Origin: Nitrospirota bacterium
Lineage (GTDB): Bacteria; Nitrospirota; UBA9217
Reading direction: 5' to 3'
Assembly (NCBI GenBank): GCA_035623825.1
Contig: DASPSR010000028.1
Coordinates: forward strand, 38,778-102,777
DNA: 64,000 bases
Shown one piece after another: positions 1-64,000 of this stretch. The notes below the pieces were generated by a model, which saw nothing but the letters and a program-made list of their open reading frames with translations, searched no databases and had not been told where the DNA came from. A program made the position numbers and the translations under genes. The first letter of the stretch is position 1; every line of letters begins with the position of its first letter.

Positions 1-510
1 GACAGGGCAATCGCTTTTAACCCGTCTTATCCTAACGCCTATTATAATCGGGGCTCGGTCTTTGCCCAAATGGGAATGTTCGACAAAGCAATGGAGGACT
101 ATGATAAGGCAATTGCCCTTGCTCCTTCTGATCCTAACGTCTATAATAATCGAGGTGTAGTCCTTGAGAAAATGGGAAGGGTCGACAAGGCGATGGAGGA
201 TTATGACAAGGCAATTGCCCTGGCTCCTTCTTATGCTCTTGCTTATAATAATCGAGGCTTGGTATTTGACAAAATGGGAAGGTTCGATAAGGCAATAGAG
301 GATTATGACAGGGCAATTGACTTGAACCCGTCCGATCCAAACGCCTATTATAATCGGGGACTAGTCTTTGCCAAAATGGGGAGGCTAGATAAGTCAAGGG
401 AGGATTATGACAAGGCAATTGCTTTGAATCCTTCTGATCCTGACGTCTATTATAATCGGGGCTTGGTCTTTGACAAAATGGGAAGGCTTGATAAGGCAAT
501 TGCAGATTTC
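1..510 (+). repeat. Five tandem 102-nt intragenic repeats encoding TPR units
   Basis: Units start at 1, 103, 205, 307 and 409 (ga[ct]a[ag]ggcaat...tataatcg.gg...aaatggga...). Confidence 0.9.
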
Positions 511-576
511 AAGAAATCGTGTGATTTAGGACATAGAGAAGGCTGCAGAGCAGCGCAGACTTTAAGGAGACGATAG
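1..576 (+). CDS. TPR-repeat protein, 5' end outside window
   Basis: Frame open from base 1 (DRAIAFNPSYPNAYYNRG...). Five consecutive 34-aa TPRs (AYYNRGLVF.KMG..DKA.EDYDKAI.L.P) and the typical C-terminal KKSCDLG...GC cap. Confidence 0.9.
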   Translation, partial: DRAIAFNPSYPNAYYNRGSVFAQMGMFDKAMEDYDKAIALAPSDPNVYNNRGVVLEKMGRVDKAMEDYDKAIALAPSYALAYNNRGLVFDKMGRFDKAIEDYDRAIDLNPSDPNAYYNRGLVFAKMGRLDKSREDYDKAIALNPSDPDVYYNRGLVFDKMGRLDKAIADFKKSCDLGHREGCRAAQTLRRR

Positions 577-717
577 TCACCCAATTGCCCATGCCAACCA
601 GACAAAAACCAGAACGAATGTAAAATAAACGGCATGCGCAATTTAACAAGCAGGGCACCAAGAATTTCACTTTATGTGTTATTTCTTTTCACCTTATGTG
701 TTCTCCGACAGCTGCTC

Positions 718-3354
718 CTACTTCCCATGACACTTCTTGTACTTCTTCCCGCTGCCGCACGGGCAGGGGTCGTTCCGTCCGACCTTCGCGCCGACATGCA
801 CCGGCTCGGCTGCCTTGGCCGCGGCATCTCCCGCGCCGACAAAGCTGAGGGACGCGATCTGCCGGCGCTGCCTCCGCTCGATTTCTTGCCCCTGCTCCTT
901 GGCGGCTACCTTGATTCTGAAGAGGTTTTCGACGGTCGATTCGACGATGCGCTGTTTCATCTCCTCAAACATCTCGAAGCCTTCTTTTTTATATTCGATG
1001 AGCGGGTCCTTTTGGCCGTAGCCGCGCAGGCCGATGCCTTCCTTCAGGTGGTCCATGGCGAGGAGATGGTCCTTCCACTGATGGTCTACTGCCTGCAGCA
1101 TGAACACTTTCTCGAGGTGGCGCATCAGCTCAGCGCCGATTTGCTGCTCCTTATCATCGTAGTTCTTGTTGATCGCTTGCCAGAGCTTCTCGCGGAATTC
1201 CTCCCGGGACAGGGTCTGCGGGTCAATACCGGTCATACGGTACGAGAACTTTGCCGCTAACGCGTCCGTGAGGCCCGTGATGTCCCAGGTCTCGGGATAG
1301 GCATCCTCCGGGCAGTAGAAGGCGATCATGCCGTCCAGCATGTCCTCTGCCAGGCCGAGCACTTCTTCCTTCAGATCCACGCCAGCGAGGATCTGCCTCC
1401 TTTGCTCATAGATCACCTTGCGTTGCTGGTTCATTACGTCGTCGTATTCCAGGATGTGCTTGCGCACTTCGAAGTTGTGAGCCTCGACCTTCTTCTGGGC
1501 GTTCTCGATGGCGCGCGAAACCATGCGGTGCTCGATCGGCACTTCTTCCTCCATGCCGAGCTTGCCCATGAGGCCGGCGATGCGGTCGGAGCCGAAAATC
1601 CGGAGGAGGTCGTCTTCGAGCGAGAGGTAGAACCGCGAGGAACCGGGGTCGCCCTGCCTGCCTGACCGTCCGCGGAGCTGGTTGTCGATCCGGCGGGCCT
1701 CGTGCCGTTCGGTACCGAGGATATGAAGTCCGCCCGCTGTAATTACCTTTTCCTTTTCAGCGGTACAATGGGTCTTGAACTCTGCAAGAGCCTGTTCCCA
1801 TTCTGCTTTCGTATACTCCTTGCCCTTGAGCGACTGGCGCGTGAGCCCCTCTGGATTGCCGCCGAGGACGATGTCAGTGCCGCGGCCTGCCATGTTTGTG
1901 GCGATCGTGACCGCCCCGAACCGCCCCGCCTGGGCCACGATCTCGGCCTCCATCTCGTGGTACTTGGCGTTCAATACGGTGTGCCTGATGCCCTTCTTCT
2001 TGAGCATCGAAGACAGTGTCTCGGACTTCACAATGGAAATCGTGCCTACAAGCACAGGCTGCCCTTTCTTGTGCCTATCCTCGATCTCTTTGATTGCCGA
2101 ATTGAACTTGCCCGTCTCTGTCTTGTAGATGAAGTCGGAATTGTCCGATCGGATCATGGGCCGGTGGGTGGGAATCACGACGACGTCAAGGTTGTAGATC
2201 TTCGCGAACTCCGCTGCTTCGGTCTCCGCCGTGCCGGTCATGCCGGCGAGCTTGCCGTAGAGGCGGAAATAGTTCTGGAATGTTATGGACGCCAGCGTCT
2301 GGTTCTCGTTCTCGATCTTCACTCCTTCCTTGGCCTCGATGGCCTGGTGCAAGCCGTCGCTCCAGCGTCTGCCCGGCATGAGCCTGCCGGTGAACTCGTC
2401 GACGATCATGACCTGATTGTCCTTGACCACGTAATCCACATCGCGGTGGAACAGGGCGTGCGCCTTGAGCGCCTGATGCACATGGTGCACCAGGTCTACG
2501 TTGGAAGGATCATAGAGGTTGCCCGCTCCGAGCATCCGTTCGACCTTGATGTTCCCCTCCTCGGTGAGGGCCGCAGTCTTGGTCTTCTCCTCAATGGTAT
2601 AATCAGCGTCCTTCTTCAGGTTGGGAATGATGCGGTCGATCTTGTAGTACTTGTCCGTTGACTCTTCCGTGGGGCCCGAAATGATGAGCGGCGTCCTCGC
2701 CTCGTCTATGAGGATCGAGTCCACCTCGTCCACGATGGCGTAATTCAGCTCGCGCTGGACATAATCCGAGAGATCGAACTTCATGTTGTCCCGAAGATAG
2801 TCAAACCCGAACTCGTTGTTGGTGCCATAGGTTACATCCGCACCGTATGCATTCTGGCGCTGCTCGTCCGTAAGGCCATGGACGATCACGCCGACGGTGA
2901 GCCCGAGATAGGTGTAGACGGGCCCCATCCACTGCGCGTCGCGCCGGGCAAGATAATCGTTCACCGTTACAACATGCACTCCCTTGCCAGTGAGACTGTT
3001 CAGGTACACGGGCAGCGTGGCTACGAGGGTCTTGCCTTCGCCCGTCTTCATCTCGGAGATCTTGCCCTCATGAAGCACGATGCCGCCGATCAGCTGCACG
3101 TCGAAGTGCCGCATCCCGATCACCCGCTTGGAAGTCTCGCGTACGACGGCAAAGGCATCGGGGAGGATATCGTCGAGCGTCTCCCCGTCATCGATCCGCT
3201 TCTTGAACTCGCCTGTCTTTGCCTTTAATTGCTCATCCGTGAGACGGGATAGTTCAGGCTCACGAGCATTTATCTGCTCCACAAGGGACTGAATGCGTTT
3301 CAGCTCCCGGTCGTTTTTTGTACCGATAACTTTCTTAAGAATTGCTCCGATCAT
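718..3354 (-). CDS. secA: Preprotein translocase ATPase SecA
   Basis: MKTGEGKT Walker [30 protein letters not shown] and C-terminal SEC-C motif [19 protein letters not shown]. Confidence 0.99.
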
Positions 3355-3829
3355 CTATCTTGTCTCCGGTTTCTCTTAGAATAACATGCATTTTAATCAT
3401 TTTCAGCCGGCAATTCAAGGGGAAAGATAGCAACAGACGGAGATCCTGGTATCTGGGATGCCGTGCGAGTAAAACACGAGCTGGTTCCCTCTCGCCTGAC
3501 AGTAGTGACACCTTGATGGGCAGAAATTGGCCTCAGTGGCCGCTTTGGTGCACCAAGGGTTTGACCGGAGGACACTTATCACATCATCTGCGGTATAACG
3601 CTCAAGGATGAAATAGCTCAGCTCCATCCTCGCGCACTCGGCCTTGATGAGGCATCTTGTTCCAGCTGTTGCTCGGGCTTCTCGCGGAAAGGCGCTGCGT
3701 CCCGCAAGCAGCTGGCTGTCGTAAAAGCGATTGTCTGACATGTCGGTACGGCCAACACTCCAAGACGCGTTCGAAAAAAAATAAAACCGGTGTTTTTAAT
3801 TATTAATCGTTTAAAATATTAATTATTGC

Positions 3830-3859
3830 TTGACAATAAAACGCATTACATGTTAAAAA
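3830..3859 (+). promoter_or_regulatory. Putative sigma70 promoter of the ArsR-family gene, in an AT-rich operator-like region
   Basis: TTGACA at 3830-3835 followed by TGtTAAAAA. AT-rich palindromic tract immediately upstream. Confidence 0.45.
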
Positions 3860-3866
3860 AGTAACT

Positions 3867-4199
3867 ATGAAAACCATGATATCCGATAAGTCCCTGTACG
3901 AAATGCAGGCCGAAATATGCAAAACGCTCACAAACCCGAAGAGAATAGAGATCCTGAACACGCTAAAAAATGAAGAGAAGACGGTGACCGAACTGGTCGC
4001 CGCGCTCGGCGCCTCAAAAGCAAATGTGTCCCAGCATCTCGCGGTGATGAGACACAAAGGCATACTGTCGACGAGGCGGGTCGGCGTAAATATATATTAT
4101 AGAGTCTCGAACCCAAAGGTCATTGAGGCATGTGCCTTAATGAAGGAGGTTCTGTTCGATCAGCACGCAGCCAGAAAAAAAACCATAACCGGTGCATGA
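3867..4199 (+). CDS. ArsR/SmtB-family transcriptional regulator
   Basis: AEICKTLTNPKRIEIL...TVTEL...SKANVSQHLAVMR...RRVGVNIYY winged-HTH signature. Confidence 0.93.
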   Translation: MKTMISDKSLYEMQAEICKTLTNPKRIEILNTLKNEEKTVTELVAALGASKANVSQHLAVMRHKGILSTRRVGVNIYYRVSNPKVIEACALMKEVLFDQHAARKKTITGA

Positions 4200-4351
4200 A
4201 ATTCAGCGTAGTGATTGTAGCGCCTTTTTGTCAACATGTTTTAATATTACAATAAGCAATAGGGTCTGGGGACGGTTTCAGCACGACCCGCCTAAAAGGC
4301 AGGCAGCGTGAGTCCGCAGCTTCAGAGGCGAGAGATCAACCGGCAGGATGC

Positions 4352-4387
4352 AAAACAAAACCCCGAAGATGGGGGGCCCTTCGGGGT
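4352..4387 (-). terminator. Rho-independent terminator downstream of the cold-shock gene
   Basis: Stem ACCCCGAAG/CTTCGGGGT followed on the minus strand by TTTGTTTT. Confidence 0.7.
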
Positions 4388-4448
4388 CATTTACCAACAA
4401 TAAAACGCGGCAAAACCATGCGCGAAAAACCCGCAGAGGGTGTTCTCG

Positions 4449-4655
4449 TTAGGAAGATTTCATCACATTGGATGCCTGAGGGCCTTTTTCGCCCTGCGTG
4501 ATCTCAAATTCGACAAGTTGACCTTCGGCTAGCGTCTTGTATCCTTCGCCCTGGATCGCTGAATAGTGCACGAAGACGTCTCTTCCGCCTCCATCAGGCT
4601 CGATGAATCCGTACCCTTTCGATTCGTTGAACCACTTCACTTTCCCGGTAGTCAT
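4449..4655 (-). CDS. Cold-shock protein (CspA family)
   Basis: [15 protein letters not shown] and DVFVHYSAI (RNP1/RNP2). Strong SD AAGGAGGG. Confidence 0.97.
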
Positions 4656-4881
4656 AATACTTACTCCCTCCTTGCTTGTTTCCGCTGTCGGCGGGGTTCC
4701 ATTCTTTCTGGTCCGGTCACCTCATGGCGGAACGCGGTTTTAGTTCAAAGGGAAAGAGCCTCCTTAATATCCCCCACGCTCTTATTCCCGGCCAATCATT
4801 CTTGGATACAGTATATGTAAAAAGGGATGAGAAAACCATAGGCAAGCTTTGATCAGGGCAGATCGTCGCGGACGGCACCTC

Positions 4882-5820
4882 TTAGTCCAAGTATTTTATC
4901 GGGTTCACCGGCAGGCCATTCAGCCGGACCTCATAGTGGAGATGGGGACCCGTGCTGGTGCCGGTATCTCCAACATAGGAAATGACATCTCCGCGCTTTA
5001 CTCGCTGGCCCGCCTTTACATTAAGGCGAGTGTTATGCCCGAAGATCGTCCTGATGCCGTATCCATGGCTTATCTCGACCATGTTGCCGTACCCCGTGCT
5101 GAAACCTGCCTTGATGACAACGCCGTCAGCCGGAGACACGACGGGAGTTCCGGTCTGGGCGGCGATATCCATGCCTTCATGAAACTTCATAATGCCGCTG
5201 AACGGCGAAGTCCTGTTGCCGAACGGCGATGTGACCCATCCATGGACCGGCCAGACGGAAGGGGTCGAAGCATAGAGAGAACGCTTGTCCTCAAAATACT
5301 CTATCAACATCTGGAGGCTTGCTTCTTGTTTTGTGGCCGCGCCTTTTAGTTGTGTCAGTTCCTGGTGCATCTCTCTGAGCGCTTCCGCCTGCTTTTTTTC
5401 TCCCATAGTGGTCAAGTTCTGCAGACCGAGCTCATCAGGACCCCCGATACCGAGCACCTGCTGGGCCCTGTCACGGGGCCCCAGGCTCACAGCGCGGCGG
5501 AGTTTGGTGTCAAGGTCACGAAGCAGGAACATCTGGCGCTTGTAGTCGAGGATGTTGAGCGCGAAATTCTGGACTTGCGCTTTTTGCTGCATCAACTCCT
5601 CGCGCATCGTTTGCAGTTCCCATACCTTGTCTTTAACATCGTTGTATTCGTAGATCAAATAAAAGGAGAGAAGGATGACGCCCGCGACAGAGAGGAGCGC
5701 TGATTTTATGACGGACTTTGAAATGCTTAATGTTCTGACTTTGGCATTCGGCCCGGGCAGGAACATGAAGGTAAAGTATTCTTTTTTCTTGATATTTCGA
5801 GACTTCCTTGCCTGCATCAT
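4882..5820 (-). CDS. M23 family metallopeptidase with N-terminal TM helix and coiled coil
   Basis: HEGMD and HLHYEV zinc motifs. SD GGAGGT before ATG 5820. Confidence 0.92.
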   Translation of the reverse strand: MMQARKSRNIKKKEYFTFMFLPGPNAKVRTLSISKSVIKSALLSVAGVILLSFYLIYEYNDVKDKVWELQTMREELMQQKAQVQNFALNILDYKRQMFLLRDLDTKLRRAVSLGPRDRAQQVLGIGGPDELGLQNLTTMGEKKQAEALREMHQELTQLKGAATKQEASLQMLIEYFEDKRSLYASTPSVWPVHGWVTSPFGNRTSPFSGIMKFHEGMDIAAQTGTPVVSPADGVVIKAGFSTGYGNMVEISHGYGIRTIFGHNTRLNVKAGQRVKRGDVISYVGDTGTSTGPHLHYEVRLNGLPVNPIKYLD

Positions 5821-5971
5821 ACCTCCGGGAAAAAGGCGCAAACGACCGCTTAAAAACTATCATAAATCACGTTGTCATGTCAAGGGCTTATTAATTTTTG
5901 TTGTAAAACTTTAATTTGTTGTACAACATCTTGTGCTAATCTCTGGGGATTATTCTATATATAGAGGAGAT

Positions 5972-6643
5972 TTATCTGTTTCTTCGAGGAAGGAGCGATT
6001 CGAGCGAGCACTCACTGCAAAGGGGATTGCTCTTTCTGCAACGTTCCTTGCCGACCTTGACGATCAGGGCATGGAATTCATTATAGAGCCGTGTATCTTT
6101 CGGCAGGTTTTCCGTGAATAGTCTCTGCACTTCATGGTAGTCGGCATTGTTCGAAATGAATCCGTGCCTGTACAGGAGCCTTCTGGTATAGGCATCCACC
6201 ACGAAGAACGGCTTTTTCGCTGCGTAGAGCAAAATCGAGTCGGCGGTCTCGGGTCCGATGCCGTTTACGCCGAGCAGGCTCTCGCGCAGCGCTTCAGGGT
6301 CATCTGAGAACATCCTTTTCAGACTTCCACGGTAACGGTTACGGACCAAGATTAGCAGATTCTTGAGTCGCTGTGTCTTTATGTTGAAATAACCGCTCGG
6401 CCGTATGAGCGCAGCAAGCTTTTTCGATGGTACGCTGGTCAAACGCGAGGGGGTCAGCAGACGCCGCCTCTTGAGATTGGCGATGGCCTTTTCCACGTTG
6501 CCCCATGCCGTGTTCTGGGTGAGAACTGCGCCTGCGATCACCTCGAAGGCTGTGTCGCCGGGCCACCAGTGCTGGGGGCCATACGATCGGTAGAGGGCCC
6601 GATAGAGGGCCATGAGTTTTTTCCTGATACATCGGTCAGGCAT
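5972..6643 (-). CDS. HhH-GPD / endonuclease III-related DNA glycosylase
   Basis: GPQHWWP, AVLTQNTAW, LLGVNGIGPETADSILLY and C-terminal Fe-S cysteines. Start codon uncertain. Confidence 0.9.
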   Translation of the reverse strand: MPDRCIRKKLMALYRALYRSYGPQHWWPGDTAFEVIAGAVLTQNTAWGNVEKAIANLKRRRLLTPSRLTSVPSKKLAALIRPSGYFNIKTQRLKNLLILVRNRYRGSLKRMFSDDPEALRESLLGVNGIGPETADSILLYAAKKPFFVVDAYTRRLLYRHGFISNNADYHEVQRLFTENLPKDTRLYNEFHALIVKVGKERCRKSNPLCSECSLESLLPRRNR

Positions 6644-6748
6644 TTTTGCTTGATCTCCGCTCGCCATGCGCGATGCGAGGTGCGGAATTCATTTGCGTTT
6701 ATCCTTTCTCATGATTCCTGCGCCGTATCTTCTTTCCTCGTCCCGCGT

Positions 6749-7072
6749 CTATTCTTTCACCGTTTCATTCACCCAGGCGAGATACTCCCGTGAACCGGCA
6801 ACTATCGGGAGCGCGATGATTTCCGGCACGGTATACGAGTGGAGTTCCTTCACGCGCTTGATGAGCTTCTCGATGAGCGGCAGTCTGCTCTTGCAGACAA
6901 GGAGCGTCTCGCGTGCATCCTGCGTCTTGCCCTCCCAGAAGAACAGGGAGTGCACTTCAGGCACGATGTTCACACAGGCGGCAAGATGCTCATTTACGAG
7001 CGTGGCAGCTATCTTCACGGCCTCGTCATCCGAGCTGGCGGTTATCAGGACAATGATCCCTTCCGTAGTCAC
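6749..7072 (-). CDS. cutA: Divalent-cation tolerance protein CutA
   Basis: LAACVNI, S.F.WEGK and HSYTVPEII motifs. Confidence 0.95.
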   Translation of the reverse strand: MTTEGIIVLITASSDDEAVKIAATLVNEHLAACVNIVPEVHSLFFWEGKTQDARETLLVCKSRLPLIEKLIKRVKELHSYTVPEIIALPIVAGSREYLAWVNETVKE

Positions 7073-7082
7073 GACAATCCTC

Positions 7083-9179
7083 CTAAAACTTCATCCCTCC
7101 CAGTCCCTTGAGGTCAAGCAGCACCTTGTACTGCCTGTTACCAGGTGTGTTTATGTATTCCATGGCGATACCCCAGCACTGGGACGCGTAATGAACCTTG
7201 TAGTCCTGCTGTTGAGTCAGTTTATTTATTATATCACGCGTGATCTGCGCGTTGACATCCCATCTCCCGGCTTTGAAACCTATTCCGCCGATCAGGTATT
7301 CCGTCGTGTTGGGATTCGTCGGTGAGGAATGCAGGTACTCGTGCGTCAAGTTAAACCGTACCGTGCCGGCGTCCACGGCGACGCTCTCAATTGTCGTGAC
7401 GAAGACATGGGTATACGTATCATAATCCGTGGTGGACGAAAAGGTCAGCAACTTGGGCGTTTTCACATACAGCTCGCCGTGAAGCGCGGAGCGCGCCTCC
7501 CCGGATAGGGTCGTATCGGTGCTCCTCGCTTTATAGAAGTCATACGACTCCGAGAGCAGAAAAACGACCATGTCAAAGCTCCTGGTCCCGGCCGTATCCT
7601 TATAATGCGCCGTGAGGCGATTGATGAGGGAGACGGTAACCAGGTTCTGAGCCGTCACGGCATCGACAGAGTCAACCTGAGGGATGCCTGTCTGGTCAAT
7701 GTGGGGAATGTAGCTGTATGATATGGTCGGCTCGATCGAGTGTCGAATCCGCCCGAAGCCCGTTTCGCTGTCCGTGCCGTAAACACGGGATATCCGGGAG
7801 TTCAGATCGACGCTCGCATAGTAAAACTCCCGCTCCGTAGGCTCTGCAATTTCAGCATTGGTGCCGCTCCGGTCGTAAAAGGTCGCCCGTGCTCCCAGGC
7901 GGGGTGTAAGGGTCAGCCCGCTCACGCCGAAGGGGGCGCTGAGCTGAGGATTGAAGTCCGCCCTCCGCACGTCAGCCCCTTCCTGTGAGGTAAAGTTCGA
8001 CGCGGACCCGTCAAAATTGAGATGGAATGGGCCGGTTATATTTTCCTCGAACATATTGTAGCGGAGTTGAGGGAGCGTTTGAACCGTATTCTCGTTCGTC
8101 TGCGTGAGGTCCGTGGTATACTGGCCCAAGAGATAGAGCGATGCGGTCTCCCAGCGCTCAACATAGAAGATATTGGAGTCCAGATACGGCGGCGATCTGA
8201 GCTCGAGCCTTGTCTCAAGATCGCGGTAGTAGGCGAAGTCGCTCACGAGGTTGACGTCGGCACGGATAGAGAGGTCTTCGGCAATCTCCTCGTCATGCTG
8301 AGCCTTGAATTCCCAGCGGCCTTCGGGAAGCCCGCTGACCCGGTACTTCGAGAACGTGTCGAAATAGTTATAGTAGATCTTGCCGGCGGAGTCCTTGGAA
8401 TTCACATAGCGGAATTCTGCGCCCACGCCGTTCCCGTGCCTCGACCGGTAATCGTCATAGAACGTCATGTCCTGATAATCCGATATGGCCCAGAAAAACG
8501 CGTTCTTCATCAGGAACCCTTCACTGCTGCTGTATCCCAACTCCGGCATCAGGAGGCCGGTCTGCCTCTTCACCGGGAAGAGCAGATAGGGGCTGTAGAA
8601 AACCGGGAGACCGGACAAATTGAACGAAACATCATCGGCCGTCGCGTATTTGTCCATGTCGACATCGATCGTTCGTGCCTTCAGGTACCACTCACTCTTG
8701 TCGCAGGTCGTGAACGTTCCGTTCTCAACATGATAGACGCTTTCCGATTTCCGCTCGATCTTCTCGCCCTGCAAGTGGTAGTTGTCCTTGCTCATGAACA
8801 GGTCGCCGTTATATATGATCCCGGCCTTGGTGTTTATGTTAAACTGGACCTTGTCTGCCCGGATGATATCGCCTTTGTCCTGAATATATACCTTGCCCTC
8901 GGCCACGGCCTCTCCGGTCCTGTTGTTCAGCACCACTTTGTCGGCCTCGACCCTCAGGCCTTCCTGCTCGACGCGGACATGGCCCACCGCGACATAGATG
9001 TCGTTGGTGCGGTCATAATCTAGTTTGTCGGCATTGACCGTAACGGGGACCTTCTTCAGCTGCTCAGCCTTCGGAAGATCCAGCTTCGGCAGTTCCACGG
9101 CAAAGACGAGGTGCGGCAAAGCGGCCGGAATACCGGAAAGAAAAAACACGGTAAGGATGAACGCCATGCCGCGTTTCAT
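7083..9179 (-). CDS. lptD: LPS-assembly outer-membrane protein LptD
   Basis: Signal peptide, OstA-like N-domain, NGTFTTC, PVFYSPY..FP.KRQTGLL.P, RHSIEP, and C-terminal Y.SQCW...LKGLG. Confidence 0.9.
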   Translation of the reverse strand: MKRGMAFILTVFFLSGIPAALPHLVFAVELPKLDLPKAEQLKKVPVTVNADKLDYDRTNDIYVAVGHVRVEQEGLRVEADKVVLNNRTGEAVAEGKVYIQDKGDIIRADKVQFNINTKAGIIYNGDLFMSKDNYHLQGEKIERKSESVYHVENGTFTTCDKSEWYLKARTIDVDMDKYATADDVSFNLSGLPVFYSPYLLFPVKRQTGLLMPELGYSSSEGFLMKNAFFWAISDYQDMTFYDDYRSRHGNGVGAEFRYVNSKDSAGKIYYNYFDTFSKYRVSGLPEGRWEFKAQHDEEIAEDLSIRADVNLVSDFAYYRDLETRLELRSPPYLDSNIFYVERWETASLYLLGQYTTDLTQTNENTVQTLPQLRYNMFEENITGPFHLNFDGSASNFTSQEGADVRRADFNPQLSAPFGVSGLTLTPRLGARATFYDRSGTNAEIAEPTEREFYYASVDLNSRISRVYGTDSETGFGRIRHSIEPTISYSYIPHIDQTGIPQVDSVDAVTAQNLVTVSLINRLTAHYKDTAGTRSFDMVVFLLSESYDFYKARSTDTTLSGEARSALHGELYVKTPKLLTFSSTTDYDTYTHVFVTTIESVAVDAGTVRFNLTHEYLHSSPTNPNTTEYLIGGIGFKAGRWDVNAQITRDIINKLTQQQDYKVHYASQCWGIAMEYINTPGNRQYKVLLDLKGLGGMKF

Positions 9180-9226
9180 ATTATTCCTTTACGCCCTTCT
9201 TCTTGTCATTCCGCAATTGTTTTCCC

Positions 9227-10576
9227 TCAACCCTTCAAGCCCGATAGCTGCTGCGACCGACCGGCTTCCCGGACGAGCACTGACCGCGCTTCTCCCACCA
9301 CATAGAGCGAACCCGTCACCAGGATCAGGTCGTCAGCTCCTGCGGTTTGCCTGGCCATGGCGATTGCATCACCTACGGTCTCGGCCGTAACGACCGCACT
9401 GTGCAGCCTCTGGACTTCTGACGCAAGTGCCTGGACATCCATGGCCCGCGAGTACTGCGGCCTCGTCACGATCACGCGTTCAGCCAAAGGAACAAGCTCG
9501 GCCAGGATCCCCCGGTAATCCTTGTCGCCGAGAATCCCGATGATCAGGACCAGCCGTCGGTATGCGGATTTCATTTCTTGAACGGCCCCGGCGAGCATCT
9601 TCGCAGAGGCCGGATTGTGGGCTCCGTCAAGATATATATCGGGTCTCCGTCCGACGCGTTCCAGCCTCCCTTCCCACTGGGCCCGTTCCAGGCCCAGGCG
9701 CAGGGCAGGCTCGGAGAGGATGATTCCGGAGACCTCCATGCATTCCGCCGCGGCTATCGCGAGCGAGGCATTGTCTACTTGATACCTGCCATGCATGGTT
9801 ATGCGCACGTTGTTATACGAAGCCCGCATGCCCTGGTAGTCGAAAACCTGGGTGCGATCGTGGCGGACGTTCTTCAGCAGAAAATCTTTTGTCAGCCGAT
9901 AAACCGGAGTGCGTTTCGACGCGGCTTCTCGCTCAATGACCTCAATGACCTTCGGCTGAGCCACCCCTGTAATGACGGGAACACCCGGTTTGATGATTCC
10001 GGCTTTCTCCCGCGCGATCGATTCCAGCGTGTCCCCCAGGAACTCGGTGTGCTCCAAGTCGATGTTCGTGATAACGGACACGAGCGGGGTGATCACGTTC
10101 GTGGAGTCCATCCGGCCCCCCATGCCGACTTCGATCACCGCGATATCAACGGACTCCTCAGCAAACCAGGTGAACGCCATTGCGGTCGTGACCTCGAAAA
10201 AAGTAGGGGTGAGGGCTCCCGCGCCGTCAGCAGCAGGGACCCCGCGGTAGCCGTCCCGAACTCTCTGCGCAAGCGCCACTACCTTCTGCTCAGATATCTG
10301 GACATTGTCGATTCTGATCCGTTCTGTAAAACTGACCAGGTGCGGCGAGGTATAGAGCCCCACGCGATACCCCGCGGCCCTGAGCACGTCCGCGAGGAAC
10401 GCGGAGGTCGACCCTTTGCCATTCGTGCCGGCAATATGCACTGACCGAAATTTTTTGTGGGGATCGCCCATGACCTGCATGAGCGTGTGGCTGTTTGCCA
10501 GGGCAAGCTTTATCCCGTGTTTCTGCAGCCCGAAGAGATAGTCAATGGTGTTCTGGTATGAACTGTCTTGTGACAT
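9227..10576 (-). CDS. folC: Folylpolyglutamate synthase / dihydrofolate synthase
   Basis: HIAGTNGKGS, YTSPHL, EVGMGGR.DSTN and LDGAHNP. Start assigned to MSQDSSY. Confidence 0.96.
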   Translation of the reverse strand: MSQDSSYQNTIDYLFGLQKHGIKLALANSHTLMQVMGDPHKKFRSVHIAGTNGKGSTSAFLADVLRAAGYRVGLYTSPHLVSFTERIRIDNVQISEQKVVALAQRVRDGYRGVPAADGAGALTPTFFEVTTAMAFTWFAEESVDIAVIEVGMGGRMDSTNVITPLVSVITNIDLEHTEFLGDTLESIAREKAGIIKPGVPVITGVAQPKVIEVIEREAASKRTPVYRLTKDFLLKNVRHDRTQVFDYQGMRASYNNVRITMHGRYQVDNASLAIAAAECMEVSGIILSEPALRLGLERAQWEGRLERVGRRPDIYLDGAHNPASAKMLAGAVQEMKSAYRRLVLIIGILGDKDYRGILAELVPLAERVIVTRPQYSRAMDVQALASEVQRLHSAVVTAETVGDAIAMARQTAGADDLILVTGSLYVVGEARSVLVREAGRSQQLSGLKG

Positions 10577-10652
10577 CCTCGTCCTTGACCGCCATTCCGG
10601 TTTTAGCTGAAACCATGGCCCTTTGGGGCGTGACAATCTCCGCCCATTTCCG

Positions 10653-11516
10653 CTATGGGGACGGTGACTGCGTTGGCGCAGAGGCAGGCTCCGTCGAGGA
10701 CGCGGCCTCGGCTGGAGACGCTGCCGGCTGCGCGGGCTGCGACGGCCTCTCTGCAACGGGCGAAGCGACCTTCAGGATCATGACAAAGGGCACAGGTTGA
10801 TCACTTGGAAACGCATTGAGACGCGTCCGGCTGTAACCGATCTTTCCCTCAGACTCGATCTGGCTGAAAAAGGAAAGCAGCTCCCTGGAGTTCAGGCTTC
10901 CGGATATTTCCCGCACCGAGCCGCTGAATCTTTTTTTCCCGAGTTCCCTATACCCCCTCATGGCTTCGTTGATCTTCTGGATGGCCGCTTCTTCATTTGT
11001 TACGGTCATCGAGACCTGCAGCGGCTCTAAATGGCGGACCACTTGATTGGGACGGGATGCGGGTGCCTTTATCGTCGTAGTCTCATTCGTCACTGGAGCG
11101 AGCGCGGTCTGGTCAGGCGAAACAGCGGGAGATGTAGAAGAGGGTGCCGAGTCAGCGGAGTCGGGCTTTTGGAGGTTCTCGATCTCCAAATCGCGGCGCG
11201 GCGGAGTGACCGCGTAGATGTAAACGAGCACGAGGACGGCGATGATGCCGGTCATCCACAGCGGCCGGTAAAGTATCTTCTTGAGCTTGGAGAGTCCGGA
11301 GACGCCCGCCTTCACCCGCTGCACCACCCCTTCGGGCGGCGTAATATCCTTCAAATACTGTTTGGCCTCGGCTGCCTGCTTGAGGGCCTGGAATTCGGTA
11401 TAGCACATGACACAGGATCGCAGATGACGTTCTATCCTGATCTGTTCCGGCATGAACAGATGGCCGTGCAGGTATTTTTGAAGTGATTTTCTGGTATATG
11501 CGCATTCCTTTTTCAT
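10653..11516 (-). CDS. zf-HC2 (anti-sigma-like zinc finger) membrane protein
   Basis: C..(x)..HLRSCVMC motif, one TM helix and a Pro/Ser-rich C-terminal region. Confidence 0.7.
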   Translation of the reverse strand: MKKECAYTRKSLQKYLHGHLFMPEQIRIERHLRSCVMCYTEFQALKQAAEAKQYLKDITPPEGVVQRVKAGVSGLSKLKKILYRPLWMTGIIAVLVLVYIYAVTPPRRDLEIENLQKPDSADSAPSSTSPAVSPDQTALAPVTNETTTIKAPASRPNQVVRHLEPLQVSMTVTNEEAAIQKINEAMRGYRELGKKRFSGSVREISGSLNSRELLSFFSQIESEGKIGYSRTRLNAFPSDQPVPFVMILKVASPVAERPSQPAQPAASPAEAASSTEPASAPTQSPSP

Positions 11517-11603
11517 GAAGACCACCTCATATAGCTCTCTCTTGACTCTTCCTGCTTGAAGATGGACTGCGGGTCACAACGGGAGTCTCTATTCACACTC
11601 GCA

Positions 11604-12407
11604 CTACACCCCTCCTACCTTCACCTGCTGCGCTCGAAGGGAGGAATCACCGAGGAACCACTTCCCGATCTTTTCAAATCGCGAAGGCGAGTCGGTGACG
11701 TAGAACTTTCGAATGCCTTCACCCTTTCCGTTCCCTCTCCACCTGAGCTTATCGAGTACATCCATGACTTCTTTTGCCGTCTCGGTGGCCGAATCGATGA
11801 GTGTGATCTCCGGCCCCAAGACCCTGCTGATCACCTTCTTGAGCAGGGGATAGTGCGTGCAACCAAGAACGAGGGCGTCGATTCCCCTGCCTCGAAGGGG
11901 CGCCAGGTACTTTTCCGCCACGAGATGCGCCACGTCGTTGTCCGTCCACCCCTCTTCGGCCAGGGGAACAAAGAGCGGACACGGCAGGCTGTGTACCTTG
12001 ATGTCAGGGGCGATCTGCATGATTGCTTTCTCGTAGGCGCCGCTACCAATCGTGGCCTCCGTTCCAATCACGCCCACCTTGCGGGTCTTCGTTGCCGCAG
12101 CCGCGGCCCGCGCCCCGGGCTCGAGCACGCCGATAACGGGGAGAGGGAATTCCTTCTTCACCGCCTCGAGGCTGATGGCAGACGCTGTATTGCAGGCTAT
12201 CACGAGCATCTTTATCTCCTGCTCGAGCAGAAAGTCCGTGTTCTCGAAGCTGTAGCGCGTGACCGTCTCGGGGGAACGTATCCCGTACGGAACGCGCGCC
12301 GTGTCGCCGAGGTAGATGATGTTTTCTTCCGGTAGCTTCGCCACGATAGCTCCGAGCACCGTGAGTCCGCCGATCCCAGAGTCGAATATGCCGATTGCCT
12401 TTTGCAT
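11604..12407 (-). CDS. murI: Glutamate racemase
   Basis: IGIFDSGIGGLTV, VIACNTAS and LVLGCTHYP. Confidence 0.98.
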   Translation of the reverse strand: MQKAIGIFDSGIGGLTVLGAIVAKLPEENIIYLGDTARVPYGIRSPETVTRYSFENTDFLLEQEIKMLVIACNTASAISLEAVKKEFPLPVIGVLEPGARAAAAATKTRKVGVIGTEATIGSGAYEKAIMQIAPDIKVHSLPCPLFVPLAEEGWTDNDVAHLVAEKYLAPLRGRGIDALVLGCTHYPLLKKVISRVLGPEITLIDSATETAKEVMDVLDKLRWRGNGKGEGIRKFYVTDSPSRFEKIGKWFLGDSSLRAQQVKVGGV

Positions 12408-12535
12408 AGTGATTTCGAAAACAGCTTGCAAAACCACACAGGAGTTCAAAAAACGAAAACAGATCACTCATCTCAAGGCCAGTGGCTTCAGTCTCCCTCG
12501 TTGCCCTCTGTGTTTCTTCGAGGGACCGGCTGTTG

Positions 12536-13132
12536 TCACTGTTTCACGAGATCCATCCTCTTGCCGAACGTCCTGGTAAGATCGATGTGACCGGCGAGCG
12601 TCTGCGCCTCTCTTCCATCGAGCAGGATCCGGATGCGCTTGATCTCTTCGATGTTTTGCATCAGCGTGTTTACAATCGCGTAGATCGCCGTAAGCTCCTC
12701 CCATGCAGATGCCCTGATCTCCTTTTGCGGGGCCGTGGCAAGATCGACATAGGCCGTTCCCATGGTGTCAAGATAGAGCTCTCTGAGCCTGACATCCTCG
12801 AGGAGCGCTGTCTGCGCGGAGCGCTTGTCAGCGAGCATGGCTGCGAGAATTTCCCGTGCCTGTGACTGCCCATCGGGCTGTCTCTTTACCGTAACGGACC
12901 CGGATGCCATCATGCCGTCCGAAGGAAAGTACAACGTGATCATGAGCGGTTCGTCCGGGATGGACGGTCCGGCAAGAACAGGCTGGACCGGTGCTTCTGT
13001 GTTTTGCGGCGCGCCAGGGTTGCGCATCAGCGTCCAGACATACACCCCGGCTGCAGCAATGGCTAAAATGATCACAACCACGCCGAACAGCAGCCGGTCG
13101 TGGCCTATCCTCCTATCGATTCTCTCTGGCAT
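12536..13132 (-). CDS. GerMN-domain membrane protein
   Basis: N-terminal TM helix, TLYF, TAYVDL, E..AIYAIVNTL and LLDGREAQTLAGHIDL. Confidence 0.88.
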   Translation of the reverse strand: MPERIDRRIGHDRLLFGVVVIILAIAAAGVYVWTLMRNPGAPQNTEAPVQPVLAGPSIPDEPLMITLYFPSDGMMASGSVTVKRQPDGQSQAREILAAMLADKRSAQTALLEDVRLRELYLDTMGTAYVDLATAPQKEIRASAWEELTAIYAIVNTLMQNIEEIKRIRILLDGREAQTLAGHIDLTRTFGKRMDLVKQ

Positions 13133-14132
13133 ACTGTTCGATCCCCTTGGCGATGGCCTCGGCCGCCTTTGCTCGGTCCTGGTCCATGCCGACCTCTACC
13201 ATTGCCGCGGCTGCGTCCATTGCCTTAAGCCCGGCAATCGGGGCCTGCACAGGCTCTGCGCCCTCTCCGCCCCCGAGCTGCCGCGCAAGTTTCCTGCCGA
13301 AACTGCCGCTCTCTTTCATATGCGCGGCCTGCTGCCTGCCCCAGAGTTTCTCCTGCTCTTCGCTCCCCGCTTCAAAACTGAGAAAATCCCGGTTTGCGGG
13401 CCGGGTCGCCTCCTGCCCCGCCAGATCATCATCGGGGTCCAGAATATAGACCCGCCCAGCCGAACCGGCTGCGGCATGGATGCTCACTATAAGCGTCGCC
13501 CCGGCAGCGTTCGCGATTCCGGCCCTCTCGTCGAGCGAGAGCGCCTGGTCCCTTTCCCTGGTCAGGACTACCCAGAGATGGCTGTCCCTCTGCAGAATTC
13601 TTCTGACCGCCTGCGCAAGTTCGAGGGTCAGCGACTTTTCCTGCCCCCGCGCCGTCACGATTCCCGTGTCCCTGCCTCCGTGCCCTGCGTCGAGAACGAC
13701 CACGACGGGCTTATCTGCTTGCACGGCCGGGGCCGAAGAAGCCGTGCCCTTCGCGATGTCGAGAACGATCCGGTCGGGCCCCCGGAGCACAAAATCCTTG
13801 ACGTCTCCAGCCGCAGCGTCCAGATGGATCAAGATAACGTTCCTGCCTGCCTCCTCCTTCGATTCCACACCGCTCACCACACCGTCATGGATGACCGGCA
13901 GCTGCGCCTTGAGGCTGAAGGGACCCTCGTAGGCGGAAAAGAGAAGCACTCTGCCCTCGGCGGTTCTCGTCAGGACATAGGGGGCCGCGGCCTCGATCTC
14001 GAAAACGATCCGTGTGAAGGCCGCATAAGAAAAATACCGCACGCCCCTCACCGTGAGTCCCTTTTCTGCTGAAAACGTGATGGCAGGCACCAACAAGAGG
14101 GACACAAAAATAAGCAAAACCAGCCTTCGCAT
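13113..14132 (-). CDS. N-acetylmuramoyl-L-alanine amidase (Amidase_3) with AMIN-like N-domain
   Basis: Signal peptide, TRIVFE/PDRIVLDI, VVLDAGHGG.D.G, EK, LTR, L.ER...AN, SIH and VEVG. Confidence 0.88.
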   Translation of the reverse strand: MRRLVLLIFVSLLLVPAITFSAEKGLTVRGVRYFSYAAFTRIVFEIEAAAPYVLTRTAEGRVLLFSAYEGPFSLKAQLPVIHDGVVSGVESKEEAGRNVILIHLDAAAGDVKDFVLRGPDRIVLDIAKGTASSAPAVQADKPVVVVLDAGHGGRDTGIVTARGQEKSLTLELAQAVRRILQRDSHLWVVLTRERDQALSLDERAGIANAAGATLIVSIHAAAGSAGRVYILDPDDDLAGQEATRPANRDFLSFEAGSEEQEKLWGRQQAAHMKESGSFGRKLARQLGGGEGAEPVQAPIAGLKAMDAAAAMVEVGMDQDRAKAAEAIAKGIEQYARENR

Positions 14133-14256
14133 ACAAGTAGGCATAGTAGCACAACAAAAAGATTTGTGCAAGAAAAAGGCTGAAAAAACCCTAAAAAAAC
14201 CAGTAAGTACAAGTAGAATTTGCATTCCCACCCTCCGCGTGTTAATCTATCGGCAG

Positions 14257-16191
14257 ATGAACACCATAAAGATATTCGGAGAATCCGGCATGATCAGCCA
14301 GGCCATGCGCACTGCCTACGAGCACCGTCCTCAGCAGATTGAGATGACCGTGGCCGTGGAGAAGGCGCTCGGCGCAAAGACGCATTTGATCGTCGAGGCG
14401 GGCACGGGCGTGGGCAAGAGCCTCGCGTACCTCGTGCCGGTAATCCTCTGGGCCAGAGAGGAGAACTGCCGTGCCGTCATTTCCACTTACACCAAAGCGC
14501 TGCAGCAGCAGCTCGTGGACAAGGACCTGCCCTTTCTGAAAAAGGTGGTCGGCGACTTTCGATTTGCCCTGTGCGTCGGCGGCGAAAACTATCTCTGCCT
14601 CCGGCGGTTCGACAATCTTCGCATGGGCGACCTCTATGAGCAGTCCGAGGTCCAGGCATTGAACCGGCTGTTCGAATGGTCCACCGTGACGCGAACCGGC
14701 CTGCGTAGCGACCTCGATATCGAGCCGCCCCCCGCTCTCTGGGGCAAGGCCTGCCGCCAAGCCGACCTCTGCTTCAGCAAGGATTGCGGTTTTTATAAGG
14801 ACTGCTTCTATCAGAAGGCCAAGGCCTACGAGCAGCAGGTGCAAATACTCGTGGCAAACCATCACTTGTTCTTTGCAGACATGGCCACAGGCGGCAACGT
14901 GTTGCCGCATTATAAAGCAGTGGTTTTCGACGAAGCGCACCAGGTCGAGGAGGTGGCAACGGATTATCTTGGCGTCGAGGTTACAAACTTCTCGGTTCGC
15001 TATCTGCTCGACTCGCTTCTGAGCCAGCGAACGCGCAAGGGCCTGCTCACGCGCCTCACCGCACAGGGTGCTGGGACGCAGATCGCGCGAAACATGGTCG
15101 ACGCTCTCCGGGTCATATCTGACAATTTCTTCCTGAACCTCCATCCCCTCCTTCACAAGGAACCGGCAATCAGGATTCGGAGGCAGAACTCCGTCCCCGA
15201 CATCCTGAGCGAACCCCTCACGGAGCTGAAAGACGCGCTCCTCGAACTTACGGTCGAGACGCACGAAGAGGAACTGGAGGTCAAGGCGTTTGCCGGCCGG
15301 GCGCAGACGCTTGCGACTGCCGTGCGCGTGAACCTCAACCAGTCAGCAGAGGGATTCGTGTACTGGGCAGAGCGGGAGAACATGCGGTACCGGCTTGTTG
15401 CCTCACCCATCGATGTGGCCGAAACGCTGCGTGAGAATCTCTTCGGAAAATTGGAGGTGGCAGTCCTTACCTCAGCCACGCTCTCGGCGGCTGGAACTTT
15501 TACGTTTATCAAGAGCCGTCTGGGCCTGGACGCGCCCATGGAACTCTTGCTCGACTCGCCCTTTGACTTCCAGAACCAGGCGATGCTCTACATCGCGTCC
15601 GGCCTTGACGACCAGCAAACAGCAGGTTATCAGGAAAAGTTCGATGAAGAGCTGGTATCCGTGCTTGCAATCACAAAAGGAAGAACACTTGTGCTGTTCA
15701 CGAGCTACGGTCAGCTCAGGAAAAGTGCCGAGACGTTGCGGCAAGAGATACCGGACCTCGGTTTGCTATGTCAGGGAGAGATGCCGGCCTACCGGCTTAT
15801 CGAGCAGTTTAAAAGCGCGCCGGATACGGTCCTCATGGGAACAGCATCGTTCTGGCAGGGCATCGACATTTCCGGCGATGCACTCCAGTGCGTTGTGATC
15901 GCGAAGCTCCCCTTCGCCGTTCCCGATGACCCTATCGTTGAGGCGCGCATGGAGCGGCTCAAGAATCCCTTTCTTGAATATCAGGTCCCGCAAGCCACGC
16001 TGCTGTTTCGTCAGGGCTTCGGCAGGCTTATCCGAACCAAGACAGACAAAGGCGCCGTTGCCGTGCTCGACTCTCGCATCATGACCAAGAACTACGGTAA
16101 ATTGTTTTTGCGGTCTATCCCGAAATGCCGGATAACGGATGAAAGGGAAGATCTCAAGAATTTTTTTGAAGGGCTACGGAAAGCGCAATAG
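14257..16191 (+). CDS. DinG/YoaA-family ATP-dependent DNA helicase
   Basis: RPQQ Q-motif, EAGTGVGKS, Fe-S cysteines, DEAH, SATL and QGFGRLIR. Confidence 0.95.
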   Translation: MNTIKIFGESGMISQAMRTAYEHRPQQIEMTVAVEKALGAKTHLIVEAGTGVGKSLAYLVPVILWAREENCRAVISTYTKALQQQLVDKDLPFLKKVVGDFRFALCVGGENYLCLRRFDNLRMGDLYEQSEVQALNRLFEWSTVTRTGLRSDLDIEPPPALWGKACRQADLCFSKDCGFYKDCFYQKAKAYEQQVQILVANHHLFFADMATGGNVLPHYKAVVFDEAHQVEEVATDYLGVEVTNFSVRYLLDSLLSQRTRKGLLTRLTAQGAGTQIARNMVDALRVISDNFFLNLHPLLHKEPAIRIRRQNSVPDILSEPLTELKDALLELTVETHEEELEVKAFAGRAQTLATAVRVNLNQSAEGFVYWAERENMRYRLVASPIDVAETLRENLFGKLEVAVLTSATLSAAGTFTFIKSRLGLDAPMELLLDSPFDFQNQAMLYIASGLDDQQTAGYQEKFDEELVSVLAITKGRTLVLFTSYGQLRKSAETLRQEIPDLGLLCQGEMPAYRLIEQFKSAPDTVLMGTASFWQGIDISGDALQCVVIAKLPFAVPDDPIVEARMERLKNPFLEYQVPQATLLFRQGFGRLIRTKTDKGAVAVLDSRIMTKNYGKLFLRSIPKCRITDEREDLKNFFEGLRKAQ

Positions 16192-16292
16192 CCGCGATTC
16201 GATTGTGCACCGCCTCCAGACGTGCAGAGCCGGTAAGCAGGATTCAGCCGCTTTTTTGTCACTCAGGCTATTCAACGCTCCGCCTCCTGTGC

Positions 16293-18242
16293 TCAGGAGG
16301 AGCAATGCTTTTTGAATACCAGGAGGCCCAGGGGTGGCAGAGTGAGCGAGAGCGAATGTCGCCTGCCGTGGATGGGCACGGCTTCACCCTCCGCACCCCC
16401 TGAGTTCCCGTATCCATCACCTCCGTATTCCGTGGCGTCGCTGTTCAACACCTCTTTCCACCAGCCTCCCTCGGGGATCCCCACACGGTAGTTGATTCGC
16501 GCAAGGGGCGTGAAGTTGAAAACCGCTAGGAATACATCCGTTGTTTTTCTGCTCCTGCGGATGAAACTGATGACGCTCTGCTCCTGATCGCTGAAATCGA
16601 CCCACTCGAACCCCGTATGATCGAAATCGGTCTCATGGAGAGAAGGCTCCATGCGGTAGATCAGGTTCAGGTCCCGAACCCACTGCCAAACCCCGCGATG
16701 CTCTTGATAACGCAACAGGTGCCAGTCGAGGCTCCGTTCATGGTTCCACTCATTCCATTGCCCGAATTCGCCACCCATGAACAGAAGTTTTTTACCTGGG
16801 TGCAGATACTGCATGCCAAGCAGAAGACGGAGGTTGGCCAGCTTCTGTTTTCCATTTCCCGGCATCCTGCCTGCAAGGGAACCCTTGCCGTGCACGACCT
16901 CGTCGTGGGACAGCGGGAGCATGAAGTTTTCAAAGAACGAGTACCAGATGCTGAAGGTGATCAAGCCCTGGTGGTACTTGCGGAAGATCGGGTCCGTGGA
17001 ATAGTATTCCAGCGTATCGTGCATCCATCCCATGTTCCACTTCATGCCGAAACCGAGTCCACCCACGTGCGCCGGCCTTGAGACCATGGGCCAGGCTGTG
17101 GACTCCTCGGCAATTGTCTGAACGTCTGGGAACATCCGGTATACTTCACGGTTCAGGCTCCGGAGGAAATCAATCGCCTCAAGGTTCTCATTGCCGCCAT
17201 AGGAATTCGGAATCCAATCGCCCTCTTTGCGCGCGTAGTCGAGGTAAAGCATGGAAGCGACCGCGTCGATCCTGAGACCGTCGGCGTGATATTTGTCAAG
17301 CCAAAACAGGGCGTTGCTGATCAGGAAATTGCGAACCTCGTACCTGCCGTAGTTGAAAATGCAGCTGCTCCACTCCGGATGGAACCCCTTTTTTGGGTCC
17401 GCGTGCTCATACAAGTGCGTTCCGTCGAAATATACAAGGCCGTGGCTGTCGTCCGGGAAATGGGATGGTACCCAGTCGAGGATCACGCCGATCCCCTCCT
17501 TATGAAGGCGGTCGATGAGATGCATGAAGTCCTGAGGACTGCCGTACCTGCTGGTGGGCGCGAAGTATCCGGTGATCTGGTAACCCCAGGATCCGTAGAA
17601 GGGGTGCTCCATCACCGGCGTGAATTCCACGTGGGTGAAGCCCCCCTCCTTGAGGTACGTGGCGAGGGGGTCCGCCAGTTCCCGATACGTGAAGGAGCGG
17701 CTGTTCTCCTCGGGAATCCTGCGCCACGATCCGGGGTGGATTTCGTACACGGAGATCGGCGAGTTCAGCGAATTTCTGCCGTGTCGGTCTCTCATCCAGT
17801 CGGCGTCGCTCCACGCATACGATGTATCCCACACGATTGATGCAGTTCTTGGCGGGACCTCCCAGAAGAACGCAAAGGGGTCGCCCTTGGTTGCCTCGTG
17901 ATTATTTATGCGGGAGCGGATGTGATACTTGTACAGCGTTCCGCGAGATACCCCAGGGATGAAACCTTCCCATATGCCCGAGCCGTCATCCCTCACGCGA
18001 AGCGCATGAGAATTTTTGTTCCATCCGTTGAAGTCTCCGATCACCGACACCTGTGCCGCATTTGGTGCCCAGACCGCGAAGAGGGTTCCTTCCATACCGT
18101 CCGAGGCCATGATGTGGGAGCCGAGCTTCTCATAGAGCCGGAAGTGGTTTCCCTCCTTAAAGAGGTAGATATCGTGGTCCGTCAGGAGGCTCACGCCGTG
18201 AAGCACGGCGCTCTTTCTTTTTTTCTCGCTTTTAACTTTCAT
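16293..18242 (-). CDS. glgB: 1,4-alpha-glucan branching enzyme (GH13)
   Basis: FAVWAPNA, YEIHPGSW, SWGYQ, LRIDAVASMLY, IAEEST and LSHDEVVHGK. Confidence 0.97.
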   Translation of the reverse strand: MKVKSEKKRKSAVLHGVSLLTDHDIYLFKEGNHFRLYEKLGSHIMASDGMEGTLFAVWAPNAAQVSVIGDFNGWNKNSHALRVRDDGSGIWEGFIPGVSRGTLYKYHIRSRINNHEATKGDPFAFFWEVPPRTASIVWDTSYAWSDADWMRDRHGRNSLNSPISVYEIHPGSWRRIPEENSRSFTYRELADPLATYLKEGGFTHVEFTPVMEHPFYGSWGYQITGYFAPTSRYGSPQDFMHLIDRLHKEGIGVILDWVPSHFPDDSHGLVYFDGTHLYEHADPKKGFHPEWSSCIFNYGRYEVRNFLISNALFWLDKYHADGLRIDAVASMLYLDYARKEGDWIPNSYGGNENLEAIDFLRSLNREVYRMFPDVQTIAEESTAWPMVSRPAHVGGLGFGMKWNMGWMHDTLEYYSTDPIFRKYHQGLITFSIWYSFFENFMLPLSHDEVVHGKGSLAGRMPGNGKQKLANLRLLLGMQYLHPGKKLLFMGGEFGQWNEWNHERSLDWHLLRYQEHRGVWQWVRDLNLIYRMEPSLHETDFDHTGFEWVDFSDQEQSVISFIRRSRKTTDVFLAVFNFTPLARINYRVGIPEGGWWKEVLNSDATEYGGDGYGNSGGAEGEAVPIHGRRHSLSLTLPPLGLLVFKKHCSS

Positions 18243-18492
18243 GCTGTCCCCTCCGCCAGTGCGGCATAAGTTAATATTACCACATTAACCGCATAAGGAC
18301 ATAGGTTCGCACGAAAAAAGCAGCAGATGAAGCGGCTCCGCATCTCTGAATCAAACTACAGGTGATGTCCATACCGCATTTCCCTGGTCTTTGTCTTTTT
18401 AAGCGGCTGCCTCTGCCTCTGAGCCCTAAGCCTTTGGATGTAATAGAGACGAACGAGTGGAAAAGATCTTACAAGATTTTAAAGGAATAAAT

Positions 18493-18643
18493 GAGCTGGC
18501 CAAGATCATGCCGACTGGATATGCAGGCCTCGATCCATCATTTGCCGTCCGGTCGGGAGGCTCATGCACGTTTGGAATTTTTCGGGGGAAACGTCTGATG
18601 ATGGCAACTGGTTCCTGCATGCGGTCGGATGGAGGGCCGGCTC
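18493..18643 (+). ncRNA. Candidate rod-like structured RNA of unknown family
   Basis: Four nested helices (9, 7, 7 and 7 bp) with G-U pairs on the + strand, in an intergenic region. See findings. Confidence 0.4.
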
Positions 18644-18753
18644 CGGTATGGAGTCGGGCGGGTCATGAACTATCTTTCTGATGCTTAGCTACGAAAGTGC
18701 ACATGAGGCCTAAGTTGCCCTGAGTGGTTCGCGATACGTGGCCCGATGACCTA

Positions 18754-19701
18754 CTAGGACGACGTCGGCCTGTCCAGAAGTTCAACAGGATAGCCGTGCT
18801 CGCGCCAGGCGCTGAGCCCCCCGGCAAGCGGTCGGACGCGGATTATCCCGCGCTGGATCAACTGCATTGCCACTCTGGCGCTCGACGCCTCGTTGGGACA
18901 TGTGCAATAGAGGACCACCTCGCGCTCCCGCGGCATGTCCGGTTGCTGCTTTAAAGATTCCAGCGGAAAGTGCAAGGCGCCTGGAATAATATACGGGTCT
19001 GCCTCAAAGTCAAGTGTGTGGCGTACATCGAGAATTATGATATCTTCACCTGCATCAATTTTCTGTTTCAGCTGTACCGGGGTTATGCGGGCGCTGAAGA
19101 GCTGGCGCAAAAAACGTCGTCGCAGAGCGTACTTCCGAAGGATATAGAATGCCAGGCCTCCGACCAAAAAAATCAAAACCGTGTTGCCAAATCGCAGCGC
19201 AAAGAAAATAGCGTCGTCCAGTTGTTCGCTGAACACGTAGCCAAGGACCGTGAACGAACCAACCCAGAGAATCGCCCCCAGGGCGTCAAAGAACAAAAAA
19301 CGTGACAGATGCATGCGGACGATGCCCGCTAACGGCGTCGTTACAGCGCTCAGGCCGGGGATGAATTTTGTCACGAGCAGAGAACGCTCGCCATAGCGCG
19401 CAAAGATGACTTCCGCCTTCCTCACGCAGTCGTCGGGCGCGAGAGAAATGCGGCAGAGCCAGGATAATATCCGGCCGCCGCTACGTCGGCCCATACCGTA
19501 CCAGAAAACATCTCCCAGCAGCGCAGCACAGACCCCGAGGCCGACGCAGACAGGTAAGCGCAAGTGCCCCATGCCGGCCAGCGCCCCGGCAGCGATGAAC
19601 AGCGGCGCGCTCGGCAGGGGAAGGCCGATTGTTTCTGCGAGAACCCATAAGAACAGCACGGTGTACCCGTGCTCTATCAGGAAGGGCAAAATTTCATGCA
19701 T
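18754..19701 (-). CDS. DedA (VTT) membrane protein fused to a rhodanese domain
   Basis: E..GLPLPS, LGD.FWY..GRR and KFIPG; C-terminal LDVR...IPGA...YCTCPNE..SA. Confidence 0.9.
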   Translation of the reverse strand: MHEILPFLIEHGYTVLFLWVLAETIGLPLPSAPLFIAAGALAGMGHLRLPVCVGLGVCAALLGDVFWYGMGRRSGGRILSWLCRISLAPDDCVRKAEVIFARYGERSLLVTKFIPGLSAVTTPLAGIVRMHLSRFLFFDALGAILWVGSFTVLGYVFSEQLDDAIFFALRFGNTVLIFLVGGLAFYILRKYALRRRFLRQLFSARITPVQLKQKIDAGEDIIILDVRHTLDFEADPYIIPGALHFPLESLKQQPDMPREREVVLYCTCPNEASSARVAMQLIQRGIIRVRPLAGGLSAWREHGYPVELLDRPTSS

Positions 19702-19836
19702 CCTTAATTCCGTGGTGTAAAATGAGCATATTGCTGATTCTAGTCTTCACTGGAGCGACATCGGTCGATCCTTGAACGAAACTCCACTGCTAACATTTTA
19801 CGCGCTGCTTTAATTTGCCGATCGGGTAATACCCTC

Positions 19837-20484
19837 TCAATAGGCATACTTTTCCAATTTCTCCAGCACTTCTACGTGCAGGAATTCTGAGGGAACAATA
19901 CGGAACTCCACTATATTGCTTCTTGTCTCATTCGGGATGGTCGGTTGGACGGCGCTAGCAAAGTAGGGCGCATATCTTATACCGAGTTCGGGCTCCAAGT
20001 GAAACAGGGCATCCTGAATGAACGCGGTCATTTGCTGCACTTTCATCCTCTCCATGATAGTAGCATCCGTCATCCCGTACGAAGGGTAGCGGCCGATGAT
20101 CAGCACCTGGCTGATCTCGGACCTCATATGGTCATCCGTCATAAGGGACATAAAGATGCGGGAGACCTTCTGCAAATCTTCCCGTGCCGAGGCCTTCGGA
20201 GTTCCATCCTTAGAAAACAAAAGTGACGTATCCATGAGAATAGAACTCGTCTTGACCTTGAGTCCACTGATCGATTTTGCCCCGAATTCCTTCTCGAATA
20301 TCGCGTTTATGCCCTTGGTAAATTCGTTTCGCGGCTGTGAAAGCGCAAGGGCGGGTTCCAGAAACCGCTGGATCTTGACCGCCCGGTAATAGAGGAGTGC
20401 GCTCAACAGCACCAAACCAATCAGCGTGAAGCTGAGGATCGGTCCCGCGGGCGGCACATATTTCAGCAGGGCTTTGACGTTCAT
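19837..20484 (-). CDS. Single-TM protein with a degenerate OmpA/MotB-like C-terminal domain
   Basis: One TM helix, then DTSLLFSKDG, VLIIGRYP and SNIVEFRI in the order of the OmpA_C motifs. ATGA overlap with the upstream gene. Confidence 0.5.
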   Translation of the reverse strand: MNVKALLKYVPPAGPILSFTLIGLVLLSALLYYRAVKIQRFLEPALALSQPRNEFTKGINAIFEKEFGAKSISGLKVKTSSILMDTSLLFSKDGTPKASAREDLQKVSRIFMSLMTDDHMRSEISQVLIIGRYPSYGMTDATIMERMKVQQMTAFIQDALFHLEPELGIRYAPYFASAVQPTIPNETRSNIVEFRIVPSEFLHVEVLEKLEKYAY

Positions 20485-21371
20485 GGTGCCGATTCCTCCA
20501 GGAGATTCAGCTTTTTGACGGCCGTTTTGAAGTCCGCCTCGGAGACGTTGGTCGGCTGATGGATGGCCTTATTCCGCAATCCCAGCAAATCACTGAAGAG
20601 TTCCCTTTTGAAGTGGCTGATGCGGCGTCCCTGCTCCATCTCTTTCAGGCCTTCGGAGAGTGCGGGGAACGTCCTGCCGGTCGCCGCCTGGGTGAATTCC
20701 TTCAGCCGATTTTCCAGATGATATCCGAGCAGGAGGGCGGCCACGACCTTCTCCCCGGTCCTATAATATTCCAATGCCTGCTCGGCCGACACGTTGCCTT
20801 TGACGATGCGGATATTCTCCGTTGATTCGATTTCGCCAGGGGCCAGATGCTGTATTTTTTGATAGACCTCCAGGCACTTGTCAATCATGTTCTTCTCAAG
20901 ATAGGTCTCGGCAAGGAGAAAAAGATCCCGGATGCTTTCCGCGCCTTCCTGCTGCTTCTTGGAAAAGGAATAGGCGCGACGGAGAGCATCCGTCTTGTCG
21001 TCCTTCTTGTCGAGCACGTCGAAATGCCTGGCCCAGCGCTTGCCCTTCAGCACATTGTCCTTCGTGAAGCGGAAAAGTCGTTCCGAAACCTCGCTCTTGT
21101 CCAGCTTCCCGCTGATAACGATGATGTTCAGCGTCGGGTGGGTTTCAAAGAGATCCGGCAAGGCGTCGATCCCTTCGTTCATCCGGTCGAACTCTATATC
21201 GAGCGTCATGAGGTCGAATACCTGAGTCGTCAGGACACGCAGTGCATCCCTGACGCTGACCGCCTCGTGAAACCGCAGGTCGGGCTCGTCACCCCCGAGC
21301 GCCCGCTGAATTTCGAGTTTGAGGAGCTCACGGTCCTCGTAGTCGTCGTCGGCGATGAGCACCTTAAACAT
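20481..21371 (-). CDS. Response regulator: REC + TPR + HEPN/DUF4145-like domain
   Basis: VLIADDD, LTLD phospho-Asp, ISG and K. One TPR, then AALLLGYHLENRL...LRNKAIH (RxxxxH). Confidence 0.78.
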   Translation of the reverse strand: MFKVLIADDDYEDRELLKLEIQRALGGDEPDLRFHEAVSVRDALRVLTTQVFDLMTLDIEFDRMNEGIDALPDLFETHPTLNIIVISGKLDKSEVSERLFRFTKDNVLKGKRWARHFDVLDKKDDKTDALRRAYSFSKKQQEGAESIRDLFLLAETYLEKNMIDKCLEVYQKIQHLAPGEIESTENIRIVKGNVSAEQALEYYRTGEKVVAALLLGYHLENRLKEFTQAATGRTFPALSEGLKEMEQGRRISHFKRELFSDLLGLRNKAIHQPTNVSEADFKTAVKKLNLLEESAP

Positions 21372-22398
21372 CGGGTGCCTCCTCGACGAAGGGAAGATTG
21401 ATGATTATTTCCGTTCCAGTGCCGGGAGCCGTATATCCCTTGCCGATTCTGATTTTTCCGGCGTGGAGACCGACAACGTATTTGGCAAAATAGAGCCCCT
21501 GCCCCCAGCTCTCGCCGATGCCTCTCCCCTTATAAAAGCACTGGTCCGCTTGCTGCTCATCCATCCCGACTCCCTCGTCCCGTACGGAGACCGTCACATA
21601 TCGTCTGCCGACGTCCCGGTCCATCGCGCATGACACCTGAACGCGCGCGCGTGGCTGGCCCGGTTTTTTATACTTGACGGCATTGTCTATTACATTTTCA
21701 AACACCGTCTTCAGCAGCGGCGGTGCTGCATAGATCATTGGCACATTCATGCTCTCATGGATCGTGATGTCGGCGAGGTCGCCGTATTGAACTGCCAAGT
21801 CCCCAAGCATGGTCCTGAGGTCGCAATTCTTGAACTCGACCAGGCTCGCCTCGCGCTCATCGGATATTTTTTTAAATATCTGGATGTCGGCAAACAATTT
21901 GTCCAGATTGTCGTCAATGCGCTCTCTTGAGTCCTGCGGAAGACCGGGAAGCAGGTCGATCCTTCGCTTGATCCTCCCAAGGTTATTTTTGAATTCATGC
22001 CCTATCGTTGCAGAGATGTAGCGGATAAATTCGTTCCGCCTCGCTATTTCCTGGTTTTTAAGTACGAGCAGCATGTTCTCTCGCGCTCTCCTCTGTTTTT
22101 GCTGGTAGACGACGGAGAGATACAGGCTGAAGGTGGTAAATGAAACGATCATGGTCACAAAAGCGTAATGGGCGATCCTGTTGGAGGCGTCGAGCTGTTC
22201 CTGCATGATGGAAAGGCGTTGGTCGAGGCTGGCCTCCGGAGGGGTCGCTCCCTTCCACGGCATCAGCCATAGTTCTAGACGACCAAAAGGCGGGATGAAC
22301 CGGTCAAGGTAGACCATGCCAAGAACAAGCAATATAAACACCATCAGGGCGGTCAGCACCAGGGCCCTTAGCCTTTGATAAATGTCAGGGTCGGACAT
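21364..22398 (-). CDS. Membrane sensor histidine kinase
   Basis: Two TM helices, H-box IGHEFKNNL, N-box ENVIDNAVKY, G1 DEGVGM and G2 GQGLYF. Confidence 0.92.
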   Translation of the reverse strand: MSDPDIYQRLRALVLTALMVFILLVLGMVYLDRFIPPFGRLELWLMPWKGATPPEASLDQRLSIMQEQLDASNRIAHYAFVTMIVSFTTFSLYLSVVYQQKQRRARENMLLVLKNQEIARRNEFIRYISATIGHEFKNNLGRIKRRIDLLPGLPQDSRERIDDNLDKLFADIQIFKKISDEREASLVEFKNCDLRTMLGDLAVQYGDLADITIHESMNVPMIYAAPPLLKTVFENVIDNAVKYKKPGQPRARVQVSCAMDRDVGRRYVTVSVRDEGVGMDEQQADQCFYKGRGIGESWGQGLYFAKYVVGLHAGKIRIGKGYTAPGTGTEIIINLPFVEEAPDV

Positions 22399-22639
22399 AA
22401 TCATACAATTTATTACAAAACACCGATTTTTACAACAGGAAAAGAAGCAGCACAATTGATGGTCTGTGCGGCCTCTGCACTTGTTCAGTGAGGCCCTATC
22501 TCTTCATGTGCCTCATGCTCACTGCGCCAAACAACTTTCGACTTTGCATTTTATACCGGCCTGACGCTCCGTCGCTCGGGCACCCTGTGCGTTGGCTGAT
22601 TTCAAAAAAACCAGGGCAAGCAGTACTGTCCAGCGAAAC

Positions 22640-22930
22640 GGCGTAAAAAAATTGTTTGACACCTCCGACCGATCATAAAAGGTGGAACAGCGCCATGCCG
22701 GTCGGGAACAGTTAGAATAACAACAGCATTGGCGCAAAACCAAAGTCGCTCCCAGGCCGTGTGTGAGGGAATGACACGGCAATCTTAACATCCGAAAGGG
22801 AGCAGATAGTGAGCCAGGGGTTCGGACGGCTCTGCAATGGGTTGCGGGTGCGAATAATGAAAACAACGAGCACCTGCATAGCCATGGACTCAATGAACCA
22901 ACCTGTATGAAAGAGTGGTTTCAGCGTGAA
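22640..22930 (-). pseudogene. Remnant of the C-terminus of a Mg2+-transporting P-type ATPase (MgtA-like)
   Basis: LFHTGWFIESMAMQVLVVFIIRTRNPLQSRPNPWL...FGFAP matches the MgtA TM8-9 pattern. No N-terminus and a premature stop. Confidence 0.7.
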
Positions 22931-23000
22931 AAACGGCAAGCATGACGAAGAAAGTGAGGAAGTCAAGTCACCGTTCGTGCTAAAATAGTAAGATACTTCC

Positions 23001-25751
23001 ATGCTCGACAATCTCATCATAGAAGGGGCGAGACAGAACAACCTCAAGAACATATCCCTCGTCATCCCCCACAACCAGGTGACAGTGGTCACGGGCCTCT
23101 CGGGCTCGGGCAAGTCCTCCCTTGCCTTTGACACGATCTTTGCCGAGGGACAGTGGCGATATATCGAGTCCCTCTCTGCCTACGCGCGCATGTTCCTCGA
23201 GAAGGTGAGCAGGCCTGAGCTGGATGCAATCCGGAACGTACGGCCCGCTGTCGCCCTGGAGCAGAGAAACCCGGTCAAGACGTCACGTTCCACGGTGGGG
23301 ACGGTCACTGAGGCAGCAGATTATCTGAGAATCCTGTATGCGAAAATCGGGAGGATCTTCTGCCCCCGCTGCGGAAGCGAGGTCAAACAGTTTAACTCCT
23401 TGTCAGTGGGGGACGAGATCCTGCGACTCTATCGTGACCAGAGGTTGCAGGTCCTCTTCCCCGTCGCAGTGCCGAAGGGAGAGCTCCACAATGTCCTGAC
23501 GGATCTCACGAGGAGAGGGTTCGGAAGGGTGAAGACGGAGGCCGGGCTCACGGATGCGGACGCGGTCTCGGAACTCCCGCAGGAACCATCCGAGATCTTC
23601 GTGATCCTTGACAGGATCGTCGTGAGGCCCGGGGTCCGTTCCCGTCTTGCAGAATCCCTTGAGACCGCCTTTCTCGAAGGTACAGGCGAGGCGGTGATCG
23701 AGACGGAAGGGCAGGTCAGGCGGTACTCGCTCGCACTTCGGTGTATGAACTGCGGCATTTCATTCGAGCGCCCCCGGCCTCTGCTCTTCTCCTTCAATCA
23801 TCCCATTGGCGCATGCCCAGAATGCAAGGGGTTCGGCAACGTCCTTCGTTACGACGAAAATTTAATTCTGCCTGACCTCTCCCTCAGCCTCGAGGAAGGG
23901 GCCATCGAACCATGGACCAAGCCCGCCTACCGGTGGTGGATGGAGCAGATGCTCGAAGGAGCCCCAAAAGAAAAGATCGACACCGCGCGGCCGTTCCATG
24001 ACCTTTCGAAGCGGGCCCGCTCCCTTGTCTTCAAGGGCTCGGATGCCTTCTACGGAGTAAATGACTTCTTCGAGCATCTCGAAAAGAAACGCTACAAACT
24101 CCACGTGCGGGTCTTCTTGAGCAGGTACCGGAGAGCTGTCACCTGCTCCGCGTGCGGGGGGACAAGGCTCAAGCCCGAGGCGCTGCAGGTGAAGATTGCG
24201 GGTGTAAATGTGGCTGCGCTCTCGGCCATGCCGGTGGAACAGCTCAATGAGTGGTTCCGTAACCTCGCACTCTCCGATTTCGAACGCCGGATGTCCCGGG
24301 AGCTCGTACGTCGCATAGTGCTCAAGCTTGCATTTCTTCAGAGTGTCGGCCTCGGTTATCTGACCCTTGACCGCCAGACGAGGACGCTTTCCGGCGGCGA
24401 AGCGCAGCGGGTGAACCTGGCGAACCAACTCGCGTCGAAATTGACCGGCACCCTCTATGTGCTTGATGAGCCTAGCATCGGGCTCCATTCGCGTGATACG
24501 GTGAGGCTCGCACAGATTGTGCGTGAGCTTGCGGAAATGGGCAATACCGTGATTATCGTTGAGCACGACCGGACGCTCATCGAGGCCGGCGACCATGTCG
24601 TGGAGATGGGCCCTGCTGCTGGCGAGCGCGGCGGACGGGTGGTCTTCGCCGGCCCGATGGCCCCCTTCCGCGAGAGCTCCTGCCTTACAGCGCGGTATCT
24701 GCGCGGCGAGGAAAGGATCCCCGTCCCGAAGAGGAGAAGGAGACAGGAGAAGAGGTTTCTCGTGATCTCAGGAGCCGCTGAGCATAACCTCAAGGACATC
24801 GACGTGAAGATCCCGCTTCATACTATGACCTGTATCACCGGCGTCTCGGGCTCGGGAAAGTCCACCCTTGTCCAGGACACGCTCTACCGGGCACTGGCGC
24901 GCTCTTTCAAAATGTCCTCTGATACGCCGGGGAAATACCGGGACATCTTCGGAATCGAACATGTGAAGGGAGTAAGGCTTATCGATCAGGAGCCCATCGG
25001 CAAGACGCCGAGGTCGAATCCTGTCACCTACGTGAAGGCATTCGATCTCATCCGGAAATTTTATGCGGAGCTCCCCGAGGCGAAGATGAAAGGGCTTACC
25101 CCCGGCCATTTCTCCTTCAATGTTGCAGGAGGACGGTGCGAGATGTGCAGGGGAAGCGGAGTTCGGAAGATCGAGATGTACGTCTTCGGGGACTTCTTCG
25201 TCACCTGTGATGAGTGCAGAGGCAAGCGGTACAGGCCCGAGGTCCTTGCGGTCAGCTACAAGGGGAGGAACATCCACCAGGTCCTGGAGATGACGGTGAC
25301 CGAGGCCCTGGCCTTCTTCCATCAGGATTCGCTTCTGGAGAGACTCCGGTCACTCGCAGATGTGGGCCTGGGATATCTGCGCCTCGGCCAGCCTGCCACC
25401 ACGCACTCCGGCGGGGAGAGCCAAAGGCTCAAGATATCCCGTGAACTCGGTGGCCGGGGCGTGCGTGACTTCATCTATATCCTCGACGAGCCGACAACCG
25501 GGCTCCACTTCGAGGACATCAAGAAGCTCCTCGAGGTCCTGAATGCACTGATCGATGCAGGGAACACCGTCGTAGTGGTCGAGCACAACCTCGACGTAAT
25601 CAAGACGGCGGACTGGATCATTGACCTCGGACCCGGTGGCGGAGAGGACGGGGGAAGAATCGTGGCCGACGGTACCCCCGAGGTCGTGGCGCGGGTGAAG
25701 GAATCGTGGACAGGCAAATATCTAAAGGGGTATCTGCGGGATCGCCCCTGA
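23001..25751 (+). CDS. uvrA: Excinuclease ABC subunit A
   Basis: GARQNNLKN, two GLSGSGKS/GVSGSGKS Walker A motifs, zinc fingers, LSGGEAQR and LDEP. Confidence 0.95.
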   Translation: MLDNLIIEGARQNNLKNISLVIPHNQVTVVTGLSGSGKSSLAFDTIFAEGQWRYIESLSAYARMFLEKVSRPELDAIRNVRPAVALEQRNPVKTSRSTVGTVTEAADYLRILYAKIGRIFCPRCGSEVKQFNSLSVGDEILRLYRDQRLQVLFPVAVPKGELHNVLTDLTRRGFGRVKTEAGLTDADAVSELPQEPSEIFVILDRIVVRPGVRSRLAESLETAFLEGTGEAVIETEGQVRRYSLALRCMNCGISFERPRPLLFSFNHPIGACPECKGFGNVLRYDENLILPDLSLSLEEGAIEPWTKPAYRWWMEQMLEGAPKEKIDTARPFHDLSKRARSLVFKGSDAFYGVNDFFEHLEKKRYKLHVRVFLSRYRRAVTCSACGGTRLKPEALQVKIAGVNVAALSAMPVEQLNEWFRNLALSDFERRMSRELVRRIVLKLAFLQSVGLGYLTLDRQTRTLSGGEAQRVNLANQLASKLTGTLYVLDEPSIGLHSRDTVRLAQIVRELAEMGNTVIIVEHDRTLIEAGDHVVEMGPAAGERGGRVVFAGPMAPFRESSCLTARYLRGEERIPVPKRRRRQEKRFLVISGAAEHNLKDIDVKIPLHTMTCITGVSGSGKSTLVQDTLYRALARSFKMSSDTPGKYRDIFGIEHVKGVRLIDQEPIGKTPRSNPVTYVKAFDLIRKFYAELPEAKMKGLTPGHFSFNVAGGRCEMCRGSGVRKIEMYVFGDFFVTCDECRGKRYRPEVLAVSYKGRNIHQVLEMTVTEALAFFHQDSLLERLRSLADVGLGYLRLGQPATTHSGGESQRLKISRELGGRGVRDFIYILDEPTTGLHFEDIKKLLEVLNALIDAGNTVVVVEHNLDVIKTADWIIDLGPGGGEDGGRIVADGTPEVVARVKESWTGKYLKGYLRDRP

Positions 25752-25937
25752 AGGTCATTAATCTAGCGTCCGCAAACGTCGACGAATCGTGCGCCTGGAG
25801 GGCGCCGCCCATACAAAGGGAGCGGTTTGTCGCGCAGTGCCGGTCGGTTGTTCTTCTCCCTCGACAAAAATTCGAAAATGTTTTAATATATGCTTTCTCT
25901 TAACGCAGCATCTAGCAAGCAGGAGCGTGCAAAATCC

Positions 25938-26969
25938 ATGAAACTTCACTTCACCAGGAATAACGGCCTCGTGGACGAGGTCATCGACAAATTACTGGAA
26001 ACTGCCGAAGGTATCCGGCGTCCTGAATATGTCCGGGAGATGATCATAGCCGCGCTCAAGGCGGGCCAGGAGGACGACGAGAGCGCGGACCTCAAGCTCA
26101 TGAACACCACGCTCAAGGAGATGCGGTTCACCTCGAAGATCTTCGGCCCTTACAGAAACGTGCGCAAGGTCACGGTCTTCGGCTCCGCGCGAACGGAGCG
26201 GAATGAGACGGTGTACGAGATGGCGCGCAGCTTTGGCCGAAAGCTCGCCGAGTCAGGCTACATGGCCATCACAGGCGGCGGTGGCGGTATCATGCAGGCC
26301 GTGAACGAGGGCGCCGGGCCCGAGCATTCCTTCGGCGTGAATATCCGCCTCCCGTTCGAGCAGAAGCCGAATCCGGTGCTCACCGGCAATCCCCGCCTCA
26401 TCACGTACAAGTATTTTTTCAACCGCAAGGTTGCCTTCCTCAAGGAAGCGGACGCCGTGGCCCTCTTTCCCGGCGGTTTCGGCACGCTGGATGAGGCCAT
26501 GGAGACGCTCACGCTCGTTCAGACCGGAAAGCGCAATCCTCTGCCGCTCGTGCTCGTGGACGAGCCGGGGGGTACCTACTGGACAGCATGGATCCAGTTC
26601 CTCGAGGAAGAGATGCTTGCACGGGGATATATTGGCGCTTCGGATTTTTCGCTCTTCGATCGGGTCAACTCCGTGGACTCTGCGGTCAACCACATAAACC
26701 GCTTCTACAGCCGCTACCACAGCATGCGGTATGTCGACGGACAGCTCGTGATCCGGCTTACGTCACCGCTCGCACCGCATCATATCCAAAAGCTCAAGGA
26801 GCGTTTTCGTGACATCCTCCTGCCGCAGGGGGATATCGCGCTTTCAGGGCCGCTTCCCGTAGAAATGGATGAGCCGGAAATCGCACATTTGCCAAGGCTC
26901 GTCGTGGATTTCAACCGTAAGGACTTCGGCCAGCTCCGGAGCCTTATTGATGCGATCAATGAATTCTGA
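25938..26969 (+). CDS. LOG family protein (nucleotide monophosphate nucleosidase-like)
   Basis: VTVFGSAR, ITGGGGGIM.A.N.GA, KYFFNRK and PGGFGTLDE. Confidence 0.92.
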   Translation: MKLHFTRNNGLVDEVIDKLLETAEGIRRPEYVREMIIAALKAGQEDDESADLKLMNTTLKEMRFTSKIFGPYRNVRKVTVFGSARTERNETVYEMARSFGRKLAESGYMAITGGGGGIMQAVNEGAGPEHSFGVNIRLPFEQKPNPVLTGNPRLITYKYFFNRKVAFLKEADAVALFPGGFGTLDEAMETLTLVQTGKRNPLPLVLVDEPGGTYWTAWIQFLEEEMLARGYIGASDFSLFDRVNSVDSAVNHINRFYSRYHSMRYVDGQLVIRLTSPLAPHHIQKLKERFRDILLPQGDIALSGPLPVEMDEPEIAHLPRLVVDFNRKDFGQLRSLIDAINEF

Positions 26970-27141
26970 TCCAGCCGGGCTCTACGATAGACCATCCAGC
27001 GGAACGTCCGCGGCGAAGCGATCCTGCATTCCCTACGGCACCTGGACAAAGGGGACCGATTCGCCCCTGTCCCGTCATGGCGAAACGTTGAATCAGCCCC
27101 TCCCCTAATACTTATGCCGGACAGGACAGGCGCCCCTTCTC

Positions 27142-27169
27142 TTGACATTCTTCCGGGCGGTGTTATCCT
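27142..27169 (+). promoter_or_regulatory. Putative sigma70 promoter of the Mo-oxidoreductase operon
   Basis: TTGACA-N16-TATCCT with a TGn extension. Confidence 0.5.
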
Positions 27170-27275
27170 TTAACCATGCGGCAATAACCAGCCAAACATT
27201 AATCTTCCCACTTCAATCGAACAGCTATTCAGACTTTTCGGACAGGGATGTAAAAATAAAGCGTGGAGGCGTCCT

Positions 27276-27731
27276 ATGATAATTCTTGAAATCAACGATA
27301 AAAACTACACGGTTGATGTCGCGCCCGATGTTCCGCTGCTCTGGGTCATCAGGGAGCGGCTCAAACTCACGGGTACAAAATACGGCTGCGGCATCGGCAT
27401 GTGCGGCTCCTGTACGGTGCACATTGACGGCAAGGCCCAGCGGTCGTGCCAGACGACCGTCGGAGACGCACAGGGCAGGAAGATCACCACCATCGAAGGG
27501 CTTCCGGAAAACCATCCCGTCAAAAAGGCATGGGTACAGGAACAGGTGCCGCAGTGCGGCTACTGCCAGTCTGGCCAGATCATGCAGGCAGCCGCAATGC
27601 TTGCCGAAGACCCCCATCCCTCGGAAGAGAATATCCTTCAGGCGATGGACGGCAACTTATGCAGGTGCGGCACCTATTCGAAGATCAAGAGCGCGATCCT
27701 ACTCGCTTCGAAGGGAGGGCGCAGACCATGA
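27276..27731 (+). CDS. (2Fe-2S) subunit of an isoquinoline/aldehyde oxidoreductase-type enzyme
   Basis: TGTKYGCGIGMCGSCTV, QCGYCQSG and NLCRCG. Confidence 0.96.
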   Translation: MIILEINDKNYTVDVAPDVPLLWVIRERLKLTGTKYGCGIGMCGSCTVHIDGKAQRSCQTTVGDAQGRKITTIEGLPENHPVKKAWVQEQVPQCGYCQSGQIMQAAAMLAEDPHPSEENILQAMDGNLCRCGTYSKIKSAILLASKGGRRP

Positions 27732-29896
27732 AGACGACCATCACAAGAAGACAGTTCCTGAAAATCACTGCGGGTACAGGCCTCAGCATAGCCGTTGCTG
27801 CAACGCCCTTGGGATATCGGCTGCTGTCCGCGGCAGAGATAGAGAAGGAGCCCTTCAGCTTCCGTCCGAGCGTCTGGCTGAAGATATTGCCCGATAATAC
27901 GGTGATCGTCGCGGTGAACAAGTCAGAGATGGGCCAGGGCGTGTACACATCGCTGCCCATGATCATTGCGGACGAGCTCGATGCGGACTGGAAGAACGTG
28001 AGGATGGAGGCAGCCCCGGCGGGCGACGTCTACAAAGACCCGGCGCGGGGGATGCAGTTCACCGGTGGCAGTTCGAGCGTCAGGAACATGTATGAACCTC
28101 TTAGGAAGGCCGGTGCCGCGGCTCGAGAGATGATCCTGACCGCAGCATCGCAGGAATGGGGCGTGCCGCTATCCGAATGTGCGGTGGTAATGGGAAGAGT
28201 GCGCCACCTCATGGGGACGCGCACCCTCAGCTATGGGAACCTGAGCGAGCGGGCGTCAAGGCTTCCCGTTCCGCAGAACCCCACGGTCAAGAAAGAAAGC
28301 CAGTTCCGCTACATCGGCACGGAAGTCCCTCGGCTCGACGTGCGTGACAAGGCGAACGGCGCTGCGATGTTCGGGATCGACACCTTCGTCCCCGGCATGG
28401 TCTATGCCGCGATTGCCCGTCCGCCGGCATACAGGGCCGACCTGGAGACCTTCGATAAAGAAGCCGCACTTAGAACAGCCGGAGTACGGAATGTGATGCC
28501 GCTCTACAGCGGTGTCGCCGTATGCGCAGACACGATCGATGCGGCGTGGAAAGGGAGGGATGCCTTGAAAGCGGACTGGCAAAAAGGGCGCTATCCCGAA
28601 CTGACGACGGGGTCGCTCGAAAAGGATTTCATTGCGCGCTTGAATTCCAAAGGCATAACCGCGAGAAATGACGGAGACGTATATGGAGCAGTCACCCAGG
28701 CTGCAAAGAAGATCGAGGCGACCTACATCCTGCCCTACCTCTCCCATGCCACCATGGAGCCCATGAACTGCACGGCTCATGTTCGTGCGGACGGATGCGA
28801 CATTTGGGTTCCGACGCAGAACCAGACCGGGGTGCAGGCTCTTGCCTCGAGGATGACGGGATTGAAACTTGAACAAATAAACATACATACCACCTATCTC
28901 GGCGGCGGATTCGGAAGGCGCTTCGAAACGGATGTCGTGGAAGAGGCGCTCACCCTTTCAATGTCCACGGGCATGCCGGTGAAACTTGTCTGGAAGAGGG
29001 AAGAGGATCTTCAGAACGACTTTTACCGTCCCGCCAACTGCTGCAAAATCACAGGCGCGCTCGATGGGAGCGGCAATCTTACGGCATGGTCCCATATCAT
29101 TGTCTGCCCGTCCATATTATCACGCGTCCGTCCGCAGTCCATGAAGAACGGTATTGACAACGCGGCCGTGGAAGGGCTGGTGAACATGGAATATGAGATC
29201 CCGAACGTAACGGTGGAATATGTGCGGCTTGACACGCCCGTGCCTGTTGGCTTCTGGCGGTCTGTGGGGAGTTCGCATAATGCCTTTACCGTCGAGAGCT
29301 TCGTAGACGAACTTGCCCACGCGGCCGGGAAGGACCCGCTCGAATTCAGGCTCGGACTCCTTAAAAAGCATCCTCGGGCGCAGCGTGTGCTTGAAGTGGC
29401 CGCGGAGAAGGCAGGATGGAACAAGGCGTTGACCAAAGGACAGGCCCGCGGCATCGCGTACCATCTGTCATTTGGAAGTTATGTGGCCGAGGTCGCCGAG
29501 GTTTCGGCAAACAAAAAAGACGGGACGATAACAGTGCACAAGGTCACCTGCGCGGTCGACTGCGGCCCGGTCGTAAACCCGGCTATCATTTCGGCGCAGA
29601 TGATGGGCGGGCTCACCATGGGCCTGAGCGCCGCGCTTAAGGAGAAGATCGAGTTCGGGAACGGCGGAGTCAAGTCAGAAAACTTCGGCGACTACGAACT
29701 CCTGCGGATGAGCGAGGCGCCCGAGGTGGACGTGCATATCGTGAAGAGCGGGGAAAAACTGGGCGGTATCGGAGAGCCCGGCGTACCGCCCATCGCGCCG
29801 GCTGTGGCGAATGCCGTTTTCGAGGCTACGAAGGCAAGGGTACGGCGCCTGCCGATGAAGCCAGCCACAATTCTTGAGGCATTGAAGCAGGTGTAA
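27728..29896 (+). CDS. Molybdopterin-binding subunit (xanthine dehydrogenase / IorB family), Tat-exported
   Basis: Tat motif TRRQFLK, SEMGQG, HATMEP, LGGGFGRR, WRSVG and GIGEPGVPP. ATGA overlap. Confidence 0.95.
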   Translation: MKTTITRRQFLKITAGTGLSIAVAATPLGYRLLSAAEIEKEPFSFRPSVWLKILPDNTVIVAVNKSEMGQGVYTSLPMIIADELDADWKNVRMEAAPAGDVYKDPARGMQFTGGSSSVRNMYEPLRKAGAAAREMILTAASQEWGVPLSECAVVMGRVRHLMGTRTLSYGNLSERASRLPVPQNPTVKKESQFRYIGTEVPRLDVRDKANGAAMFGIDTFVPGMVYAAIARPPAYRADLETFDKEAALRTAGVRNVMPLYSGVAVCADTIDAAWKGRDALKADWQKGRYPELTTGSLEKDFIARLNSKGITARNDGDVYGAVTQAAKKIEATYILPYLSHATMEPMNCTAHVRADGCDIWVPTQNQTGVQALASRMTGLKLEQINIHTTYLGGGFGRRFETDVVEEALTLSMSTGMPVKLVWKREEDLQNDFYRPANCCKITGALDGSGNLTAWSHIIVCPSILSRVRPQSMKNGIDNAAVEGLVNMEYEIPNVTVEYVRLDTPVPVGFWRSVGSSHNAFTVESFVDELAHAAGKDPLEFRLGLLKKHPRAQRVLEVAAEKAGWNKALTKGQARGIAYHLSFGSYVAEVAEVSANKKDGTITVHKVTCAVDCGPVVNPAIISAQMMGGLTMGLSAALKEKIEFGNGGVKSENFGDYELLRMSEAPEVDVHIVKSGEKLGGIGEPGVPPIAPAVANAVFEATKARVRRLPMKPATILEALKQV

Positions 29897-30046
29897 CAGG
29901 GATTCATGCAAGTGACCGCACACAGGCGTCGAGGACGTGGAGGGAAAGCACGAATCTTTGTTTTCCTTTTTTGAATGTCTTGCGCTCATTCCGCCTCTGC
30001 GGATCATGCCTTAATTGGGATAGCTTCGTTTCGAAGGGGAGGAACC

Positions 30047-30892
30047 ATGCAGATTTATGAAGAAGTTCTGAGGCTCAAACGCCAGGGCAGGGCGTCTGCC
30101 ATCGCCACAATCGTCGAATGCCGCGGCTCGTCGCCGCAGAAGCAGGGTGCCAAGATGCTCGTGCGGGACGACGGCTCGATCATGGGGACTCTGGGAGGGG
30201 GCTGCCTCGAGGCTGACGTGGTCCAGGCAGCCCTCATGACCATGAAGGACGGGAATCCCCTGATACTCCCTTTCGAGCTCACCGAACGCGAAGGCGGACT
30301 GGTGTGCGGCGGCACTGTGGTCGTCTACATCGAACCAGTCCTGCTCGAACCGCACCTCGTGATTCTCGGTGCGGGCCACGTAGGGAAGATGCTTTCGAAG
30401 CTCGCGCGTTTTACGGGGTTCAGGGTGACTGTGGTCGACGACCGGGAGGAATTCGCGAATAGGGAGAACATCCCCGACGCAGACGACCTCCGCGTAAAAA
30501 AATTTGAAGGGGCATTCGAACAGGTGACTGTCGACAGTGGAACCTCCATCGTGGTCGCGACGCGAGGTCATAACCATGATCTCGATGCTGTCAAGGCTGC
30601 GCTCAGGACCGAGGCGGGATATATCGGCCTTCTCGGCAGCAAGCGTAAAAAAGGGCTCCTCCACAAGGCTCTCAGAGAAGCCGGATTTTCAGCAAACGAT
30701 ATCGACAGGGTCATTATCCCCGTGGGCATCGATATCGGCTCGGTTACGCCCGAAGAAATCGCCGTGAGCATCATGGCGCAGATCATCCAGTGGAGGAGGA
30801 ACCATGGGTCTGCCAGTGTCGGCCGTGCTTCTTGCGGCAGGTTCATCGAAGAGGATGGGACAGCCAAAACAGCTCCTCCAGCTCGGCAATAG
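30047..30892 (+). CDS. xdhC: XdhC/CoxI Moco-insertion chaperone
   Basis: GSSPQKQGAKM, GTLGGGCLE, GAGHV, YIGLLGS and TPEEIAVSI. Confidence 0.95.
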   Translation: MQIYEEVLRLKRQGRASAIATIVECRGSSPQKQGAKMLVRDDGSIMGTLGGGCLEADVVQAALMTMKDGNPLILPFELTEREGGLVCGGTVVVYIEPVLLEPHLVILGAGHVGKMLSKLARFTGFRVTVVDDREEFANRENIPDADDLRVKKFEGAFEQVTVDSGTSIVVATRGHNHDLDAVKAALRTEAGYIGLLGSKRKKGLLHKALREAGFSANDIDRVIIPVGIDIGSVTPEEIAVSIMAQIIQWRRNHGSASVGRASCGRFIEEDGTAKTAPPARQ

Positions 30893-31406
30893 GACAGTCA
30901 TCAGATACTGCCTCGATGCCATCATCGCGGCAGGTCTCCAGGACATCATTGTTGTCGTCGGATCAGATGGCGATGAAATCGCAGCGGCGATCCGAGGCCT
31001 TCCCGTGGTCATCGTCAGGAATGAATCCCGCCAAAGCGAAATGGCAGCATCCGTGCGGATCGGTCTTCGCGCGGTCGAAGACCATGCTTCCGGAGTGCTC
31101 ATCTGCCTGACCGATCATCCTCTCGCATCAGGAGATACGCTCGAGGTCCTCGTTATCGAACACCAGGCAACGCCCGATAAAATCATCATCCCTGCGTACC
31201 GTGGAAAACGAGGCCATCCCACGCTGTTCCCTCGATCGGTTGTCGAAGAAGTCTTTTCCGGAGACAATTTACGGGACGTCATCGGCAGAGATCCAGGGAG
31301 GGTGCGCATCATCGATGTCGGAGACGAGGGTGTGGTTCTTGACATGGACACGCGCGAGGACTATGAAAACATCGTTCAAAAGCTCGCCGCGCGAAAGGGG
31401 CGGTGA
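30804..31406 (+). CDS. mocA: Molybdenum cofactor cytidylyltransferase-like NTP transferase
   Basis: LLAAGSSKRMGQPKQLL, L.D.P, GKRGHP and DMDT..DY. Context with xdhC. Confidence 0.88.
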   Translation: MGLPVSAVLLAAGSSKRMGQPKQLLQLGNRTVIRYCLDAIIAAGLQDIIVVVGSDGDEIAAAIRGLPVVIVRNESRQSEMAASVRIGLRAVEDHASGVLICLTDHPLASGDTLEVLVIEHQATPDKIIIPAYRGKRGHPTLFPRSVVEEVFSGDNLRDVIGRDPGRVRIIDVGDEGVVLDMDTREDYENIVQKLAARKGR

Positions 31407-31472
31407 TCCGGCGGGTCCGGCCTGCTGCTCCAGCAACCGCTGCATGGCGCTTCTCACGGCTCCCGCCACGCA

Positions 31473-31700
31473 TTATTTGCATCCAGCGCAAGATGAGGAT
31501 GAGCAGCCGCCGCAGCTCGCGCTGCTGCTCGAGGAACTGGAAGAAGCGTCGCTCGAAGACTTGCCCATACCGAAGCGCGACATGAGCTTGCCCGTCTTTT
31601 TCGACCCACACTTCTCACAGGCGACTTCAGGATTCGATCCAAAGACGATCCTCTCGAAGTCAGCGCCGCACGCGTTACAGTGATATTCGTAGATAGGCAT
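31473..31700 (-). CDS. FmdB-family zinc-ribbon protein
   Basis: MPIYEYHCNACG..FE...CEKCGS with a C-terminal CGGC...CAGC tail. Confidence 0.93.
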   Translation of the reverse strand: MPIYEYHCNACGADFERIVFGSNPEVACEKCGSKKTGKLMSRFGMGKSSSDASSSSSSSSASCGGCSSSSCAGCK

Positions 31701-31882
31701 GCATCTCCTTTTGACAGGCCTGAAAGAAAAATTCAATCTCAGGGACCAAATCCGAAATCGATTCGAGCTCCAATCGGGGAACCTCTGGAACTCTTCGCTC
31801 ATGAAATCTGGGTACTACTGGTGATTTGATATTTCGCATTTGGGATCTAACATCATGTCGATCAGCAAACCACGGCGGTCCC

Positions 31883-33121
31883 CTACCCCGCAGCCCTCGC
31901 GCGTCGCTCCGCCCTCGTGAGTGTTTCTTCGACTATCTGCACGGTGTGGACCACTTCGATATGAGAACCTGCCCGCCTCAAAGCTTCCGTTATCTGCATC
32001 CGGCAGCCCGGACAGCCCGTCACCACCGCGGACGCTCCCGTTTGCATAATCATGGCAGCCTTGTCCGCGGCGATTGCGTTCGAGAGCCCTCCATGCGTTA
32101 TCCGCATCACGCCGCCGAATCCGCAGCACCGGTCCGCGTTCTTCATCTCGACGAGCATGAGTCCGGGAAGGGAGCGGAGTACCTCACGTGCCGCGCCGCT
32201 CAGGCCCTGCCCTCTGCCGAGATGGCAGGGATCGTGGAAGGTTACGGTCTTCTGCACTGCGCCGAGCGCCTTCCCGGAAAGCCCGCGATGCATGACCTCA
32301 TGGATGTCGTGCATACGAGGTGTCTTCATTCCGGGAGGAAGCAGCTTAGGGTATTCCCGTTTAAAAGTCAAGCCGCAGGATGCGCAGGCGGTGACAACTG
32401 CATCGACCTCAAGTCGTGACAGGAGGGTGCTGTTGTACAGGGCAAGCTCCTCTGCGTTTTTCCGGTCGCCCAGTGACAAGAGCGGCCGTCCGCAGCACTT
32501 AAGGCCTTCGGGCACGATCACCTCGTATCCTATCGCGCTCAGGACCGTAATCGCCGATCGTCCGATGTCCTGCTGGAAGTGACTGATGGCGCATCCCGGG
32601 AACAGGGCCACCCTGCCCCGGGCCTTTTCGTTCGCGACAAATTCAGATCCGGGCCTCCAGCCCCTCCCGGGTCCCAAACCTTTTCCCTGGATTGACCCGC
32701 CCGGGTAGTGCAGAACGAACGGTGCAAGCCATGCCAGGAAACGCATGGCCACATCACTCTTGAGCGAAGAGGCGACGATTTGATTGACGACCCCGTGTCC
32801 CGATTCTCTGACTGCTTCTTCCTTTGCCGCTCCGATAATCTCCGTTACAGGCACATTGCTCGGGCACGCGGCCTCACAGGCCAGACAGCTGGTGCACGAT
32901 GCCAATCGGTCTTTGACTCTTGACGAGAACGGAAGCCTCCCTTCGATCACCGCCTTGATGAGCGCCATTCGCCCCCGGGCCGAAAGCGATTCCGAGCGTT
33001 CCGCGATGGAAGGAGGACAGACCGCGCGGCACGATCCGCACTTCACGCAGCGGGAAATCTCCTTGCCGTAGCGCTCTCGGAGCGGGCTGCAGGGAGCCGT
33101 ATCATGCAGGACTCGCTTCAT
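31883..33121 (-). CDS. Fe-S oxidoreductase (GlcF-like, two 4Fe-4S plus two CCG domains)
   Basis: CVKCGSCRAVCP, CTSCLACEAACP, CCG, TFHDPCHL and CCGFGG. Confidence 0.92.
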   Translation of the reverse strand: MKRVLHDTAPCSPLRERYGKEISRCVKCGSCRAVCPPSIAERSESLSARGRMALIKAVIEGRLPFSSRVKDRLASCTSCLACEAACPSNVPVTEIIGAAKEEAVRESGHGVVNQIVASSLKSDVAMRFLAWLAPFVLHYPGGSIQGKGLGPGRGWRPGSEFVANEKARGRVALFPGCAISHFQQDIGRSAITVLSAIGYEVIVPEGLKCCGRPLLSLGDRKNAEELALYNSTLLSRLEVDAVVTACASCGLTFKREYPKLLPPGMKTPRMHDIHEVMHRGLSGKALGAVQKTVTFHDPCHLGRGQGLSGAAREVLRSLPGLMLVEMKNADRCCGFGGVMRITHGGLSNAIAADKAAMIMQTGASAVVTGCPGCRMQITEALRRAGSHIEVVHTVQIVEETLTRAERRARAAG

Positions 33122-33750
33122 GGATAGATCGTCACGGGAGTGCCGAGGGAAACAACGCTGTAGAGCTCATCCATATCGGCATTGTCGAGTGCAACGCACC
33201 CGTCCGTCCAATTCTGGCGGGAGAGCGCCTGAGAGGTAACCGAAGCGTCGAGAATCCTCCCGTGGATCCCCACGGCCCCGCCGAGCCGTGTGTCCCACGG
33301 GGGCTGCTGTCGCTCCTCAATCGCCTTTTTTATCGATGCATATTCATCCGGCGTTATGATGTTATCCCGAAGTCCGGACTCGGCATGTTTCAGCCCGGGA
33401 TAGCTCAGCCCCATGAATTTGTAGAAACGTTTGCTTGGGTTCATGGTGCAGATATAGAAATCCCCCTCGGGCGTCCGCTTGTCGCCCGTTATCTTTTTAT
33501 CGCCTTCCCCGTAGCCCTTGCCGAACACGACATGGTATGTCTTGACAGGTGTATTGCCCTTATAGAGGGTAAGGGTGTAATGGGACTTCCAGATGACGAG
33601 TTTCAGCTGCCCGTCAAGCGATGAGAGCTCAGAGGAAAAGTCCGAAGTCTTGTTGACAGGGATCTCCGGACCGGGAGAGATGCAGCTCAGCAGCACAAGC
33701 GATATGAAGAGCCTGAAAGAGAAATAAATATTTCTGGGCATCCTTACCAT
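33118..33750 (-). CDS. L,D-transpeptidase (YkuD) lipoprotein
   Basis: Lipobox LLSC, GDKRTPEG.F and IHG...WTDGCVAL. Confidence 0.9.
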   Translation of the reverse strand: MVRMPRNIYFSFRLFISLVLLSCISPGPEIPVNKTSDFSSELSSLDGQLKLVIWKSHYTLTLYKGNTPVKTYHVVFGKGYGEGDKKITGDKRTPEGDFYICTMNPSKRFYKFMGLSYPGLKHAESGLRDNIITPDEYASIKKAIEERQQPPWDTRLGGAVGIHGRILDASVTSQALSRQNWTDGCVALDNADMDELYSVVSLGTPVTIYP

Positions 33751-33765
33751 TCAATGCATCTGCAA

Positions 33766-34023
33766 TCAGTTCCGGCTTTTTTCTTCATGCCGTTTCGCGC
33801 AGGCCTCGCTGCAGAAGTAAACAGGCTTGCCGCTGATACGCCGGACCGTGGAGCGGGCCTTGACCACATAGGTGCGGCACTCCGGATCTAGCACCATTTC
33901 CTCGCCCTTGAGTCGTTCCCTCTTTTCCTCTGCGTAATAAGCCTGACGTGCAGAACGGAAAACCGTCCTGAGAGTATAGTAGAGGATGACAATGAATGTA
34001 AGAGCTAGGATATTGCGGATCAT
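33766..34023 (-). CDS. Small membrane protein with YHS/TRASH domain
   Basis: N-terminal TM helix, EMVLDPECRTYV and YFCSEAC. Confidence 0.85.
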   Translation of the reverse strand: MIRNILALTFIVILYYTLRTVFRSARQAYYAEEKRERLKGEEMVLDPECRTYVVKARSTVRRISGKPVYFCSEACAKRHEEKSRN

Positions 34024-34040
34024 TTGGAACCTTTTCACCT

Positions 34041-35600
34041 TTAATGCCTGAAATGCCTCATCCCCGTCATCACCATGGCGATGCCGTGCTCGTCCGCGGC
34101 CCTGATCACCTCTTCATCTTTCAGCGATCCGCCAGGCTGGATTACGGCAGTCACACCCGCCTTGGCTGCCTCATCAAGGCCGTCACGAAACGGGAAGAAG
34201 GCGTCCGATGCGAGCACGGTCCCCTTCAGCGGGAATTGCGCCTTCATGACGGCAAGGCGCACGGAATCGAGGCGGCTCATCTGGCCCGCGCCGATGCCGA
34301 TGGTCTGATCCTTGGTCGTGAAGATGATCGCGTTCGACTTCACGTGCTTGCACACCTTCCAGGCGAAGGCGAGCGCCTCGTACTCTTCGTCCCTGGGCTT
34401 CCGCTTCGTTGCCACGCGCAGGGACCTGATATCGGGAATCCTACCGAGATCTCGGTCCTGGTAAATGAGACCGCCCACGATCTTCTTCATGTCCATGCCT
34501 TCGGGCGTGCCCGTGACCCTGGGCCCGATGTCGAGGAGCCTGATGTCTTTCTTCCGTTTGAGCTCTTCGCGCGCATCAGGCGCGAATTCAGGCGCCACCA
34601 CCACCTCGACGAAGGTAGCAGTAATCTCCTCGGCGGCCTCGATGTCCACCATCCGATTAAACGCGATGACTCCGCCGAACGCCGAGACCGGGTCGCAGTC
34701 ACGGGCTTTGCGGTACGCCTCAACGAGTGTATTCGCAGTGGCCACGCCGCAGGGGTTGTTGTGCTTCACGATCACCGCGGTGGTGTGGTCGTATTCCTTC
34801 ACGAGCTCGAGGGCGCTGTTCGCATCGAGGAAGTTGTTGAAGGACATCTCTTTGCCCTGGAGCTGCGTCGCATTGGATACGGACGGCTCCTTACGGCCGA
34901 ACTCGCGGTAGAACGCGCCCTGCTGATGCGGGTTCTCGCCGTACCGGAGATTCTGTACCTTCTCGAACTGAAGGGTGAGGATGTTGGGGAAACGGGTCTT
35001 CTCGTCTGCCGGTACCTGGCCGTCGAGGTATGCCGAGATCGCGCTGTCATACCGGGCGGTGTGCAAAAAAACCGTGCGGCAGAGTTCAAAGCGGGTCTTT
35101 GCCGACACCTCGCCGGTCTTCCCGATCTCCTCGAGCACGCGTCCGTAATCGCGGGGCGATACCACTACAGCCACGTCGGTATAGTTCTTTGCCGCGGAGC
35201 GCAGCATGGTCGGCCCGCCTATATCGATGTTCTCGATGGCCTCTTCGAGTGTGCATCCCGGTTTGGCCACGGTCTGCTCGAAGGGGTACAGGTTCACGAC
35301 CACGAGATCGATGGGCTCGATGCCGTACTCCTTCATCTGTCTGACGTGTTCGGGATTGCCCCGCCTGCCGAGGAGCCCGCCGTGTACCTTGGGGTGGAGG
35401 GTCTTGACCCTGCCGTCAAGCATCTCGGGAAAGCCCGTGAACTCGGACACATCCTTTACCGTGACACCGCCGTCGCGCAAGAGCTTTGCCGTCCCGCCGG
35501 TCGAAAGGATTTCGATGCCGAGCTTTGAAATCCCTTTGGCGAAATCGAGGATGCCATCCTTGTTCGATACACTGATAAGTGCTCGCCTAATCTTGCCCAC
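34041..35600 (-). CDS. purH: Bifunctional AICAR transformylase / IMP cyclohydrolase
   Basis: [39 protein letters not shown] and MRHFRH. Confidence 0.99.
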
Positions 35601-35741
35601 GGTATGCCTCCTGGATGAGTTCTTTTGCGAACAATATCAAAAAATTTTAACCGAAACGGCAGGTAATGTCAACGATTTATAACCTGCAAATGCGGTTCCC
35701 CTCGTATCGGAAACTTCCAGGACGAGGGCGGATATCAGAAA

Positions 35742-37112
35742 TCATCCGACGATGTCATGCTCCCGTATGCGGAACATGGCACCGAGATCGTCTGCGATCT
35801 TCCGACACGCATCAGTATCCACCTCGGGGAGCGCGACTACGGTGGCTGTGACATCAGGAACATACTTCTTCGCCTCGCGGATGAATTCCTTGACCGCCTC
35901 GTACGTTCCGATGCCGAACTGAGGCTGTGCAAGCTTATGGTAGAGCTCGGCGTTCTGGGCGTTCAGGCTCACGCTCACGGCGTCGACAAGTCCCGCGAGC
36001 TCGGGCAACACGTTCCGCTTGTGGATCAGATTGGCGTGACCGTTCGTGTCGATCCGGACCCTGCCGCCACGTCGTTTCACCTCTGCGGCCACAACCTTGA
36101 CCACATCGAGCCGCAGGAGCGGCTCTCCGTATCCGCAGAACACGATCTCGGCATATCTCTTGGGATCGCCGATCTCGGTGATCACCTGTTCGGCCGTCGG
36201 CTCCTCTCTAAGCCGGAGATTATGCCCTTTCACGAAGTCGGTGTGATAACGCACGCAGAACGTACAGGCGGCCGTGCAGCGATTCGTGATATTGAGGTAC
36301 AGCGAATTCCGGATCGGGTAGCATATCTGGCCGCGCTCCGGGATCATCCCTATCCCGAAGAGCTGCATGGCATTGAAGCTCGTGATCCTGGCAACATCGT
36401 CGAAGGACAGGCCCTTGATCTCTGCGATTGCATCGGCCGTGTGGCGAACGAACGCGGGTTCGTTGCGCTTGCCGCGTACGGCCTGCGGGGCGAGATAGGG
36501 CGCGTCCGTCTCGATCAGCAGGTTCTCGATCGGGATCTGACTCACAACCTTGCGCAGTGAATCTGCTTTCGGGAACGTGACCGGACCGGCAATAGAGATG
36601 GAGAATCCCATTTCGATTGCGCTCTTCGCCATTGCCACGTCGCCCGAGAAACAGTGAAGGACCCCGCCTAGGTCGGTCGGCCATTCCTCGGAGAGGATTC
36701 GGAGCGTGTCGTCATGTGCGTCGCGGTCATGGACAATGACCGGCAGGTCGAGCTCACGAGCCTCGCGCAGCATATCGCGGAATTTTCTCTTCTGATCCGA
36801 CCGGGGCGAATGCTCATAGTGATAATCGAGTCCGACCTCGCCATACGCAACGACCTTCTTGTGCTTCGCCAAATGCCTGAGAATTTCGTATGCGGGATGG
36901 AGGACGTCCTTGACCTCATGGGGATGGATGCCGATCGCGGCATAGATGAAATCGTATTTGTCCGCGAGGAGCACCGCATCGCGGCTTGATTCCACTGTCG
37001 TGCCTATCGTAATGATATGCTCTACGCCCGCCTCGCGGGCACGTTTGATGACGTCGTCGCGGTCTTCGCTGAACTCGCGCATTTCAAGGTGCGCATGGGT
37101 GTCGATGAGCAT
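35742..37112 (-). CDS. tatD: TatD-family nuclease fused to a TatD-linked radical SAM domain
   Basis: IDTHAHL, GIHPH, GEVGLDY, LHCF and ETDAPY, then LYLNITNRCTAACTFC and FCGYGEP. Confidence 0.93.
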   Translation of the reverse strand: MLIDTHAHLEMREFSEDRDDVIKRAREAGVEHIITIGTTVESSRDAVLLADKYDFIYAAIGIHPHEVKDVLHPAYEILRHLAKHKKVVAYGEVGLDYHYEHSPRSDQKRKFRDMLREARELDLPVIVHDRDAHDDTLRILSEEWPTDLGGVLHCFSGDVAMAKSAIEMGFSISIAGPVTFPKADSLRKVVSQIPIENLLIETDAPYLAPQAVRGKRNEPAFVRHTADAIAEIKGLSFDDVARITSFNAMQLFGIGMIPERGQICYPIRNSLYLNITNRCTAACTFCVRYHTDFVKGHNLRLREEPTAEQVITEIGDPKRYAEIVFCGYGEPLLRLDVVKVVAAEVKRRGGRVRIDTNGHANLIHKRNVLPELAGLVDAVSVSLNAQNAELYHKLAQPQFGIGTYEAVKEFIREAKKYVPDVTATVVALPEVDTDACRKIADDLGAMFRIREHDIVG

Positions 37113-37252
37113 TATTCTAGCCTGCTTCGTCTTTCTCTACGATCATGGTGCTGTCGATGGCAATCTGTTCCAGTCCGTTCACGCGAGGCTGGGCGTTCAG
37201 CTCTCGGCTCATGGATTTTGCGCCAGCGGACCTGAGTTCTGCACGGAATTGG

Positions 37253-39232
<1,980 letters not shown>

Positions 39233-39306
39233 GATTGTCTTATGATCGGTATGTAACCAATAGAGGGGTTTCTCTCATCCAAGCAGAAGAGATCGGTCTC
39301 TCGGGG

Positions 39307-40494
39307 CTATTCTCCCGCCCCGCCCGGCCCCTGCGGCTTGTTCTCGCCCTGGCCCTGCTTCTTCTTTTTGCGCCAGAATCTGCGTTTTTTCTTCTTCCCC
39401 GATTTTACCCCCTCCTGCTGTTGCTGGGCCTTTTGCTCCAGCTGCTTTTCGGGCTTCTGCTGCTGGAGTTCACGGGGCTGCTCCGACTGAGGCAGCGCCT
39501 TCTTTTCTTGCTGCATATCCTTTCTTTTCTCGGGCTTGCCGCCGCCCCTCTGCGCTGCCTCTTTCAGTTTTTCCCTTCTCTGATCCTGCTGTTTTTTTCG
39601 TTCTTCCTGGCGTTTTTGTTCGTCGGCAAGCCGCCGTTCCTCCGCCTCCCTCCGCTCCTGGGCAAGGCGTCGCTCTTCATCTTCCTTCTTTTCCCTGACC
39701 GCTGCCAAGCGCATGTCAGCGACATCCTTCTTGATCTCATCGTACATTTCGTATTCATACGAAAGGCAGCAGAGCAGCCTGCCGCAGACACCCGATATCT
39801 TGGCGGGATTCAGCACCATTTCCTGCTTTTTGGCCATACGTATGGAGACCGGCTCAAAGTTCTTCAAGAATGCTGAACAGCAGAGTTCCCTTCCGCAAGG
39901 TCCAAACCCTCCGATCATACGGGCCACATCGCGGACACCGATTTGGCGCATCTCAATCCGGCTCTTGAGCTTGTAGGCGAGTTCCTTCACAAGTTCACGG
40001 AAATCGATCCTTGTCTCTGAAAAGAAGAAAAAGGTCGCACGCAGGGCGTCAAAGGAGTATTCCACGCGGATGAGCTTCATCGGCAGTTCACGCTCGACGA
40101 TAATGTCCTGGGCAATGGAGAAAGCCTCTGCCTCACGTTCCTTGTTTTTTTCTTCCTTGAGGATATCTTCCTCGGTCGCCTTGCGCAGAATTTTCCTCAT
40201 GATCTTTGGCGACTGGTCCTGCGGGGATGGCGCATCCGTGAACTCTTTCACTCCCTGCTCTTCAACCTCCACTTCCACTTCGACTTCCTCCGGAGGGGGC
40301 TCCTCCGCAGCCGCCGCTTGCGACTTCTTGATACGGACCACCAGCGCAAACCCAAGCCCCCGTTCCGAATTGACGATCACGTTGTCGCCAACGGCAACAT
40401 CAACATCGGTGGCGTCGAAATCATAGACCTTCCAGTTTTCCCGAAACCGCACGCCGGCAATCTTAAAGATTTTATCTGTTATCTGTTCCGTCAT
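39307..40494 (-). CDS. ricT: PSP1/RicT (YaaT) family protein with long charged C-terminal tail
   Basis: RIDFRELVKEL, RIEMRQIGVRD, GPCGRELCC and KISGVCGRLLCCL.YE. Context holB-metG. Confidence 0.9.
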   Translation of the reverse strand: MTEQITDKIFKIAGVRFRENWKVYDFDATDVDVAVGDNVIVNSERGLGFALVVRIKKSQAAAAEEPPPEEVEVEVEVEEQGVKEFTDAPSPQDQSPKIMRKILRKATEEDILKEEKNKEREAEAFSIAQDIIVERELPMKLIRVEYSFDALRATFFFFSETRIDFRELVKELAYKLKSRIEMRQIGVRDVARMIGGFGPCGRELCCSAFLKNFEPVSIRMAKKQEMVLNPAKISGVCGRLLCCLSYEYEMYDEIKKDVADMRLAAVREKKEDEERRLAQERREAEERRLADEQKRQEERKKQQDQRREKLKEAAQRGGGKPEKRKDMQQEKKALPQSEQPRELQQQKPEKQLEQKAQQQQEGVKSGKKKKRRFWRKKKKQGQGENKPQGPGGAGE

Positions 40495-40533
40495 CTGCCT
40501 TCCCTACTGCTGTGCATCTCCCGTCTTCAAGGC

Positions 40534-41526
40534 TTATCCTCTGCCCAGCTTCATGAGCAGGTTCTCAGCCACGAGCTGCGCGCTCACCCTGCGGTCGAGC
40601 AAGCCCCTGCTCGCTGTGAGCAGTTCCATGTCAGAAAGCATCCGCTGCAGTGAAAACCGCCTGATCCACTGCCCGTGCAGGTCCTTGCCCCGCCGGTGAA
40701 CGAGCAGCCTCTCGTCGCCGGTCTCGCGGAAAACCATGACGTCGCGCAGCCACTCTGCTCCGATATCCAGCAACCGTTCGAGCCGCTCGCGGTCCTTGGA
40801 GAACGATTCGGCCTGGATCAGCACCTCGCCCGTGTCCATCTGCTCCAGCGAAGACCAGAGCCCTATGAGCTCTTCGCGAACCGTCTTTTCCTGCTCGACG
40901 TCCATCGAGAGGCCGCGGCCCAGGCTCCCCTGCGCGAGCGCTGCAAGAAACCATGCATCCTCCTCTGAGAGGCCGCGCTGGCGCATGAGCGCATGCGCGA
41001 GGATCGACCTCGGAAGAGGAAGGAACCTGATCTCCTGGCACCGTGAACGAATGGTCGGGAGCAGACTTTGCGGTAGGGAGCTGATCAGGATGATGAGGGC
41101 CTCGCCCTGGGGTTCTTCAAGGGTTTTGAGGAACGCATTTGCCGAGGCCTGATTCATATTCTCGGCACCGTCAACGATCAGGATCTTTTTCGCGCCTTCG
41201 AACGGTTTGAGTGCGAGTTCAGCCTGTACTTGCCGTACCTGGTCGATCTTTATCTCATCTCCGTCCGCGGCCACGACATGCACGTCCGGATGAACGAGAG
41301 AGGCGATCTTGCGGCACGACGGACATTGGCCGCACCCCCCGTCTGGTCCCGCGTTCCGGCAATTCACGGCCGCGGCGAGCGCGAGCGCCGTCATTTTCTT
41401 TCCGATACCCTCCCCACCCGAGAACAGATAGGCATGCGCAAGGGTATTGCTCATGAGAGCCTTTTTAAGTATCGTGACGGGCCGGTCGTGACCCTCTATT
41501 TCCTTAAATGAGAGATGGTTATGCAA
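40534..41526 (-). CDS. holB: DNA polymerase III delta-prime subunit
   Basis: HAYLFSG..GIGK, CGQCPSC, HPD, ANAFLKTLEEP and LPTIRSRC. Confidence 0.96.
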   Translation of the reverse strand: MHNHLSFKEIEGHDRPVTILKKALMSNTLAHAYLFSGGEGIGKKMTALALAAAVNCRNAGPDGGCGQCPSCRKIASLVHPDVHVVAADGDEIKIDQVRQVQAELALKPFEGAKKILIVDGAENMNQASANAFLKTLEEPQGEALIILISSLPQSLLPTIRSRCQEIRFLPLPRSILAHALMRQRGLSEEDAWFLAALAQGSLGRGLSMDVEQEKTVREELIGLWSSLEQMDTGEVLIQAESFSKDRERLERLLDIGAEWLRDVMVFRETGDERLLVHRRGKDLHGQWIRRFSLQRMLSDMELLTASRGLLDRRVSAQLVAENLLMKLGRG

Positions 41527-42163
41527 TGCCCAATACCGGTGCTATGATCTTTCGTATTTCCATCTCGATCCTGTTTGGCTCGGGGGATGCGTCTACCGCC
41601 CGGACGCGTTCCGGCTCCTGTTTGGCCAATGCCAGATATCCTTGGCGTACCCGTTCGTGGAAGGCGGCCTCTTCGTTCTCAAACCGGGCTTCTTTATCGA
41701 GCCCGCAGCTGCTGTTCCTGCCGCGCGCACGCGCGAGCCCCACTGCTGCATCAATATCGAGGAGCAGGGTAAGGTCCGGCCGAATGCCCGCGGTCACGAT
41801 CCGGTCGAGGTCCTGGATCATCTTCCGATCCACCCCCCGTCCGTATCCCTGGTAGGCGAGCGTCGCGTCGGAAAAGCGGTCGCAGAGAACGACCGAGCCA
41901 TCGGCAAGCGCTGGCAGTATGACCTCGCTCAGGTGCTGCGCCCTACTTGCCGCATACAGGAGCAGTTCCGCTGCGGGGTCCAGCCCCTTGTTCGCCGGAT
42001 CGAGCAGGATTTTTCTGATCTGATCTCCAATTGCTGTCCCACCGGGCTCCCTCGTCAGAACAACCCTATTTCCGTGCGACTTCAAATAGTTCGCGAGCTT
42101 GACTATCTGAGTGGACTTCCCCGATCCCTCGATCCCCTCGAAGGTGATGAACATTCCCTTCAT
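41519..42163 (-). CDS. tmk: Thymidylate kinase
   Basis: FITFEGIEGSGKSTQ, TREPGG and CDRFSDATLAYQG. Confidence 0.98.
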   Translation of the reverse strand: MKGMFITFEGIEGSGKSTQIVKLANYLKSHGNRVVLTREPGGTAIGDQIRKILLDPANKGLDPAAELLLYAASRAQHLSEVILPALADGSVVLCDRFSDATLAYQGYGRGVDRKMIQDLDRIVTAGIRPDLTLLLDIDAAVGLARARGRNSSCGLDKEARFENEEAAFHERVRQGYLALAKQEPERVRAVDASPEPNRIEMEIRKIIAPVLGIA

Positions 42164-44062
42164 TTATCTGAGCTCCGCGGCAGAATCGGTACTCGCCTTG
42201 AGCGCAGGATTCGACGCAAAAAGAATCACCTGGGTCTTCGTGCCGAGGGCACGGAGGACCTGGCACGCAGCCTGCTGCCTGACGGGGTCGAAACCCACGA
42301 GCGGGTCGTCGAGGACGAAAGGCATCCGGAGCTTGTTTGCGATTGATTCGAGAAGTCCGGTCTTCAGGCAGAAATAGACCAATCCCCTCGTCCCATGGCT
42401 CAATTCCGAAAAGCTCACCTTCGAGTTATCCTTGAGATGCACAACGGGATTGCCTTCGCGCCCGACCTCTATCCCGATGTATCTGCCCGCGGTAACGGCT
42501 GAAAGATTCCGCTGCGCGGCGGCCTCGACCGCCTGGATGAGCGTTTCCGTCTCGAACCCGCCGATCCTGCTCGCAATCCGCAGCTCCTCAAGGAATCCCC
42601 CGTTGCCGTCGGCGGGAGCCTGCGCTGCTGCTTCGGCGAAAAGTTCAGGGCCTCCGCCGAAATCCATGGGCGCCTCCGCGGACATCTCCGACTCTATTCT
42701 TTCAATATCCTGCCTTATGCTGTACGTATCGATGGCATACGGTGCGACCGCACTCGCGGCCTTTTCGAGCTCTGTGGTTTCCTGCTGCTGCTTGGCACAT
42801 TCGGCTTGCAGGTTGCCGACCGTCAGGCCGCCGAGCATGCGCTTCCGCTGTTCCTCAATGTCCTGCCGGAGCGAAAGAAAGTACCGGTAATTGTCTGCTT
42901 TGTCTTTGAGCTCTCGTGCGGCCGATGAACCCGTGGCCTTCATGCAGGCCATGATGGCCGATCCCGCCTCTTCAAATCCCTTCTCAAGCTCGACAAGCTG
43001 TGCCTGCAGCGCCTCCTCTTCCATCATAAGCTGCTTGCGCTGCGTGTTTTTCCTCTGGCCTTTGTACCACGCAACAGCGATCAGCAGGAGCGACAAAAGC
43101 ACGCCGAGCGGGAAAAAATTCGCTTGCTCCGCCGTAAGGATGAACAGCCCCGCGATGACTGACAGAACGCCGAGCACGGCCCCCAGGATGAACAGTTTGT
43201 CCCTGAAGAGATTCACCGATGGCATATCGGCGAGCTGCATCTTCAGCCCTTCGATATCCTTGGTAAGCTGATCGGAATCGGCCACATTCTGTCCCTGACG
43301 CCGCTCATGCTCGTCGATGAGCACATCGAGGTTCTCAGGGAGCGTCGCGCAGCCCTTGAGCTCATCGAGGCTTGCATCTATTTCCGATGCGCGGCGGTCC
43401 AGTTCCTCGAGCCCGTCCAGTTTTTTCTGCGTTTCACCAAGCCTCAGCTTGGCCGACTGTGCGCGGTAGTCGGCATCCGCAGCTTCCTCGGCCTTGCGGA
43501 GCGACTCCTTGAGTTGGGCGAGCCTTGCCTCATTTGCGACGGTTTTGCCTCCCGCGGCCGGAGCGGGTTTCCTTGCCGTGGCCGATCGTGGCGACGCTGG
43601 CACGTGCGTAACGGGCGATGCTGATTGCGCAGAGCAGTCCTCCCGCCGGAGGACGAATAGCCTGCGGTAGTCCGCCTCGGACATCCCGGCGGTCAGGCCG
43701 GCCATGAACTGAGTCGCACTGGCCCAGTCCTTGTGGACGAGTCCGAACTCCTTGGTGGCGCTGTTGTACTTGGAAATGTTCACGGCGTGCTTTGAAAAAT
43801 CCTGAATGACCCGGTAGTACGCTTGCTCATCAGAGAACACCACGATGGCTGCTCGTGATGCGTCGGGAGCATATTTCGATATGAACGGTTCCATGAGCCC
43901 CGCCTCGCCGCTCGGGAAGAGCAGGCGCAGCATGGAATCGACGGACGACGTCTTTCCCGATTCGTTACCGGCGGCTACGAAGTTGAAGCCGCGTTGGAAC
44001 CTGAGGCGGGCAAGTTCACGGATTCCCCGCACTCCCTGCATCAAAAGCTCCACCAGGAACAT
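42164..44062 (-). CDS. YhaN/Rad50-like coiled-coil ATPase with two internal TM helices
   Basis: Walker A GNESGKTS, coiled coils, two hydrophobic helices, LSHG signature and FVLDDPLVGFD Walker B/D-loop. Confidence 0.75.
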   Translation of the reverse strand: MFLVELLMQGVRGIRELARLRFQRGFNFVAAGNESGKTSSVDSMLRLLFPSGEAGLMEPFISKYAPDASRAAIVVFSDEQAYYRVIQDFSKHAVNISKYNSATKEFGLVHKDWASATQFMAGLTAGMSEADYRRLFVLRREDCSAQSASPVTHVPASPRSATARKPAPAAGGKTVANEARLAQLKESLRKAEEAADADYRAQSAKLRLGETQKKLDGLEELDRRASEIDASLDELKGCATLPENLDVLIDEHERRQGQNVADSDQLTKDIEGLKMQLADMPSVNLFRDKLFILGAVLGVLSVIAGLFILTAEQANFFPLGVLLSLLLIAVAWYKGQRKNTQRKQLMMEEEALQAQLVELEKGFEEAGSAIMACMKATGSSAARELKDKADNYRYFLSLRQDIEEQRKRMLGGLTVGNLQAECAKQQQETTELEKAASAVAPYAIDTYSIRQDIERIESEMSAEAPMDFGGGPELFAEAAAQAPADGNGGFLEELRIASRIGGFETETLIQAVEAAAQRNLSAVTAGRYIGIEVGREGNPVVHLKDNSKVSFSELSHGTRGLVYFCLKTGLLESIANKLRMPFVLDDPLVGFDPVRQQAACQVLRALGTKTQVILFASNPALKASTDSAAELR

Positions 44063-44137
44063 ACCAGGCTCCTTTCAGCATATATGACCTTATACTATAG
44101 CGCAAGTAGAACCAAGTTGCAACAGGGAAAACCCGCT

Positions 44138-45673
44138 TTACATCCTCTCCAAAGCTTTCTTGAGCGCCTCGGCCTTCTGGAGGGTCTCGAAATATTCGCG
44201 CTCGGGATCGGAATCGGCGACAATGCCGGCGCCGACCTGAATATGGGCCATGCGGTCCTTGATCACAAATGTCCTGATGATAATGTTCAGGTCCATGTCT
44301 CCAGCGTTCGAGATATACCCGATGGAGCCGGTATAGGGGCCGCGCGCAACGGGCTCGAGCTCGTCGATGATCTCCATGCACCGCACCTTGGGCACACCGG
44401 TGATGGTACCCCCTGGAAACACAGCCCGGATGAGATCGAAGGCATCCCGGCCCGCCGCGAGCTCTCCGCGCACATTCGAGACGATATGGATCACATGGGA
44501 GTAGTCCTCCACCACCATCATTTCATCGACCCGGACCGTACCGTAGCCGCAGACCTTGCCTAAATCGTTCCGTTCGAGGTCGAGCAGCATGACATGCTCG
44601 GCGCGTTCTTTTTCGTTCGTTAGAAGCTCGGCCGAAAGCTCCTGAGTCTCCGCACGGTTTCCGCCTCGCCTGCGCGTGCCGGCGATCGGCCTGGTTTCGG
44701 CAATTCCCTCGCGCAGGCTGATGAGCCGTTCCGGAGACGAGCTGACGAGCTGCAAATCGCCGAAATCCAGGAATGCAGCAAAAGGAGAGGGGTTGATGTC
44801 CCGCAGGACCCGATACAATTGCAGGGGGTCGGCATTGCCGATCTTTGCCGTAAATCGCTGAGACAGGTTCGCCTGATAGATGTCCCCTGCTGTGATGTAC
44901 TCCTTGCAGCGTCTGACCATGGATTCGAAATCGGCCTGCATCATATTCGGTTTGACCCGGAAACACTGAGGATCACCTTTTCGGAATAGCGGCGCGTTAC
45001 TCTTCATGTGCTGCGCCGCAAGCTCAGAGTCGAACGCCAAAAGCTTATCCACCGCTTCATCATAAAGGCGCTCCCATTGGTCCTGCTCAGGACGGCGGAA
45101 GCCCATTTCCTGTTCCCTCGCGCCGGGGTTTACAACAATCCATGCCTTATCGAGGGCATGGTCGAACGCCACAACCATGTCCACAAGAATAAAATAGGAC
45201 TCTGGAATATCGAGGTCCACCGTAACCGTACGCGGCAATTTCTCGAATTGATGCACGAAGTCGTACGAGAAGAACCCTACCGCGCCGCCGGTAAAAGGAG
45301 GAAGTCCGTCAATCCTCTCTGCCCGGTAGTTGGACATGAGCTCGCGCAATTTCTGAAGCGGCTTCCTGTTCATTGATGCCCGTCTGCCATACTTGCCTTT
45401 CGGCGTTGCTGCAAGGCTGAGCTCCACATTATCCCCTTTCGAACGGAAGATGAGATAGGGGTCTGCCGTAACGAACGAATACCTGCCGGTCTTGTTGCTC
45501 GCACGCGCACTTTCGAGCAGCACGGGAAAGGGACAGCCGGTCGATCGGAATGCTTCGAGCGCTGCAAGAGGCGTGAGTTTCTTCATTTCAAGCTCTTTGT
45601 ACAAGGGCAGGACCTTGCCAGTGCGCAAGTAATCGAGAAAGGCGTGTCTTGAGGGACAAATTTCCTTTGACAT
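44138..45673 (-). CDS. Anthranilate synthase / aminodeoxychorismate synthase component I
   Basis: LLES...GRYS, GDIYQ.NLS, SSSPE, PIAGT, KERAEH.ML.DL.RNDL and GAGIVADS. TrpE versus PabB cannot be resolved (PIAGT rather than PIKGT, but DLNIIIRT). Confidence 0.9.
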   Translation of the reverse strand: MSKEICPSRHAFLDYLRTGKVLPLYKELEMKKLTPLAALEAFRSTGCPFPVLLESARASNKTGRYSFVTADPYLIFRSKGDNVELSLAATPKGKYGRRASMNRKPLQKLRELMSNYRAERIDGLPPFTGGAVGFFSYDFVHQFEKLPRTVTVDLDIPESYFILVDMVVAFDHALDKAWIVVNPGAREQEMGFRRPEQDQWERLYDEAVDKLLAFDSELAAQHMKSNAPLFRKGDPQCFRVKPNMMQADFESMVRRCKEYITAGDIYQANLSQRFTAKIGNADPLQLYRVLRDINPSPFAAFLDFGDLQLVSSSPERLISLREGIAETRPIAGTRRRGGNRAETQELSAELLTNEKERAEHVMLLDLERNDLGKVCGYGTVRVDEMMVVEDYSHVIHIVSNVRGELAAGRDAFDLIRAVFPGGTITGVPKVRCMEIIDELEPVARGPYTGSIGYISNAGDMDLNIIIRTFVIKDRMAHIQVGAGIVADSDPEREYFETLQKAEALKKALERM

Positions 45674-45819
45674 AAGTGCGAAAATAGTAACTACATTTGG
45701 AAAGCCGGTCAAGCTAAATATCGTGAAAAATTTTCTGCGGAGTCCCGGGAGATATGTTATAATTTACTTGAAGATAAAGCGGTCAAGTCAGTATTGATCT
45801 TTGAAAGAGTGTGTTCAAG

Positions 45820-46136
45820 AGGCGTTGCCGAACCCACACCAATAGGTGTAAGTATTTTAAACCCGTTATGAGGGGACTCAGGTACCGGTATTTACGGGAA
45901 GCCGAAACCGGCAAGCAGGCTGCCAGTCGAGCGGTAAGGCTTCCGGTCGTACAGCACAGGCGCCGTAAAACTGGAAGAGCCGAATGCCCCAAAGTCCAGG
46001 GAAATGTGGGATTAAATGAACAATGAACTTCACAGGGTCTGCACGGCAGAGCCGCAGAAGTAAACATTGGAATTCCCGCAGATTTCAAGGGCTCGACGGA
46101 ATGTTTAAAACCCGGTTCGGTGGCAACGCCTTTTTT
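45820..46136 (+). ncRNA. Candidate large structured ncRNA, copy A
   Basis: 5' AGGCGTTGCC-GAACC pairs with 3' GGTTC-GGCAACGCCT followed by a T-run. Upstream TGtTATAAT. Homologous to 48747-49055 with compensatory changes. Confidence 0.7.
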
Positions 46137-46229
46137 ATTTGCCCAGAATCTGCATACTATAACATCTGTTTTAAAACTTCCTGCATCTTGAAGTCTCTCA
46201 GGGATGTCAAGCGTCATACTTAATATATA

Positions 46230-46991
46230 TTATGCTCTCCTGAGAACCCTGCTCAGAAACATCTTCGTCCTCTCACGCCTTGGATCCGAAAAAATTTCCT
46301 CGGGCGTTCCTGATTCGATGATATCGCCGTCCGCGAATACTACAATCCGGTCCGCAACTTCTTTCGCAAATCCCATCTCGTGAGTTGATATCAAGGTCGT
46401 CATCCCCTCCTGAGACACCAGATCCTTGATCACGGCGAGCACCTCGCCGACCATCTCAGGGTCGAGCGATGCCGTGGGCTCGTCGAAGAGCATGGCCTGT
46501 GGTTTCATGGCAAGGGCCCGCGCGATGGCTGCACGCTGCATTTCTCCGCCTGAGAGCGTCTCCGGCCTGCAATCAGCCTTCTTATCGAGATTGATCCTGC
46601 CGAGAAAAACCAGCGCCTCTTGCTCGGCCTTCTTCCGATCAATGCCGAGAACGTGCACCGGGGCGAGAATGATGTTCTCGAGCACTGTCATGTGCGGAAA
46701 GAGGTTGAAGTGCTGGAAAACCATTCCGACCTTGAGCCTCACCTGCCGGATGGCCTCGGCATCATTTTTCGATGGCCGGGCGCGGTTGATTGAGTGGAGT
46801 GCGGTATCATCCACTTCGATCTCGCCCTTCTCAAAGGTCTCCAGGCCGTTGATGCACCGGAGGAACGTGCTCTTTCCGCTCCCCGATGGCCCGATCAGAA
46901 CGGCCACCTCGCCCCGAGCCACATCAAGACTGATGCCCTTGAAAAGCCCCTGGATGCCGAAAGATTTGTGGAGATTTCTTACCTTAATCAT
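46230..46991 (-). CDS. Polar amino-acid ABC transporter ATP-binding protein (GlnQ-like)
   Basis: [25 protein letters not shown] and [12 protein letters not shown]. Confidence 0.96.
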
Positions 46992-47078
46992 GCCTGATAG
47001 ATCCCTGATTGATTGCCCGCACTTCGATTTTCTTCTTTACAACATATTTATATTTGAACTTTCGGCTTCGTCATTCGG

Positions 47079-48575
47079 TTATCTCTGCCCTTTCAGCCTC
47101 TTCTCAAGCTTCCTCGCCAGAATGGACAGCGGGTAGCTCATGCAGAAGTATAGAATCGCTACGATCATTCCCAGCTCAAAGTAGCGGAGCGTCGTAGCTG
47201 CCAGAATGCCGTAGGTCTTGGTGAGTTCAACCATGGCGATGACCGACACGATGGACGAGTCCTTAAAGAGAGCTATGAAGTCGTTGGTGACTGCCGGAAG
47301 GCTGATCCTGAATGCCTGGGGAAAGATGATTCGGTGAAACGCCATTGTCCTCGGCATACCGAGGGAAAGCGCGGCCTCCATCTGTCCGCGGGGGACGGCC
47401 TCCATTCCTGCACGGTAGACCTCAGCCTCATATGCCGCATAGTTCATGCCGAGACCAATTATGGCCGCGGCAAGCGGGGACAGTACGATGCCGATATTCG
47501 GCAAGCCGTAGTACAGGATGAACAGCTGGATGAGGAGTGGCGTTCCGCGGTAGATCTCGACATACCAGGCGGCGGCGACCCTGAGCGGCGCGGTCCCGTA
47601 GAGCCGGATCATCGTGATGAATATCCCGAGCACTATGGCCAGTGCCATTGACGCAAGAGATAAGTAAACCGTGATGCCTGCGCCTTTCAACAATGAAGGG
47701 AGAAAGGTATGGAGCGGAGCATCGGCGCTCTCAGCACGGAAGGACTGGCCTGCATCGGGTGCGGATGCGAAAGTGAAGAGTTTCGCCTGCGCCCTATCCC
47801 AAAGCCCCCATTTTTCATAGATACGCTTCAGTTCGCCGGTGCGGATCAGGTTGCCGATGACGGAATCGATGACCTGTTTCAACCCCCGATCCCCTTTCCG
47901 GATCGCAATGCCATAGTATCCCTCTCCTTCGGGCGGTCCGGCGTACTTAAGCCTCGGGTCAGGCTTTCCGTAATATACGGTGATGGGGGTATCAAGAAAG
48001 ACTGCATCAAGCCTCCCGAGCGCAAGGTCTTCATAAGGCCATGCTGCGGAATACGACCTGATGTCCACGCCACCGATCTTTTTGAGGATCTCGTGAGCCG
48101 CAGCGCCAGCGAGCGTACCGACCTTCATGCCCGAGAGGTCGTGAATGTCCCTGATGCGCTCCTCGCGCTTTCGCACCACGAGCTGCAGCGTATACACATA
48201 GTACGGCCGGGAGAACATCACCCGTTTTTCCCGCTCGGGGATGATCTCGAGCCCGTTCATGGCCATGTCGTAATCTCCCCGCTCAAGCGCCGGGATCAGG
48301 CTGTCCCAGGCGGTCTGAACCAGCTGTGATTTGACACCAAGTTGTTTTGCGATGGCCTCTACGATGTCCACCTCGAAGCCGATGAGCTTGGATGGGTCCT
48401 TGGGGTCCGGGAACACGTAAGGCGCGCCGCCTTCTGAGTCGGAGCCCCAGAGCAGAACGCCTCGGGTCTTTATGTTCTTAATCGTCGAAGAAGCAGCAGG
48501 GGAACAAGAGCAAAGGGCGATTACGAGGACAACGTCAGTGAGGATTGAAAAAGAAGAGGGAAAACGGCGCATCAT
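47079..48575 (-). CDS. Fused amino-acid ABC substrate-binding protein / permease
   Basis: SBP_bac_3 domain (GFEVDI, WDSLIPAL, FSRPYY) fused to a HisM/GlnP permease (RGTPLLIQL, AEVYRAG, EAA, KDSS). Confidence 0.93.
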   Translation of the reverse strand: MMRRFPSSFSILTDVVLVIALCSCSPAASSTIKNIKTRGVLLWGSDSEGGAPYVFPDPKDPSKLIGFEVDIVEAIAKQLGVKSQLVQTAWDSLIPALERGDYDMAMNGLEIIPEREKRVMFSRPYYVYTLQLVVRKREERIRDIHDLSGMKVGTLAGAAAHEILKKIGGVDIRSYSAAWPYEDLALGRLDAVFLDTPITVYYGKPDPRLKYAGPPEGEGYYGIAIRKGDRGLKQVIDSVIGNLIRTGELKRIYEKWGLWDRAQAKLFTFASAPDAGQSFRAESADAPLHTFLPSLLKGAGITVYLSLASMALAIVLGIFITMIRLYGTAPLRVAAAWYVEIYRGTPLLIQLFILYYGLPNIGIVLSPLAAAIIGLGMNYAAYEAEVYRAGMEAVPRGQMEAALSLGMPRTMAFHRIIFPQAFRISLPAVTNDFIALFKDSSIVSVIAMVELTKTYGILAATTLRYFELGMIVAILYFCMSYPLSILARKLEKRLKGQR

Positions 48576-48746
48576 GGCACAAGAGTAACACCGATGAAAT
48601 TTTGTGTCAATATTCTTCAAGGCCGTGCAAATCTTATCGGGAAGTTTGCAATGCGGGAAGGGAAATTACCAACCGCGGCTTTCATATTTGTCCCCGGCAA
48701 GCTGAAAATTGTGTATAATGTGAGTAAGGAGAAATTTTATTATTAA

Positions 48747-49055
48747 AGGCGTTGTCGGGCCAACACCTATAGGTGTAAATATTTTAACCCGTTTTCAGGG
48801 GGAAAAGGCAACGGACCTGACAGGATGCCGAGACCGGCAAGCGGGCGGCAAGTTGAGCGGTCAGGCTCCCGGTTTTACAGGGTTCTGGCGGGCCGAAAGA
48901 GCCGAATGCCCCGAAGCCTGGGAGAAAAGGGAAAGAAAAACAATACGGCTTCAAAGGGTCCGCCTTGACGGAGCCGGCGAAGCAGCAAATGCTTCCCGTC
49001 CAGTATCCCGGTCTCAACGGAAAGTTAAAAACGGTTCGATGGCAACGCCTTTTTT
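48747..49055 (+). ncRNA. Candidate large structured ncRNA, copy B
   Basis: 5' AGGCGTTGTC-GGGCC pairs with 3' GGTTC-GGCAACGCCT through G-U pairs, followed by a T-run. Upstream TATAAT at 48714-48719. Homologous to copy A. Confidence 0.7.
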
Positions 49056-49150
49056 ATTGTCCAGAGCGGACCGGTCAAATGATGCGAGGTTTCCACAAGC
49101 CGGCCGATTTAACATACCTTCCTGATGAGTATCCAGATCTGATCCTCATG

Positions 49151-50305
49151 CTACCCGATGCTCTCCACCATCTTCCGGAAAGAGCGGCAGTTCTCGACGA
49201 GGTCCTGGCCGTGCCGGAACAGTCCGCCGCCGATCAGGAAAATGAGGTCCCTTCCGTAGGTTGCGAGCATCTCCGGCACGCGGTCGAGGTTCATTCCGCC
49301 GCCGGGAGCAGGAAAAATGGTCTTGATGTCGCCCATGGGGACCTCTGTCCCCGCCACGATATCCGCACACTCCTCGCGGCTGAAGGAAAAGCGGCCGCCG
49401 AAATTCGGGAAGATTGTGGCGTCGGCACCGCTGAGGCGGGCAATCTGTCCAAAGAGGACCCCGTGGGACATGCCTCCCCTTCCCGTGACGAAGCTCCCCT
49501 GGAAAGAGGGGTGCGTCATGATCGGGAGGTCGATCTCCTCGTCATCTGCCAGCTCCCGCATGAGATCGAAGCCGACAAGGCCAGGCGCAACCATCAGCCC
49601 GCCTGCGCCGGCCGCCTTCGCCGTCCGCGCACGTTTCTTCACCTCAAGGCTGGACGCCGTGATATTCGCGACGTAGATGCTCTTGTTGCCGGTCTCCCGG
49701 TTCGCCCGAGCAACTGCCTCGCTGCAGCGCTTCACTCGCTCCTCGAAGGGAGAGCAGCACTGGTCCGTGAGGCCGTGATCGTCTTTGATGATGTCCATGC
49801 CGCCAAGAGCGAATTGATAGGCCAGATCGGCAAGCTCCCGGCAGGTGAGGCCCAGAGGCTTGACCGCCGTGGAGAGGAGCGGCCGATGAGGAATATCGAG
49901 AAGCCTTCGGGTCCCTTGACGGCCGTAGCGGGGTCCCCTGAAGCGGGCAAGAAAGGACAAGGGCAGGTCGAGATGTTCCACGACGATCCCGGGCTTTATG
50001 CTCGTGTTGCCGAACACCACATTCAGGAATTGCGTCAGCTCGCCTGCGGCGATCTCGACTGCGTAGCTGATTACCGCCTTAAGGCTTTTCTGGTCGAACC
50101 GCTCAAACAGCTCAATCCGTCCTAACACATGGTCCCTGATGGCGCCTTCTGCAACGAGGTCAGCCGGAAACTCGATCGTCTGCTCTATGCAGATCTCCTC
50201 TGCCTTGGTGCGAGCCTCCGATTCGCTCCCGAAGATGCGGTAGGTTACGGAAAAGCGCTCGCCCGAGAAGAGCATTCCCGGCGTGCATGTTTTCTGGATG
50301 ATCAT
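49151..50305 (-). CDS. RuBisCO-like protein (form IV, R. rubrum MTRu-1P isomerase / DeepYkr-like)
   Basis: IEQTIEFP, FGN, KPLGL, IKDDHG, HP, FPNFGGRF and PAPGGGM...VPEM..TYG.D.IFLIGG. Start MIIQK overlaps the upstream stop (TAATG). Confidence 0.88.
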   Translation of the reverse strand: MIIQKTCTPGMLFSGERFSVTYRIFGSESEARTKAEEICIEQTIEFPADLVAEGAIRDHVLGRIELFERFDQKSLKAVISYAVEIAAGELTQFLNVVFGNTSIKPGIVVEHLDLPLSFLARFRGPRYGRQGTRRLLDIPHRPLLSTAVKPLGLTCRELADLAYQFALGGMDIIKDDHGLTDQCCSPFEERVKRCSEAVARANRETGNKSIYVANITASSLEVKKRARTAKAAGAGGLMVAPGLVGFDLMRELADDEEIDLPIMTHPSFQGSFVTGRGGMSHGVLFGQIARLSGADATIFPNFGGRFSFSREECADIVAGTEVPMGDIKTIFPAPGGGMNLDRVPEMLATYGRDLIFLIGGGLFRHGQDLVENCRSFRKMVESIG

Positions 50306-52299
50306 TACAGAGCCTCGGCCTTCGCCGTGCTGTGGACCGGCGCTCTGTAGCTCTCCTTCAGATCGCTCTCCGTGATGCCAAAAGTCCTTTCCATCAGCCC
50401 TTCGATCTCGGTGATCAGTGCCATGGCGTCCATGCGATGCTTCTTCATCAGGTATTGCTTGCTGGCGCCATGGGCAAAGGTGTCGCGGAGCCCAATCCTG
50501 GTGAGCCGCTTGTCCATGCCCCGGATCGCCATCTGCTCCGCAACCATGCTCCCGAGCCCGCCCACGACGGTGTGGTTCTCCATGGTGACGACGCCATAGC
50601 GGGAGCGGGCAATCGCATCCAGCACCAATTCGTCGGTGAACGGTTTGAGTGTCGAAATGTGCGTGTGCTGGATTGAGAGACCGCGACGCTGGAGCGCCTG
50701 CACCGCCCGCATGGCCTCTTCGGTCATGATGCCCGACGAGAGGACCGTGACATCGCTTCCTTCCGAGAGCACGCGGGACTTGCCGAGCCGCATCGGTTCC
50801 GCCGGGTTGAACAATCGCGGGATCTCGCCCCGGAGCATTCGAACGTAGACCGGCCCGTTGACCTTTTCGATCGCGTCGAGGACCGATTCCACTTCCGTTG
50901 CGTCGCCGCACTCGACGATGGTCATGTTGGGGAGGGCCCGCATCACCGCCACATCCTCGATGGCCTGGTGCGTCGCTCCGCCGGGCGTGGTGATGCCCGG
51001 CAGGAAACCGATCATCCTGACAGGCATGTTCGAATAGGCAACTGACATGGCGATCTGGTCGAAGGCGCGGCGGTAAATAAAGACAGCGAAGGTGTGAACG
51101 AAGGGGATGAACCCTTCCCGCGCCAGACCCGCGGCGAAGCTCAGCATGTTCTGTTCCGCAATGCCCATGGAGAAAAAGCGGTCAGGATAGGTGTCGCGGA
51201 AGAGGTCGATCTCGGTGGAACTCGTGAGGTCCGCGGAAAGCACAAGCACGTTCGGCTTGCCCGCTGCCCAGCGGACCAGGTTCTTGGCGTGAACTCGGGA
51301 CAATATTTCGGGACCGCCTGAAGGCTCGGCAGGCCGAGATGATCGGTCAAGGGGGATGACTTCACCGCAGAGTTCTTCTAAGGCCATCCGGTAGCGTTCC
51401 TTCTCCTCGGCGCTAGCTAGACGGACATAGTGCATCTTCGGCATCCTGGACTTGAGCACCCTCATGCCCCTGCAGGCGTCCGTGTCAGCGAGCACCACGA
51501 TAGGCCGGCCATCGGGTTTAAGGTTTCCCGCCTTTACCAGCCTGGTGATGTCATGGCCGTTCACCCGGAGCACTCGGCAGCCGAAGGCGGCAAGGCGCTT
51601 GTCTAGAGGCTCGATATTCATGACGTTCTTCATCTTGCCGTCGCACTGGAACCCGTTTACGTCCACATAAACGATGATATTGTCTATCCTGTGGAAGGAC
51701 ATGGCCTGGATCGCCTCCCAGGTCTGGCCGATCTGGAACTCTCCATCGGACATGAACACGAATACCCTGCCGGACTCGCCCTTGCGCATCCGTGCCATGG
51801 CGACTCCGGCCGCCTGGCTGATGCCCTGCCCCAGAGAGCCGGTCATGGTCTCCATGCCGGGCGAATGCTCCGCGCCGATCATCTCGACAACGCTTCCATC
51901 CTTGTTGAACTGGATGAGCCCATCCTCGTCCATGCGACCCGTCTCGATCAGTGTCGCATACAATACGAGGGCGTATTGGGCCGGCGAGAGAAAGAAACGG
52001 TCAAGGCCCTCGTCTTTCGGGCCATTGTACTCCGCGCCCGTGCGGTAGTTCGTATTGTCGGGACCAGGAGCACCGGGAAAGAGCCCGGGAATAAGAGGAG
52101 TCGTGACCTGGCCGATTTTCATGACCTTCACATAGAGGGTCGCCAGGATCTCGGCCGAGGAACAGGCTTGAGAGAGATATCCGCCGTTGTTCCTGATGGT
52201 GTGTTCAAGCACCCTGCGCCGGATGCCCGCGGCAACCCGCTCGACTTCCCGCCGCCACTGCAACGGCAGAGTCCTGTTCTTCTTCAGTTCGCGTTTCAT
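50305..52299 (-). CDS. Fused (full-length) transketolase-like ThDP enzyme with atypical active site
   Basis: TGSLGQG, SDGE..GQTWEA...N, SADL, GIAEQNM, THQA.ED and ENH..GGLG. Confidence 0.88.
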   Translation of the reverse strand: MKRELKKNRTLPLQWRREVERVAAGIRRRVLEHTIRNNGGYLSQACSSAEILATLYVKVMKIGQVTTPLIPGLFPGAPGPDNTNYRTGAEYNGPKDEGLDRFFLSPAQYALVLYATLIETGRMDEDGLIQFNKDGSVVEMIGAEHSPGMETMTGSLGQGISQAAGVAMARMRKGESGRVFVFMSDGEFQIGQTWEAIQAMSFHRIDNIIVYVDVNGFQCDGKMKNVMNIEPLDKRLAAFGCRVLRVNGHDITRLVKAGNLKPDGRPIVVLADTDACRGMRVLKSRMPKMHYVRLASAEEKERYRMALEELCGEVIPLDRSSRPAEPSGGPEILSRVHAKNLVRWAAGKPNVLVLSADLTSSTEIDLFRDTYPDRFFSMGIAEQNMLSFAAGLAREGFIPFVHTFAVFIYRRAFDQIAMSVAYSNMPVRMIGFLPGITTPGGATHQAIEDVAVMRALPNMTIVECGDATEVESVLDAIEKVNGPVYVRMLRGEIPRLFNPAEPMRLGKSRVLSEGSDVTVLSSGIMTEEAMRAVQALQRRGLSIQHTHISTLKPFTDELVLDAIARSRYGVVTMENHTVVGGLGSMVAEQMAIRGMDKRLTRIGLRDTFAHGASKQYLMKKHRMDAMALITEIEGLMERTFGITESDLKESYRAPVHSTAKAEAL

Positions 52300-52392
52300 G
52301 GCACAATCATCCTTCTAAGAGATTTTCGTGCGACAGGGGGCGGGAATGATGCTACGCACGCCCCGGTTTTACGCATGATGAGAATATAATAA

Positions 52393-53743
52393 TTGACATC
52401 CTCACCGGCCTAAAGGCCGATGATTCCAGCATTATCAGCGCATGCTGATACTCTGTAGGTTCCTGCTTCCGACGGCATTACAGCACCGTTCGATCCACAG
52501 GCCAGACGGGTGAGCCCCACCCTTAAGATGTTCTTTGCGGCGTTCACATCGGCATCTTCCGTGTGGCCGCATTTGGTGCAGTAGAACAGGGAACGCGATG
52601 GACGGTTTTCCGGAGAAACGTGAAAGCAATTGGAGCATGTCTGACTGGTATTCTCTGGAGGCACGGCATGCAAAGACCCTCCCCTAAAGCGGAGCTTATA
52701 CTCCAATTGACGGCGAAGCTCGTACCACCCCTGGTCGAGAATCGCCCTGTTCAGGGCGGATTTCCGCTTCACCTGGTTGCCCGGACGGTCTACCGTGCCC
52801 TTCGCGGATTTCGTCATGATCTTGACTGGAAGCTTCTCCACGAACACCAGAGCGTGGTTTTTGCTCATGTCCGAGGAGATATTATGGAGATGGCCATTTC
52901 GTATGTCGGCGATCCGCGCATGAAGACGCTTTATACGGAGTTTCTGCTTCTTCCAGTTGTTGGAACGCTTGACCATTCTGGCTAGACGTCTTTGAAGTTT
53001 CGCAAGGCGTTCCATCATGGTGTTGTATGCAGATACAGGCTCCTTCTTGTCGCCGTTCGATAGGGCGACTATATTCACCTTGCCCATATCGACACCGATG
53101 GCGGAGGATGAAGGAGGAACCGGTTCGGGGACTACGGATTCCGTTTGGACAGAGATGTACCAATAGCCTCCGTGTTCGGAAACCGTGCAGTTCTTTGGTT
53201 TGCCGACGATCTCACGGCTCTTGAAGAACCTGACCCAGCCTATCTTCGGCAGGAATATACGGTTCCCCGATATGACGAAACCTTGAGGGTATCTGAACGA
53301 ACTCGCGCTTTTATGCTTCTTCTTGAACTTTGGGAACCCTTTCGGGTTATCAGGGGAAAACACGGCGTTTATCGCATCGGCAAGGTCTTTCATGCGCTGT
53401 TGCAAAATTTGGGAGTGTGCTTCCTTGAGGAAAGGCAGTTCTTTCTTCCAAGAGGGGAGCAGGGATGTCATGTCCTCATACGATCTGCACCGCTGCCCAT
53501 TGGACAATCGGTCTTTCTGGACCGCCAACGCCTTGTTCCACACGAAGCGAGTGCAGCCGGAGAATTTCCGGAAAGCCGATTCGAGATCAGGATTCGTCTT
53601 AAGCCGGTATCTGTATGCTTTCAGAACCTGCATTCTATTAATGTATAGTGTTTTAACAGAAAATACAACGATTAATTGCTTATAATAATTCGATGCGCCT
53701 TATATCACCGATCTGAAGGACGGTGCTTTACGGCGCAAGTGTG
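52393..53743 (-). mobile_element. IS200/IS605-family element, tnpB-only (IS1341-like), IS608-type ends
   Basis: Left: TTAC|...gtAAAG + hairpin CACCG..TTCA..CGGTG. Right: GAAT + hairpin CATCGGCC-TTTA-GGCCGGTG...TCAA|. Only 110 bp upstream of tnpB, so no room for tnpA. Confidence 0.88.
52410..53633 (-). CDS. tnpB: RNA-guided endonuclease TnpB
   Basis: KAYRYRL..RFVWN HTH, RuvC-I IGVDMG, RuvC-II FVEKL, zinc finger CSNC/CTKC and RuvC-III DADVNAAKNI. Confidence 0.96.
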   Translation of the reverse strand: MQVLKAYRYRLKTNPDLESAFRKFSGCTRFVWNKALAVQKDRLSNGQRCRSYEDMTSLLPSWKKELPFLKEAHSQILQQRMKDLADAINAVFSPDNPKGFPKFKKKHKSASSFRYPQGFVISGNRIFLPKIGWVRFFKSREIVGKPKNCTVSEHGGYWYISVQTESVVPEPVPPSSSAIGVDMGKVNIVALSNGDKKEPVSAYNTMMERLAKLQRRLARMVKRSNNWKKQKLRIKRLHARIADIRNGHLHNISSDMSKNHALVFVEKLPVKIMTKSAKGTVDRPGNQVKRKSALNRAILDQGWYELRRQLEYKLRFRGGSLHAVPPENTSQTCSNCFHVSPENRPSRSLFYCTKCGHTEDADVNAAKNILRVGLTRLACGSNGAVMPSEAGTYRVSACADNAGIIGL

Positions 53744-53900
53744 GTAACGACTGATTGCAAGAGGCATGAACAAGCGTGTCGAGCCAAAATGAACGAAGAG
53801 ATGTATCCGTTCGGTCCTCAAATAATCATCGTCAAGCACCGCATGGTTGGAGTTAGATCAAATTTCGCGCATCTATACCTCCTTCTCTGCGGGATTTAGG

Positions 53901-53941
53901 AAAAATAAAAAAGCCGGGGCCTAAAGCTAAAGCCCCGGCTT
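53901..53941 (-). terminator. Rho-independent terminator
   Basis: Stem AAGCCGGGGC/GCCCCGGCTT followed on the minus strand by a T-run. Confidence 0.8.
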
Positions 53942-53957
53942 GCTGTTTTGTTCAGTG

Positions 53958-54494
53958 CTATGTCCGGATCCGCGCCAGCTTGACCACGACGTCGGATTTC
54001 TTCGCCCCCTTGTCATACAGCGACCAGGTGTGGGTAATGCTGTCCTTGCCGTCAACTGCGATCATGAGCGCGTGCATGTGTGTTTCCGTCAATGTGGCAA
54101 GTCCGGGGTTCTTTTCCGACAGAACGAACATCATCGTGCTGTCGCCCGGATTCCGGAGCTCCATGTGCGGCTGATTCCCGAGGGCGCAGTAGTGGGTCAT
54201 GGCCAACTTGCCACCACTATCATAATAGACCGTAATCATCTCATGGGGTTGTCCAACGGCAAATCGCTCCACGATGGCGTTGCCGGCCGATGTCAGTTCA
54301 TAGGTGACCCTGAGCTTCTCCATTCCCTTGCCCATGTCCGCTGTCCCTTCCCAGACCCCGACCAGATCCTTCATTCTTTCGAAGTCCTTGGAGTGGCTGA
54401 CGGGCGCGCTTGTCTGCTCGCCCGCTAATGCGGTCAAGGGGCCGAACGTCATGCCCAAAAGGAGTATGATGGTTAATGTCGTGCTCTTCTTCAT
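53958..54494 (-). CDS. Exported hypothetical protein
   Basis: SD GAGGAGGT, Sec signal MKKS...ALA, L.G.WEG and THYC..GNQP motifs. Confidence 0.75.
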   Translation of the reverse strand: MKKSTTLTIILLLGMTFGPLTALAGEQTSAPVSHSKDFERMKDLVGVWEGTADMGKGMEKLRVTYELTSAGNAIVERFAVGQPHEMITVYYDSGGKLAMTHYCALGNQPHMELRNPGDSTMMFVLSEKNPGLATLTETHMHALMIAVDGKDSITHTWSLYDKGAKKSDVVVKLARIRT

Positions 54495-54677
54495 ATCGCC
54501 ACCTCCTCTAATTTTCTTCTTTGCCTTCGATTCTAATAAAATATTATCACATGTAGGGCGGGTTTGGCGCCTCTCGCAAGGTTGCTGGCAAGCTCCTATT
54601 GCCAAATGCGGCATTTTCTCATATTTGACGCTATTTTGAGCCTTGGTATAAATTCTGTCCTAGGCTGCAGCGGAATG

Positions 54678-54712
54678 AAAAAAGGCCGGAGGGAATTTCT
54701 CCCCCCGGCCTT
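54678..54712 (-). terminator. groESL terminator
   Basis: Stem AAGGCCGG/CCGGCCTT with a T-run on the minus strand. Confidence 0.8.
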
Positions 54713-54762
54713 CTTGTTCAGTTCCTCGTGAGTTGCTGGTTTCTTCTTCTAAAGTAACCTTT

Positions 54763-56415
<1,653 letters not shown>

Positions 56416-56464
56416 TCAGGAATTCATCCTTGGTAATTATTAAACTTTGAAAATAGGGGCGTCA

Positions 56465-56731
56465 CTAGCTCAAAATACCCAGAACATCTTCTTCCTTCAC
56501 GATCAGAAACTCTTTATTGTCGATATTGATCTTGGAGCCCGAATAGCGGTCAAACAAAATCTTGTCCCCGACCTTGAGCTGCTTGACCTCGTCACCCACC
56601 GCCTCAACCTTGCCGCTCTGCGGCTTCTCTTTCGCACTGTCCGGAATGTACAGCCCTCCGGCTGTTTTTTCCAATTCTTCAGTGTAGCTGACGAATACCC
56701 TGTCCTTCAACGGCTTGAATTTGACGCTCAT
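56465..56731 (-). CDS. groS: Co-chaperonin GroES
   Basis: KPL.DRV, TAGGLYIPDSAKEKP and EEDVLG. Confidence 0.98.
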   Translation of the reverse strand: MSVKFKPLKDRVFVSYTEELEKTAGGLYIPDSAKEKPQSGKVEAVGDEVKQLKVGDKILFDRYSGSKINIDNKEFLIVKEEDVLGILS

Positions 56732-56767
56732 ACGTTCAACTCCTTTCATGAAATATTATATCATAAT

Positions 56768-56794
56768 TTAGCACTCATCTGACGCGAGTGCTAA
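56768..56794. promoter_or_regulatory. CIRCE element (HrcA operator)
   Basis: Perfect TTAGCACTC-N9-GAGTGCTAA upstream of groES. Confidence 0.97.
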
Positions 56795-56924
56795 TATATT
56801 TCTCGTCAGGGAAAAATGCAAACCAGAATAGCAGCCTTTTTAGCCAATTTAATCAAATTCAAGGTAGATTTAACCAGAATTCAACATATATCTGATTTTT
56901 TCACTATATTTTGTCAAAAAAAAT

Positions 56925-56951
56925 AAAAGCAGGGAAATATTCCCTGCTTTT
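56925..56951. terminator. Terminator downstream of the S41 protease gene
   Basis: Inverted repeat AAAAGCAGGGAA/TTCCCTGCTTTT. Confidence 0.8.
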
Positions 56952-56989
56952 ACAGTAACTTATATATTTTTTCTTAGTAGAATGTAAAA

Positions 56990-58351
56990 TTATTTTTCTT
57001 TCTTTACGGCAACCGGGAGGCTCTTGAACACGTCGTCCGCATTGACCGCTTGTTTCAATACCTCCATAGCCTTCTGTATCTGGATGTCGTCCTTTTCATC
57101 CTTCGGCACCATTTCCATGGGGAACTCCTCTTCCACGGCAGGCCCTTCCTTCTGCACCTTCTTGTTTTTCTCTTCCTTCACCGTATCGTTTTTCAGATGA
57201 CGTTCGAGATCCTTCTCACGCACGACAACGTGGACTGAATCGCCGTCTTTTGCCTCTTTTACCGTAGGCAGTTTCACCTCGATATCCGGCGTGATACCCA
57301 CGTTCTGGATGGAGCGCCCGCTCGGTGTATAATACTTGGCTGTGGTAAGCCGTATGCCACCGCCGCCTTCGAGCGGGAACACTGTCTGGACCGACCCCTT
57401 GCCGAACGTTTGCGTTCCTACGATCAATGCGCGTTTTGAATCCTGGAGCGCGCCAGCGACGATCTCCGAGGCGCTCGCGCTGCCGGTGTTCACGAGCACG
57501 ACAACGGGATAACCACGGGACATCCAGGCTCCCGATGTGAGGTAGTCCCGCCGGTCGGAGGCCTGTCTTCCCTGGAGATAAACCACGAGCTTGTCCTTGG
57601 GCAGGAACATGCTGCTCACGTCCACCGAGGCGTCGAGGATGCCGCCGGGGTTGTTCCGCATGTCAAGGACGAGCTTCTTCATGCCCTTGGCCTCCAGCGC
57701 CTTTAGGGCTTTGTCAACTTCCTGTCCGGTTTGTCCCTGGAATTGAATGATCTTTAAATAACCCATCTCGTCGTCCAGCATCTTTGATTTGACGCTCACC
57801 ACCTTGATCAGATCGCGCGTGATCTTGAATTCCCTGGGCTTGTCCCATCCTTCGCGAAGGATCATGAGCCGCACCTGTGTGCCCCTGGGACCTCGCATCT
57901 TGTCCACGGCCTGCTCGATCGTCATGTCCTTGGTCCATTCGTCGTTGATCTTCAGAATCTTGTCACCGGCGGCAAGGCCGGCTCTGAACCCGGGAGTGTC
58001 CTCGATCGGCGCGATGATCGTCAGCTGCTGGTTCTTGACCCCAATTTGAATGCCGACGCCCTGGAACTCGCCCTTGATGTCCATATTCATCTCTTTGAAT
58101 GCCCGCTCGGGCATGTACGACGAATGGGGGTCAAGGTTGGAGATCATCCCGCGAATAGCGCCCTCCATCAGCTCCTTGGAATCGGGGTCTTCGACGTAAT
58201 TGTGCTTGACGAGCTCAAGCGCCTGGGTGAATTCTTTGAGCTCCTCGTAGGTATCAGGCTTTGCCTGGACCATCCCGTGTCCGATCAGCACGCCCGTGAG
58301 CAGCAAAATCAGCGCTGCAATCAGAAACTTCTTCTTGTTAATCTTGATCAT
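56990..58351 (-). CDS. ctpA: S41 carboxyl-terminal processing protease
   Basis: LDPHS, PDZ domain, LDMRNNPGG, SASASEI, TFGKGSVQ and GITPD. Confidence 0.95.
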   Translation of the reverse strand: MIKINKKKFLIAALILLLTGVLIGHGMVQAKPDTYEELKEFTQALELVKHNYVEDPDSKELMEGAIRGMISNLDPHSSYMPERAFKEMNMDIKGEFQGVGIQIGVKNQQLTIIAPIEDTPGFRAGLAAGDKILKINDEWTKDMTIEQAVDKMRGPRGTQVRLMILREGWDKPREFKITRDLIKVVSVKSKMLDDEMGYLKIIQFQGQTGQEVDKALKALEAKGMKKLVLDMRNNPGGILDASVDVSSMFLPKDKLVVYLQGRQASDRRDYLTSGAWMSRGYPVVVLVNTGSASASEIVAGALQDSKRALIVGTQTFGKGSVQTVFPLEGGGGIRLTTAKYYTPSGRSIQNVGITPDIEVKLPTVKEAKDGDSVHVVVREKDLERHLKNDTVKEEKNKKVQKEGPAVEEEFPMEMVPKDEKDDIQIQKAMEVLKQAVNADDVFKSLPVAVKKEK

Positions 58352-58534
58352 GTCACCATCCTCCACATAAGGCTGCATAATTCATCTCCAGATTTGTATG
58401 CCGCGAATAAAATCCCGATAATTAAATCGCAGATTCTAAACATCATTCAAATTCATACCCACAATTTCCAGGCCTTTTGTTCTTGGACCCTCGAGCCTGT
58501 CATTACTCGTGGTGGAACCCGGCCATTCCTCATG

Positions 58535-59716
58535 TTACCGCTTTGCGAGCCAGGCAAGCGGGTCTTGCGCCTCGCCGTTCTGGCGTATCTCGAAGTAAAG
58601 CTTTGATCCTTTCAAGCTTCCAGTATCTCCCGCCAGCCCGACCAGCTGACCCCGTATCACATGGTCACCCTTTTTTAAATCCAGCCTCGAAAGGTTCCCG
58701 TACAGTGTGTAGAAGCCGTTACCGTGCTCGATGATCACGAGTTTTCCGTATCCTTTGTACCAGTCCGCATAAGCTACCTGCCCATCGCTCACCGCACGGA
58801 CCGCCTCTCCCTCGTGCGCCTCGATTTCTATGCCCCTGCGGAATACGGTGATTCCGTACTGCGGGTGCGGCTGCATGCCGAACCGAGTGATCACCGGACC
58901 GTCCAACGGCCAAGGCAGCCGGTTTTTATCGGGGATCCCGGTGCCAGTCGGCCTGCGGGGAGACGGCGCGGCTTTTGCCGTCCTCTGTTCCCGCTCGGCT
59001 TTCTTGATCATTGCCCACAGGTTCACCGACGATTCTTCAAGTTCGCGGAGAGTCTGCTCATAGAGGCCCTTCTCCCCTCTCACGCTGCCAAGAATCTCCG
59101 CTTTCTGGCGCCTGCGGGCCTCAAGTTCCGCTTTCTTGGTCTCAACGACCTGTTTGCGACTGAGGATATCGTCCTTCTTCTGCGTGATCTCTGCCTGCTG
59201 CACAGCCAATTTGTTGAGCGCATTGCCATACTCACTGATCACCGTCCGGTCCCGCTCGGCGATCAGGCCAAGGTACTTGACCCGCTTTACAGCCTCGCCT
59301 AGGCCGTCAGACGCAAGCACCGTCGCAGCATACCCGCTCCGGCTCATCTTATAGAGCGCTCTCACCCGGGATGCATATATTTTTTTCAGATCGCCGAGCT
59401 CATTGCTGATTCCTGCGTTGGCCCTTTCAATGTCTCGGAGCGATGTCTCGGCCTCGCGAAGCCGTTTCTGATGTTCCGCAAGCTCGGCGCTATCCGCCTG
59501 AATGCCCCGGTCTAGTTTCTCGAGATCCGAAAGGATCGATCGCTCTTTCCGGTCCGCCCTCTTGAGCTTCTGCCGTTTGTCTCTCATCTCGCGCTTGATG
59601 CGCTGGAGTTCTTGTTTTTTCCCGGCAGTGTCGTCGGCTCCGTAGGCAGAAGTTCCCAGACCCACGAGTAAAAGCAGCAGAACAAGAACGCCGATTCGGG
59701 AATTGGAATTGCTCAT
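58535..59716 (-). CDS. envC: Murein hydrolase activator EnvC (coiled coil + degenerate M23)
   Basis: Signal peptide, long coiled coil and LytM domain lacking zinc ligands (RRGIEI, LYFEIR). Follows ftsEX. Confidence 0.9.
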   Translation of the reverse strand: MSNSNSRIGVLVLLLLLVGLGTSAYGADDTAGKKQELQRIKREMRDKRQKLKRADRKERSILSDLEKLDRGIQADSAELAEHQKRLREAETSLRDIERANAGISNELGDLKKIYASRVRALYKMSRSGYAATVLASDGLGEAVKRVKYLGLIAERDRTVISEYGNALNKLAVQQAEITQKKDDILSRKQVVETKKAELEARRRQKAEILGSVRGEKGLYEQTLRELEESSVNLWAMIKKAEREQRTAKAAPSPRRPTGTGIPDKNRLPWPLDGPVITRFGMQPHPQYGITVFRRGIEIEAHEGEAVRAVSDGQVAYADWYKGYGKLVIIEHGNGFYTLYGNLSRLDLKKGDHVIRGQLVGLAGDTGSLKGSKLYFEIRQNGEAQDPLAWLAKR

Positions 59717-59805
59717 ACTCCTTCCGGATATCTTGTAATTACGCTTACGAACGCCTTGTCCCACCAAATCTTGCTTCTACTTCCGTCTTTACGCCACGTG
59801 CTATG

Positions 59806-60693
59806 CTACTCCAGGAACTTGCTCACGGAAACCAGCCCCCCGGCCAGTCCGAGCAGGCCGCCTGCGAGTATCGTATATGCTACCACCGAAGGCGGCAAAA
59901 AGTCCAGCCCCTTCGGTCTCGAGAGGAACAGGACAACCTCCCTGGGCAGGGCATAGTACACCCCGGCAAGAATGCCGATTGCGATTGCCGTTCCCAGCAT
60001 GGCCAGCATCATGCCCTCGATCAGGAACGGCCCTTGGATAAAGGCCCTCGTAGCCCCGATCCACTGCATAAGCTCGATCTCCTGACCACGGGAGTAGAGC
60101 GCGAGCCTGACCGAGTTCGATATGATGAACACCACCGACACACCGAGCAGGATAGCGAGCGCCGTGCCGCCGTACGTGATGAGCTTGAACAGGCCGGACA
60201 GCACTTCCGCGCCTTGTTTCCCGTAGGAGACATCTTCAACTCCGGCATAGCCGGAAAACTTCCTCGCCAGTGCTTCAAGCCTGTCCGCATCGGCATACTC
60301 CCGTGCGATGCTCACTTCGTATGAGTCGGGAAGCGGGTTCTCGCCCAGTCCCTGGATCAGCGCTTCCTGTCCTTTCAGCTCTTTCTTGAACAGCGCGAGG
60401 GCGTCGGCCTTTGACAGGTAGTCGACCTTCCTCACGCCCGATTCAGCCTTGAGCCGGGAAAGGAGAAAATCCTTCTCGTGGACGGTCAGGCCGTCTTTTA
60501 AATATACCGAGATCTGGAAGCGGTCGCCCAATGCGTTTACCACCGGCCGGAGGTTCAAGAAAGCGAGGAGGAAAAAACCCACGATGAGCATGGCCATACT
60601 GATGGTGCCGACGGCGAGCAAGTTGACAAGACTGTTGGCGCGCAGACCGCGGAATGCTTCCGCAAAATAGAAGAAGAGCCCGTATCCTTTCAT
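59806..60693 (-). CDS. ftsX: Cell-division permease FtsX
   Basis: ISVYL, ENPLP, IISNSVRL and EIELMQWIGAT..FI..PF..EG. Confidence 0.95.
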   Translation of the reverse strand: MKGYGLFFYFAEAFRGLRANSLVNLLAVGTISMAMLIVGFFLLAFLNLRPVVNALGDRFQISVYLKDGLTVHEKDFLLSRLKAESGVRKVDYLSKADALALFKKELKGQEALIQGLGENPLPDSYEVSIAREYADADRLEALARKFSGYAGVEDVSYGKQGAEVLSGLFKLITYGGTALAILLGVSVVFIISNSVRLALYSRGQEIELMQWIGATRAFIQGPFLIEGMMLAMLGTAIAIGILAGVYYALPREVVLFLSRPKGLDFLPPSVVAYTILAGGLLGLAGGLVSVSKFLE

Positions 60694-60753
60694 GGTAATT
60701 AACCACTCGACATCGCGACGCGCGATAGGCGGCGGGCAATGCCCGTCCCGGTC

Positions 60754-61461
60754 TCATGCCCCATGCCCTGCACTCTGAGCGGCGCCTGCCCGTTTCGCGG
60801 GATGACCGCCTTCGTCGGTTACCCTGCCATGCTCCATAGTGATGATTCTCCGCTGCATTTTCCGCACCGTCTCCCAGTCGTGCGTGGCAACGAGCACAGT
60901 CGTCCCTTTCATGTTGATGTCCTTGAACAGGCGGAATACTTCCTGTCCGCTCTGCGGATCAAGGTTTCCCGTGGGCTCGTCCGCGAGCAAGACCTGGGGT
61001 TCGTTCACAAGAGCACGGGCTACGGCCACCCGCTGCTGCTCGCCGCCAGACAGTTTGGGGGGCGTGAGGTGCAGTTTTGTCTCCATGGAGACCTTCTTGA
61101 GCACCTGATAGGCGCGGCGCTCAATCTCGCCATACGGCGCGCCCACGACCTTGAGCGCGAGCGCTATGTTTTCGAATACGGTCTTGTGCGGGAGGAGCTT
61201 ATAGTCCTGGAACACAAATCCCATATTGCGCCTGAGGTAGGGAACGCTCGACTTGTTGAGCCTGAAGACGTTCATGCCCAGAATGATAATATGTCCTTCG
61301 TCGGCATGTTCTGCGCAAAAGAGGATCTTGAGGAGCGTGGTCTTGCCGGCTCCGCTCGGACCGGTGACAAAAACAAACTCGCCCTTGTCCACGGAAAAGG
61401 TGACGTCGCGCAGGGCGGAGACGCCTTCGTAATATTTGGTCACGCGGTAGAGCTGGATCAT
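60754..61461 (-). CDS. ftsE: Cell-division ATP-binding protein FtsE
   Basis: GPSGAGKTT, PYLRR.MG.VFQDYKLL, LSGGEQQR and ADEPTGNLD. Confidence 0.95.
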   Translation of the reverse strand: MIQLYRVTKYYEGVSALRDVTFSVDKGEFVFVTGPSGAGKTTLLKILFCAEHADEGHIIILGMNVFRLNKSSVPYLRRNMGFVFQDYKLLPHKTVFENIALALKVVGAPYGEIERRAYQVLKKVSMETKLHLTPPKLSGGEQQRVAVARALVNEPQVLLADEPTGNLDPQSGQEVFRLFKDINMKGTTVLVATHDWETVRKMQRRIITMEHGRVTDEGGHPAKRAGAAQSAGHGA

Positions 61462-61581
61462 AGTGTAAGAAACAGGAGCTCCGGTTTCCGATGACGATGC
61501 CTGTTTCGCGGTTCGGCTGTGTCGTTCTTGATGAGCATTCCTGTTAAGATGCGTACGATGCGGGACTCGTTGCCGAAGACG

Positions 61582-62538
61582 TTACCGCGGCTCCTTTTTT
61601 TTCTTGATGACCTCTTTCACAGCCGCTGCGATATCGACCGCCGACAAGCCGTAGTGCCTGAGGAGACCCTCCTGGTCTCCGGAGGTGCCGAAAACGTCCT
61701 TGACGCCGATGCGTACCATGGGTACGGGCGCAGACTCTGACAGTGCCTCTGCCACAGCCCCTCCCAAACCGCCGATGATCGAGTGCTCCTCCGCGGACAC
61801 GATCGCGCCGCACCGCTTTGCCGCGGCGAGGACCGCATGGGTATCAATCGGCTTGATGGTGGACATGTTGATCACGCCCGCGTCAATCCCTTCGGCCTTG
61901 AGCAGGTCGCGCGCCTTGAGCGCCTCAGCGACCATGATCCCCGTGGCGATGACCGCAGCGTCCTTGCCCTCGTTGAACACGTGGGCTTTGCCGATCCTGA
62001 ACTTGTAGTCCGGGCCGAAGATGACCGGCACCTTGTTCCTTCCCGTGCGCACATAGCAGGGCCCCTGGTGCTCGGCCGCGGCCTCAATGGCCTGCAGCGT
62101 CTCCACACCATCCGCAGGCACGATCACCGTCATGTGCGGAATCACCCGCATCACCGCGATGTCTTCTACCGACTGATGAGAGCCGCCATCCTCGCCGACC
62201 GTGACGCCGGCGTGGCTTGCCACGATCTTCACGTTCAGGTTCGGATAGCAGATGGATTGCCTCACCTGCTCCCACGCCCTTCCCGTGGCGAACACTGCGA
62301 AGGTGCTTACGAACGGGAGCTTCCCGCCGATGGCGAGCCCGGCGGCAGTGCCCATCATGTCCTGTTCGGCAATTCCTATGTTGAAAAACCGCGCAGGAAA
62401 CGCCTTGGCGAACTTTGATGTCTTCGTCGATCCCGACAGGTCCGCGTCCAGCACCACCACGTCGTTCCGTTTTCTCCCGAGGCTTACCAGCGCATCACCG
62501 TATGCATCTCTTGTCGCGACTTTCTGTGTTTGTGTCAC
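61582..62538 (-). CDS. Transketolase C-terminal subunit (split type)
   Basis: [17 protein letters not shown] and [10 protein letters not shown]. Confidence 0.95.
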
Positions 62539-62638
62539 AGGTCCTCCAGAATATTTCTACAGGATGTCGGTATGGCTATCTAGACCTGAAATCCGGATAT
62601 CCCGTCAAAATGAATTCGCTATTTAAATGTGGTTCGGC

Positions 62639-63481
62639 CTACTTGCAAACAGTCTCTTCAGACAGCTCTTTCATCGCGATATCGAGCTCTTCTTTGGACG
62701 GCGTGGTCCCGTGGAACTCGACCTTCCCCTCGAACACCTTCGAGCCCTTGCCCTTGACCGTGCGGCAGACGATCATGGTAGGCCGTCCCTTTACGGTCTC
62801 GGCCCTGTCGAGCGCCGCCGTGATCGCGGCCATGTCATGGCCGTCGATGTCAAACACTTCCCAGCCGAAAGCGCGCCACTTGTCCGTAATCGGCTCTACG
62901 CCCATGACCTTTTCCACCGGGCCGTCGATCTGGAGTCCGTTGTTGTCCACGAGGGCGCAGACGTTGTCAAGCCTGTAGTGCGCCGCAGTCATCGCCGCCT
63001 CCCAGATTTGTCCCTCCTGGAGTTCGCCGTCGCCGAGCAGGGCGTAGATTCGGCTCGCGCTCTTGTCGAGCTTGTGCGCCAGCGCGAGCCCGTTAGCCAC
63101 GGACAGGCCCTGGCCGAGCGACCCCGTCGATATCTCGACTCCCGGCATGCATTTGCTGTCCGGATGGCCTTGGAGCCGCGAGCCCAGTTTCCGGAGCGTG
63201 CAGAGCTCGGCATGCTCGATGAAGCCGGCATGGGCCAGTGCCGTGTACAGGACCGGAGCCGCGTGTCCCTTGGAGAGGATAAAGTTATCCCGGTCCCGCC
63301 AGTCCGGCCGTTTGGGATCGAACTTCATCTTGTAGAAATAGAGCGCCGTCACGATGTCCGCGGCGGAGAGGCTTCCCCCGGTGTGGCCGGACCCGCACTC
63401 GGTCAGCATCTTCAAGATATCGATGCACACCCTTCTCGCTTTTTCCCTGAGCGTCTTTAACTGCTCTTCCGTCACTGCCAT
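62639..63481 (-). CDS. Transketolase N-terminal subunit (split type)
   Basis: SGHTGGSLS, LSKGHAAP, LQGHP, TGSLGQG, GDGELQEG and FHG. Confidence 0.96.
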   Translation of the reverse strand: MAVTEEQLKTLREKARRVCIDILKMLTECGSGHTGGSLSAADIVTALYFYKMKFDPKRPDWRDRDNFILSKGHAAPVLYTALAHAGFIEHAELCTLRKLGSRLQGHPDSKCMPGVEISTGSLGQGLSVANGLALAHKLDKSASRIYALLGDGELQEGQIWEAAMTAAHYRLDNVCALVDNNGLQIDGPVEKVMGVEPITDKWRAFGWEVFDIDGHDMAAITAALDRAETVKGRPTMIVCRTVKGKGSKVFEGKVEFHGTTPSKEELDIAMKELSEETVCK

Positions 63482-63602
63482 GCACCAATCCTCCTGGATC
63501 ATGTATTGATATGAAACCGATTTGCTCAATGTTTGTTATTCTGTTGAAGAGTTGATTGCCGATTCAACTCCTCCATTTCTAAACTCAAGCGATGCTATCG
63601 CC

Positions 63603-64000
63603 TCACTTCTCCTTTTCCTGCCCCTTCTGCTCCTGCGCGAGAAAGTCAAGGATAATGTCATCGAGGCCTTTCTCTTTCACTTCTCCTTTCAGCTCAGGCG
63701 AGGGAGACGGGCTGGCCGTGGCCGATTGCTCGGGGGAAGGCTCTTTGATTGAAGCTGCTTTAGGGGCAGGCTGCGTCGTCGACGGCTGCGCAGGCGCCTG
63801 GAGCTTGCCCTGCATCAGGTCGCGAATTATCTGCTTGTGCTGCTCCATCATGAGCTCCCGCACAACTTCTTCAAGACAATCGGCCCTGATGATGTCAGCG
63901 TAGCTCGTCTTGCGCGAGGCGAGAATCGCACCCTGGTGATACAGCAGAGACGTTATGGAAGGACTGTTGATTCCGCCGTCCTCGGTCTGGACGTGGTAGA
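63603..64000 (-). CDS. Conserved hypothetical protein, start outside window
   Basis: Frame open to the window end: YHVQTEDGG...GAILASRKTSY...LMMEQHK...LDDIILDFL. Confidence 0.7.
   Translation of the reverse strand, partial: YHVQTEDGGINSPSITSLLYHQGAILASRKTSYADIIRADCLEEVVRELMMEQHKQIIRDLMQGKLQAPAQPSTTQPAPKAASIKEPSPEQSATASPSPSPELKGEVKEKGLDDIILDFLAQEQKGQEKEK

Follow-up and report, generated by a model that had tools for sequence, protein, structure and literature searches.

A gene pair for a RuBisCO-like protein and a transketolase-like enzyme probably marks an undescribed recycling of the sugar left from S-adenosylmethionine

Wherever S-adenosylmethionine (SAM) is used, the cell also produces MTA and 5'-deoxyadenosine, both of which need to be removed. 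Their recycling in strict anaerobes and in many uncultured lineages is only partly known. Two oxygen-independent routes have been described. The MTA-isoprenoid shunt of Rhodospirillum rubrum and Rhodopseudomonas palustris consists of MtnP, MtnA, a RuBisCO-like protein (RLP, a relative of RuBisCO that fixes no carbon) of the DeepYkr type, and a cupin 1-methylthioxylulose-5-P methylsulfurylase; the activities of the RLP and the cupin are published for these two bacteria (PMC5893883). The DHAP shunt employs MtnK or MtnP, MtnA, and the class II aldolase Ald2/DrdA for both MTA and 5'-deoxyadenosine, and its genes often cluster with a sugar importer (PMC6079011). In the stretch of Nitrospirota DNA considered here (64,000 nucleotides, hereafter the window), an RLP gene is joined instead to a gene for a transketolase-like ThDP enzyme (TK-like). 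The pair probably marks an undescribed recycling of the sugar left from SAM, and no paper linking an RLP to a transketolase-like partner was found in the literature full text searched, outside of which lie subscription journals and supplements.

The gene pair and its two products

The features of the window that bear on the pair are the following:

50305-52299, minus strand: transketolase-like ThDP enzyme of 664 aa with N and C parts fused, ATG start (ORF calling, Pfam)
49151-50305, minus strand: RLP, 384 aa from the ATG of TAATG (ORF calling, Pfam)
50303-50307, minus strand: TAATG stop/start overlap from the TK-like gene to the RLP gene (direct sequence reading)
52168-52185, in the TK-like gene: GGYLSQ (six-frame motif search)
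51973-51990, in the TK-like gene: LSPAQY (six-frame motif search)
51868-51885, in the TK-like gene: EMIGAE (six-frame motif search)
51151-51165, in the TK-like gene: GIAEQ with the catalytic Glu, E382 (six-frame motif search)
62639-63529: N subunit of the split canonical transketolase of the window
61582-62538: C subunit of the same transketolase, also with GIAEQ
63161-63391, in the split canonical transketolase: SGHTGG, LSKGHA, and LQGHP (six-frame motif search)

The TAA stop codon of the TK-like gene occupies positions 50307-50305 and the ATG of the RLP gene positions 50305-50303 of the minus strand, and base-level reading of 50303-50307 bears out the overlap noted in the preliminary description. 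Judged from the sequence, the overlap couples translation of the two genes, and the RLP ATG is preceded at 7 nt by GAGG, which resembles a ribosome-binding site. A TnpB element (Pfam) precedes the TK-like gene at a distance of 110 nt and may affect its expression. Beside the pair in the window, no known RNA or riboswitch scored above threshold, the sole match nearby being a sub-threshold HgcC-like one at the 3' end of TnpB. Promoter and terminator counts in a scan of 48400-54800 were no higher than in shuffled sequence, and an operon boundary is therefore not claimed from the scan.

The RLP is the sole PF00016 (RuBisCO_large) gene of the source genome (106.2 bits, cut-off 30.1, residues 131-381), and neither a small subunit nor a carboxylase context accompanies this large-subunit domain. 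Among PDB chains it is closest to 3qfw_A (246 bits, residues 16-380), which we take to be R. palustris RLP1; MtnW-type chains score about 160 bits. It shares the motifs KPxG, GGxDxIKDDHGL, HP, and GADxxxFPNxGGRF with the cupin-partnered RLPs, and 61 columns, including KDDHGL, are at least 90% conserved in both 53 TK-partnered and 13 cupin-partnered RLPs. These scores, together with the 82 bits reached against a cut-off of 700 by the apionate-pathway OiaX model (NF042437), uphold the earlier assignment of the protein to the R. rubrum/R. palustris (DeepYkr) kind and reject OiaX. The protein is also no MtnW/YkrW 2,3-diketo-5-methylthiopentyl-1-P enolase (NF007095, 226.9 bits against 409; TIGR03332, 176.5 against 513.6), and its motif reads KDDH, not KDDE.

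Membership of the DeepYkr clade itself, which the preliminary description had raised, is a more qualified matter: the RLP is closest to DeepYkr-type proteins and has their active-site motifs, but its identity to the cupin type is only 33-40%, and in a quick tree it falls outside the single clade of cupin-partnered RLPs (13 rows, support 100), so that its activity is predicted from conserved residues and not from clade membership. TK-partnered RLPs form several clades on an unresolved base rather than one (31 of 66 inner branches are open), and a branch of stem length 3.22 (support 100) sets the window's RLP and the cupin-partnered RLPs together apart from another RLP type. The protein is thus described here as a form IV, DeepYkr-like RLP, with predicted activity as a 5-substituted ribulose-1-phosphate 1,3-isomerase.

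The TK-like enzyme has the features of the transketolase fold, namely the three domains Transketolase_N (PF00456), Transket_pyr (PF02779), and Transketolase_C (PF02780) by Pfam, the SDG...N ThDP motif, and the catalytic Glu. In the source databases it is named 'transketolase'. The best NCBIfam transketolase model, NF004559, gives 375.3 bits against a cut-off of 488, and the remaining ones fall further under theirs; with its substrate residues replaced as well, the protein is rejected as an ordinary transketolase. Assignment to DXS is likewise rejected (TIGR00204, 194.5 bits against 465.95), and no XFP domain of the phosphoketolase family is present among the Pfam hits at E<=0.001.

Pocket residues were mapped by alignment to human transketolase, from which the chain numbering is taken. 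Five of the His and Asp residues with which transketolase binds the C1-OH of the donor, the hydroxyl of the acceptor, and the phosphate are exchanged: H37, H77, and H110 of the human enzyme correspond to Y41, Q108, and I141, and H416 and D424 to L433 and G440. Retained are E366 (E382), R318 (R335), S345 (S361), R474 (R490), and the THQ His (H444). Six-frame search and alignment thus agree with the motif swap reported earlier (GGYLSQ, LSPAQY, and EMIGAE for SGHTGG, LSKGHA, and LQGHP) and with the reported retention of the ThDP motif, the GIAEQ Glu, and the THQ His, and they show a pocket change wider than the three histidines first described, since H416 and D424 are replaced as well.

Distribution and gene context in relatives

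Scanning one genome per species confirmed at least 477 proteins related to the TK-like enzyme. Among the matches listed, the patterns FFLSPAQY and [VS]VEMIGAE served to find 80 TK loci, so the conservation of these two motifs is partly built in; gene presence at the loci comes from tblastn tables, of which presence or absence alone is used, not distances. The RLP adjoins the TK-like gene in 54/80 loci, drawn from Nitrospirota, Bacillota, Chloroflexota, Elusimicrobiota, Ignavibacteriota, Acidobacteriota, Myxococcota, and Pseudomonadota. In 41 relatives of the source genome, PF00016 is present in all 16 TK-positive genomes as opposed to 6 of the 25 TK-negative ones, and the pairing is thus conserved.

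The pocket substitutions are invariant in 12 relatives (74-85% identity) and nearly so in the 80 loci, and are therefore not drift. At the position equivalent to H77, Nitrospirota and Clostridia have Q, whereas most Alphaproteobacteria and Chloroflexi have His (xAPAHY); the loss of three histidines stated in the preliminary description consequently holds for this protein but not family-wide.

Cupin and TK-like partners are never together in the 94 loci compared. The cupin lies next to the RLP in 13/13 alphaproteobacterial RLP loci that lack a TK-like gene and in 0/81 TK loci (the 80 loci and L098, by tblastn), which makes the anti-correlation proposed earlier complete. For the source genome, the claim that the cupin is absent agrees with a tblastn search in which an RLP-linked cupin found no match at E<=1e-3, a weak test for so small a protein.

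MtnK-like proteins are encoded in 17 of the 80 TK loci and MtnA-like proteins in 17; either or both occur in 20 loci, all of which have the RLP. One such arrangement is an eight-gene operon of Clostridium ljungdahlii (L028) encoding, in order, a binding protein, an ABC ATPase, a permease, MtnK (432.6 bits, cut-off 275), MtnA (427, cut-off 279), the N and C parts of the TK-like enzyme, and the RLP. A SAM-I riboswitch (88.8 bits, gathering threshold 44.4) is found 272 nt upstream of this operon, the one case in the eight loci searched for SAM riboswitches, and the operon contains no aldolase gene. Counted per genome, MtnA is present in 36/41 and MTAP in 37/41 relatives, and both are present in 5/5 further Nitrospirota genomes with a TK-like gene. 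The mtnA and mtnP genes named in the preliminary description are present in relatives, but neither was found in the source genome. A class II aldolase shows no complementary distribution (11/16 TK-positive versus 14/25 TK-negative relatives).

Other contexts are more varied. In four Chloroflexota loci the TK-like and RLP genes share one operon with microcompartment shell genes (BMC-H/EutN), and three of these (L037, L038, and L040) also have an aldehyde dehydrogenase; shell genes with aldehyde dehydrogenase are the metabolosome pattern (PMC11585597), which would suit an aldehyde product. In 13 loci a TK-like gene with the same pocket occurs without an RLP. Its neighbours there are a polyol dehydrogenase, a kinase resembling xylulokinase (272-280 bits to XylB), and an S/N-oxide reductase of the BisC family (855 bits); an L-ribulose-5-P-4-epimerase-like protein scores 245.9 bits. 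To judge from these genes, the final product of the RLP-free route would likewise be a pentulose-5-P, which might be a thioether.

A candidate salvage reaction and competing readings

On the sequence evidence above, we lean modestly towards a reading in which the RLP and the TK-like enzyme form the downstream half of an oxygen-independent salvage of 5-methylthioribose or 5-deoxyribose from MTA or 5'-deoxyadenosine, with the TK-like enzyme splitting the RLP product into glyceraldehyde-3-P (GAP) and a C2 unit. The upstream steps, suggested by gene context in relatives rather than by the window, would be MtnP, or MtnK with an importer, and then MtnA, yielding 5-methylthio- or 5-deoxy-ribulose-1-phosphate. 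The active-site residues conserved with cupin-partnered RLPs suggest that the RLP would then move the carbonyl by 1,3-isomerisation to give 1-methylthio-xylulose-5-P, or 1-deoxy-xylulose-5-P from the deoxy sugar. In place of the cupin methylsulfurylase, the TK-like enzyme would, as its pocket and gene contexts suggest, attach ThDP to C2, cleave C2-C3, and release GAP. The kept Arg/Ser/Arg phosphate site would suit a pentulose-5-P, and the change of the C1-hydroxyl-bonding His to Ile, with Tyr and Gln/His at the other two His positions, would suit a C1 that bears S-methyl or H, not OH.

In phosphoketolase the beta substituent of the enamine is eliminated to give acetyl-ThDP, and DXS works with hydroxyethyl-ThDP and GAP. 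The fate of the C2 unit in the present enzyme is speculative: from the methylthio substrate, methanethiol might be beta-eliminated from the ThDP enamine to leave acetyl-ThDP, as in phosphoketolase, and from the deoxy substrate protonation might give acetaldehyde. Possible, if rather doubtful, is the fuller proposal that the TK-like enzyme is a '1-methylthio-xylulose-5-phosphate ketolase' that releases GAP and then expels methanethiol, its acetyl-ThDP going to acetyl-phosphate, acetate, or acetyl-CoA; that with 5-deoxyribose it acts as a DXP lyase forming acetaldehyde; and that the whole is a third widespread anaerobic branch of methionine/5'-deoxyadenosine salvage.

The salvage reading, if true, would add a thiamine-dependent branch to the isoprenoid and DHAP shunts and a new reaction to the transketolase superfamily, and the ketolase proposal, if true, would mean that one enzyme recovers the five carbons of methylthioribose together with its sulfur, the latter as methanethiol from which methionine can be remade, without oxygen or glutathione. 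Annotations as 'transketolase' or 'RuBisCO large subunit', which can mislead the inference of carbon fixation and pentose-phosphate metabolism from metagenomes, would be corrected by the thousand. The SAM-riboswitch-controlled operon of C. ljungdahlii, a cultivable and non-pathogenic organism, offers a directly testable system.

An unlikely alternative is that the pair breaks down a sugar unrelated to SAM by-products, whether a branched one of the apiose type, a pentitol, or a different pentose. Ribose-type ABC importers, RbsD, and SorC regulators at many TK loci would fit this, as would the polyol dehydrogenase and kinase of the 13 RLP-free loci, and Carter et al. 2018 reportedly place RLPs and split transketolases in D-apiose pathways. 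However, the low OiaX score, the grouping of the RLP with cupin-partnered RLPs against another type, and the MtnK and MtnA genes above equivalog cut-offs behind a SAM riboswitch in C. ljungdahlii all argue for salvage.

It is improbable that the same pathway runs in another order, with the TK-like enzyme taking as substrate either the ketose-1-phosphate that MtnA makes or an aldolase-made aldehyde, and the RLP acting on the TK-like product or in parallel. The gene order kinase-isomerase-TK-RLP in C. ljungdahlii and the class II aldolase or aldolase-SDR fusion (NF006192, 1034 bits) of some loci would accord with this order, and PMC8102628 cites a suggestion that in M. jannaschii a transketolase acts promiscuously on 5-deoxyribulose-1-P. 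Yet phosphate-binding Arg/Ser/Arg residues at their usual transketolase positions suit a 5-phosphate pentulose, the RLP-free context brings a kinase for C5 and a pentulose-5-P 4-epimerase-like protein, and the C. ljungdahlii operon lacks the aldolase.

We likewise give little credence to the view that in the source organism the pair has been orphaned or is decaying, its substrate-supplying genes truly absent and an IS element upstream. MtnA, MTAP/MtnP, MtnK-like, and class II aldolase genes were not found in the source genome; nothing in it corresponds to a ~38 kb block that carries MtnA and MTAP in a genome of the same genus, or to the regions with these two genes in two more distant Nitrospirota; and, besides the TnpB element, one relative (G012) has in-frame stops in both its TK-like gene and the adjoining RLP. 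The absence of the block may be a binning gap or real. Against decay, both open reading frames are intact with all family-invariant residues present, and because the genome is 89.65% complete and MtnA and MTAP lie ~10 kb apart on one contig in all three same-genus genomes, one gap could hide both.

That the TK-like enzyme is a third pentose-phosphate transketolase isozyme accidentally beside the RLP is, for all its Pfam/NCBIfam family and database name, very hard to credit: five substrate-contact residues are replaced, the replacements being fixed across phyla except for Q/H at position 108, no NCBIfam transketolase cut-off is reached, RLP accompanies it in 16/16 TK-positive relatives, and the genome already has the split canonical transketolase of the window, a fused canonical one with all His motifs (contig C27), and a DXS-like gene (contig C51).

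Comparison with described systems

Among microcompartments, the sugar-phosphate-utilising (SPU) type (signature enzyme DERA) resembles the Chloroflexota loci in that the GAP and acetaldehyde predicted from the deoxy substrate are the products of DERA; DERA and RpiB are not seen in the four loci, and the accessible part of the SPU paper (PMC11585597) mentions neither an RLP nor a TK-like enzyme. With phosphoketolase and DXS the likeness would be an analogy of chemistry alone, all being ThDP enzymes on the GAP/C2 bond of a xylulose-5-P skeleton. With canonical transketolase the TK-like enzyme has in common the three-domain fold family, the ThDP motif, the catalytic Glu, and the phosphate-binding Arg/Ser/Arg, and it is ~33-36% identical to the split transketolase of the window; it differs by a ~30-residue insertion after the first motif and by the five replaced residues.

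The first two steps of the DHAP shunt would be the same, and there too the C5 skeleton is split to a triose phosphate and a C2 aldehyde-level fragment. In contrast to that shunt, the cleavage predicted here would follow an extra isomerisation, depend on ThDP, and yield GAP rather than DHAP, and the aldolase is missing from the C. ljungdahlii operon. Closest is the MTA-isoprenoid shunt, also oxygen-independent, with which the proposed route would share an RLP of ~380 aa with a KDDHGL-type active site and 3qfw as best solved relative, and, in relatives, MtnP or MtnK and MtnA upstream. It departs from the shunt in that RLPs with a TK-like partner stand outside the cupin-partnered clade, and in that a ThDP enzyme stands where the shunt has its cupin, with GAP and a C2 unit as predicted products in place of DXP and methylthio-glutathione.

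The gene pair and its genomic background

The window encodes a fused, transketolase-like ThDP protein (the TK-like enzyme) coupled to a RuBisCO-like protein (RLP), together with a canonical split transketolase.

50305-52299, minus strand: TK-like enzyme, a 664-aa ORF with stop TAA and three Pfam transketolase domains
49151-50305, minus strand: RLP, a 384-aa ORF with the Pfam RuBisCO large-chain catalytic domain
62639-63529 (N subunit) and 61582-62538 (C subunit): canonical split transketolase with the motifs SGHTGG, LSKGHA, and LQGHP

The final A of the TAA of the TK-like ORF is the first base of the RLP ATG (junction GAGGCTCTGTAATGATC), which bears out the stop/start overlap of the preliminary description. 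Another canonical transketolase of the same genome is fused and lies on contig C27, and a DXS-like gene is found on C51; because canonical transketolases are present in both split and fused form, the TK-like enzyme is not required for the pentose-phosphate pathway.

The start of the TK-like gene is 110 nt from the end of an upstream IS200/IS605-type TnpB gene (52410-53633, minus strand; NF040570, 325 bits), an element that may supply or disturb the pair's promoter. An HgcC-family RNA match below threshold (52380-52518, minus strand; 30.8 bits, E 6e-4) spans the TnpB 3' end and the spacer, where the TnpB guide (omega) RNA would sit. Elsewhere in the window, a 456-aa ORF (35742-37112, minus strand) encodes an unusual fusion of a TatD-type DNase domain (residues 3-253) with a radical SAM domain (273-442); radical SAM enzymes themselves produce 5'-deoxyadenosine.

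The rebuilt pocket of the TK-like enzyme

GGYLSQ, LSPAQY, and EMIGAE in the TK-like enzyme align with SGHTGG, LSKGHA, and LQGHP of the split transketolase. Pocket residues were taken from a HMMER alignment to human transketolase, in which human H37, H77, H110, H416, and D424 are replaced by Y41, Q108, I141, L433, and G440. Unchanged are E366 (E382), R318 (R335), S345 (S361), and R474 (R490), as are the THQ histidine (H444) and the SDG...N motif, so that the ThDP motif, the catalytic Glu (E382), and THQ are still present, as originally described. A fourth active-site histidine, H290, is probably retained: MAFFT pairs it with the EFHG histidine of the split enzyme, and HMMER leaves it unaligned. 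From transketolase structures, we take H110 and H77 (E. coli H100 and H66) to touch the donor C1-hydroxyl, H416 the phosphate, and D424 the acceptor C2-hydroxyl. A pentulose-5-phosphate without a C1 hydroxyl would fit this pocket, because a hydrophobic Ile stands at the C1-hydroxyl contact and the phosphate-binding Arg/Ser/Arg residues are kept.

The replacements are invariant in 12 relatives (74-85% identity) and nearly so in the 80 TK-like loci compared. Position 108 is Gln in Nitrospirota and Clostridia and His in most Alphaproteobacteria and Chloroflexi; the loss of three substrate-binding histidines therefore holds for the window's enzyme (Y41, Q108, I141) but not family-wide. The 80 loci were retrieved with the patterns FFLSPAQY and [VS]VEMIGAE, so the conservation of these two is partly built in; that of GGY[LM]SQ and GFLPG..TPGG.THQ is independent of retrieval. 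Nitrospirota and a few Chloroflexota have the fused form, and other lineages have separate N and C subunits (TK-N and TK-C); the cluster of 101 ORFs comprises 27 of at least 508 aa and 74 of 212-374 aa.

The NCBIfam cut-offs for transketolase (375.3 versus 488) and DXS (194.5 versus 465.95) are missed. Assignment to either enzyme fails both the substrate-residue and the curated cut-off tests, with the cofactor machinery intact.

RLP type, conservation of the pairing, and salvage genes

MtnW-type models top the NCBIfam list for the RLP, far short of cut-off (226.9 versus 409). The closest solved structure, 3qfw_A (246 bits over residues 16-380; MtnW chains reach ~160 bits), has IKDDHGL in common with it and is presumably R. 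palustris RLP1. Apionate-pathway OiaX, which an apiose-type sugar would bring into consideration, is rejected at 82 bits against an NCBIfam cut-off of 700.

As a test independent of names, 301 alphaproteobacterial genomes were sampled for RLP relatives. A full-length relative (33-46% identity) is present in 15; TK-N/TK-C adjoin it in two, and in 13 a Cupin_2 protein of 147-168 aa lies immediately downstream in their place. This rlp1-cupin arrangement is published for R. palustris (PMC5893883). The anti-correlation of cupin and TK-like gene proposed as a check is strict, the cupin occurring in 13 of 13 RLP loci without the TK-like gene and having no match in the 80 TK-like loci, in the 81st (L098), or in the window's genome (tblastn, E<=1e-3), the last being a weak test for so small a protein; the preliminary description had reported the cupin missing from the window.

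The RLP tree, suggested earlier as a check, comprises 69 proteins, three matches below 300 aa having been excluded. A long branch parts cupin- and TK-partnered RLPs jointly from another RLP type, but the 53 TK-partnered RLPs fall outside the single clade (support 100) of the 13 cupin-partnered ones, in several clades with an unresolved base. Sixty-one columns are at least 90% conserved in both, including KPxG, GGxDxIKDDHGLxxQ, HP, and GADxxxFPNxGGRF, and 12 are consistently distinct, including a short loop confined to the TK-partnered group. From the shared columns, it is reasonable to infer that both groups would catalyze the same type of reaction.

The expected co-occurrence of RLP and TK-like gene is upheld, the two being adjacent in 54 of 80 loci. 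The remaining 26 include 13 with a different context, eight with less than 2.2 kb of downstream DNA, one with a short upstream flank, and four from Nitrospirota with no RLP within reach. Sixteen of 41 genomes related to that of the window carry the TK-like gene, all with PF00016; this domain also occurs in six of the 25 relatives without the gene, some of these proteins being true RuBisCOs by score. At G012:C15:1032373-1035467, in one relative, a TK-like gene with eight in-frame stops and an adjacent RLP, also with stops, look degraded together, through decay of both genes or because the assembly is poor there. In five Nitrospirota loci (L008, L018, L019, L029, L032), a small CMD/AhpD-family gene separates the TK-like gene and the RLP or comes directly after them, and a PEMT/ICMT-like membrane methyltransferase follows the RLP in five others (L007, L013, L020, L024, L027); neither lies beside the pair in the window, whose genome has a PEMT homologue on C2.

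By tblastn, MtnK-like and MtnA-like genes are each found in 17 loci, 20 loci in all, every one with an RLP and most also with a ribose-type ABC importer, RbsD, and a SorC regulator. The Clostridium ljungdahlii locus (L028) has eight same-strand genes with gaps of at most 25 nt: binding protein, ABC ATPase, permease, MtnK (432.6 bits; equivalog cut-off 275), MtnA (427; cut-off 279), TK-N, TK-C, and RLP. The operon is preceded, at a distance of 272 nt, by a SAM-I riboswitch (88.8 bits; gathering 44.4), which was found in one of eight loci searched. This connects the module with the methionine regulon of a strict anaerobe, an organism in which the dioxygenase route is unusable.

Downstream of the window's RLP is a cystine-type polar amino-acid ABC transporter (46230-48620, minus strand; binding-protein/permease fusion and TcyN-like ATPase). 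A similar transporter with its own SAM riboswitch lies near the L028 RLP operon (16393-20705), where an amino-acid permease has a third SAM riboswitch in front of it; a connection of the pair's neighborhood to sulfur amino-acid uptake is possible. Alphaproteobacterial MtnK-MtnA-TK-RLP clusters (L053, L055, L061, L069, L076, L078, L082, L084) also contain a bifunctional class II aldolase/short-chain dehydrogenase (NF006192, 1034 bits), so that two branches, one through the aldolase and one through RLP and TK, may coexist in them.

Nitrospirota have no importer or MtnK near the pair, and MTAP and MtnA are encoded elsewhere in five of five further TK-bearing genomes, a pattern that points to salvage of internally produced MTA and 5'-deoxyadenosine and not to uptake. 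Co-occurrence with mtnA and mtnP, likewise anticipated, is seen in the relatives (MtnA in 36 of 41, MTAP in 37) and in the 17 loci with an MtnA-like gene, but not in the window's genome (89.65% complete), where no MtnA, MTAP, MtnK-like, or class II aldolase gene was identified. MtnA and MTAP lie ~10 kb apart on one contig in all three same-genus genomes. The ~38 kb block that holds them in one of these (G007:C158:52000-90000; some 35 ORFs) has only weak paralogous matches in the assembly, so a single missing piece could account for the absence of both; the alternatives are a large region left out in binning and a genuine difference in gene content.

Proposed chemistry and comparison with known systems

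In the proposed route, MtnP or MtnK and then MtnA, whose genes are present in relatives and whose chemistry is known, would yield 5-methylthio- or 5-deoxy-ribulose-1-P. The RLP would shift the carbonyl to give 1-methylthio- or 1-deoxy-xylulose-5-P, an isomerase activity published for cupin-partnered RLPs (PMC5893883). The TK-like enzyme would then add ThDP at C2 and cleave C2-C3, releasing GAP. The remaining C2 enamine could be transferred to an acceptor, be protonated to an aldehyde (2-(methylthio)acetaldehyde or acetaldehyde), or, for the thioether only, undergo beta-elimination of methanethiol to acetyl-ThDP. Phosphoketolase and halopyruvate turnover by ThDP enzymes are precedents for the last, and this elimination would account for sulfur being recycled into methionine, with neither cupin nor glutathione, in a SAM-regulated operon. 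Apart from a microcompartment hint at the aldehyde, the evidence favors none of the three fates.

In four Chloroflexota loci (L036-L038, L040), TK-N, TK-C, and RLP lie at the distal end of an operon that contains EutN shell genes, together with a BMC-H shell gene in L037 and L038 and an acylating-type aldehyde dehydrogenase in L037, L038, and L040.

About 5900-13100 in L037, L038, and L040: microcompartment operon

Shell genes and aldehyde dehydrogenase in one operon favor an aldehyde product of the TK-like enzyme, at least in Chloroflexota, and the operon may represent a new metabolosome type. In metabolosomes, a signature enzyme that forms an aldehyde is enclosed along with such a dehydrogenase (PMC11585597, a source that mentions neither an RLP nor the TK-like enzyme). 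The operon also encodes two small proteins without a Pfam match, and MtnK and an importer lie divergently upstream in L037 and L040.

Fourteen loci, mostly Paracoccaceae/Roseobacteraceae (L046, L049, L051, L057-L059, L062, L064, L066, L067, L072, L073, L075, L079), combine an enzyme that has the rebuilt pocket with another gene set; only L079 among them has an RLP. The set includes a xylulokinase-like FGGY kinase, a Zn polyol dehydrogenase, a sulfonate-type ABC transporter, often a sulfatase, a protein near L-ribulose-5-P 4-epimerase (245.9 versus 251 bits), and a BisC-family S/N-oxide reductase (855 bits). The C5 kinase and the epimerase-like protein would supply a pentulose-5-phosphate, which would favor a TK-like step that follows the RLP. 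From the S-oxide reductase, a thioether substrate may be suspected, and the set may represent a marine Rhodobacterales pathway not yet described, perhaps acting on a pentitol that bears a sulfoxide or thioether group.

The gene pair and the rebuilt pocket are confirmed, and the placement of the pair in a SAM by-product salvage pathway is well supported by comparative evidence, from which we propose the chemistry. No paper joining an RLP to such a TK-like enzyme was found in the openly accessible full-text literature searched, and the module is of clear interest to research on SAM metabolism and ThDP enzymes. It resembles the second half of the MTA-isoprenoid shunt; unlike in that shunt, the second enzyme is TK-like rather than a cupin. 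The proposed outcome, a triose phosphate and a C2 unit, is like that of the DHAP shunt.
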